DNA from: Intoshia linei
Taxonomy: Eukaryota; Animalia; Orthonectida
DNA length: 53,451 nucleotides
Assembly (NCBI GenBank): GCA_001642005.1
Contig: LWCA01000114.1
Location: 1-53,451, forward strand
Direction of reading: 5' to 3'
Shown here: piece after piece, positions 1 to 53,451 of the stretch
How positions within the stretch are numbered: the stretch's first letter is position 1
How the letters are laid out: each line of letters opens with the position of its first letter
The notes under the pieces: model-generated
What the model was told of the DNA's origin: nothing
Databases searched by the model: none
What the model saw: the letters and a program-made list of their open reading frames with translations, nothing else
Position numbers and translations under genes: made by a program

Positions 1-236
1 AATATAACAATAGTTGTCAGAAAAGCATTGCATTATTTAAAAAATTAATACAATATCAAGTACGAATAAAACTTTATATCCATATTTTTTATGGAAATAT
101 AGATTAATTCAATTGGAGTTTTTCGTTAATAACTACTAAAAATGATGATAGAATCATAAGATTATTTATGGTAAAAACGGCGCAACTTAAATAATTATAA
201 TTACATAGCAATGAAAATACAATTGTATTGATATGA

Positions 237-600
237 TCACAAGTAGAACTTAAGATTAAATTTACGGAATGGGTGTATTATAAAATATCTGCAAATTATG
301 TTATCATTTATTAGTATATTACAGAAAATCTTGTTATAAGCAATTTCACGTAGAAATTGACTTATAGTTTTTCGACTTTGAATGTAATCCTTAATCAAAT
401 TTTGTAATTGAATTTGCATATCAATGTACAGTTTTTTCGTTTTCTTGACTGGATTGCCAATACTGTTTCGAGCTATAATTGTACTAACTGCCGATTCTTG
501 CTTTTTGATCGTGTCAATGAGTTTCCATATTGTTGGATGTTTATGTCCTATTAAATGGAAAAATTTGTTATTTAATTCCATTATTCAGACAAATTAATTT
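237..600 (-). mobile_element. MULE (Mutator-like) transposase C-terminal remnant
   Basis: NNKFFHLIGHKHPTIWKLIDTIKKQE...QFLREIAY resembles the NNxF..xxHPxIWxFIxxLKxEQ C-terminal motif of animal MULE transposases. No upstream catalytic part is intact. Confidence 0.7.
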
Positions 601-3320
601 AAATGTTGAAATGATCATTTATTATAATTCTAATTGACAAATAAACATTAATAGTCTCAATTCTAAAGTGTTATATTTTGTTGATAAGTATTTCATAAGT
701 ACGTAATTATACATGTGTGCCGTTTTTGTAGATTACCCATAAGATATACACATTCTTTTATCATTTTTTTAATGTATACATTAGATTGGCGCATTTTTTG
801 TGTAGTATAGTTTTATTTAATATTTAATGATGCAATTAATGATTCTCAAGGAATTTATTTTTGACATTAATGAAAGATGACCAGGCCGATTTTTCAATTT
901 CATTCAGTGATTGGTAAAATGAAATATGTTCAGCTAATAAGTTAATTTATGGACCAATTAATATTCCATTTTTGAGTTTCGATTCTGACACATTAGGAAA
1001 TTGTAAGTTTAATACATGGTTTATCATATTGTGTCGTTTAAATAATTTACATATTGACTGTCGAGCTAGTCCTAATAAATAAAAATAATTATTTATGTTA
1101 TTGTTACAATAAGTTTACCTAGTTTTATATAGTGGTGAGAGAATTATTTTAGATTGATTGATTAGTGGATCCTGATAGACACTGAATAATATGATATTCT
1201 CTTGCAGGTCAGCAGTTACGAGACTAGTGATCTGTTCTATTTTTACCCTTAAATAAACAGAAAAAACATGGGTATTTAACATTTCCAGTTTTTATTCCCA
1301 TTAAAAACGTCAAAATGTAAATAAAATAATCGGCATAAAGAATTACTTTAAAATCTCCAACCGAATTATCATAATGTAATTAAGCATTAATTTAATATTG
1401 TCGTAATTTTCGTAATTCAACTGTAATAAATATTAAGGTAGTGTTAGAGCAACTGTATAATCATAAAATTTTTATTATTTTTTGATAGTGTAATAGAGTA
1501 GGATGCATAAATAATCTTAAAACGCTTTTATTATATAAATAATCAAATTTTTAAAAACGCGCTTTTTGTTTACTAACGAAACTTGACTGTATTTATACTA
1601 TAAATAAAATAATAATATGAGATTTATTCATTATTTGTTGTCAAAAATTTGAATACAAATTTACATTCATTTTAACTGAAGGGTTGAGGTTGTATTATAT
1701 AAAGTAAATGAAAAAAATAAAATTATAAAAAAATATTAGAAGACGAAATGATTCTAAAAAAATAATCAATTTACAATTTAAAAAAAACATGTCTTGAACG
1801 ATGTATGAATACTTCGGTAGAATAAAATAATAATAAAAGAAACGAATAGAAGACTACGAAATAAATTACAAACAGATTCATTGGAGTAAAACATAAACAA
1901 CTTCATTATAATTAAAAAACATGATATAAAAATTTATAAAATACAAAATAACAGAATTGGTTCTCTTCAAAGAAAATACTAACGGGGATCATCGGCAAAC
2001 ATAATTTTTTGCACGAGAAGATTTCGGTTTTGATCCCCATCGAGAATAGTAAAAATAATATAAAGCGATATAAGTATTACCGTCATATTATAAAATATTA
2101 TCATTTTATACTCACATTTATTGTTAATCTAATATAATTATTAACGATATTATAATAGAACAATCTGAATCCTTGGAAGATTTGGTTAGCATCTCTATCT
2201 CTACAATTTCTTCATATTGATTTTGAATCAATGAGTCAGTTTTTCTGATACAAACTTGAATAACGTCACTGTAAAGATCATTAAAGGCATTATTTAATCT
2301 ATAAAGTACATATTTAAAGTTTGTATTAATATTGTATTTTCTCCCAACATCGCCTTTTGTTATGGCCCATATCAATTCAGAGTTTTGGGAAATATTAGAG
2401 GTTCATAATTAAAGTAAAAGTAAAATGATATGAAAATTTAAAATGTGAGTATATTTAATGAAATTTATTATCTTAAACATTTGCATTGTACTATTTATTA
2501 GGGCAATAAAAATTAATTATATTATTTCATTATATTAAAAAAATAGTGTAAAATATTTTTAACTAACCGGTTAGCTTTTTACGATATTGCAGCCAGTAAC
2601 CAACTAAATGTGCTTGCTAGGAAAAAGCAAGTTGCCAGTATCCATCTCGATATGCCATTAACCTAGACGATTGACTTGTAACTAACCAGAGATGACTGCT
2701 ATTATTGCCATAAATGCTATATTTTAATTCTGCTACATTTGTTGCATTATAAATAGGAGCAGCTTCCCAAACATTTTACGACCTATTGTATTCAATTTAA
2801 ATTGAAATTCACATAAATTATACAATTTCAACATTCCATTTAAACAAATATAGCCAGTGATTACAAGTCAAAATGCTGTATATTGCTAACAAATTCTCAA
2901 TTTAGCTATGATAATTGATACTGTTTACCCTACTCCTGACTTATGTCATCCCCAATAATAACAGAATTAAAAATTAATGTTATTGATGCTTCGGTGACAT
3001 CTATACCCCTTTGTATGACTGAAGTAGTTATGACTGAATTTTAAAATTAATTACTATGACAAATAATATTATTTATTATATTAAAAAAGTTTTAAATTAA
3101 AATTTTGTCTTATTCTGACGTAAGCCACAAATATGTTTTATATTGTTAGAATCGCAAAGATAAACTGCATCAGAAAAATACATATTAAGAAGATTTTTGA
3201 GTGTTGGCTAGTGTAATTAAATGAACAATCATTTTGCCACACTTTTTGTTAGAGGCGTGTTATAAGTAAAATTTAATTTGCATTGTTTATTCTGTAGCTC
3301 GTTTATTTTATTTCAAACTA

Positions 3321-3935
3321 CAGTATAACCTCCGTTATTTTCCCAAAATGGAGATTAAAAGTATCGGGCGAATAACGGAATATAATTATAATATTTATTT
3401 TTTAATTATTTTAAAATATTGCATTATTCCGACTTGTTCTTGTTTTTGTGTAACTGTTTAGATTTTTTATCTATCGTATTGCACTGATGTTAAAATTGTC
3501 ATTTTGTTTAAAATGTTTTTCAATTATATTGAAATTATATTTTACATCTATTACATTGTTTTCCTGTTTATCAGTGATAATATTGTGAGAGTTATCATTG
3601 AGAGCAATATTGGAAGAATCATCGCATAAAACTTCGTTAATTTCATTGTGATCGTAGTTATTTAATTCTTCTAATGATATAGGATCTATTAACTTAGATA
3701 TATTTATAAATTTAATATAACTTTCTATAATTTCATTATCAAATCATCGTTGATATCATTGTTAATTTCATTAATTGAAAACCCACCCTTTCTAAACCAG
3801 TTTTTTATAGTAGACGATTTGACGGAATCCCAAGAGAAATGAGCCCATATAGCTACACCTTTTAAATTGATTTTTTTAAAACATTAAAGTACTATATAAA
3901 TAAAATTAATCGGGCGAATAACGGAGATTATACTG
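3321..3935 (-). mobile_element. pogo/Tigger-type non-autonomous DNA transposon (internal deletion derivative)
   Basis: TA|CAGTATAACCTCCGTTATT ... AATAACGGAGATTATACTG|TA TIRs with TA TSD. The minus strand at ~3780-3860 reads AIWAHFSWDSVKSSTIKNWFRKGGF, the Tigger AWxxVxxxTIxNCFxKAGF motif. Confidence 0.85.
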
Positions 3936-4106
3936 TATTTACATTTTTGACATTTAGCTTTTGTAAAATTTTATGTAAAAAACAATCAAAGTGTGTAAGG
4001 GTTAAATCATGTATAATTACGATTTACATAGTTAATATGGAAAAATCTATCAACTGATAATAATTATATATGATGAGAATGAGTATATTATTATATCTAT
4101 ATTTAG

Positions 4107-7100
4107 AAACCGTCTCAAAAAAAAGATAGAAAGGAACCTACACCGGCACAACCAAAAGATATGTTTAGTTTTATCGATAATTTTTCAATTCCAACATCTT
4201 CAAAAAAACGAAAACTTGAAAAAGAAACAAAGACATTAAAAGTATATATATTATACATTTAAAATTAAATCAATCAGTATTATACAATGTATTTATATTT
4301 AGCCTTCCCATGAATTAAAAGAACTAAATCCATATTGGAAAAATGATGGAATGGGTATTCCCCAAATTGAAGGTATAAATATCATTGCAATTTTACACTC
4401 TTACGTATAATAATTCTGTAAAAAAATGGAAATATTTTTGTGGCGAAAAAAAGTTCTTTATTTTTGAATAGTTCCACATCACAATGTGATTTATTTTATA
4501 GTAACAAAATGATAATCCTACATAGAAAAACGTTCCTACTTTATTGGTTCATAAAAAAATGAATAATCGAGTTTATGATGACACCTCGTTATTACGTTAT
4601 CAAAGTTGTAACAATGATTCGCACATTAAAACGTACCATCATTTTGCATGTCATTTTCATTTTTTCAAATTTGTTCACGACGTAATAGTGTGTGTGGAAC
4701 TGAACAAAAATTTAACAATTTCGATGCTTTAGAAACTGAAAATGAGGAACAAAATCTAAACCAAGAACATGCAAATGATTTGATGAAGCAAATATATGGA
4801 AAATGTGTAATATCATTTATTTACTATTATTATATTGTCTACTAGGTTGACTGTTATCTACTTCGTACAAACAGCACCTGCATTAAGGTGTTAACTTTTT
4901 TCTAAGAACAAAAATACAGGGTCATACAGGATGAGAAAAAAATTATAATAACGGTGGTACCATGCGTTAAGCCTAAAATATTTAAAACATCGGGCTGCTC
5001 AAAGGAAATATATTTCATATATAAGATTTATAACATGGTGTCTAACCTTGTCATTATATTTATATTATTTATTGAAATCGTCATTTATATAGACAACAAT
5101 CTTACCTGCCTTTGAAAAAAATTAAAATGAATCTAATTCAGCGGTTCCCAAATGCGGTACAGAATTATCACGTGATCGTTAAATAAAAAAATAACTACAA
5201 TTAATATGAATTAAAGCGTAACAGTGGATGATAATTGAAACGTTGCATCATTTTTGAAAAAACATTTGTAATTTAAAATTTGGTTTTTTTGTTATAACTT
5301 TTTTTAATTAAACTATTTTGTGATTATTTAAATTAAATATAGTATAATATCAATTCTACTAATGTCAAATTTAATCTGTGACCACATAAAGTATTTAAAT
5401 TATTACAGAGCTTATAATAATGTTGCTTTATTTTAGAAACGGAGAGAGAACTTTTTTAATTCTATCAAAAATATAAATCCAATAATAAAATCTTTTATTT
5501 CACATTAGTTATTAATTTAAATTGAATTATTTTCATTTAATTTTATTTTGTTACTTTTTAATTTTAATACTTACATACATAACATGCTATTTTTGCACTG
5601 TTAATAAAAATTTTTTTCACCAAGAATGCGTAGATTTTTGGGGTTGAAATTTTATATTTTTATCAATCGGGAATAATATCAAAATAATTTTTTTTTTTTA
5701 GTTGTAGGACCGTTAATTATTTCAAATTTTTTTTGTAATAAAATAGTTTCGAAATAAAAAAAAACTGAATACCAAAGTGATTTTTTGACTGTGAAGGGTC
5801 ACTTTTCAGATTGAATTTTTTTGTGATATAACTATAATCTGTAATTGTATTATAAAAAGGGTAATCTGGAGTTTTGATCGTGAAAATAAACTTTTTTGAG
5901 GTTGCCATTTATGATAATGGTTACGATTTTAAAACTATCCTAGAATATCCTTACTTATATAATATGCTACGCAATATTTGTTTGTGTGTGTGTTCCACTT
6001 TATTGAAATAACTACCAGTTGTGGAATTTTATAAAGTCTACGTTTCAATTATATTTTTTTCCGGGACATATAATAAGATAGATTTCAATTTCCAAAACTC
6101 AAATCTTACTGGTCAAAAACCCCAATTATCCTTCTTTTTGAAAATCAACCGAGTTGGAGAATTTAAAAAAATATATACGCTGATACGGATTTTAAAATTA
6201 TAAACATTATCATAAATTTAAAAAATGTACATGTGGTACAGTTGTACCTTGTTAACACACAAAAATTTTTAATCTGAATAAGGGACGACTTCACGGTCAA
6301 AAAAGCATTTTAGTATTTATATTTTGTTTTTTGAAATATTTTATTAAAACAAAAAATGTGAAATAATTAACTGTTTGAAAAATAAAAAAAAAAGATTATT
6401 CTGATAGAGCTTATTCCAGTTGATATAAATACAAAAGTTTAACCTGAGAAATCTACGCATTCCCGATGAAAAATAATTTTTAATATATTATGAACCAATC
6501 AACTTGAGAAATCTACGCATTCTCGATGAAAAATAATTTTTAATATATGATCAACCAATATTCTTCATATATTTCGATTAAAATAAAAATTGAAAATGTA
6601 AATATTGATCCTACAATTTCAAAATAAAAAGAAGAATAATTTGCAACCTCCATGTTCTAAGTAAATTGTTATAAAATTAGTCCAATTAAAAATCGGATTT
6701 TTCAAAGTGTTATAATTTATGGACACGTTTTTATGAAAAAACTTAGTTAATTTGGTTTTTTTTATTTTTTTTTTAATGACAACCTTACAATGTGCAATGC
6801 ACATTGTGCATGTTCAACTTGTCAATTTCATAAATGTTGATCTACAAATATAATTTTTATTAACAAAACATAGTGTTGTTACAATATCTGGACGGAGTGT
6901 ATAAGTAAGGATTTAGAAATCACAAGTAAACCCAAAAAAAGAAAAAACAATTACAGATACCAAATATTACGAAGATGTAGATGCTATGAACAAATGTAAA
7001 TATTGTTGGCTCCGAAATTCATCCAAATACATTGTAGATTCTAATGATGACGTATAAAAATTTAAATAATACTCTAAATATATAATTATTTTCAGATTTA

Positions 7101-7908
7101 TTGTCAAGTTTCGCCAAACAAAAATATAGCTAAATATCAATTTATAATTCGTACAAAAAAGCATTATGCTTCTTCTTTAGAATTGGACAACATTACATGT
7201 CGGAAATTAACTGTACTTGTTATATATTTAATTTTTTACAGATATTAGGCCTACAAATATAAATTGGTTGAATTATTTTGCAAAGAAAAGTATAAAATTG
7301 TTTTTTTGGAACACTTTCTTAAAAAGAAAAATGATCATTTTTACATAGAATGCATAGTATTGAAAAAGAAATATGTTGATACCGCTGATATATATTTTTG
7401 CGTAATAATTTATTTTAAAATTTGTGATTCTTTTAAATTACCTTTAGAAAGCTATATCAGATATTACTGAAGAATGGGCAACAAATGTTTCATTAATCAA
7501 AGTAGAATCATATCGTGAACTACGTTCTGTGGTAATTTATGATTTACATTTTTAAATCAATAAATTAGATACCAAAGAATTTTTCATTTTTCAATGTAAA
7601 TTTTAATCTTCAATCTGGTTATGTTCATGTAATTGAAAACGAAACAAAATTTGATACTCAATTTGGATTGGTAATTATTTCCAAACTTTGCGATGCCAGA
7701 TTTTCATAATTGATAAGAAAATTATAAACTTAATTTTTTCAAGTTTAACCATGAAGGAATGGACATTGTCATCTAATATATTCATTAATAATATTTTAAA
7801 CAGAATGTTTTATCTGGAATGATTAGTAAAGGAGATAATGAATGGAACCGAGATGCATTTGACGCACAAAAAATGTACGATTTTGCAAAAAAAAGTTATT
7901 TCAAATAA
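4107..7908 (+). CDS. CWF19L2: CWF19-like protein 2 homolog (spliceosome disassembly factor), about 11 exons visible, 5' end unresolved
   Basis: Spliced translation gives ELNPYWKNDGMGIP, CKYCW, VFLEH..HFYIECI..ADIYF/KAISDITEEWATN, IPKNFSFFNVNF..GYVHVIENETKFDTQFG and NVLSGMI, which are CwfJ C-terminal motifs. Stop TAA at 7906-7908. Confidence 0.85.
4842..5935 (-). mobile_element. Helitron-like non-autonomous sequence (3' end at 4842, internal homology 5600-5935)
   Basis: Minus strand ends TGTACGAAGTAGA hairpin ... CTAG|T. 5600-5935 is an inverted copy of part of the 5948-6821 element. It is not certain both parts belong to one element. Confidence 0.55.
5948..6821 (+). mobile_element. Non-autonomous Helitron, apparently complete
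   Basis: A|TC 5' end followed by a GT-rich microsatellite. The 3' hairpin ACAATGTGCA-A-TGCACATTGT (6787-6807) is followed by CTTG|T, with no TSD. Internal 60-bp tandem duplication. Homologous copies at ~29620-30090, ~37720-37800 and ~43925-44775. Confidence 0.7.
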
Positions 7909-7931
7909 ATTTAATACTTTAATTTTTACAA

Positions 7932-8461
7932 TTATGTAGCTGGAGTTTCTTCTTCGTCTGCATCGATCCTAAAGTATCTAGCTTCATAAGAATCTTTCTT
8001 TGTGGCAATGATACGAATCCAATTTCTCAATGAATACTTTTTCAAAAATTTTTTAGATAAATATTTCATATATCTAACATAAAATAAAAAATATTTATAA
8101 TAAAAAATCAAAACCTTTTGGAAAGATCAATGTTTGAAGATATTCTGACTTTAGCATTATCATTGTCGACTGTAACAAATGATTCTAAATTGTTTATTTT
8201 CCCGTCCACCTTGATTTTAGATCGCAAAAAAGTTACCTAAATTTGTATGTAGGGAATGGTGCCCTAATACGTTTATTGACGATGGTTATCAACAAATTTA
8301 TATTTAAAAATTACGAAAGTGTCCACGTTCATAATTTCATCCTCACAAGGAGCGGTTAAATCAATAGTATAAATGATTGGTGTCTTCCTTTTTATGACCT
8401 TTCGTTTTTTCTAAGAGTATGTTGATTTAAAAAAATATAGTCAAATTACTGCTGCAACCAT
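7932..8461 (-). CDS. RPL22: 60S ribosomal protein L22 (eL22), 4 exons
   Basis: MVAA|[32 protein letters not shown]|[17 protein letters not shown]...LSK|[47 protein letters not shown]. Introns are canonical GT-AG. Confidence 0.95.
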
Positions 8462-9039
8462 TTTAAATATTTTACAAATTACACGATATTGGTTGATAAT
8501 GAAATGAATAATGAAAATATAACTTTATCGTGCAATATTAATTTAATTTGATGATTATTTTTTCACGTTTATTTTATATTTTTGCTAGACTACATTTATT
8601 TTTCCGTTTTATAATAAAACTTATTTACTAAAATGTGTTATCAATATATTAACCAGTCTTGCTGGATTACATAGAAAATCACGAAAATTCTTGGCCTTAT
8701 TCAGTTTAAGTCCACAATATAAACTTTCAAATATTGAAATTTGTTTACATTTGTATTTTGATTTTTATTACGTTTTCACCATTTAATTTATTTAATTTCA
8801 CTATTAAACTTTAAATTTAAATTAATGTTTTTTATGGATTAAAGTGTAAAGTCTCTGGTTTAATTATTTCTCCTTCACATTTACATTTGTTATTAAAATT
8901 TAAACCACCATTTCATAAGAGCGGAATCGCTAAAAGTATTTTCGGGTGAAGCGATTTTTTTAAAATTTTGAGTGATTTTAACAAAAATCTATTATTTCTT
9001 CTCACAAAAAAAATAAATCTGATGGAATAATGAAATCAA

Positions 9040-9480
9040 CAAAACGTACATATAATAATGCTTTTTTAAGCTACGCATTCAAATTTAAAGTATTAAATAA
9101 TAAACATAAACCAGTTTGTTTCTTTTGTGGTAATCAGTTGGCTAAAAAATTTAAATCTGCCTAATTGAAAAAACATACATTTTATTTAAATAAATCAATA
9201 ACATTTTTTGAAAAACAACTAAAATCATAAAACGACGAAAAATATTCTAGAGACACTATTTAGTTGATCAAAAATAATTAAGAGATTCATATGCATTATC
9301 TTATTTTATTGCAAAAGCAAACATGACGTATACTCTTAGTAAAAAATAGAATTTTACATCAGCTGTAAAAATACATAAAAATAAAGTAAAAAACATGGTT
9401 TACAATTTATCTTGAAAATTATCTCATCTACACATATTGAATGAATGCACCGATTGATTTGAACAATTAAAATGATCCAT
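9040..9480 (+). mobile_element. Decayed hAT (Buster/Charlie) transposase N-terminal remnant
   Basis: KPVCFFCGNQLAKKFKSA*LKKH (BED-like zinc finger) and SYALSYFIAKANMTYTL resemble Buster motifs PxCxICxxxLAxxSMKPSKLKRH and ASYxxAxxIAKAxKPHTI. Stops and frameshifts present. Confidence 0.65.
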
Positions 9481-10058
9481 AACATGTTTAATCTCATGCC
9501 GTATAAAAGATAAAAATTATAAAACAACAAAAGAAACATAAAATACTGTTAAATTATGATAGACTCAATTGTTAGTATAATAATTATTGAGACTAAATAA
9601 GTTCCTTTATTTTGAATTGTTTAGCGATTGTCTTACTACAAGAGTTCCTAGATATTTAGAACATGCGTGGCAAATAATAATAGAACCAAATATTGAATCT
9701 TAGTCATTGAAATAGATTAGAAATGCATTGAATATATATAATGGATGAATGAATGCAACTATTTATTCTTTGAAATAATTCGTATATTATATTTTCGAAC
9801 GCCTACGTAACTTGTTGCGAAAAATAATCATTTTTAATTGAACATTTGTTTACATTTAACTAAATGATTTTTATGATTAATAAACAGCAGAAACTGTTTT
9901 ATACATAAATTTAAAATTTGAATTTTCACTTATTAAAATTAATATTACAATTAAAAGGTAATATCAACTTAAATTTTTAATTATATCGATCCAATTTTAT
10001 CATGTCTGACCTGAATTTAAATTTTAGTTTTAAATCAATTTAACATATAAATTTAATT

Positions 10059-13000
10059 ATGAATATTTTTTGGTTTCTTGCCACGTTTCTCACGTTTTTC
10101 TTTCAGTCGTTAGCTCAAGAAGGTATATTTTTTAAATTCATTTTCAAATTGTACACTTTTTTAGATTGCAATAGTGAAAACATTAAAGAATCCTTTTTAA
10201 ATATTCAAAACTATTTGATTAAAGAACAATGTTATGATTGCATGTAAAGTAAAAAAAAACAGTTTTTTATTTTTTTTAGAAACAAAACATTTAATTTAAC
10301 TTTTAAAATGTTGGATTTTTGTACAAATAATCACACATATGTAGGAATCTTAAAAAATCTTGCATTTGATTCAAATACAAATAAATGTAATAACTCAACG
10401 TTTGTAACTCCTCTAAAAAAAAGTATTCTCTGCCATTTAGAGAATACGGATTGTGTTCCAGTTTTCACGTTAGATGATATTATAAATACTAATCAATTTT
10501 GCTCGTAATATTATTTACTTTAAAAAGTATTAATTTTTATTTCAATTATTAGAAAATTTATTAAACTAATTGATTGTATTCGTAATACATTTATTGAAAA
10601 TGACGACTATGCATTTGCTGTAAGGGAGTATATTCAAAACACTATTGGAAAAGTTGCTACAACTATTTGTATAGATAATCCTTGCGTCAGAGAACCATGC
10701 AACAGCGGAAAATGTATTCTTGATAATAGCACACAAGGATTTTATTGTGAATGTCAAGACTGTTTTACCGGAGATTATTGTCTACAAGGTTGTTTTAATA
10801 ATTACTTGTTTTAGAAGCCAATATACATTAATAATGTAATATAGCATAATTATGTTTTTTTAATATGTTGGTAAAAATCAATGTGTCAAAATACTTTTGT
10901 CACATTTTAATTAATAATGACTTATTATTATTTAGACGTTATATTATTTCATGACAATTTACTTGTGTGTATTGTATATTAGATCAGTGCTTTTCAACCA
11001 GGGGGTTGCGAAATTTGAAAATTTTATGAATACATTTATTTATTTTAATATATTATTGACAGTAATAATGTTACGGAAATATTTTTACATTTTGAAAATT
11101 TTTGGGTTACGAACACCAAATAGTTTAAAACCACTGTATTAGGGTGTCACATTTTGTGGGTGAAAATTTTAAAATTTCTTTGGCGTCTAGTGTGATTTGG
11201 TGTATTCGTAAAACCATGGGGTCAGAACCCCAAATTACTTTTCTTTTTTTAATGAAAACAGCGCTAGAATTTCAAAAAATTTTTGCAATTTTTGCAATTT
11301 TTTTATGCAAATAGATAAAAAAAATATAAAAATTTTCAAAAATTGGTGATAGATCGAGAATTCGTCTGCGACACACAAATGTGTTGCAATTCGCTACACC
11401 TGTTATAAAGCACTGACCTAATGTATATTTAATTTTTAAATGTTTATTTATTCAAATTATATTCAAATATTAAATATTAATTAAGGTCACGTTTCTAAAA
11501 TTAGTAATTAAAATTAACCAAGTTTAAATAAAACAATAGCTATGAAGATTAAATAGGCATAGTATCTGTCGAATACAAGTGCATTGATATCTATTTATCA
11601 AATACTTTACATTTTAAACCAAAGGTCGCCAATGTATTCGACGTACATCCAAACGGGTGCATAATGAATCTACGACAGAAATATTTATATTCTTTGGAAT
11701 CTAAATAAAATTATGATAACAATGCGAAAATTCAACAAAATCATCATATCATAACTTTTATAAAATTGAATGTCTCTGTGTGTATGTTTTTCAGTTTTTA
11801 ACAATAACTAAGAATCGTAGAATTTTAACAAACACAAATTCCCAGTCAGATTTTTCAATCTCAGAAACTTACCTTTTTCTGATCAAAAACCACAATTATT
11901 CTTTATCATAAAAAAATTATTATTATTTATTTTTTAAAGTATTTTATATGTCCGACGTTCTCAAATTTTTTTAAAAGACGATATTTCCCCAAATATTAAT
12001 TTATTCATGAATGGTGGGCCACATTTACAAATTTATGAATAAATGGCTAAAAATTGAATATTTTAGGAAACCCAAATTGTACCTAAACCAGTGTTACCTA
12101 ACCGTTGGCTAGGAAACACTAGTGGTGCCTGGGAAATTTTGCGAATTTATTGAAATTATGAAAATTTTAGATCAATGTAATTTTAATTTTGTAAAATACT
12201 AGCTTGACTGTTATGTACTTCGTACAAACCAGTTAAAATTAAAAATATCCAGAATTAATGTTTTATAAAATGCTGTAACTTTATGCATTATTTAAAAAAC
12301 GGTTTCTGATGTATATATTTATAATAATAGATAATACTATGATGTTACATTCTTGCCAAAGTTTATGCTCTTTAAAATTTTGAGCTGAATTTATTATAAA
12401 TAATAATAATAAATTTATTAAAAAAAATATAATTTGGGTTTTTAATTTTGAAGAACTGATGATCTGAAATTAAAATTTGCGATAACACCACTTTCGAAAA
12501 ACTGTTAGAAATTGGTTATTTTAATTGTATGACTTAAATTTTAAATTAATTAATGTTTTAAAATCATTAGAATTATCGGTTGCCTAATTTAATACAAATG
12601 ATTGTACTATTTTGGGTAGTAAAGGAGTAATAACTTACATGTATAAAAAATAAATACTAGATTAAGTTGTTCTGTTCTCTTGAATTTAAAAAATCATATC
12701 CTATAACGTAAAAACAGTAAACTAATTATTTTAATGAAATACATATATTTATATCAAATTTGGGAAAATAAGACATGCAAAGTTTTTTTCACCAGTTTTT
12801 TCATTTCATTTAAATTAAGAACCAGTAAATTCTTTAAATATCATAAAATTTTAAAAGTTCCGTATGCTTATGTAATTGTAATTTATATATATTAATCCCT
12901 ACCAGGGATTCCCTGGTTTAAAATTTTATCAAAGTTGATATGAAATTAAATTCGACTACCATGGAAATTCTACATAAAACAGTAATAAAAATAGATTAAG

Positions 13001-16000
13001 CAATATTACCGATTTTTAAATTTTAGGTAGATTTGACAACATTAGTTACATTGCATGTGGTAAGTCACCACTGGTGACAACAGTGGTAGTTGATGTAAAT
13101 CACAACTTGCGTTAAATTAAAACGAAATGTCAGTTTTGGTGGTTGTAAATGGAGAAAAATAATATTTTTTTTAAAAAAATTGAAAAGGTACATTATTCAT
13201 TAAGTTAAGTTAATTCGTTAAGTGTTAACGGAACTTTCATTTTCATTGTAAATTTGATATAACAAAAGTAATCAAATTTTGTTAAGTAACATGTAACATG
13301 CAAGTTTACCACAAATTATTTTTGAAATATAATTTGGCAATGTCTATGTCTCGCGAAATGTTTAGTTGTTTATAGGAATCGTGATATGAAAAGGTTAAGA
13401 ACCACTGGACTAATGTATATCATGGTCTCTCTAGAGTTTTTAATTTATAATAATGTTAAATTTGTAAAACCATTAAATAAAATGTATGAATTTAGATAAA
13501 AAAAAAGGATGTAGTGTTCATGACTGGGAAATATGTTTCATGAGACATTATGATAAAATATCAAAATACATAGAAAAACTGGATTTACAATCATTAGCTT
13601 GCGAGTATATATATATTTTTCACAGTATAAATATATTCGATGTAGAATACCTTTAATAATTAAAGACTGCGTTTTGTCTTCCGAGGTGTGTTATTCATAC
13701 GAAGAAAAATTGCGATATAATATGATGAAACGATTTGCAGAGTTTTTAAATTTTTCGTGTATATCTGATTCTATGGGTAAACATTTAAATCGTTTACATT
13801 ATATTACATACAGATAGTATGTAGATAATATATATATATTATTATTATAATATATAAATATTAAATTTTTAGATAGCATTGCAACGAACTTTTATACAAA
13901 TGTCATGTCTCCTTCGTGTGTGTCTGGGTTTGACAAATGTGAAAAATTCATTTCTAACATGTTTATTTTTATTATAAAAAACTAACCAATTTGTAAATAA
14001 TGTTTTAATAACAATATCACAATAATTGGTATAAATTAATTTACATAAATTTATTTTAGGCTAACTACAACCCGTACATTAAATAATATGCGATTATATC
14101 AGCACGTTGATGATTTTATTCAATTTTACAATTGTTTTGAGCCATACATGAGTATTTGTTTCAAAGATTCATTGGAAGAAATTAAAAATATTGCTAGTGA
14201 AATTTATTCTCAGGTTTCACCTCCGTTTCTAAATTTACCTTGTTACGAAACAAAACAGTGCATTACTGCATTTGACGTGATTTTTAACTATGAATCATAT
14301 GGTGGTTACAATCTAATGTCTCAACTTTTGTTTGCTAATGAGACTAAAAGTTATGATCCAATAGATGTGATAAAATATAAAAAGTATATTATAATCATAT
14401 TTATTTGAAAATTTTTTAGTGATTTGATTAAAGCAAAAAACTGTATTCAAAACAACAAATGTGACGATATTTTTGAAATGGACGAAGTTTATACAGACAT
14501 TAAAATACGTGAAAATTTAGTATCAAAATTTATTGAAATTGATCTATGTGATGATGGTAAACGTTGTGCTAATAAGGGTTATTGTTATTCAAATATATGC
14601 TATTGCATACCAGGTTATTCAGGGAATATGTGCGAGGATGGTATTAATATTCAAATTTTAATATATGTAATGTAGTTAATGATAACTGCAACTTGTCGGC
14701 TATTGTTGATTGTTTAGCCACTGCGAATGCTAAAATTAATAAAGCTGCAGGAATGCGAAAATTCTTTTTTTACGACAGATTCCAGAATCATACTATATTT
14801 CTTAATACTACTCTAAACTCTTGTGGGTTGGTCATTTAAATTTTATTTTATTAACATTTTATATTAGGTATAATAACCATTTAAATGATTGCATTACTAA
14901 GACAACAAAAACATGTGACTTTAAAGGATTAACAAATGAAAATACTATTAAACTTATGAATAAACAGTGTGCAGTAAATTCGTATATAGGTAATTTTTTA
15001 ATAAATAATAAGTCAACCAAATAAAAATTTAGTTTTTTTAATCAAAAGCTCAACTGATTTATCATACATAATGTAGTTAAATAATTTATTTTTAAAGTAT
15101 ATTTTCCTGTTTTAAGCCAGAATATACATGTATCACTGATACAAATGTGTTATATTTTAAAAAATACAGCACTATCCAGAAAAACCTGTTATTTTTTTAA
15201 TGTCGGTAAAAATAATTTGCTATTAACCAGCTTAAGCCATTATGATAAAACTAAATACAATATCATAAACTCAACCTATACTTTGTAAATTTAAAATCTA
15301 AGTTTTTAAATTACATTGTATGAGTAAAATTTGAATATAACTTTCATATTTAAGTTAAAATTTTTTCTATTTTAGTTTTACATGTTTCACGTGTGCATTT
15401 TAGTTTGATACATTTATTTATACATCTTATAGACACAACATGCATTGGAAATTGCACACGTAACAAATGCAAAGATGATGGTTATTGTATAGGTGGTGAT
15501 TTTTACGAAAGAGGTTACAAATGTGTTTGCAAGGAAGACGTTGTAGGATATAATTGCGAATGTAATTAAATTAAATATTAGCAATGAACTGTATTCTTAG
15601 TTGGAAAAATCACTTGTGATGTTGATTACGTTAATAAAGTGTTAAACGATATATTGAAAGCTGGACAAGATTCATGTGATAACTACGATTGCGGGTATTG
15701 TTAGAATTAAACTTAATAATACATTTAGATCATTGAATGACGAAGTCAATAATATAATCGAAAGATTAATTAACCACTGTCAAAGTAAAGCTGAAGTCCG
15801 TTACATAATTCAAAACTTATACTATCTCAATGGGATAGGTTGGTCACTTTGTGATGTCGGTAACGTTATATTCATATTTATATACATTTGTAAAAACTAG
15901 CACCTTCATGTCAAAGTTACAATGATTTACTTTCAAATGTGGACTTTACAGATGTATTAAGGGGTATTGTCGCTAATATGGGAAGTATTGATTGTGATTA

Positions 16001-19000
16001 CTTGAACAATATTCGATATAAGATATTTCTCAAATATACGGATTGCCCTGACAAGGGAATGTGTTATTCTGCTTTGAAAGCATACGATAAGTTTCATTAT
16101 GCATTATCTGGTTACATGTGTTCACCTCCATGTAATGATATATACAAATGCTCTTCAATAAATGAAATATGTGTAGATTTGGGAAGAACTAGTGATTGTC
16201 AGAGTATTTTTATTACATAATTATATAAAAATCTTATTGGTGCATTGAAATGGCCACTGTATGCGAACCTAGTTTAATTATTGACAACGGTAAGGACAAA
16301 TTGAGTTAACATTTTAAAATTGTAATCGTTTGAATCTGTTATTATTTTTTTATTTTCGGGAATATTCAGTACTTTCTGGTGTCGTCATGGGTCAGCCGTT
16401 AAATTAGATGAAATACTGCTATTAATCATCACAGGTAAAAAAACAGTTATCGCGCAAAGCGAATCATGAAAGATCGCTTCGTTAGAACTCTGGTGTTTTT
16501 ATTGTTATGGTCTATTTTTGACACTTTGTTTCTCTCTTTGAAATATCCTTCTAAACGATTCGCAATTAGGTTCATAGAACTGATTTATTATAACATAAAA
16601 TATTATTTGTATAAATTCAATTATATTTTGGTCCTTAAAATTACGGAGAAACATCTATGACATGGGTATTTTTACTAATCATGCCGTACGATGTTTTTGC
16701 TGTCATTCAATGGCCATTTACAAATTTGTCATACTCTAGCTTATTATTAACTTCATTTATTTATTCCATTAGAACCAAATTGTGATTTTGCAAATATCAA
16801 CAGCTGTTATGATACCATTTTACGGGCAATAATCAATTGTAGTTGCTCAAACGAAAAATTTAATTAGTAATTATATATTATGGATAATATACAAGGTACT
16901 AACATACCTAATTCGAGACAGTAATTTTTTAAGTACAAGCTTGTAAATAAGAAAAATAAAATATAGTAAAAAAATTTTAAATATTCATACTGATATTTTT
17001 GTCACTGATTTTTTTCAATATAGTGGTTTCTGTATGTATTTTACGAAGGTTTAGGACAATACTTCGTTTTTCATTTATATGTAACAAAATATTTGTTTAT
17101 GAAAATTTTGTAAAGGTTATAAGCATAAACTTTAAATTTTCAGTAATAAAAATCTAAAAAAATTTAATCCACACATGATTTTTAAAATCTCGTCAGCACA
17201 ACCGAACTTTGTGATTTAGACCTAATTTATATTCTGTCCTCCAATCGTAACTTATTCAAGAATGAACAATCCTAGTATTTAAAAAAAAAAATCAATTATT
17301 ATGCATCATTGTCCTGATAATGCCTTTGAAAAATCATATTACGGATTTATTACTCAATATTTTGCAAAATTTAAAATTAACATGATAACTAACAATTTCA
17401 CAATTTTATCAATAAAATATTGGTGATAAACGTGTTGACTAAGTAATCAAAAACAAATTAATTTAAAATTAAAATTTTATAATGTTTTGTAACTATCGAT
17501 TTCGAAATTTAATTTGATTTTAAATTTATTATTAAATTTTTAATTTTCATATAATTTGACTACAATTTGGTTTTTAAAACTAAAAATTAATTCCAATATT
17601 AATTTTAATATAAAGTAAAGTAAAATAATAATTTTACGTTTTGTCAATATTGTTATCTTTCGGTTATTTTATAATTTCATTTTTTCTTGAATTCAAATTG
17701 TTAATTAAAAATAATCAAGTTAAAATAGATTATAATTACAAATTATGTATACTAAACAGAAACAACTGTAACTGAAAACTGAAGTGAAATATATTATGCC
17801 TTATAATTAGGGATATGTAAAAATATTTGTAGGAATGTCAAGGTTATAATTTACAATAACTATTTCACCGATATTAATGCGGTTTATAAACTAAATCGTT
17901 TATAGTTTGAACGCGTCATATATTATAGATTACTTTAGCCATGAATTGGATAAATGCAATGAATTATTGAATGCATGCTATCCAAACGAATCAAGTTTAT
18001 TAAAATCTATTGGTAAAACATCTAGATATTGTTACCAAGAAAATAAAAATTGCAATCCTTCTAAAATTATAGCTTGTGTGTCTGAATTTAAAGATGATTT
18101 TATTTCAGCAATCAATTCAAATTCAACAGTTTGTAATTATCAGAGTAGATTGAAGACTTGTTTTGAAAGTGTTGACACATTCAACAATAATTATAAAGTA
18201 TATGAATTGGAACGTTACGAAACTAATGGAATGTGCAAAAATGTTGCATGTTATATTAACCATTGTCATAGTGGAGGAGTATGCAGTACCGATATGTTTG
18301 GTAATCAAGTTTGTAAATGTCCAGATTGTTATGATGGTAAAACGTGTGGCGTTTCGAAATTGACATCATTTTGTTCATTACCTGCAGCAATGAGTTGTAC
18401 TTTCATTTCTCTTGGTGATATATTCGTTAAAAAACCTCCAAAAATTATATATATTTTAACACAAAATATATTTTCTAATAGTACTAATGCACTTAGTATA
18501 ACTGATGATCAACAACACGAAATTGAAACTTTTATAAAAATTTCGATTAACAACATTTGTTATGGTTTAGAATTTATTGATAAGTGCTTCGATAAATGGA
18601 CTTCAGATTGTGTTTTAACCGGAAACATTACTAGATTAAATTTTATCGATATTATTCGAAATTTTGTTAAGGAACAATGTTTAAATGAAGACGAATTATT
18701 TGATTTGATTAAATCTACACTATTTTCATGTTATTCGCATGTGAGTAAAGTGGCATCTTGCGCCGAAGCTGAATTAAACAAGATTGACTCTTTTGTAGAA
18801 ATACCCAATTTGGTGGAAATTTATCAATACATAACAAACATTTATTCTTGTATCAAACCGACATTATTGCAATGTTCTCCTGTAGCTAATTTGCTTTTTG
18901 AATCAATCTTAGCCGAGATTAAAAATTCGGCAGACAATTCAGTTAAATGTTTGATATCAAACGGTTGTTTGAGTAAAATGGTTTCTGATATTGAAATTAA

Positions 19001-22000
19001 TTATACCTTCAATATTTCTCTTAGTGTGCCATTTAGTGATGTTGTCAAATGTATTAATGAAGATATATGCTTACCTATATATAAAATTGAATATTTTGCT
19101 AAAGTAATGAACTATGCTTTTGCTTATGACTACAAAAATATAACAGTGTTATTTGAAACTCCAATATGTCAATTAGATATTTGTATTGCTGAAATGATGT
19201 CTACTATATATAATAAAAATCATAGAAAATGCTTGGATAGAAAAGAGGAATGTTATCATTCTTCATCTGTTAAAGACGCTTGTACCACATTAATTAGTGT
19301 GAGAAGGTGCCAGAAAAATAATCAATGTTTTAAATTATATACCAGTCATGAAAGCCTATATTGCAAAACTTTACATACTCTATCATTAATGTGCTCTGGT
19401 GGGTGTATAAATGATCCTTGTAAGAATGGATCAAAATGTGAAGGTCAAGGAATGTCTGAGTATTATTGTATGTGTAAATCCGGAAATTACGGGAAAAATT
19501 GTGAAAATGAATACCCAAAGCAATGTATAGCAGAAGAATTAAATCAATATTTGATTACAGCACTTAAAACATATTCAAATGTGCATTGCGACGATTCAAC
19601 CAAGTTAGAAATGTGTAAATCTGGACGAGCTTACGATTACAAAAATCTCCTTTTATATTATACTCAAATACAGAGTAATGGTGGAAGATTATGTAATGAT
19701 GTTACAACCAATCTAATAAGTGGAATAGTATATACCTTTGCCCAATATAGTATAGATTGTAGATCTAATAACGACGAAAAAGACCAAATTTGTCTTTACA
19801 GTGACATGGTTATTAGTTGTTTCGAGTCATATTTAGAAACAATAATTAAATATAGTATAAATAATAATAATAGTAATAAATGTGTTTACATGTTGAAAAT
19901 GCGAAAATGTATTATGGAAACATTACAAGATTGTCATTCAGATGTGTGTAAAAACCATTTAAGAGCAATAAACCAAATATCGACCACCATAAATTGTCAA
20001 TTACCTTGTTCTAACGACAAAACATGTTCATATGGAAAATTGTGTAAAGATAAAGGCGATAAAGAGGAATGTTTGGATCCAGACTGTTCTAATTTTGGCA
20101 TTGCAGACTGCATCGAAAAAACTGTAAATTTACTAGATGGAGTTTGTGGAAATGGTTATGATTACCCACAAAATTATGATTCAAAACCAGACTACCCCGA
20201 ACAACCAAAAGACCCTAATCGTGATTATTACGATCCAATTACAACTGGTGAATGTCAATTTCAGGAAACTGATTCAAATGAAAAATTTTGTTACGATACA
20301 TTTGTAATTTGTCGTGATCAGGGTTCAATAATACGTGACACAATTGATTACATGCTAGATGACTTAAAAAATGCCATGGACCCTTGCGGTAAAATGATGC
20401 ATCGTAGTCTACATTGTGGGTTAGCAAAATATATAAGCGAATGTATTGATTATAAGGATTGGGCAGATTCAATTCTTACTCAAATGATGCCACCTCAAAA
20501 TCACCCTTGGTGTGTATTTAGTTTAGAAAGTCTGCAATGCATGGAAGGACAAATGTTTAAAAACAGTTTCAACAGTATTACCATACAACAAGGAATAATG
20601 AGTCTAAAAAAACATCCATTGTGCCAAAAATATAATGTACTGATGTTATGCTATCCTAACCCTTGCTTAAACTCAGGAAAGTGTTTTGTTCAAGAATTTG
20701 CCAATGAATATGAGTGTATTTGTTCATCTTGCTATAGTGGTGATAAATGTGAATTTGCTAATTCGTCAATGTTAGTCGAATCTACGGAAGGAAATTTTCC
20801 TACCACAAACTATGTTGAATTTAGTAAGCAATGCAATACTGATCAAGTTGGAGTATGTGTTTATGAAACGATTATGAACTATATAGGAAAGAACGGTAAA
20901 CTATTTGAAAATATTGATATAAGCAACATGACCGATGTAATGAATAGTATATGTGGTTTGATTAAGGAATTAAAATTTTGTATAGACATTTTTGCATATG
21001 ACTGTAAATCTAGTAATTATAAAGTTGTGCTAGACATTATAAAAAAGGTTTTTAATTACACAAATAATCAATGTTCAAATCTCTATATATTTGGTTTAAG
21101 ATTAATGAAAATTATTATGTGCGTACAAACCGTAAACACTGACGAATTGTTGAAAAATCTTTATTATGAATATTTCCTTCCACGTATGGATAAATTCTTG
21201 AGTATAAAGTTACTCACTCCTACTTTACCATATTTGAGTCAGCATTATGATTTTATCAGTGAATCTTTTACTGAACTTTTAAAATACATTCCAGTGTGTA
21301 TTTTAGATAATACAAAAGTAGAAATTTCTCTCATTTCAGATATTATTGATTCCTTGAATCCTTTGTATCAAAACTGTTGGAATGCAAAAAAATGCATAAA
21401 TCAATTTGATGATGAAACATATGACAAGTTTTCTTCAAACCCAATTTTGATGTACCCAATTGCAATGAACATTACTGATTGTTATATTCGTTATGAAAAA
21501 GCTATAAACTGTATAGAAGCTGGATTTATTGATCCGACTTGTACTACTGTTGAAGTTATAGAAGTAGAATCTTATCTATTGGCTAGAAAGAAAAGTTTGT
21601 TTAAACTATACGACATTGAAGAACATCACGTATGTTATAAAAAAGTAGTCTGTCGAAATGGTGGTAAATGTGTACGAGGTACAGATTTGGACAAGTACAC
21701 CTGCAGGTGTCGCCAAGGTTATTCAGGTGATGAATGTCAACTTTCAAATGGAAAGGACTGTTATAATGAACACAACGATCAATGTATTCTCGAATTTCAA
21801 AGTGAATTAGACATGCAAATGCACTTTCTTTGTAGCCATACATATAAAAGTAACTTAGCTGATACTAGATTGAATTTCCAATTTCAAAATTGCGAGCTTC
21901 AAAATAAGGATACTTGTTATGCCATTAAAAAAGTAATGGGATGCATGATGGAAGGTGATATAGATTGTCTATCAAATGATTTGTCCACATTGGAAGCGAA

Positions 22001-25000
22001 ATATTGCAAATTACTTGTTAAAGCAAATACATCATGCCACCAGAAATGTATTAGGGATCATTGTTTAAATGGTGGTATTTGCTATACTCAATTAATTGAT
22101 GTGAGTTCTATGTTTAAATATACTCGTTGTTCTTGTTCTGATGGGTATAGTGGAGAAATATGTGAACTAATCGAAGAAGAATCTTGCAACAAGGACGAAA
22201 TCATTAATTCTTTAAAAAAATACAGCTCCATGGCCATTGAATCATGGTGTGACAGTAATAAATCTGATGAACATTGCGAAGGAGAAAATAACCATTTCAT
22301 TGAAATTGAGAAATACGTTATGTATGCTTCTAAGAATTGCTCAGATACTGTTAAATTATACTTAAACAGTATTTTTAAATATAGTAGATTTGAATGTGCA
22401 TATATCGGTTTCACAAAATTGCAAAATTTTGATAAGGGTTGTGCGGCATCTAGTAGGTTTGTTGATTGTTTGGATTATGATGAATTATTTAATACTTTGA
22501 TGTACCCTGATCGTTTTAGTATGGAGGATATATGCAAGTCTTCTATGAATAGAAGAAAATGTATATATGATGCTACATCTGATTGTACTGATCTATTATG
22601 TATAAGTGTTAGAGAAAACTCTGATAAAGTTTTACATGCAATGGGCATTCCAGAATGTAATATTCCATGTTACGACGAATATGCATGTCCAATAACGACT
22701 GATTGTATCGATTTGGGAGATAGACAGAATTGTCATATTAAAGAAGCAGATGTCATGCGCTGTAATAAAAAATCTGTGGAAATGGGTTTACGTGATTACA
22801 CATTGATAGTGATGGATGCTTATTGTGACATAGATACAGCCAGATTGTACTGTGAAGAAAATACTTTTGTAAAATTGGAAAACGATATAAATGAATATAT
22901 AAAGCATTGCGATGAAGATTCCAGGAAACTGACAGAATCACTATTAATGAAGTTTGATTGTGATCATATCCCAATTCGCAACGAAAACGAATCTGTGGAA
23001 GGTTGTAAGCTAAAATGGAAGGTTAGAAATTGCTTTGATTATGACGGTGCGTTCGATATGTTTAAAAATTTTACAATTTTACCATACATAGATGATATTT
23101 GCACGGAAATTATGAATGTACGAGGTTGTGTACATGATTCTATTAAAGGATGCACTGATGAATTATGTAATATTGTTAAAAAAGTTACAGATGAACAGAT
23201 TAATAAGATATCTTTGGGTAAATGTGAAATCCCTTGTGCTAAAAATTATTGCAACGATGAAGAGTGCATTGATACTGGAACGGATTATGATTGTTCCGGT
23301 AATTCGTCAGAATGTAATTTGTATGAATTGGAAAATGTTATAAAAAATTACACTAAAGTGCTTTTCGAAACATTATGTAGCGCAGATAAGGCCACTGAGC
23401 ACTGTTCAAACAATCAATTTGAAATGATAAAGTTACATATCAACGAATCCAAACGATCTTGCAATTCATCAGTCATTTCACATGTTGATGCAATGATGGA
23501 TGATATCTTCGAATGTCAATATGAATCGTACCTCAATCGTAATGAATTTACTCAAGGGTGCAAAGTTTCAATGCATATTCAACATTGTTTATATAGTGGT
23601 GATATTATGTCATTTGATGAAATCAATTCAAACGAAATCTGTCGCAAGGCTCTTCAAAAAAGAAAATGTTTATTCGATGCTACAAGTGAATGTACCGATG
23701 ATATTTGTAGTAAAACTAGAGAAAAGTTTGATGCAATAATGGGAAAACTTTCAAATTACACTTGCAAACCTCCGTGTGAATACGAAGCTCAATTTTGTCC
23801 AAACGGTCACGTTTGTGTAGATACTGGTGATGATTATATATGTCAAGATTCCAAGGCTATGTGTACACATGAAAGTATTAATAGATGTATAAATAAAGCT
23901 TTCGAAACTATTCATGGTACCGTTTGTGATGGTCCAATGTTGAAAAGGGAATATCGTAAATCGCCTATTGACGGCTTAGTTAAAAATTTTATTAACAAAG
24001 TTAATAAAAACATGACTCAGTCTGATTATTTTATTGAATATGATAAAGAATTATTTGATTCTAGTTGTCAAGAAATTCCACAAGATGTTTTGACATGCCT
24101 CAACGTTTTCGATGCATGCCCAACTGAACATGACGATTTCTTTTTGGACGTTGTAGAAATTTTTAAACTTGTCATTAGTCACGTGTGCAATCCAGTTATC
24201 TTAATACCTGTAGAATTTAATATGATTTGTTCTGGTAAAGATATCTTCCTAAAATGTACTCATAATGTCAACTTTGCATCTCCTTATTATGGATCAAAAG
24301 AGGATTATTGTGAATTTTCAGATAATACTCTCAATTGTTTCGAAGAAAGTTCTAAAAATTCGAATCAATTGATGCAGTCAATGTTGATACAAAGTTTAGG
24401 TGAATTTAGGTTTTCTTTAGCTTATGACAACATGTGTCAAAGCTATGATCCCTGCTATCACAATCCTTGTTACAATGGAGGAGTGTGTAGTCATGAAAAT
24501 AATGTTTTGACATGTACATGCCCTCACTGTTATACTGGAGAGTTTTGCAATATATATTCTCCAATTTACATAAAAAATCTAGTTATAGAATATAATAAAA
24601 ACAGCATTATCGACAAGACATATCACGGATTTGCTAAACAGTGCAGTTTAAATCAGTTTTCAGTTTGTACTATTACATTATTTTATGATTCCATTGATAA
24701 AATCATTAATTTAATAAAAAATACGCCATTCGATATAGAAAATATGTATCCATTCATTCAAATGGGTTGTGATATTTTGAAAAATTTACAAAAATGCTTA
24801 GAATATTTTACTTCAGATTGTCAAACAACTACTAAACTAAGATTTTTCAATATAATCAAAGAACCAATAGAATTTTTACAAAATATTTGCTTTGATTTTA
24901 CACTAATTGGCAAATATATGGAAGTCACACAATGTTTTGGTGATTTAGATATGCAAAATGTAGGAAATAATATATTAAACAAATGTATAATTCCAAATAT

Positions 25001-28000
25001 GTCCAGTTTATTAGAAATTAAAGTGATACAACCCACTTTACCTTATCTACATCTTTATTATGACCTGATTCATAACCTTCAAACATGTGTCACGGATCAA
25101 TTACCGCTCTGCATTCTTGAAAAATTGAACGATCTTAAAATAATATTGGACAAAGTTATTGATCAACTGAATCCTTCTCATCAAAAATGTTTGGGTGCGA
25201 AAGAGTGTATATCCAACTTTGATTCAAATGTATACGGTTATAAATTGGTTCCACTTTTCCCGTTTTTCAAGGAATCTTTGGGTTTAGACGATGTTTACGA
25301 CATTTATGAACAAACACATGATTGCATTAAACAAAGTATAAACTTGGATTCACAATCTTGCAATATTTATGAATCTGCTGAGTTGTGGGCATTTTTACAA
25401 GCTAGAATGATTAGTGTTTTGGTTAGATTTGAAGATTCTGAAATACATCCATGTTTCAGAAATGTTTGTGATAATGGAACATGTGTTCGTTTAAGTCAGT
25501 TTTATAAATGTGAATGTTTTGATGGTTTTACTGGTGACAAGTGTTCTGATAGAATTGGTTGTAGTGATGATTTATATACAAAATGTATTTATGATGTGCA
25601 ATCTATATTGGATATGATTCCTCATCCTATATGCAATAAGGAATATGGTGAAGATGGTAAAAACGATTTATCAAATTGCATAGTTATGGATTTGCCCGAT
25701 TATTGCTCGTAATTATTACCATGTTAATTTATATTTTACTATAAGATGTGGAATGTTTAGTTTTTTATTCTAAAACTTATTGGCATAAAAACTAGATTTC
25801 GAGACGATTTTTAATAATTTAATATATTTTCAACTTATATTTTTATGTGTGATGAAAATTAATTGTATCAAAAAATTCTTTCAACAATGTTTTTATTTTT
25901 ATATTAAAGTTTAGAATCTAAACTCGAGATTAATTACAAAAATATTAATTATAAAATTTTTGTACCGCTGAATAGGAAATGAAAAATAGTAGAATTATGA
26001 AAGTTTTGGTTGGAGCTACAAATTTAATTTTTTTGAAAAATTTTCAGATACTATGTATATTAATACTTGTCATTGTTATCCTTACTTATCCTTTACTTAC
26101 ATTGTATATAAAATTAAAAGTTTGTGTATTACAATTTAATTAACAAATTTAGAGTCTTAGAACTTCTAATAGTTTTTCGAGATTGAGATCGATATTTTTT
26201 CGCAAATATTATACTCATAAATTTAAATAAGTGAAGTAAAAATAAACTATCAATAGAGTAAACACGCCTCTATCAAAAAATGTAGTTCCATTATGGAACT
26301 TCTATAACAAAAAGTATTCAAATGGAATGTTGACACTTTAATATTTGAAACAAGCAATTAAATTTACTAGCAATAATAGCATATCATAAATTTATATTAT
26401 TTCCTGCGAATCAAAAAAATAATAGATAAATGGGCGTTTTGATAGTCTAATGATTAGACTCTAATACCTAAGATTGAAATCTCATTTTGTACATACATTT
26501 ATATATTTAGTAATTTTTAAAATCTCACATAAGATATTTTGGTATGTGAGATATAAGAGATGTAATGTTACTTTTCATGTATTCTATATATTTTTAAACA
26601 AAATAAAATAGTTTTGTTAATTTTTATTTATTTTTACCATTAATATCTTGACTGAAACTATTGTATCAGATAGGAATTGACATTTCCATTGGAATTTATA
26701 ATAATTGAGATACTAACTAATATGATGGAATTTGAATTTGTTCATTTGAGGCCAAGGTCACATTTATATCTATTTTTAATGTAATCTAGAGCTGTCGAAT
26801 CATTTACGGATTGTTTGGGAGTAGACTATATTGCTGAAGCTTGTAAATTGGAGGACGATAAGAATAAACAAATTTGCGATCTTTATGTGAATGCAAACAC
26901 ATTATGCTATCAAAAATGTATACAAAATCCATGTGAAAATGGCGGGAAATGTATGAGTGAACGAGAAGGATTATTTGAATATAAGTACGAATGTGAATGT
27001 CCAGAAGGATTTAAAGGAGAAAATTGTGAAATTGGTGGTAATACAACCACTGAAATCCCTAATCCTGATGTAAACCCACTTATATGTGATAACAATGATG
27101 TTGCAATGTTAATAAACGACATTTATAAAAATTCTTCCTTGCTAAAATGTTTATCTTTCAAGGAAGCTACTGAAATTTGCGAGTATGATATTTATGCAAT
27201 TTTTATAAATATTTTTTTAGCTCAAATAAAATTTCATTGGCCCAAAAGAATATTGATAAATTAAGTTTAGTATGCTCGTTTATTGTTACTAATATACTCA
27301 TTTCTGTACAAAACAAGAATAACCATATTGAAAATTATTGCAGTGGAAACGATTGGCAGCCTCGTAATATAATTTTGACCTGTTGGTATAATTTTTAACT
27401 TAGTTGAAATGGCGGATTGTGTCAACAATAATTTTGTTTTGGCGTGTTTTAATTTTAAGGATTACATTAATGATGCAGAAAGTGATGATTCAATTACCAA
27501 GGTCTCATGCGAGTAACTATTTTTCCCGTAAAATGTATAAAATGTTTTAGTAAATACTACCAGAGTAGAAGATGTGTTTTCAACCAAATTGAAGAAAATT
27601 GTCAAAACGAAGAATGTATTTCAAAGATGACTGCAATGCTTAAAAATATTGCAAAGGACATTTATAATAATAAATGTGTAGATCTCAACTGTGATGATGA
27701 TTGCAGGATTGGCGAAATTTGTAAAGATTACGGAGATGTTGCTCTATGTCAAAAAGGTTTAAAAAAAAATCTTTTTACAATAAATGTAGATCCAAATTAT
27801 ACTACTACAACAAAGACCACAAAAGCAACTACCCTTTCATCGTCAAATGAAGAAATTGGTAAATTAAACTTTTTTTGAAAAAATTAGAAATTTATAAAAT
27901 TTAGATATTGCCATTGAAATTATACTGGACATTCCTTTTAAACAAGATTACAAGGATCTGAAAAATCAAAATACACAACAATTTATTAAAGATTTGGCCG

Positions 28001-28837
28001 CATCGGTTAAAATTATTTTTCCAATTCATAATTTTATTTTATTAATTGAATTAAAGCTAATAAAAATTTAGCTATCCAAGATACACGATAATCGACCAAT
28101 CAAAATCAAAAAATTAATGTAATCATGTTTTTGATAATTGCAAATAATTCCATTTAGTGCTGGAAGTGTAAAAGTAGAATACGAAGTCGTTTATGATGGA
28201 CCAATCAATGATGAAAAAATTAAAGAAATGATTGAAGCAATAAAAGATCATATCAATAGTGAAGGGTCAATAACAATAAATGATATCCCAGTTGGTATCA
28301 GTGAAAGTGCTCATTTACTCATTAACGATAAAAAGGGTACCTTTTTTCTATTTAATAGTTTACTAAATGTTTTCATATAGTGGAAAATATTGACAACATG
28401 TGCTCACTTTATAATGCCGCTGAACGTTGCAAACACAACTCGAGTTGTTATTTAGATGAAAATGCTCAAGCAAATTGCGCGTATTTATATTATTATTTTT
28501 AAAAATAATTGAAATTAGATGTTCTGTTGGGTTCAATGGAATTTTTTGTGAAAAAATAAACCCAGAGTCGCCATACATCATTGGACCAACTGAAATGGCC
28601 ATTATTATTGGTAGTGTTGTAGCGTGTGTTTTAATTATTGCACTTTTTATTCTTTGTATGACAATCAAACGTGGAACACGATAGTATCAATTCATTTTAA
28701 TATTTTATTTTATATTTTCATTTAGTCGAAATTTTAACAATGCTATTCCAATGACTACGTTTCCCAGAAATGCTCCAAAAACTAATTACGGTCAAAACCC
28801 TGGACCTTCGCAAGTAGTTTATAGCAAACGACATTAG
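10059..28837 (+). CDS. Giant (~4000 aa) type I membrane protein: signal peptide, repeated Cys-rich helical modules and EGF domains, SEA, EGF, TM, short tail
   Basis: Signal-like MNIFWFLATFLTFFFQSLAQE. About 28 exons, phase-compatible where checked, including 17906-25708 (7803 bp). 12 EGF domains. SEA-like DIPFKQDYKDLKNQNTQQF...AGSVKVEY. TM MAIIIGSVVACVLIIALFILCMTI. Tail ends QVVYSKRH* (TAG 28835-28837). Confidence 0.85.
10985..11136 (+). mobile_element. hAT MITE, deletion derivative of the 39611-40303 element
   Basis: CAGTG...CCACTG termini, degenerate 8-bp TSD TATTAGAT/TATTAGGG. Interior closely matches both ends of 39611-40303. Confidence 0.75.
12199..12235 (-). mobile_element. Helitron 3' terminus
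   Basis: Minus strand TGTAC-GAA-GTACA hairpin, then TAACAGTCAAG-CTAG|T. Same end at 4842, and degenerate copies at ~40865 and ~42321. Confidence 0.65.
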
Positions 28838-29619
28838 TCTTAATTTACTAACCTTTAGGATATAATAAATTATTAAATTTATACATTTTATTATTTTTAT
28901 GAATTGGTTATTATTATTGACACATGATGAAAAACGGTAGATAAAATTTAAAATAAATACTGTAAATATCGATTTAAAAGTTCAAATAATATTGATCAAT
29001 TTAGTTTAAATATTTTAAACAGATTTATATATAGTTAGTAAATTTTCCAAATTATTTTTTAAACATGTTCAGGAAATTAAATTTGTAGACTGGCGGTTCG
29101 TAGACAGAATAATTGGTGGGTTGCTAAAAAAAATATAGTTATACATTTTTGGACAAAAAAAGTAAGAATTTGAAGTTGTTTAATGAAGTTTTTAATTGAT
29201 AATACAGATTATACATCAAAGCTGCTAAAAAGTTTACCTATATGCCACATTTCATTAATATATTTGGAAAATCACTGGGACTGGACAATCAAAAGTAAAA
29301 GTAAAATTAGAAAAGTTAATTAATCAATGATTTTATCATTTGTTTTCTTCATTTACCCTTAAAACATCTTTAGAATGTTTAAACATACTTAAAGCAAGTT
29401 TAATTTTATATATTTATTAAATATATTTTATTCCATCTTAATTTTTTTGTTAACATTTGAATTTTACAAAAATTTTTAAAACAATTGTTATCATATTTTT
29501 TTAATTTATTAGACAGAATGTGTGTATAATATTAAAAGTAAAGTAAAAACAGTCCAATCCTAAAAATTGTCATAAATAGCATAAATTCCAGAAAAAATAA
29601 AATTGATAAAAACGTATTT

Positions 29620-30800
29620 TTGGGGTTAAAATTTGGTATTTATATCAACTGGAATAAGCTCTATATGAATACTAAAATGCTTTTTTCACCGTGAAGGCGT
29701 CACTTATTCAGATTGAAATTTTTTGTGTGTTAAAGGGTACAACTGTACGACGTGTAATTTTTTTTAAATTCTAGGGCTGTTTTCATTAAAAAAAGGGTAA
29801 TTGGGGTTTTGGCCCTGAAGATATATTTTTTAAATTTATGATAATAATGATGATTTTATAATCCTTATCAGAGTATATATTTTTTTAAATTCTCACACTC
29901 GTTTGATTTTAAAAAAGAGCACAATTGAGCTTTTTGACCCATAACATGTGTTTGGAAGGTTAAAATTTATTTTGCTAACACCCCTGGCAAAAACTGTAAT
30001 TAAAATGTGGAATTTATAAAATTCTAAGTCTTGTAGTTATTGAAATAAACGGTAACACACACCCACACAAATATTGCAAATCATATATAAGTAGGGCAAT
30101 TTTTTATTGACATATAGAAAAATTAAATTTACTGACTTTATTTGACCTTAAAATTTTTGTGTGTTTCTATGGTTAATACCAACTAAATCTACCGTACCCC
30201 AAACCTTCCTTTCCCGAGCCTTAAATTAAATCAATACAATATTTAATACACCTTAATTTTAATATTCGCATAGGCCCCGATCATTATAGTGTCGGTCACT
30301 ACATAATAAATTAATATGAATAAAACTTAAAATAAGGAATATTTATGCGTTTAATAATAAATATAAATAGTAAAGAACTGAAAATAAAACAAACGATGTA
30401 AATCTCATTATGTGATGTTAGAGATGTTGAAAATTATTAAAGTTTATTGTAGTATAACATAATATACTTCTTAACATTATCTGGTAAAAATTGCCTCTGG
30501 AATTACCAATTTTTTTAACAAACTGAAACTTAGTTCAACACTATTTGTGGTAGATAATATTCTTAATAAATTGTATAAATAAGGTGGTATTTGTTATATT
30601 TTATTGTTATTATATCATATATATCATTTTTTCACGTCGAATATCCTTTTAAAAAAAAACTTACTTCATAGCATTTATAAATTGTTAATTAGCTAATTAA
30701 TAAACATAATATTGATATCATGATGCTTGTAATTTCGTGCGGATTATCATATAAAAAATGGCATTTTGCCATAAAAAACTGCCCTAAATATAAGTAAGGG
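29620..30800 (-). mobile_element. Helitron family copy interrupted near its 5' end by a hAT MITE
   Basis: Reverse-complement similarity to 5948-6460. The 5'-terminal motif TATAAGTAAGG resumes right after the MITE. Confidence 0.65.
30092..30786. mobile_element. hAT-type MITE, about 700 bp
   Basis: TIR TAGGGCAATTTTTT / AAAAAACTGCCCTA, 8-bp TSD TATATAAG/AATATAAG. Inverted second copy at 46119-46875. Confidence 0.85.
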
Positions 30801-30809
30801 TTTAAGAAA

Positions 30810-31010
30810 TATTGTTTCAAAAGTCTGATTGTATGATAGGAAGCACAGTCGTATTGGAACACGTAGTCGGATAAGTTCGTCATTTAGAGATTACTGCTGA
30901 GATTATTTATGTATTCAATTGAATTTATGGTTTTATCTACAATTTAAAACTTGCCAAGTCCTTGGTAAGAAAAACAACCCAAATTAATTGTGAAGATCTA
31001 CCAGAACACT
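30810..31010 (-). mobile_element. Tc1-family transposase remnant
   Basis: IW..FSYQGLGKF.IVDKTINSIEYINNL and YVFQYDCASYHT resemble Tc1 motifs WGCF..G.G and FQQDNAxxHT. Disrupted. Confidence 0.7.
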
Positions 31011-31376
31011 ATTTAAGCATCAGCTTACCGCCTTTCTCATATTTTTTTACTACTTTATTAACACGTTTAAGAGAATAATTCAGTTTATTAAATATTTCAA
31101 AAAATATATTTGTATATAAATTCCATTTGACGGTTTTCAAATTTCGGGCTGCAAACAGTGTAGCCTCACATACTACAATTCCTCTGTACTATGTATTAAA
31201 CAATAATAATTTTTGAAATAATTTTATTTTATATTAGTTAAAATTCTGGATAGCTGCAGCACTCAATGACAATCCGGCACTGTTTGTAGATTCTAGTCAC
31301 AAATAACGAATACGGTTTATTTTTAAATATACATTCGTTTACTAAAACTAAAAATAAACCCGATTGAATACAAACA

Positions 31377-34300
31377 TTAATCATATCTTATATTGTCTAA
31401 TGTTTGAACATTTGAAGATGAATCTAAATTTATAATAAAATTACTCAATCCTAATTGAATATTTACCTTGTAATATTTTCTAAAAAAAATTAAAATAAAA
31501 AAAAACACAAATTACCATGTTAAGGTGATGTTTTAGGTTGGTCTCTATGCATTCATTGCAAATTATCATAAATTTCTAGAATTTAAAATTATACAAATAA
31601 GTGAGTTAGTTGCTATTTTTGGATTTAAAAGTTTATTAAATAATACAAAGAGCAGATTTCAAAAGTAAATACATTTGTCTTAATTTTAAAAAATAATTAT
31701 AATAATAATACCCTAGAAATCATCGGATTTGTAATCTTTATTGTGAAAGTGAGAGGGTTTTGTTTTTCAAATGGCTTATAAAATGCTAGAAAGCAAATGT
31801 TTGATTCAATTGAATATGATACGGTTCGAAGATGTTTCAAATTAAATTGTTCAGGTTTTATGTCGTATTCGCTACCCTTGAGCAAAACAATATAGTATTT
31901 ATTTAATAAAAGGACCATGTTTTGATCATCATCGACGTTGATCACTAAAATACAATATAATGAATTTAACTATACATTGAGAACCACATAAAAAAATTTC
32001 TATATTGATTGATTAAATTTTTTATGTACGCTAATCTTGCAAAAGCTGTATTAAATATATTTTTTAAAATTTTAGGACAATTTATATTTTTTAAATCTTT
32101 TAAAATAATGGGTAATTTGTCGTTTTAGTCGTAAAGTCATACGCTTTTAAAATTGAAATTGATGATACTGTTCATTAATGTGTGTCCTAAAACACTTTTT
32201 CGAAACAATGCAAAAGTAGCCAACGGGGAAAATGAAACTTTTTATTGCGAACAAGATGACATGTTTGAAATTGTCTAACTCTCAAAAAAACCCTTGACTT
32301 TTTGCATTTTAAACTAATTTTTATACAATTTTTCAAAAACGAACATGAACTTTATAAAAAAATATTGGTGTGGTAGCGATGTGAATTCATGCGTATAAAT
32401 AGTATATGTAACATTTGTGAGTATATATTATGCCATGGTTATCACAGTTTATCAGAAATCCTTCTCAATAAAACCCTATTTTACCCAAAAATTCATAAAA
32501 AACAGAATTTATAGGATAAAGNTTTGCATTTTAAACTAATCTTTAATACAATTTTTTCAAAACGAACATGAACTTTACAAAAAAAAAAATTGGTGTAGTA
32601 ACGATGTGAATTCATGCGTATAAATAGTATATGTAACATTTGTGAGTATATATAATGCTATGGTTATCACAGTTTATTAGAAATCCTTATTAATAAAACC
32701 CTATTTTACCCAAAAATTCATAAAAAACAGAATTTATAGGATAGAGGGTTTCTTGGTGTTTTTTTCTAACAATTATGACATTTCAGGTACATGATCTTAT
32801 TCGCAAGAATTTTTGTTATATTTGTATTTGGCTACTTTTGTGAATATAGTTAATAAAACTAATTAGCAGTGAAAATAAGAATGACAATTTTATAAAAAAT
32901 TAAATTTTTTTTTTTTNAAGCTGTATTAAATATATTTTTTAAAATTTTAGGACAATTTATATTTTTTAAATCTTTTAAAATAATGGGTAATTTGTCGTTT
33001 TAGTCGTAAAGTCATACGCTTTTAAAATTGAAATTGATGATACTGTTCATTAATGTGTGTCCTAAAACACTTTTTCGAAACAATGCAAAAGTAGCCAACG
33101 GGGAAAATGAAACTTTTTATTGCGAACAAGATGACATGTTTGAAATTGTCTAACTCTCAAAAAAACCCTTGACTTTTTGCATTTTAAACTAATTTTTATA
33201 CAATTTTTCAAAAACGAACATGAACTTTATAAAAAAATATTGGTGTGGTAGCGATGTGAATTCATGCGTATAAATAGTATATGTAACATTTGTGAGTATA
33301 TATTATGCCATGGTTATCACAGTTTATCAGAAATCCTTCTCAATAAAACCCTATTTTACCCAAAAATTCATAAAAAACAGAATTTATAGGATAAAGGGTT
33401 TCTTGGTGTTTTTTTCTAACAATTATAACATTTCAAATACATGATCTTGTTCGCAAAAATTTTTGTTATATTTGTATTTGGCTACTTTTGTGAATATAGT
33501 TAATAAAACTAATTAGCAGTGAAAATAAGAATGACAATTTTATAAAAAATTAAATTTTTTTTTTTTAATTTTAAAGTCTATACGCGATTCATTAAATTTG
33601 TAGGACCCTGAAGTTTGAAATTGATTTATACTGAATAAGGGTTTGAAGATTTAATAAATATATTGCATAATATTTTACAAAAAATTTTTGGATTAATTTT
33701 TTTTATTACTATTTTTCAGATTTTTATCCTCAAATGATGAACAGTGTTCATGCTTTTAAAATCTGTACCAGAAATTATATTTATTTGAATATATACTTTA
33801 TTTAAATTCTAAAAAGCGTTATTTAAAAAAAAGGATAATTGGGGGTTTTTACCCTGTAGGACTTAATTTCTGATAATTAAATGTGAGGTAAAACTTCAAC
33901 TTCGAAATACTATATTAGAAATTGGTATTATTAAGCGTCTACATTAGTGCTTCTCAAACGTTTTTGAGAATTCACCCCCTGTGACATATTTTTGTTCTAT
34001 TCACCATAAATAAAATAATTATTATGGCATGTCATAATTGTGCAGAAATACACAATTTGCACTTATAAAATGTACTGAATTAATTAAATTTGAGTACACA
34101 TAACGTCTTCACGTGATGACATAATTTTAAATTTTCATTGTTTCTTTTATGAATCATACATAACGCATGGTATTTTCAATATTTTCATGAGAGTAAATAT
34201 GTTTATATCTGCGTTGTAAATACTACTAGCATTTAAAAATAAAAAAAATATAGTAATTGTTATTGCCATAATTTATTTATTGATAGGAATATCAATTCGA

Positions 34301-37300
34301 TGAGCAACTTTAAAAAAAATTTAATTTTGAAATTTGGTTAAACTAAATGTATGAAAGGGTTAAGTCAATTTTGTACACAAAACATCTAAATTTGGTTTTT
34401 TCTTTTGGAATCAGATAGAGAGATTTCCGATATAAAATTTTGATAAAATTGTCTTTTCTTAAGGATTGGTGAAATGGAGTTTTTTCTTTTGGGATCTGAT
34501 ACAGTTATTTTTTATCTAAAAATATTGGTATAAAGAGATTTTTTCCTTAAGGGTAAAATTTTGGTTTTTTCACATATTTGACTAAATTGAGTAAAATATG
34601 TTCATAAATGATCAATTAAGTTAAAGTGGCCAGAAAAATACGTACTATCACGTTTAGTTTATTTGGTATAAATTTTAAGTCGAAAATTTTTATTCGTCAT
34701 CATCGATAAGTAGTTTTGGCTTTACATTTAACACCAAATAAACTAAATTGATAGTACGTATTTTTTCTGGCCCCTTTAATTAAGTCGAAATTTTTCGAAA
34801 GTGTGGTCATAGCGTAAATTTCATTTGCAGAAATTAAGTCCTTCAAGGTAAAAAACCCCAATTATCTTTTTTTTTTAAATGCAAACCAATCCTATAATTA
34901 TTAAACATAACCAATCTGATAAAGATTTTAAAAGTATCAAAATTATGATAAATTTAAATTTCAAAATCTTATATCTTCACTGTCAAAACTCCAAATTACC
35001 TTTTTTTAAAAATTAAAAATGTCCTAGATTTTTATTAAATATATAAAATATTAAACACGAAATTTTAGGTCTACTAATAAAGTATTTGAGTTTTAATTCG
35101 AACCACTCTTGTAATTGCACAATTTTCTATAATTATGTTATTGTAGGTTCAAGCTGAAGGTGTACTGCTATTTGTATTTTGAAATTAAGACAATAGAGAT
35201 ATTATTTTGATCACCCAATGGTAGTCCAAAATAGTATTTAATGCATATTTCGTAATTGGTTTACATGATTTTCTAAGTGTTTACTCTCCATAAATAAAAC
35301 AACTTTGGTCAAGGTAATTTTTACATTTTCGACAATGAATTAATTATAATAATAATCAAAATTAATAAAAATTACTATAAAGTATATTATCTCATTAATC
35401 AATTTTTAATTATCAATGCTGTAAAATTTTTCCATGGAGTATAAAGTGAAGATAGAATACCATTGTCAAATAAAATTTAATTTATTCGTTTCCATCACGG
35501 AAACAATTTTTGTTACTAAAAACCGCCTACGTTAAAACTACAAGTATTCACTAGAACGGCTCATTTAAAACAATTTAGTTAAAATATAAAAATAAAATAT
35601 TGCTTGGAAATAAAAATGCATGGATTATTCTCCCAATTATACTACCAAAACTTTCACAAATCTCATGAAAAAATATTTCCAAAAAATCCAAAACTCATGA
35701 ATTGTATTCAAAAAATATTCATTAATGAAATAACAAGACATGAAAAAGATTTTAAATATAATATAAATATAAATAATTTGATAATAAATACCATTAAATC
35801 CATTAAAAACGTTTTCAAGATGACATTTTATTAGAACGTGATTATTGAAATGGACATCTTGAGCATCATCAAAGGTATCATCTAATAAACCAGATTCTAT
35901 GGACGGATCGATAGTTTTTTTAGATTCATTACTTTGAATTAAATCGTTTAATCTTGTAGTAATAGTGGAAAGATAATATATCCAATTCAACGAATATTGA
36001 GCTCTTAAAATACGAATACAATGGAAAAATTTATACAACATTTTGGCTTGATTAAAATCGATCCCTCGAAAAAGTGTTTCATTGCATGTTTCAGTAAAAA
36101 CAGAACAACACTGATTCAACAATTTCTCAACATTTTGTTTCATGAGAGGACTTTTTGGTGAACGTCTTTGTTTAGTGATTGCATTATGTTTATTTGATCG
36201 GTTTGACAAAGATATCTGATTATCACTATTTGAAATTCCCGTCATATTTAATGACGAAGTTTCATTCATTTCAATATTTTCTAAAACGTGTATTGGTACG
36301 GCTGGCGATGGTTGAGGAAAATTAGTAAATCTTTGTTTCAGTCGGACTACAATTGAATTAAAATAAGAATTTGAAAATTCCTTGATTAATTTATCGTTAA
36401 TTATGACTGACTCGCAAACTTTGGGGTGTATATAACGAGTAATATATAATTTCCACCATGGACTAAAAGAGATTGGATTGCCATAAATCTTTAATTTTTT
36501 TAAGCAATATAAAGAATATATTGGAACAAATACATTGTCTTGTTTTAATTTATTATATGAAACGTTCAAGTATTCTAAATTGACCAGTTTCTGAATTCCT
36601 TCAAGGGTAGTTAAGTGGTTATACTGTAAATTCAAATAAGTCAAATTTTGATGAATTAAAACAGAAAGCAAAGTAAATGTTTTCAAATGGTTGTGAGAAA
36701 CGTTTAATTTCTCCAATTTTATATTAGCTGCATCAAGAACATGTAAATCTTTAATTTTGTTAAAACTGAGATTCAAATTTACGACAACTGGTAATAAACT
36801 CATAGTATCTAATAAATAATTAATTTTATTGTTAGAAAGGTCCAAATATTGTAAATTCATCCATTTTTCAGGTTCATTTGAAAGATCACCATAAAATTGC
36901 AAAACTGTTTTAATATCTTTAATTCTTGATTCATTCCACACCAATTTTTGTAAATTATTTTGAAATTCATGCAAACCAAATACCATTAGCGGAGATATTT
37001 TCTTGAATCTAAGTATTTTTACCGTTTTAGAAATAATATTCAAATTTGCTTCAGATTCCATATAAATATTTGGAAATATTTGAATTTTTCTAGCAGCCAT
37101 CAACATGTCCACTATTGTAGATACATAATATCTCTGGTAATCTTCTTCAGTGTCAGGCAAAATTGTGTAATCGTAATCCAGCGCAAAACCTGATTCACTG
37201 TAACGTTCATAAACATAGTTTAAATGAGCTGCGTCAATGAAAACTACGCCTTTGCCATTCACAATTATGTCTGCATGTTCTTTAAAATTTTCTACCAATT

Positions 37301-37346
37301 TTTTCAAAGAATTATTACTTATTACGGAAGCAGAATATGCAGACAT
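31377..37346 (-). CDS. STK11IP: STK11-interacting protein (LIP1)-like LRR protein, 5 exons, about 635 aa
   Basis: N-terminus and LRRs parallel STK11IP (GDLS..W..L..LDLSNN, GNPISF.P, LRAQYSLNWI). Exons 37346-35792, 31944-31712, 31575-31516, 31479-31467 and 31423-31377 join in frame to a TAA. Confidence 0.75.
32043..33566. repeat. Near-identical tandem duplication bounded by single Ns (probable assembly overlap)
   Basis: 32043-32521 is repeated at 32918 onward and 32523-32916 repeats an overlapping part. Ns at 32522 and 32917. Confidence 0.8.
34380..34570 (+). repeat. Degenerate minisatellite shared with 43550-43700
   Basis: Recurrent TTTTTCCTTAAGGG(TTGG)TAAAATT-type units at both loci. Confidence 0.45.
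34625..34775. mobile_element. Palindromic MITE with TTAA target, Kolobok-like
   Basis: TTAA|AGTGGCCAGAAAAATACGTACTATCA ... TGATAGTACGTATTTTTTCTGGCCCCT|TTAA. Inverted arms about 60 bp. 5'-AG terminus rather than piggyBac CCY. Confidence 0.65.
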
Positions 37347-39610
37347 TCTTTCAAATTGATGAACAGACTAATGTAAATTACACTTTGAAACCAATGTCGT
37401 CATAGATAAAAGTTTATTTGCATTATTGTACGTTACATTTATTTCAGTGGATCAATTAGTGCTTTTCTTGCTATAAATTATTAATATATATTACATTATT
37501 GAATAAACTTGTTACACGTGGACCCGTCATATCACATTACCTTTTAATTTTAATTTTAAAATGAATTATACTACGTTAAATTTATTAGACATAATTTTTT
37601 TAATTTATTAGACATAATGTGGATAATTTAAAAATAAAATAAAAACAGTACAATCAGGCCCAATCATTACTTTATTGCAAAAAAATTTTTAAAAAATAAA
37701 TTGCAATATTTTATTCATTGGTAATGCGTAGATTTCTGAGATTGAAATTTTGTATTTATATCAACTGGAATAAGCTCTATCAGAATAATTTTTTTTTTTN
37801 AGACTATTCAATCCCATCAGTCAAATAGTGATTTTACTGATACCTTTGAAATAAAAGATTTTTTATATCGATTAGACTATCTTAAAAATCTTTACTAAAA
37901 AAACCACGTATCTCAAAAAATAAAAGAATGGTTAAATATTATAGAAAATGATTTCATTAATATCTAATTTTATAATAAAAGATACATTTTAATTAACTTA
38001 ATTGTAAAATTAAAAGTATTTATGTATTAAATTTGCATCTCGCGAAGTTAAATTTACAATTTAATTAAATATTATCTATTTTTATGATTGTAACTGCATT
38101 TCTGACATTTTACATCATTTTGAAACAAGTTAGATCATGATTTATTTATCCCCAAAGTGCAATTTTTATTAAAATTTTCAATTTGACTTACCGCGATTGC
38201 ACTGTATAATATTATTCATTATCGATCATTTATTATTATTATTAGTGAACGTAAATATCATTTTATAAGAATGAAGTTAAAATTTACTGACAGTTCGCGA
38301 CAGCTATTGTGCTAGGTGAAAAATGTAACCTTTCCCAATTGAATTCAAACTTTCTATTCCTTTACATCTATTGATATCGTGTATATATCAACAGCACAAA
38401 TTGTTCTAGGCTACTAAATTGCTTACTTCGTGGTAGGGTAAAATCTTTTATTATGTGGATTGATATTAATTGAATGGAACATAAGTTTAGTGTTATAAAA
38501 TGCCAAAATAATATCATCAATTCTTTTTATTTATTAATTTAACCTTTTTAAACTAATAAATTAAATTTTGAATTAAAATTGAAAATAGAGTTAGTTAGAT
38601 TATAATAAAAAAATGCGTATTAAGATAAAATCAAATAATACGATGGAGATATTGAAGTGCGTACTTAGATTTTACAATAATTGAATTTATAAGGTAATAA
38701 AAATAAAGTTGAATTTTAGCTTTAATTTACTTTTTTAGGTAAATGTTTTCTAGCCTCAATGATAACAATATTTGTGCTGTCTTTTTTAACTCAAATAATA
38801 TCCATTTTTTTTAAATGAAATTTATATTGAGTATTAAAGATTTTATTTTTCTTTAGTGAATAATTTTGACGTGCGTTAAATTTAATGTATGTAACGATTT
38901 AACTTAGTTTGATAGTCGTTCCCAGAACCGAACCTACCAAGTTCGTGGCACTCTTAAAACAAAAAATAGCCCTTAAAAAAAATTGTAAACGAATTATGTC
39001 ATATAACCCTATCCACCTCTTTAGACTCTTGAATTGACATTTTAAATTTAACACACAAATTAGTTGATATTCAAAAAAAATTTATATTCTCAATTTAGTA
39101 AATTAAAGCCCCATCTTAAAAATTTTTCGTTGAGTCGGTTTATCGGTAGAAAGGTCTTGGATACGGTAGGTTCACACTGGTAGTATATTTCACCATAATT
39201 ATTTTTGAAATTAATAATTTTTTTAATTACGCCATTCAGCTACCATGTCAAAATTAATCTTAAATTTACGATTTAAGGAGGAATATATAATGGAGGAAAA
39301 AATGTAAATATTACTTTAGTGACGTGTTCAGGATTAAGGGGATTTTTTTAAAAATTATGTGGTCCACACACATTTTTTTTGTGACAAGTGGTCCATGGTG
39401 GATAAAGTTTGGGAACCACTGGTCTAGGCTTTGTGATAAAATCCCAACTTCTGGAAACTTTACAATAATGTACTTTACAAAAATAAACTAATTATTTAAT
39501 TTTGCTGATAATACAATCAAAAATGCTGGTACTAATACCAGCACGTGGTGTTAATAAAAATTTTACTAGCTATGCTGGTAACACCTTTGTTTTTGTACGA
39601 TTCATTAACA

Positions 39611-40303
39611 CAGTGGTGTTCCACCTGTGGGTCGCGAAAATTTGAAAATTTTATGAATATATATATTTATTTATTTTTTTTTATTTTTAATATTGACAGT
39701 AATAATGTTACGGAAATATTTTTGCCTTATGTATTACAGTTTTAAATGTTCTTCTTCACTCAATATATAAACTATTCCCGATAAAATACAGGATGAAGTG
39801 ATAGATTTAATAATTCCAATTCCAATGATTCCACTGCACGAATATTTTATATGAAAAACCACTAAGTACTTTTTGGTGTGATATGATTGATTTATATCCA
39901 AATTTATTTCGATTGCTTTGAGATTGCTACTATCTTTACCGTCAACTTATCTGTGTGAAACAGGATTTTATACGCTTTTTCATATAAAAACAAAATCAAT
40001 AAACAGATTGAAACTTAAGGATGATACGAGGCTAGCTTTATCGCATTCACTGTCAAAGATATCAATAATAGTAGCTAAAATGCAACCTAAAATTTCACAT
40101 GAAGAAAATAAATTTAGTTATAATAATACATTGCATTGAGCAGTGCTCAATGAGCATAGTATAAAATATAAATAAAACTAAATATACTTTTTTAGTAATT
40201 TTATTTATGTGATGTGATGTTTGGAGTATATAGAAAATTTTTGGTTGCGAAAATTTTTTATGTTTATATGGGGTCGCGAACACAAAAATGTTAAAAATTA
40301 CTG
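39611..40303 (+). mobile_element. hAT (Buster) internal deletion derivative retaining the dimerisation-domain coding remnant
   Basis: Perfect 8-bp TSD CATTAACA, CAGTG...TACTG ends. Encodes FW...YP...ALRLLLSLPSTYLCETGFYTLFHIKTKSINRL...DTRLALS. Confidence 0.92.
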
Positions 40304-40571
40304 CATTAACATGTAGCAAATTTGAAACGTAATAGTTATTTTTTTCATTCAGTTTTTCTTTAAAAATAGGTGTAATTTGTGACACTTCAATTTATTTAAC
40401 TCTCTGCACGTAAAAAAACGGAATTTTAAGAACCGGTTACTGAGGGGTAAAAATTGGAAAGTTTCGGTCTGTAATACTCTACTATTAATGATTTTTTATA
40501 TTAAAATTATAAATTATAAAACAATTTTGTAATTACAACTAATTTAGTATTTATTCAATTTAAATTTTTAG

Positions 40572-41551
40572 GTGTGAATAACAATCTAACAAAGAGCGTC
40601 AACCATAAATCTGTTGCAGATATGGTTATGTCTGACCCAAATAAGGTGGATCTTTTAATTGCTGACCCATGTACTTATAATACTCTAAGAATCCATAATA
40701 TAACAAAGTATTATGATTACGAATTTATTCAAGACATTACATGCCCAAGAGAAATATGTATTCACTATATGGATAGAGACAAGGTATTTTTGTTTTTTAT
40801 TTACTATGTATGTATATTGATACTTTTAAATTTAGTTTGGTAGTTTTATTTTAATGTATTTTAAACTATCTGTTATGTAGTTTTTACAAACAGTAGCTGC
40901 CAGCTTCTGCTGTCAAGGGGTATAGTTTAATTAATATAAACGGAAAATAGGAAAAAACACTAAAATAAATAATAAAATTACAGATTGACGGCAAGTTTTA
41001 TTATAGATTTTTTATTTTTCCCGGTAGAGTATTGATAAAATATAAAACTACGTTTTTGTCCGGGATATGTTAATTATGAGGTTCAAATTTTTTATATGAT
41101 TGAACTGTAATAAAATAGTAATGATTGTTTTAAATTCCAGAACTGTGCTTTTATTTTCGTTTTACAAAATAATGTGTAATAAAATTGTAATTTGTGTTTT
41201 TTTATATTGATGTAAATTTTCCAGATTGGTTTTTATATCTCTGGAATTGTTTTTTAAATAAATTTGAACATACACATTCAATTTTTATAAGTAGGAAACT
41301 GTTATACTATAACAGTATAATGCTATAATCTATAATTATAGATTTAATATATTGTAATATATTAAAATGTTACATTTTAGGAATCAAGATGTAGTCAAAA
41401 TGATGATTTATCAAATATAACTTCAAACTCTTCAAAATTTTCCAAAGAACCTAAATCATTATCGGAAATTGAAGAAGCTATTAGAACGTATAAAATTGGG
41501 AGCAATAAAAAACAACTTTTGAAAACAAAATACAATATTAATGATTTGTAA
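40572..41551 (+). CDS. Hypothetical protein, last two exons; 5' exons unresolved
   Basis: Exons 40572-40783 and 41381-41551 have canonical splice sites, join in phase 0 and end in TAA. No family recognised. Confidence 0.5.
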
Positions 41552-41899
41552 CTTTCTGTTTCATATTTTTAAAATCAATAGCATTTTGTAATTTTATTAA
41601 CCATTTCATTCAATATAAGATAAATATATTATTTCAAATCTTTTCTTATTTATTCTTCTACGTAATGTGACATATGGATGTGTAAATGCTGTTCTTTTAA
41701 ATTAATAGAGTTGATAGGTTTGTACGGTTTGCAACCGTAAAATTCGAAACAAAATATACAAAGAGTTGATATTTTTATATTTTTTGAAAAATTAGAAAAA
41801 TATTAAAAAAATAAAATATTTAATATTTTCGAGTGTTAAATTTCTTAATAATTGCTAAATTAATTTTTAATTTGTAAATATGAGCACAATTATATATTC

Positions 41900-42347
41900 A
41901 GATTCAGAAAAGATTATTCACTTGAGAATCACTTATCGAAATATTTGCATAAATGTTTAAATCCATTTTAAATTTAAATACATAACTGGCATATTTAAAT
42001 TTGCCTAGTAAATAAATCTAGATTAAATTTAAATAGCGTTTACAGCTGAAATTTTATGAGAAATTAATTATATTTTAGTTATATTCACTTGTAAGCGAAT
42101 ATTTGCATAAATGTTTAAATCAATTTAAATTTTAAGTACATATAACTTTGGCATATTTAAATTTGCCTTGTAAATAAATTTATAGATTAAATTTATATAG
42201 CGGCTACATTTAAAATTTTGACAAATTATTCATATCTTAGTTACATTAATTTAAAAAAAATGTGTGGTTGTTATAAATTTTAGCCCGAGTGATCTCGATT
42301 AGCTAGAGTCGCCACTGGTTTGTACGAAGCACATAACGGTCAAGCCA
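41900..42347 (+). repeat. Two ~157-bp tandem units followed by a degenerate Helitron 3' end
   Basis: ATATTTGCATAAATGTTTAAATC at ~41940 and ~42098. TGTACGAAGCACA hairpin at 42321. Confidence 0.55.
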
Positions 42348-42622
42348 TATAAGATAAACAGATTACATGAAATTTTGTCATATATTCATATATTGCCTGG
42401 GCCCTGTTCATCATTTGTAACAGTAGTCTTCGACACAAAGTATATATAAAACTTTTTTTGAAATATGTTAACATCAAAAAAAATTTTCATTTTCATATTT
42501 TTTTCATAATGTATGTTCACATTTATGTAAATACTGTGTAATAAAGATTAAATAGCTATTCATATTATCGTATTAGTACTGTATTCTATTTGGGAACAAT
42601 TTTCATTTATTAGTAGTCATAA

Positions 42623-45600
42623 ATGAATAAGTGCTTTTGTTTTTTAGGCATTTGTGCTGCAACATGCTTCTTCATCTTTCTTTTTTTAATTATAACTGGT
42701 TCGGTATTGGACAGCAATAAATATTTAAAGAACTTAGTTTTATCTGAAATGAAGAAGGTAATTTATTTTAATATTTAAGGTTAAATAGTGTGTGCAACAC
42801 AAATAAAAATTGGTATTTAAAAAAGCCTTTAAGAATGTATTCAAGTATAAAGCAGATCATGAAAATGGATTCATTTGACATTTTAGGGAGAGATTTGAGA
42901 GTATAGTTATTTTATAAAAAAATAACATTAAAAACAATAAGGGGTCAAAATGTATCCCTATAAAATATATCAGTCGAAAATGGGGTGAGTATAATTTTCT
43001 AAGGACTTTGCGAGATATTTTGTATTAATTATGTATTACACACTGCTTCTCAAATTAATTAATTAATTTAATTACTAAACGTTCCAGACTTTTCTCTCTT
43101 TTTTGATTTTATTCAATTTTTGAATGATAGTTAAAAATTTCGTGTTCATCTAATTTTGTATAGAAACGTAATGGAGCGTCCCGGTGCACGGTTTAGTAAC
43201 CACTGTGTTATATACTTTAATTATTAAATGTAATGTAAATATTAACCCTATTTTTAAATTAGTATATTTTCTTCTTCCAATTTCAATTTCAATTTCTAAT
43301 CTTTCCAATTCACATTTGCTTTGATCATATGATCTTGCCAAATTATTTTTATTACTTTACAATTGGCAAAAATGTGTATAAAATTGCAATTTAAATAATA
43401 TTAATTAAGATTTAATGAGATGGATGGGCTTGATGATTTAGTACAACATTTGTTATATTCGGAGTCCGAATTTCTGACTTGCATTCGTTAAATTTAGACG
43501 TAAATCTCCATTTAATTCCAAATTAAGCGCATTTAATATATTTAAAAGGCATTTTTCCTTTAAGGGTTGGTAAAATTGAATATTTTCGTTTAGGATTGGA
43601 TTAAGAGGTATTTTCTCGCATGGTTTGGTAAAATCGAAATTTTCAAAAAATATAGAAAAAGGGATTTCTCCCTTAAGGGTTGATAAACCTCGATTTTTTC
43701 AAACCTTACACATTTCTTTATCATTTTTATATTCATACTAACAAAGTTATATTACTTTTAGTAATCGTTGTTGTAGTTTTAATTTAAATTTTATACAAAA
43801 TGTTTTGAAAATGAGAATTTTAGATTTAAAAAGATTGCGTAGCAATGAAAAAAAACCCGAAGGAATGAATTATATAGATTTTTACCCATAATTCTTTATT
43901 GGAAATGAATAGACGCTCAATGTACATTTTTTTTGAAATTGTAGGATCAATATTTACATTTTCAATTTTTATTTTAATCGAAATATTTTAAAAATATTGG
44001 TTGATAATATATTAAAAATTATTTTCACAGGGAATGCGTAGAAAATCCGGGGTTGAACTTTTGTATTTATATCAACTGGAATAAGCTCTATCAGAATGAT
44101 CCTTTTTTCAAATTTTCGGACCGTTAATTATTTCATATTTTTATTTTAATAAAATATTTCGGAAAAAAAATATATGAATACTAAAATGCTTTTTTGACCA
44201 TGAAGAAATTTTTTTAAATTCTAGGGCTGTTTTCATAAAAAAAAAGGTAATTTGGGGTTTNCGTTAATTATTTCATATTTTTATTTTAATAAAATATTTC
44301 GGAAAAAAAATATATGAATACTAAAATGCTTTTTTGACCGTGAAGACGTAGCTTATTCAGATTGAAATTTTTTGTGTGTGTTAATAGGATACAACTATAC
44401 TACCTGTATTTTGTTTTAAATTCTAGGGCTGTTTTCATTAAAAAAAAGAATAATTTGTGGTTTTGGCACTGAAGATATATTTTTTTTAAATTTAAATTTA
44501 TGATAATGTTTATGATTTTAAAATCCGTATCAAAGTATATATTATTTTAAATTCTCCAACTCGTTTGATTTTCAAAAAAAGGACAATTGGGGTTTTTGAC
44601 CCATAAGATGTGAGTTTGGGAGGTTGAAATTTATTTTGATAACACCCGGAAAAAAAACTGTAATTTAAATGTGGACTTTATATAATTCTAACACTGGTAG
44701 TTATTGAAATAAACGGTAACACACATACAAACATATATTGCATAACATATTATGTAATTAAGGATTTTAAGGATCTGATAGTTATATCATCACTAAGACA
44801 ACAACGAAATTTTTGTAACATAGCCCATTGGGCCTTTATTATTATCAAATTGAGCATTTTAAAATAATTTATTTTTGAATATCAACTATTTTTTGAATCA
44901 AATTTAAACTATAATTCTAAATCGGTAGAGAAGCTCTGGCTAAATGACGGTATGCATGTTTGTGAAAATTTAAATTTTTAAGTGAGTTTCAAGTATGGTA
45001 GGTTCGGCTTTGATCGGTGTTACACATATAATTATTGAGAATTCAAAAATTTATGTTGTTATCTCATAAATTGCATCTTCGCTTTTTGTCATAATCAAAT
45101 AATTAATCTAAATTTTAGACTATAAAAAGTGGTGATTTAGGATTTTATTAGAGGTCCATAAATATTTTTTATTAAAATAAGGGTAGTGGAGTATTAAATT
45201 TAAGAACCACTTATACATACAATAATATTGAAATAATTAGAAACTCGTTACCAACAAAAATTCAGAAACATACAATTATTGGATTGAATCTCCTTTGCCA
45301 GCTTACGCATATTTTTCGTTTTATAATATTACAAACGTGGATGAAATCTATCAAGGAAAAAAACCCAGATTACAAGAAGTTGGTCCAATTGTTTATCGGT
45401 TTTTTATAAAATTAATGAATCATTATTTCTACAATTTAATACTAATTTAGAAAAGATAAAATAAAGGAAAATGTTGTATTCCATTCGAATGGAACAGTAA
45501 GTTATAATGTTAGAATTAGATATCATTTAATGGAAAAAATGTCAAAACTAAATGAGGACGAAGAAATCATTATTATTGATCTGTTAAGTGCTGTAATTTT

Positions 45601-48600
45601 ATTTAATATCTTAATATTTAAACATACTCGAATGGTATCTATTTTTTCATTTTTTATTATATTATTATAAACTGGTTACTTTTACTTTTCTTATTAATAT
45701 TGATTACGTGATACATTTTTCGAGAAAATGCAATTTAATACATTTTAAAAAAGCCTATAACTATAATGAATATATTATTAGAGCACTCAATTACAACTTT
45801 ATTGATTTAATTGAAAATTATAAAAAAAATTAAAAATGTTGTTCACTGTTCACTGTTTAAAATACTCAACGTTCATATAAAAAAGTTATTTTTTATATAA
45901 ATTTCCAACTGTTAGAGTTAGACTAAAATTTTTTAAAATTGTCATGTTCATATTACACATAATTCATATTGAACGATTTATATAAATGACAGAATGGACT
46001 GATTATAGACTATATTAATTATATAATGACTGTATTTAATTTATCAACTAACTAACTAAAATTTGAAATGAGACAAAAGTACATATACTTATCAGTGATA
46101 TGTATGATAAATTATAACTAGGGTAGTTTTTTATGGCAAAATGCCATTTTTTATGATATTTTTAATCAGCACAAAATTACAAGCATCATGATATCAATAT
46201 CATGTTTATTAATTAGCTAATTAACAATTTATAAAGGCAATTAAATGCCATAAAGTAAGCTTTTTTTAAATGCCATAAAGTCAATATTTTTTTTAAAGGA
46301 TATTCAACTTAAAAAAGGATATTTATGATATAATGAAGAATAAAATTGAACAAATACCACCTTAATCTATACAATTTATTAAGAAAAGCGGCATCTATTA
46401 TAAAGGGTGTTGAGGGGAGTTTCAGTTTGTTAAAAAAATGGCTAACTAAACAGAAACAATTTATACCAGATAATGTTAAGAAGTATATTATGTTATAGAT
46501 TATATTATGTACTACAATACACATTAATAATTTTCAACATCACACAATGAAATTTACATCGTTTGCAGTTCCTTGTTATTCATATTTATTATTACACGCA
46601 TAAATATTCATTATTTTAAGTTTTATTCATATTAATTTATTATGTAAAGTGACCGACACCATCATGATCGAGCCTATGCGAATATTAAAACTAAGGTGTA
46701 TTAAATATTGTATTAATTTAATTTAAGGAATACGAAAGGAAGGTTTGGGGTACCGTAGATTCAGTTGGTGTTAACCATAGAAACAAACAAAAATTTTAAG
46801 GTCAGATAAAGTCAGTAAATTTAATTTTTAGATCAGTTTTTTTGTTATTCTATAGGTTAATAAAAAATTGCCCTAACTATAACTGATAATTTTTATTGAG
46901 AAATGCACAATCAACATCAATTTGTGTTGAAAGTATATTCAGTTAATTAAATAAATTCCTCACAAAACAAAGACATTTTTATCGTGATAATATCAAAAAA
47001 TATTTACTTTTATACCACAATAAATACTGATTTACATAATTAAATTATAGTTTTTATTCGACATTTAGCTTAATTATATGTTAAAAATATTTGTAAGTTA
47101 AATGTTTTTTTAATGGACTAACAAAAAGTTTGCCCTAATGATAGCATACAATGATGCATGTTTGATATACAAATGTACATTGTACATTGTATATCATAAA
47201 ATTGTGAAAAATTTTAGTTTTAAATCCTAAAAATTCCCAAAATCCAAATTTATTTTGAAATAAATTTCACAAAATACTCTAAACTTAACAAAGTACCACA
47301 GAAACTGAATTTTTTCCAAAGGAGGTTATATTATACTGTAATAAAGTTCGACCATGTTTGGCTTATTTTTCAAAAATTAATAAATATAGTATATAAAAAT
47401 AAATTTCTTAAGCCGGACTGTATTATTAAATTTTATATATTTAACTTTTATAAAGGTATTATTATCCAAGGCTCATTATGATGAATCATTACAATTTAAG
47501 ATTAGTCGGATATTTGCATGGCCATTCTATTCCAAATTTTTTGTCAAATTTAGTGTAAAAGAATACTTGTGGGGTTATGAACACAAAGTTATAGAAAGAG
47601 TAAATTACTGGTTTTCAACTAAATATCCAACAAAATATGGAATTTATTATAAGGTAATTATGATAAATGTATAACTATGTTTATATATGTCATTAACTAT
47701 GTTTGTGTATGTTAGCGCAATATTTTGTACATTAAATTATGTTAACTACATTATGGGATACGCCCATTGGGCGTGTTTAACATGCAATTAATCTTAGACA
47801 TTTATATTTTGAGCAAATTTATCTTTTGTATATTTCATGTATAAAAACAATCAAAAATGTTTAAGGGTTAAGATAAAATAAATTCAATGTTCGTCATCTA
47901 CAAACCATAGTTTATCCCATGAAATAATTTATACATGTGCTTGGTAATTAATTAAATATTAATTATATTATATATTTGCATCTTTAGAAAAATGACACTT
48001 TATCACCACGATTTGAAGAATGGACAGGTTACACTGGAAACACTGGAAAATTGGTTTCTTATAATAACAAAAGGTTTATTGATTACTTCATTCTAAGATT
48101 TAAGGATGCTTTTATTTTATTACATGTTACTTATTTCGAAATATAATTTTCATAGCGTAGTAAAAGTTGATAAAATTTGAACAAAAAACTTAAAAAGACA
48201 TAATGTAGGCCACCACCAAATTGGTCATGTCATTTTTTATATACTTATTCTTCAACATACATTCTTGTACCATATCGTCTGTTTTGTACTGCGTAAAAAC
48301 AGCAACAGCATATAGTTGCGTTTGTAATTTAAATATAAAAATTACACCAATAAATTATTTTTTTATTAAATTTTAATAGTTTATTCTGTATATAATTTGA
48401 TTTTGATTTAGTACTTTACCTTATTGGAATAATGAATCTAGCAATATGATAAATGGTACAGTGGGTGTAAATTGGAACCCCGATATAAAAGCTAACGATA
48501 CATTATACATATTTTCCCCTGAATTAGGACGATCTCTTCCAATGATTGTATATAAAAATTCAAGTATTCACGAAATTCCTACTTACAGATTTGTAAATTT

Positions 48601-51208
48601 ATATTGATATGATGATGCATCGAACATATTTAGACAGTTGATGATTATGCGTTTGAATTACCCGATGTAGTTCCATCAAATGAAGGTTTTTGTTTACCAA
48701 ATTGTTTAATAACCAAAAACAAAAAATATACAAATTTGATTGAATGTTGTTTGGGCAGAGGAGCTCTCAACTTGATAAGTTTTAACAGTAATTATTTTTA
48801 TTTACAATAAAATGTGCACTGAAAATTCTATCATATACATTTGATTTATATTTGATAAGGTAGATAAAAATAAATTATTAATAAATCTGATTGCCATTTT
48901 CGTTGTGAGAATTTAAATGACGCCAAATTTATTTTGCGTGAATCTAATATTAATATAGTGCTGGAAATTATTATAACGGGAACTCATTTCTACGGTGCAG
49001 AAGGCTTTTTGAAACACCTTGATGGTATCAAGAAACCTAATAAAGATGATGACATGACTTGGATTGAAGTGGAACCAGTATAGTTTTAATTAATATAATT
49101 TTTAAAATTAGCATCTACTGTTAACCAGTTTTCGTAAAAAGAGTTTTGTGTGAATTTAAATTTTACTATTTTTTGAGATTTATTATTCAATCATGAAATT
49201 AGTATCAAAATTTTAGAAAGTGTAATCAATATAATTTTATAATATATAGTAATTGAGAGTTCGCCAAATAGGTGAGTGAGATAGTTTATAAATTTTTAAA
49301 CGGATTGTTTTTAAACAGTGTTATTGTAAATTACTACAAACACTAAAAATATTGACATGTGGGTGGGGCTGTTTAATGCAACAAAAATTCAAAAATTAAG
49401 TTTATTCCTATGACCTCTATATTAGTATAATATTATGCATTATTAAGAAATTAAACAATATTTTTTCATCGAAAATTGTATTGTATCGTATAGTGACACC
49501 GAAAAAATTTTTGGAAATTTTTAAAGTGACTTATAATGCTGTAAATGCGATTTTCAGATGTTTCTTCAAATTCAATTTTTAGAGTTTCATTTGTTATATT
49601 TATTTTTTAATTTTTATTTTAAATAAATAAATGTTTTGTACAAAATTTTTATGTATAGTAATTTTAGATTACAGGAAAAGCATTTTGTGGAAGAAAAAAA
49701 TTACAAACAAATTTTTTTATTAGATCTACCGAAATGCTCACCGACGTGTATTTTTTGAAAAGTTTATAAACAGATATTTAATTTTCAAATATTTACTTTC
49801 TTTACATGACCAAAATAGTATTTTTTAAAGGTTATAAAACTCTTTAATAATTATTATAATCAATGGCAGTTTTAATTTTTTTAAAAATATTCAGATCCAC
49901 ATGAATAATTACATAACTCTATACAATCCGAGTATAATGATCAGTAAGTTAATAAGTTAAGTCAAAACTATTAACTTTAAATATTCAGTACCTTGGGTTT
50001 GGGGTGAGAGGTATTATAGTTGTGGAAGATCACATTTGTATCGTATATATATAATATGGTCGATCACCAGAAATTAATTTTGTCTATATGTTTGATACAG
50101 ATGTCAAAAATTTCATCAGAATATTTATGTTTTTATTAACAATGTTAATGTAAGTAAAATTAAAACTTGCGATGGTATATATCATAGTATATATGTTACA
50201 GGCAAAATTCAAATCCAGGCAAAATTTGAATATTTGAAAATTGCCTGGATTTGAATTTTTCCGGCGTGCAGCAAACAATTTTCAAATTATAAACGTTGTA
50301 TTTAATTTCAATTGATGTAAAACATTAAGCGTTGATAAATATTGGGAATATTATGAAAGACTGATAAAATTACAAAATAATGTAAATGAACCCAGAATAA
50401 AAAATGATTGCAAATTTCAAGCAATTTTTAAATTTGAAAATTGCCTGTAACATATATAAGCATTGAATTGAATGATTAGTCAAGTTTTATCAAATATCAA
50501 ATATAGTCACATGCATATATGATAAACGGTCACGATTTGGCCAATTAGAAATATATAATACAATATATTTGAACATCTCAATATTAACGAAAAATATTAT
50601 TTAAAAAATTTATAAATAATTAAAATGTATATTAGAGGAAACGATGACAAAAAAATGTTGAGCAATTATCCATTTCCATTATTTCATGTTGAAGAGGTAG
50701 GTATACATGTTACCGTCCGTTTATTGTTTAACATAGTTGTGAATTTCACCCATTAGCCAAGTTATCTCAGTTAAAATTAATTCTCAAAATTACGAATTTT
50801 CGTAGAATTTAGTCAACACCAATTTTTACATATTCATCAACCATGTAAATGTTTTTTACCTTAAATAAGTAAATAAATTAAATAATGATACATGTATTAA
50901 TAATAGTACCTAAGAAAATTGTATTGTCAATGATGAATCATTAATGTTTAAATGTTAGACATTTAAAATGGTAAAAGGACGGTTGCATATAAAAAAATAA
51001 ATATAAATAATTGAAATAAAAAGTATTATAGACTACTTGCATCGATGAAAAAGGAGCAACGTATTTAAAAGAAAATTTATTTAAATATTTGAAATTGTCC
51101 GAAAAGATTCCACGTTACATTACGTATAGTTCAATATTGTTTGCCATTATCTTTCTTTTATTATGCCTTATAATCATAAAACAATTTTTAAATGAACGAA
51201 ATGAATAA
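42623..51208 (+). CDS. CD36/scavenger receptor class B family protein (SR-B1/LIMP-2-like), about 11 exons
   Basis: N- and C-terminal TM helices. Motifs WIESPLPAYAYFSFYNITN..GKKPRLQEVGPIVYR, NGTVSY, VKEYLWGYE, YW..MINGT, HFYGA and IEVEPITG..KKLQTN. Stop 51206-51208. Confidence 0.92.
43925..44775 (-). mobile_element. Helitron family copy in CD36 intron 1 (contains an N join at 44261)
   Basis: Reverse complement of ~5948-6625. Confidence 0.7.
46119..46875. mobile_element. hAT-type MITE, second copy of 30092-30786 in inverted orientation
   Basis: TAGGGTAGTTTTT ... AAAAAATTGCCCTA, TSD ATTATAAC/ACTATAAC. Confidence 0.85.
50194..50452. mobile_element. MITE with TGTT...AACA termini, Ginger-like
   Basis: TATA|TGTTACAGGCAAAATTCAAAT ... 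ATTTGAAAATTGCCTGTAACA|TATA, with internal repeats of the TIR motif. Confidence 0.6.
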
Positions 51209-51917
51209 AATTTTAAACAAATTTATATTTTCAAATTTGTTATTTATGTATTATACAATGTCACGACATATCGAAATGGTTTATCGTTTATTCACTATTC
51301 TGAATCTTTAATTATTAATCCAAATAATTAGTTATTACATACAAAATAGAATAATTAATAATATTTTAATTTAATATTATTGTTAAAAAAAGTTTATTTC
51401 CATTTTATTTAAAATTTTTCTTGTTGATCACCTAGAATTTCCTGTGGACCACTGATTTAGATATTGAATATCAGATATGGATATATCTTTTTGACTATAA
51501 ATACCTTACAGACAACAGATAAGATCGATAATTATCTATCTTATCTCAAACTTTATTTATTTTATTATGTGTAATATTGTTTTTACATTATTTTAATTAC
51601 ATTGTTGGAATCTATAATTGTATTATTAAAATTTGTTATTATATTATTGGAATGCACTGTAAATGAATAATATTAGAAATCTCTGGGGTATATGATATTG
51701 GGATATCCAAATTACTATTGGATTATTTATCAAGGTGTATTTTGAAATATTGTAGTTAAATTAAATTTTCTGATTAATTTATGTATATGCAATACATGCT
51801 ACCATATTATGTTTACTTTAACATTCAATTATGGAATATTACCATAGGCTCATATATTAAACACATGAATTTATTTATTAACTGTTATTTAGTTATTACT
51901 TAATACATTTGATAAAA

Positions 51918-52177
51918 ATGAGAATTGATGATAAATTGACAATAATATGCATTGTTTATAATATTAAAATATTGTTTTCAAAACTGAATCCGTTGATACT
52001 TGGTATTAATGATAATTAGCCTTGATTTATATTATTTTTAGTCCCAGGGTTAGGTGGTACTCAATTGGAAGTCAAAGATACAACCGTAACTGAATCAAAG
52101 AGAGAATGGAAACTATTATGGATAAAATTATCAAAAATTACACCTATGAATATAGCAGAAACTGCTAAATACTTAAC
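51918..52177 (+). CDS. LCAT / group XV phospholipase A2 family, first exons (gene probably continues beyond the window)
   Basis: Exons 51918-52002 and 52042-52177 give KLNPLILVPGLGGTQLEVK...WKLLWIKL, matching the PVxLVPGxxGxQLE...xW N-terminal signature. Confidence 0.75.
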
Positions 52178-52534
52178 GTATATAAATATTATTAAGTGCA
52201 TTGTACATTGCATAATATCATTTACATAATCATTATTATAACTATCATTATTGTCATTATTACACTTAAATAAAATAAATAATAATGTATCTATACAAGT
52301 GATTGCAATATTTTATAGCAATTACTCTCTTTCTAAAATTATATTAAAGATATAAATATAAGATATATACCAGTGGGCATATCTGGGTGGCCCTTTTTCC
52401 ATAAGAAAGGTTTTTGAGACGCACATCATACATATCCAATTTTCTATACGCTATATAATTAATATGATGTCATAGTTACTCTAAATAAAAATTATTATAG
52501 GATTACTATTATTTTTGAATGTAGGAGTACTAAC

Positions 52535-52757
52535 TAGTGTGTTCAACTTTTGTAAAAAGTACCGAGTTATTTATTAAATACTTAGTTTTACTTTTACTGA
52601 GTTTTTTTAGTTTTTAAACTCAGTATTTTTAAAAATTATTAATTTTTCCAATCAGACTGGTTTTTCAATTGAGTTTTACTGTACTGAGTTTTTATTTTTG
52701 AAAACTAGGTACTTAGTACTTACTGAGTTTCTAAAATAACTAAATTTCAACACACTA
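52535..52757. mobile_element. hAT-type MITE with ACTGAGT subterminal repeats
   Basis: TAGTGTGTT...AACACACTA termini, degenerate 8-bp TSD GTACTAAC/ATACCAAC. Confidence 0.65.
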
Positions 52758-52825
52758 ATACCAACTAAAAAGTATGTTTGGAACCGCTGTGTTAGAACGA
52801 CATAATCATCGATATTATATATCTA

Positions 52826-52958
52826 CAGAGTTTCTCATAAATATAAATTTATTTTTCAACAATTTCATATTATAACTTCGAATATTAATTACATTTACTA
52901 ATATTTACTTAAAAATTTATATTGTTGAAATATAAATTTATATTCATGAGAAACTCTG
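52826..52958. mobile_element. Tc1/mariner-type palindromic MITE
   Basis: TA|CAGAGTTTCTCATAAATATAAATTTA ... TAAATTTATATTCATGAGAAACTCTG|TA, arms about 38 bp. Confidence 0.75.
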
Positions 52959-53211
52959 TAGTATATTGAGTATACTGTATATCTGAGTATACTTATGACT
53001 GATAGTTATTTACATGTACAATGTACATTAGGGTGTCACACCCTGTAGCGTTGCTATAGCTCTTATGTACATATCTGACTTTATTTATACTCTTATTTAC
53101 ACAAATTAGACAACCGCACTTTTACAAATAGATTCTGTGAACAACTTAAATTTATAATTTTTGTATACCAATAAATTAATTATTATATCTCATTACAATT
53201 ATAAATGTATT

Positions 53212-53451
53212 ATGAGCGATCAACAGATAGATGTAAAACCAACGGCACAAATCACTCAGCCACTCCCACAATTTTCAAAATCGGATTTAAAAACATGGGA
53301 AAAATTAATTGGAATATGGAGTGAGTCCTGTCCAGCAGCACAATCAGACGAGGTTAAAATTATTATTTTTAGTCTCGAACTTAGTTTGCAAGAACTTATA
53401 TTGGAAGACGAAATTCCAGATACTGTTGATAAGCTATTAACTAAAATCAAA
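53212..53451 (+). CDS. Open ORF running off the window, possibly retrotransposon gag-like
   Basis: MSDQQIDVKPTAQITQPLPQFSKSDLKTWEKLIGIW...IPDTVDKLLTKIK, 80 codons without a stop. It does not resemble the expected next LCAT exon. Confidence 0.4.
   Translation, partial: MSDQQIDVKPTAQITQPLPQFSKSDLKTWEKLIGIWSESCPAAQSDEVKIIIFSLELSLQELILEDEIPDTVDKLLTKIK

What the first reader, a model, noticed from the sequence alone, without database searches (positions are those of the whole stretch)
10059..28837. Giant surface receptor with an architecture I do not recognise: Cys-rich helical/EGF super-repeats on a mucin-type SEA-EGF-TM anchor
Seen: ~4000 aa with signal peptide, about 20 or more Cys-rich modules (C-x6-C ... 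C-x6-C spacing, amphipathic pattern) interleaved with 12 EGFs, then Thr-rich linker, SEA, EGF, TM and a ~40-aa tail. Known: SEA-EGF-TM ends typify transmembrane mucins such as MUC3/12/13/17, but those carry PTS repeats. Notch and Crumbs have LNR/ANK or LamG domains, none of which are visible here. Inference: a lineage-specific adhesion, coat or ligand-capture receptor, and the best candidate here for an undescribed system.
Basis: partly seen in the sequence, partly recalled or inferred. Interest (0 to 1): 0.85.

Follow-up and report, generated by a model that had tools for sequence, protein, structure and literature searches.

The report
Giant orthonectid surface protein, novel modules
This is a real, expressed 12-kb gene of the tiny parasitic worm Intoshia linei that encodes a roughly 4000-residue membrane-anchored surface protein; its building blocks are cysteine-rich helical modules found so far only in this species, it sits on a mucin-style SEA-EGF-membrane anchor, and its function is untested.

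Summary
The stretch is one 28-exon gene, GenBank hypothetical protein A3Q56_01458 of Intoshia linei (3964 aa). RNA contigs from three runs remove every 3' intron, and one 11,969-nt contig is long enough for the whole CDS.

- **Architecture.** Signal peptide, then four super-repeats, then a 23-aa Thr-rich linker, a SEA-like domain (G|SVKV), an EGF, a TM helix and a 43-aa tail. Each super-repeat reads X, 7/8-Cys EGF, Y, EGF, (Z, EGF), then one to three W.
- **Modules.** X, Y, Z and W have no Pfam or PDB sequence match and are not detectably related to each other.
- **Folds.** AlphaFold models of W (pLDDT 87.8) and Y (73.8) are disulfide-rich helical bundles with no convincing PDB fold match.
- **Distribution.** A Y profile run against 1.84 billion representative proteins hit only Intoshia proteins: this gene and a collinear paralog at 34% identity, split over two contigs. 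A third, single-unit copy exists and is unannotated.
- **SEA call.** Pfam misses it. The motif, a language-model lead and a split-chain prediction (0.63 versus 0.02 in controls) support it.

My best reading is a non-mucin analogue of transmembrane mucins: a stiff protein coat or cuticle tether with a breakaway anchor. That function is inferred. Earlier scan notes cover this same stretch only, not other DNA.

The parts
10059..28837 (+). Whole coding region of A3Q56_01458 (28 exons, 3964 aa). The mRNA ends near 28881 with a poly(A) tail.
   Evidence: Exact exon mapping of P0001. RNA contigs skip the ten 3' introns with GT..AG ends, and the X2 contig ends at 28881 followed by A's.
10059..10121 (+). 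Exon 1: signal peptide (aa 1-20) plus the first residue of the mature chain.
   Evidence: Hydrophobic N-terminus read from the sequence. The paralog fragment P0003 starts with a similar leader.
10164..16202 (+). [not shown]
   Evidence: Collinear with paralog fragment P0003. Intron repeats.
16775..20117 (+). Super-repeat 2 (aa 804-1560): X2, 7-Cys EGF (18249-18347), Y2 (18378-19403), EGF (19404-19502), W2 (from 19503). It has no Z-EGF pair.
17940..25709 (+). Giant exon of 7.77 kb (aa 835-3424) without introns. It is shared, with the same 3' boundary (...DYCS/T), by the paralog and by the third locus.
20118..23873 (+). [not shown]
   Evidence: The W model has pLDDT 87.8. The paralog has two W modules here instead of three.
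23874..27755 (+). [not shown]
   Evidence: The junction 25709>26790 is spliced in all three RNA runs.
27789..27857 (+). Thr/Ser-rich linker of 23 aa. It is the only mucin-like stretch and is absent from the annotated paralog.
27904..28335 (+). SEA-like domain (aa 3731-3839) in three exons (27904-28005, 28072-28116, 28159-28335). The G|S site of the G|SVKV motif lies at 28162-28167.
   Evidence: The motif is conserved as G|SIIV in the paralog. The three best named language-model clusters are all SEA. The two halves cut at G|S are predicted to reassemble. Pfam SEA gives no hit.
28380..28555 (+). Juxtamembrane six-Cys EGF (aa 3840-3885), in two exons.
   Evidence: Conserved in the paralog.
28592..28663 (+). 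Transmembrane helix (aa 3898-3921).
   Evidence: Hydrophobic stretch followed by KRGTR. Conserved in position in the paralog.
28664..28837 (+). Cytoplasmic tail of 43 aa (28664-28681 and 28727-28834) plus the stop codon. It is not conserved in the paralog as annotated and has no PDZ-type end.

Best explanation
Shown:
- One expressed gene encodes a 3964-aa type-I membrane protein that is one of two full-length paralogs in Intoshia linei.
- Those four module kinds have no detectable relatives outside this species in the searches run here.
- The chain is tied to the membrane by a short Thr-rich linker, a SEA-like domain, one EGF, a TM helix and a short tail that is not conserved in the paralog.

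Inferred mechanism:
- The protein works like a transmembrane mucin whose glycan bottle-brush has been replaced by a disulfide-stapled protein rod.
- Such a rod would be long, stiff and protease-resistant. It would stand on the apical surface and form, or tether, the surface coat. Orthonectids have a microvillar cuticle.
- The SEA-like domain carries a G|S[V/I]xV site in its beta2-beta3 hairpin. If it self-cleaves as in mucins, the ectodomain is held only by a beta-sheet. It can then break away under force or be shed, which would spare the membrane.
- The short, unconserved tail argues for a structural or barrier role rather than signalling.
For: - Gene and transcript. Searches give the identity and the exon map. 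In one search all ten 3' introns are removed in contigs of three runs. An 11,969-nt contig reaches back by length across the whole CDS, and there is a poly(A) end at 28881.
- Architecture..
- Module kinds are distinct. Pairwise hhalign probabilities are 1% or less.
- No Pfam family other than EGF.
- No PDB sequence relative.
- Y profile against 1.84 billion representatives: only P0001, P0002 and P0003, all Intoshia linei.
- The paralog is collinear from signal peptide to TM, with 34% identity over the giant exon. The architecture is therefore maintained by selection.
- Not a mucin. S+T+P is 15% of the ectodomain and never exceeds 24 per 100 aa.
- SEA-like domain. G|SVKV and G|SIIV fit the mucin cleavage motif G|S[V/I]VV (PMC13643018). 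The three best named atlas clusters are SEA, at 0.84-0.80.
- Split-chain prediction. The halves cut at G|S score 0.63 against a best control of 0.02. Partner pLDDT is at least 77 and the runs share at least 94% of contacts. That mark was reached by 51 of 78 solved complexes and by 2 of 108 mismatched pairs. The strand after the cut lies between the two N-terminal strands, as in a beta-alpha-beta-beta-alpha-beta sheet.
- Biology. Orthonectids have a microvillar cuticle (PMC6543705, PMC12249979). The force-release role of SEA is described in PMC13643018.
Against: - No experiment or localisation bears on function.
- Stage- or tissue-specific expression could not be read, because only contigs were available and the run labels are coded.
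- Pfam SEA does not match either paralog even at E 10. No solved SEA chain matches by sequence. SEA membership therefore rests on indirect support.
- The third residue after the cut is Lys or Ile rather than Val, so cleavage is unproven.
- Only the Y module was searched exhaustively outside this genome.
- Other orthonectid proteomes may be absent from the libraries, so 'species-only' may really mean 'orthonectid-only' or wider.
- The structure models rest on alignments of only 6-7 internal or paralogous copies. A missing PDB match does not prove a new fold.
Confidence: 0.55

Rival explanations
1. It is a recognition or adhesion receptor, for example for gamete recognition between the short-lived free adults or for attachment to host tissue. 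The variable helical modules would be the binding surfaces, and the SEA-EGF-TM part would be no more than the anchor.
For: - It has a large modular ectodomain with 17 Cys-stabilised modules and 43 N-glycosylation sequons.
- The family is lineage-restricted and fast-diverging: paralogs share 34% identity and W copy number differs. This is typical of reproductive and host-interface proteins (general knowledge).
- A third, possibly secreted single-unit copy could be a soluble partner or decoy.
Against: - No known adhesion domain (cadherin, Ig, FN3, lectin, LRR) is present.
- The tail is short and not conserved.
- Nothing identifies a ligand.
- The four-super-repeat order is strictly conserved between paralogs, which suits a spacer or rod as well as a binder.
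Confidence: 0.2
2. It is a very diverged orthologue of a known bilaterian apical-matrix or attachment protein. Candidates are the EGF-SEA-TM kind exemplified by nematode MUA-3/MUP-4, or some uncharacterised annelid relative. Its modules would be unrecognisable only because orthonectid sequences evolve very fast.
For: - The layout is the same in general terms: signal peptide, EGFs, SEA-type module near the membrane, single TM (PMC2150763).
- Orthonectids are known for extreme rates of sequence evolution (PMC12249979).
- Only one module kind was searched exhaustively.
Against: - There is no vWFA and no contiguous EGF array, and the tail is 43 aa against 213 aa in MUP-4 (PMC2150763).
- The helical modules make up about 85% of the ectodomain and have no counterpart in those proteins.
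- The Y profile found nothing outside Intoshia even at E 0.001.
- The W and Y models match no solved fold.
Confidence: 0.15
3. It is a force- or cleavage-gated signalling receptor. Pulling on the giant ectodomain would open the SEA-like domain, much as the SEA-like HD domain opens in Notch, and would release the membrane stub for signalling.
For: - A SEA-like juxtamembrane domain with a G|S site sits next to an EGF and a TM.
- SEA domains unfold under force (PMC13643018).
Against: - The tail is 43 aa, has no recognisable motif or domain, and is not conserved in the paralog.
- No LNR or ANK domain is present.
Confidence: 0.07
4. The model is an annotation artefact that joins several separate genes.
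For: - Long introns of 2707, 1075 and 1081 bp stand out in a genome whose introns are about 40 bp.
Against: - Contigs from three RNA runs splice the giant exon in frame to all downstream exons.
- One contig is 11,969 nt long and starts about 190 nt before the ATG by length bookkeeping.
- The paralog is collinear over the whole length, including the 5' third.
- The longest intron is filled with dispersed repeats, which explains its size.
Confidence: 0.03

Closest known systems
SEA-type transmembrane mucins (MUC3/12/13/17, MUC1)
   Same: - Type-I orientation with a very large ectodomain whose bulk is coded by one giant exon. MUC17's PTS domain is also coded by a single exon (PMC13643018).
- A juxtamembrane SEA-type domain with a G|S[V/I]xV site, an EGF next to it, a single TM and a short tail.
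   Different: - There is no PTS/O-glycan tandem-repeat domain. S+T+P is 15%, and the only such stretch is a 23-aa Thr-rich linker.
- The ectodomain is instead a chain of disulfide-rich helical modules and EGFs.
- The tail has no PDZ-binding end.
- Pfam's SEA model does not score.
C. elegans MUP-4 / MUA-3 (epidermis-to-cuticle attachment proteins)
   Same: - Large type-I proteins with EGF domains and SEA modules near a single TM.
- They link an apical epithelial surface to a cuticle (PMC2150763). That is the role proposed here by analogy.
   Different: - MUP-4 has 28 closely packed EGF-like repeats (14 of them calcium-binding), a vWFA domain, two SEA modules and a 213-aa filaggrin-like tail.
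- Here the EGFs are single spacers between novel helical modules, there is no vWFA, there is one SEA-like domain, and the tail is 43 aa.
Nematode DUF19 / T20D4.11-like domain (PF01579) and GFRalpha/GAS1-type Cys-rich helical domains
   Same: They are extracellular, cysteine-rich and mainly helical. The only named language-model neighbour of the W modules is a DUF19 cluster, at 0.77.
   Different: - No Pfam hit to PF01579 or to the GDNF-receptor family at E 10.
- A score of 0.77 is within chance for that tool.
- No GFRalpha chain appears in the printed Foldseek or VIA rows for W or Y.

Membership tests
SEA domain (PF01390) | Match to the family profile | tested here: not met
   - There is no SEA hit at E 10 in whole P0001 or P0002, which contain the joined domain, nor in its exons.
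- No solved SEA chain matches by sequence.
- The genome-wide six-frame scan was uninformative, because its controls were also blank.
SEA domain (PF01390) | A domain of about 110 aa with beta-alpha-beta-beta-alpha-beta order, whose two halves stay together across the beta2-beta3 hairpin | tested here: inconclusive
   - The halves cut at G|S are predicted to reassemble: score 0.63 against a best control of 0.02, partner pLDDT at least 77, at least 94% shared contacts.
- That mark was reached by 51 of 78 solved complexes and 2 of 108 mismatched pairs.
- Strand 3783-3792 contacts both 3772-3782 and 3730-3740.
- The three best named atlas clusters are SEA, at 0.84-0.80, which counts as a lead only.
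SEA domain (PF01390) | Autoproteolysis motif G|S[V/I]VV | tested here: inconclusive
   The motif is G|SVKV in P0001 and G|SIIV in the paralog, with G, S and the following VEY invariant. The consensus comes from PMC13643018. Cleavage itself cannot be tested here.
Transmembrane mucins (MUC3/12/13/17 type) | Large Pro/Thr/Ser tandem-repeat O-glycosylated domain | tested here: not met
   S+T+P is 15% of the ectodomain, with a maximum of 24 per 100 aa. The only such stretch is a 23-aa Thr-rich linker.
Transmembrane mucins (MUC3/12/13/17 type) | EGF beside the SEA domain, a single TM and a short tail | tested here: met
   A six-Cys EGF at aa 3840-3885, a TM at 3898-3921 and a tail of 43 aa. The tail ends ...KRH, which is not a class I PDZ ligand.
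MUA-3 / MUP-4 attachment proteins | vWFA domain, contiguous arrays of EGF/cbEGF repeats, and a long filaggrin-like cytoplasmic domain | tested here: not met
   Pfam finds no vWFA. The EGFs are single and lie 100-600 aa apart. The tail is 43 aa, against 213 aa in MUP-4 (PMC2150763).
Notch / Crumbs | LNR plus ANK (Notch) or laminin-G domains (Crumbs) with tandem EGF arrays | tested here: not met
   No such Pfam family appears at E 10 in P0001.
DUF19 / T20D4.11-like (PF01579) | Match to the family profile | tested here: not met
   Ten module sequences (four W, three Y, two X and one Z) gave no PF01579 hit at E 10. The only link is an atlas score of 0.77, and shuffled proteins get a first hit of 0.8 or more a third of the time. 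A structural comparison with DUF19 models was not possible, because no AlphaFold DB library was available here.
GFRalpha / GAS1 (GDNF-receptor family domain) | Match to the family profile, or to solved GFRalpha folds | tested here: not met
   [not shown]

The most novel reading that the evidence does not exclude
X, Y, Z and W are four previously undescribed extracellular domain folds: disulfide-stapled helical bundles invented, or remodelled beyond recognition, in orthonectids. Strung between EGFs on a SEA breakaway anchor, they form a protein-only, non-glycan counterpart of a membrane mucin. That protein would be the main scaffold or tether of the orthonectid microvillar cuticle, which would explain why one of the smallest animal genomes keeps two 11-12-kb copies.
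Probability: 0.3. Interest if true: 0.7.

Novelty: new variant of a known kind. Interest (0 to 1): 0.5.

Why it matters
- **Genome economy.** Intoshia linei has one of the most reduced animal genomes, yet it keeps and expresses two giant paralogs of this protein. The protein is therefore likely central to the parasite's surface biology.
- **New domain families.** The four helical Cys-rich modules are candidates for new extracellular domain families, and one already has a confident model.
- **A general design.** If the protein is a mucin-like coat made of folded protein instead of glycan, the SEA-EGF-TM breakaway anchor is a general chassis that evolution can load with different ectodomains.
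- **A practical handle.** It would also give a molecular marker for the orthonectid cuticle or glycocalyx and for the host interface.

Tried and rejected
- **Word-based homolog search.** The giant exon found only the protein itself. It missed even the paralog at 34% identity, so I judged the tool too insensitive for this family and did not repeat it for W, X or Z.
- **Pfam.** Scans of the whole protein, of ten separate modules, of the paralog fragments and of the C-terminal exons gave EGF only.
- **PDB sequence searches.** The W and Y profiles, the SEA exon, and a two-paralog profile of that exon gave nothing credible.
- **DUF19 lead.** The atlas score was 0.77 and Pfam did not support it.
- **One ancestral unit.** The idea that X, Y, Z and W derive from one unit is not supported: hhalign probabilities are 1% or less.
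- **SEA scan of the genome.** It was blank, but so were the controls, so it is uninformative.
  - The SEA-like domain lies in three exons and has no single DNA reference, so it could not be sent on its own to Pfam or to structure prediction. It was tested only inside P0001/P0002 by id, exon by exon, and by residue range in the two-chain prediction.
Full report
**What is there**

The window is a whole 53,451-bp contig of 24-25% GC. On the + strand it carries an open frame of about 2600 codons at 17907-25712. With a per-codon stop probability of 0.089 in this composition, the chance of that frame staying open is about 1e-105.

A database search identified the frame as part of NCBI 'hypothetical protein A3Q56_01458 [Intoshia linei]' (P0001, 3964 aa). 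The organism is therefore the orthonectid Intoshia linei, a highly simplified parasitic spiralian. P0001 maps exactly onto 28 exons from 10059 to 28834. Most introns are 33-99 bp. Five are long (443-2707 bp), and the longest is filled with short dispersed repeats that recur on many contigs.

**Is it one gene?**

Three public runs hold the stretch as assembled contigs. Laid on 24000-29400, their contigs skip all ten annotated introns between 25709 and 28726 with GT..AG ends, so they are transcript assemblies. One contig ends at 28881 followed by A's.

The longest contig is 11,969 nt. Window position 24000 sits at its position 8756, whereas the annotated CDS puts 24000 at CDS position 8563. The contig therefore reaches about 190 nt upstream of the ATG, with no room for extra or missing coding exons.

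A paralog supports the 5' third independently, because it is collinear with it exon region by exon region.

**Anatomy**

The N-terminus is a signal peptide (aa 1-20). Self-comparison and alignments resolve four super-repeats with this order:
- X, about 150 aa;
- an EGF with a seventh Cys (an eighth in the first copy);
- Y, about 300 aa;
- a six-Cys EGF;
- in repeats 1, 3 and 4 only, Z (about 100 aa) followed by another EGF;
- one W (about 190 aa), or three tandem W in repeat 3.

Each W ends in a 4-Cys hairpin of pattern C-x-P-C...C...C-x-D-x-G-x3-C. This gives 17 helical modules and 11 EGFs.

After the repeats come a 23-aa Thr-rich linker, a 109-aa Cys-free segment, a twelfth EGF, a 12-aa stalk, a TM helix and a 43-aa tail.

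The protein has 307 Cys and 43 N-glycosylation sequons. The favoured Cys spacing is C-x8-C (49 seen, 12 expected). C-x6-C is not enriched, and CC never occurs (0 versus 24 expected).

**What are the modules?**

- **Pfam.** Only EGF is found, in the whole protein and in ten separately submitted modules.
- **Relation to each other.** Profiles of X, Y, Z and W are not detectably related; hhalign probabilities are 1% or less.
- **W model.** AlphaFold2, run on an alignment of seven W copies from this gene and its paralog, gave pLDDT 87.8 and pTM 0.82: nine helices followed by a beta-hairpin.
- **Y model.** Six Y copies gave a moderately confident all-helical model, pLDDT 73.8 and pTM 0.67.
- **Fold search.** Neither model has a convincing match in the PDB.
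  - Foldseek's best E-values are 0.45 and 0.3.
- **Sequence profiles against PDB.** Nothing was found.
DUF19/T20D4.11 and GFRalpha/GAS1 have no Pfam support. RGM-N and neuritin do not appear in the fold lists. The only link is a 0.77 language-model similarity of W to a nematode DUF19 cluster, which is within chance for that tool.

**Distribution**

A profile of the Y module was scored by HMMER against 1.84 billion representative proteins. It hit three proteins, all from Intoshia linei:
- P0001 itself;
- P0002 (A3Q56_01427, partial, 2836 aa);
- P0003 (A3Q56_05060, partial, 827 aa).

P0003 lies at the end of contig C2949 and is collinear with aa 1-833 of P0001, including the signal peptide. P0002 starts at the end of contig C2099 with a 2366-codon exon that is collinear with the giant exon here. 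Identity is 34% over 2250 aligned positions, the 3' boundary is the same, and there is one W fewer. P0002 continues through a SEA-like segment, an EGF and a TM. Together they are one paralogous gene split by the assembly.

Corresponding super-repeats of the two genes are more alike (Y3 36-38%) than different super-repeats within one gene (20-29%). The four-repeat plan therefore predates the duplication.

A six-frame search of the genome found a third locus at C1079:44524-46494. It is an intact 657-codon frame with a possible signal peptide that covers only X, 7-Cys EGF, Y, a degenerate EGF and the start of Z. Identity to aa 2817-3424 is 33%. No further family exons follow within the remaining 8 kb of that contig, and the locus is absent from the protein library.

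**The anchor**

Pfam's SEA model does not score in either paralog, and no solved SEA chain matches by sequence. Three indirect lines support the call.

- **Motif.** Both paralogs keep G-S-[V/I]-x-V-E-Y about 50 residues into the segment. This fits the mucin self-cleavage motif G|S[V/I]VV (PMC13643018).
- **Language-model neighbours.** For the 59-aa exon that begins one residue before that site, the three best named clusters in the atlas are all SEA clusters (0.84, 0.82, 0.80). Eight of the ten best share a family or clan with the best hit. This counts as a lead only.
- **Split-chain prediction.**
  - When the segment is cut at G|S and given as two chains, they are predicted to reassemble with a score of 0.63 against a best control of 0.02.
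  - Partner pLDDT is at least 77 and at least 94% of contacts are shared between runs. The tool's mark was reached by 51 of 78 solved complexes and 2 of 108 mismatched pairs.
  - The strand after the cut packs between the two N-terminal strands, as expected for a beta-alpha-beta-beta-alpha-beta sheet.

A pass of this kind shows likeness to known split SEA domains, not cleavage. I rate 'SEA-like fold' at about 0.85 and 'self-cleaving' at about 0.5.

The joined SEA segment has no single DNA reference. It was therefore not sent alone to Pfam or to structure prediction, and that step is left out.

**How it probably works**

Shown: it is a single-pass, expressed surface protein with a very large, folded, disulfide-rich, non-mucin ectodomain. 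S+T+P is 15% and there is no PTS domain. It sits on a SEA-like/EGF/TM anchor with a short tail that is not conserved between paralogs.

Inferred: it acts as a protein-built counterpart of a transmembrane mucin. The rod of helical bundles and EGF spacers would project far from the apical membrane to build or hold the surface coat. The SEA-like junction would be a force-sensitive breakaway or shedding point, as proposed for mucins (PMC13643018).

Orthonectids have a microvillar cuticle (PMC6543705, PMC12249979). In C. elegans, the EGF-SEA-TM proteins MUP-4 and MUA-3 tie the epidermis to the cuticle (PMC2150763). This makes a tether role plausible by analogy, although the present protein fails the membership tests for that family: it has no vWFA, no EGF arrays and no long tail.

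The main rival is a recognition or adhesion role in mating or at the host interface. A signalling role is less likely given the tail.

**Novelty and score**

The gene is already deposited, but only as a hypothetical protein. I found no paper that discusses it.

The kind of protein is known: a giant surface glycoprotein on a SEA-EGF-TM anchor. The ectodomain is new in content and, as far as the searches reach, restricted to this lineage. I file it as a new variant of a known kind and give it interest 0.5. It is well documented and yields candidate new domain families in a remarkable genome. It has no functional evidence, however, and lineage-specific extracellular proteins are common in fast-evolving parasites.

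Earlier notes of this scan (s1-786633, s1-786661, s1-786691, s1-786692) concern this same stretch. Nothing similar was reported on other DNA.

Noticed in passing
G000:C2949:12114-19734 (+) and G000:C2099:53165-38387 (-); loci L011, L014, L012, L010: A full-length paralog is split across two contig ends. GenBank has it as two 'partial' proteins, A3Q56_05060 (827 aa) and A3Q56_01427 (2836 aa). Together they are collinear with the whole protein here, so the two contigs are probably adjacent in the genome.
   Followed up: yes
G000:C1079:44524-46494 (+); loci L016, L017: A third, apparently unannotated family member. It is an intact 657-codon frame with a possible signal peptide that covers only X, 7-Cys EGF, Y, a degenerate EGF and the start of Z. 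No further family exons follow downstream. It may be a short secreted relative or a young partial duplicate.
   Followed up: partly
window 10788-13494 (intron 4): The 2.7-kb intron consists largely of short dispersed repeats of about 100-250 bp. They recur at 72-96% identity on dozens of other contigs (2026 first-look candidates). This explains why a few introns are long in a genome whose introns are about 40 bp.
   Followed up: partly
window 26172-26352 and 25810-25990 (inside the 1081-bp intron): Low-depth RNA contigs in all three runs lie inside this intron. They carry long unmatched sequence before 26237, as if an exon of another transcript or a transcribed repeat sits there.
   Followed up: no
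window 17940-25709; L012:69-7166 (-); C1079:44524-46494: The giant intron-less exon ends at the same ...P-D-Y-C-S/T boundary in all three loci, while the flanking super-repeat parts are cut into many small exons. The intron-free state therefore predates the duplications.
   Followed up: partly
window 10668-10781, 18249-18347, 20649-20750, 24453-24548: The first EGF of every super-repeat carries an extra Cys in place of the usual Gly of the C-x-C-x2-G-[FY] turn, giving C-x-C-x2-C-[FY]-x-G. The odd count suggests a disulfide to a neighbouring module.
   Followed up: partly
window 35640-37346 (-): A single-exon 569-aa open frame encodes a leucine-rich-repeat protein (Pfam LRR_4, E 5e-13). It is an unrelated neighbour.
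   Followed up: partly
window 25050: The contig of RNA run X1 reads T where the genome and the other two runs read C. This is probably an allele or strain difference.
   Followed up: no
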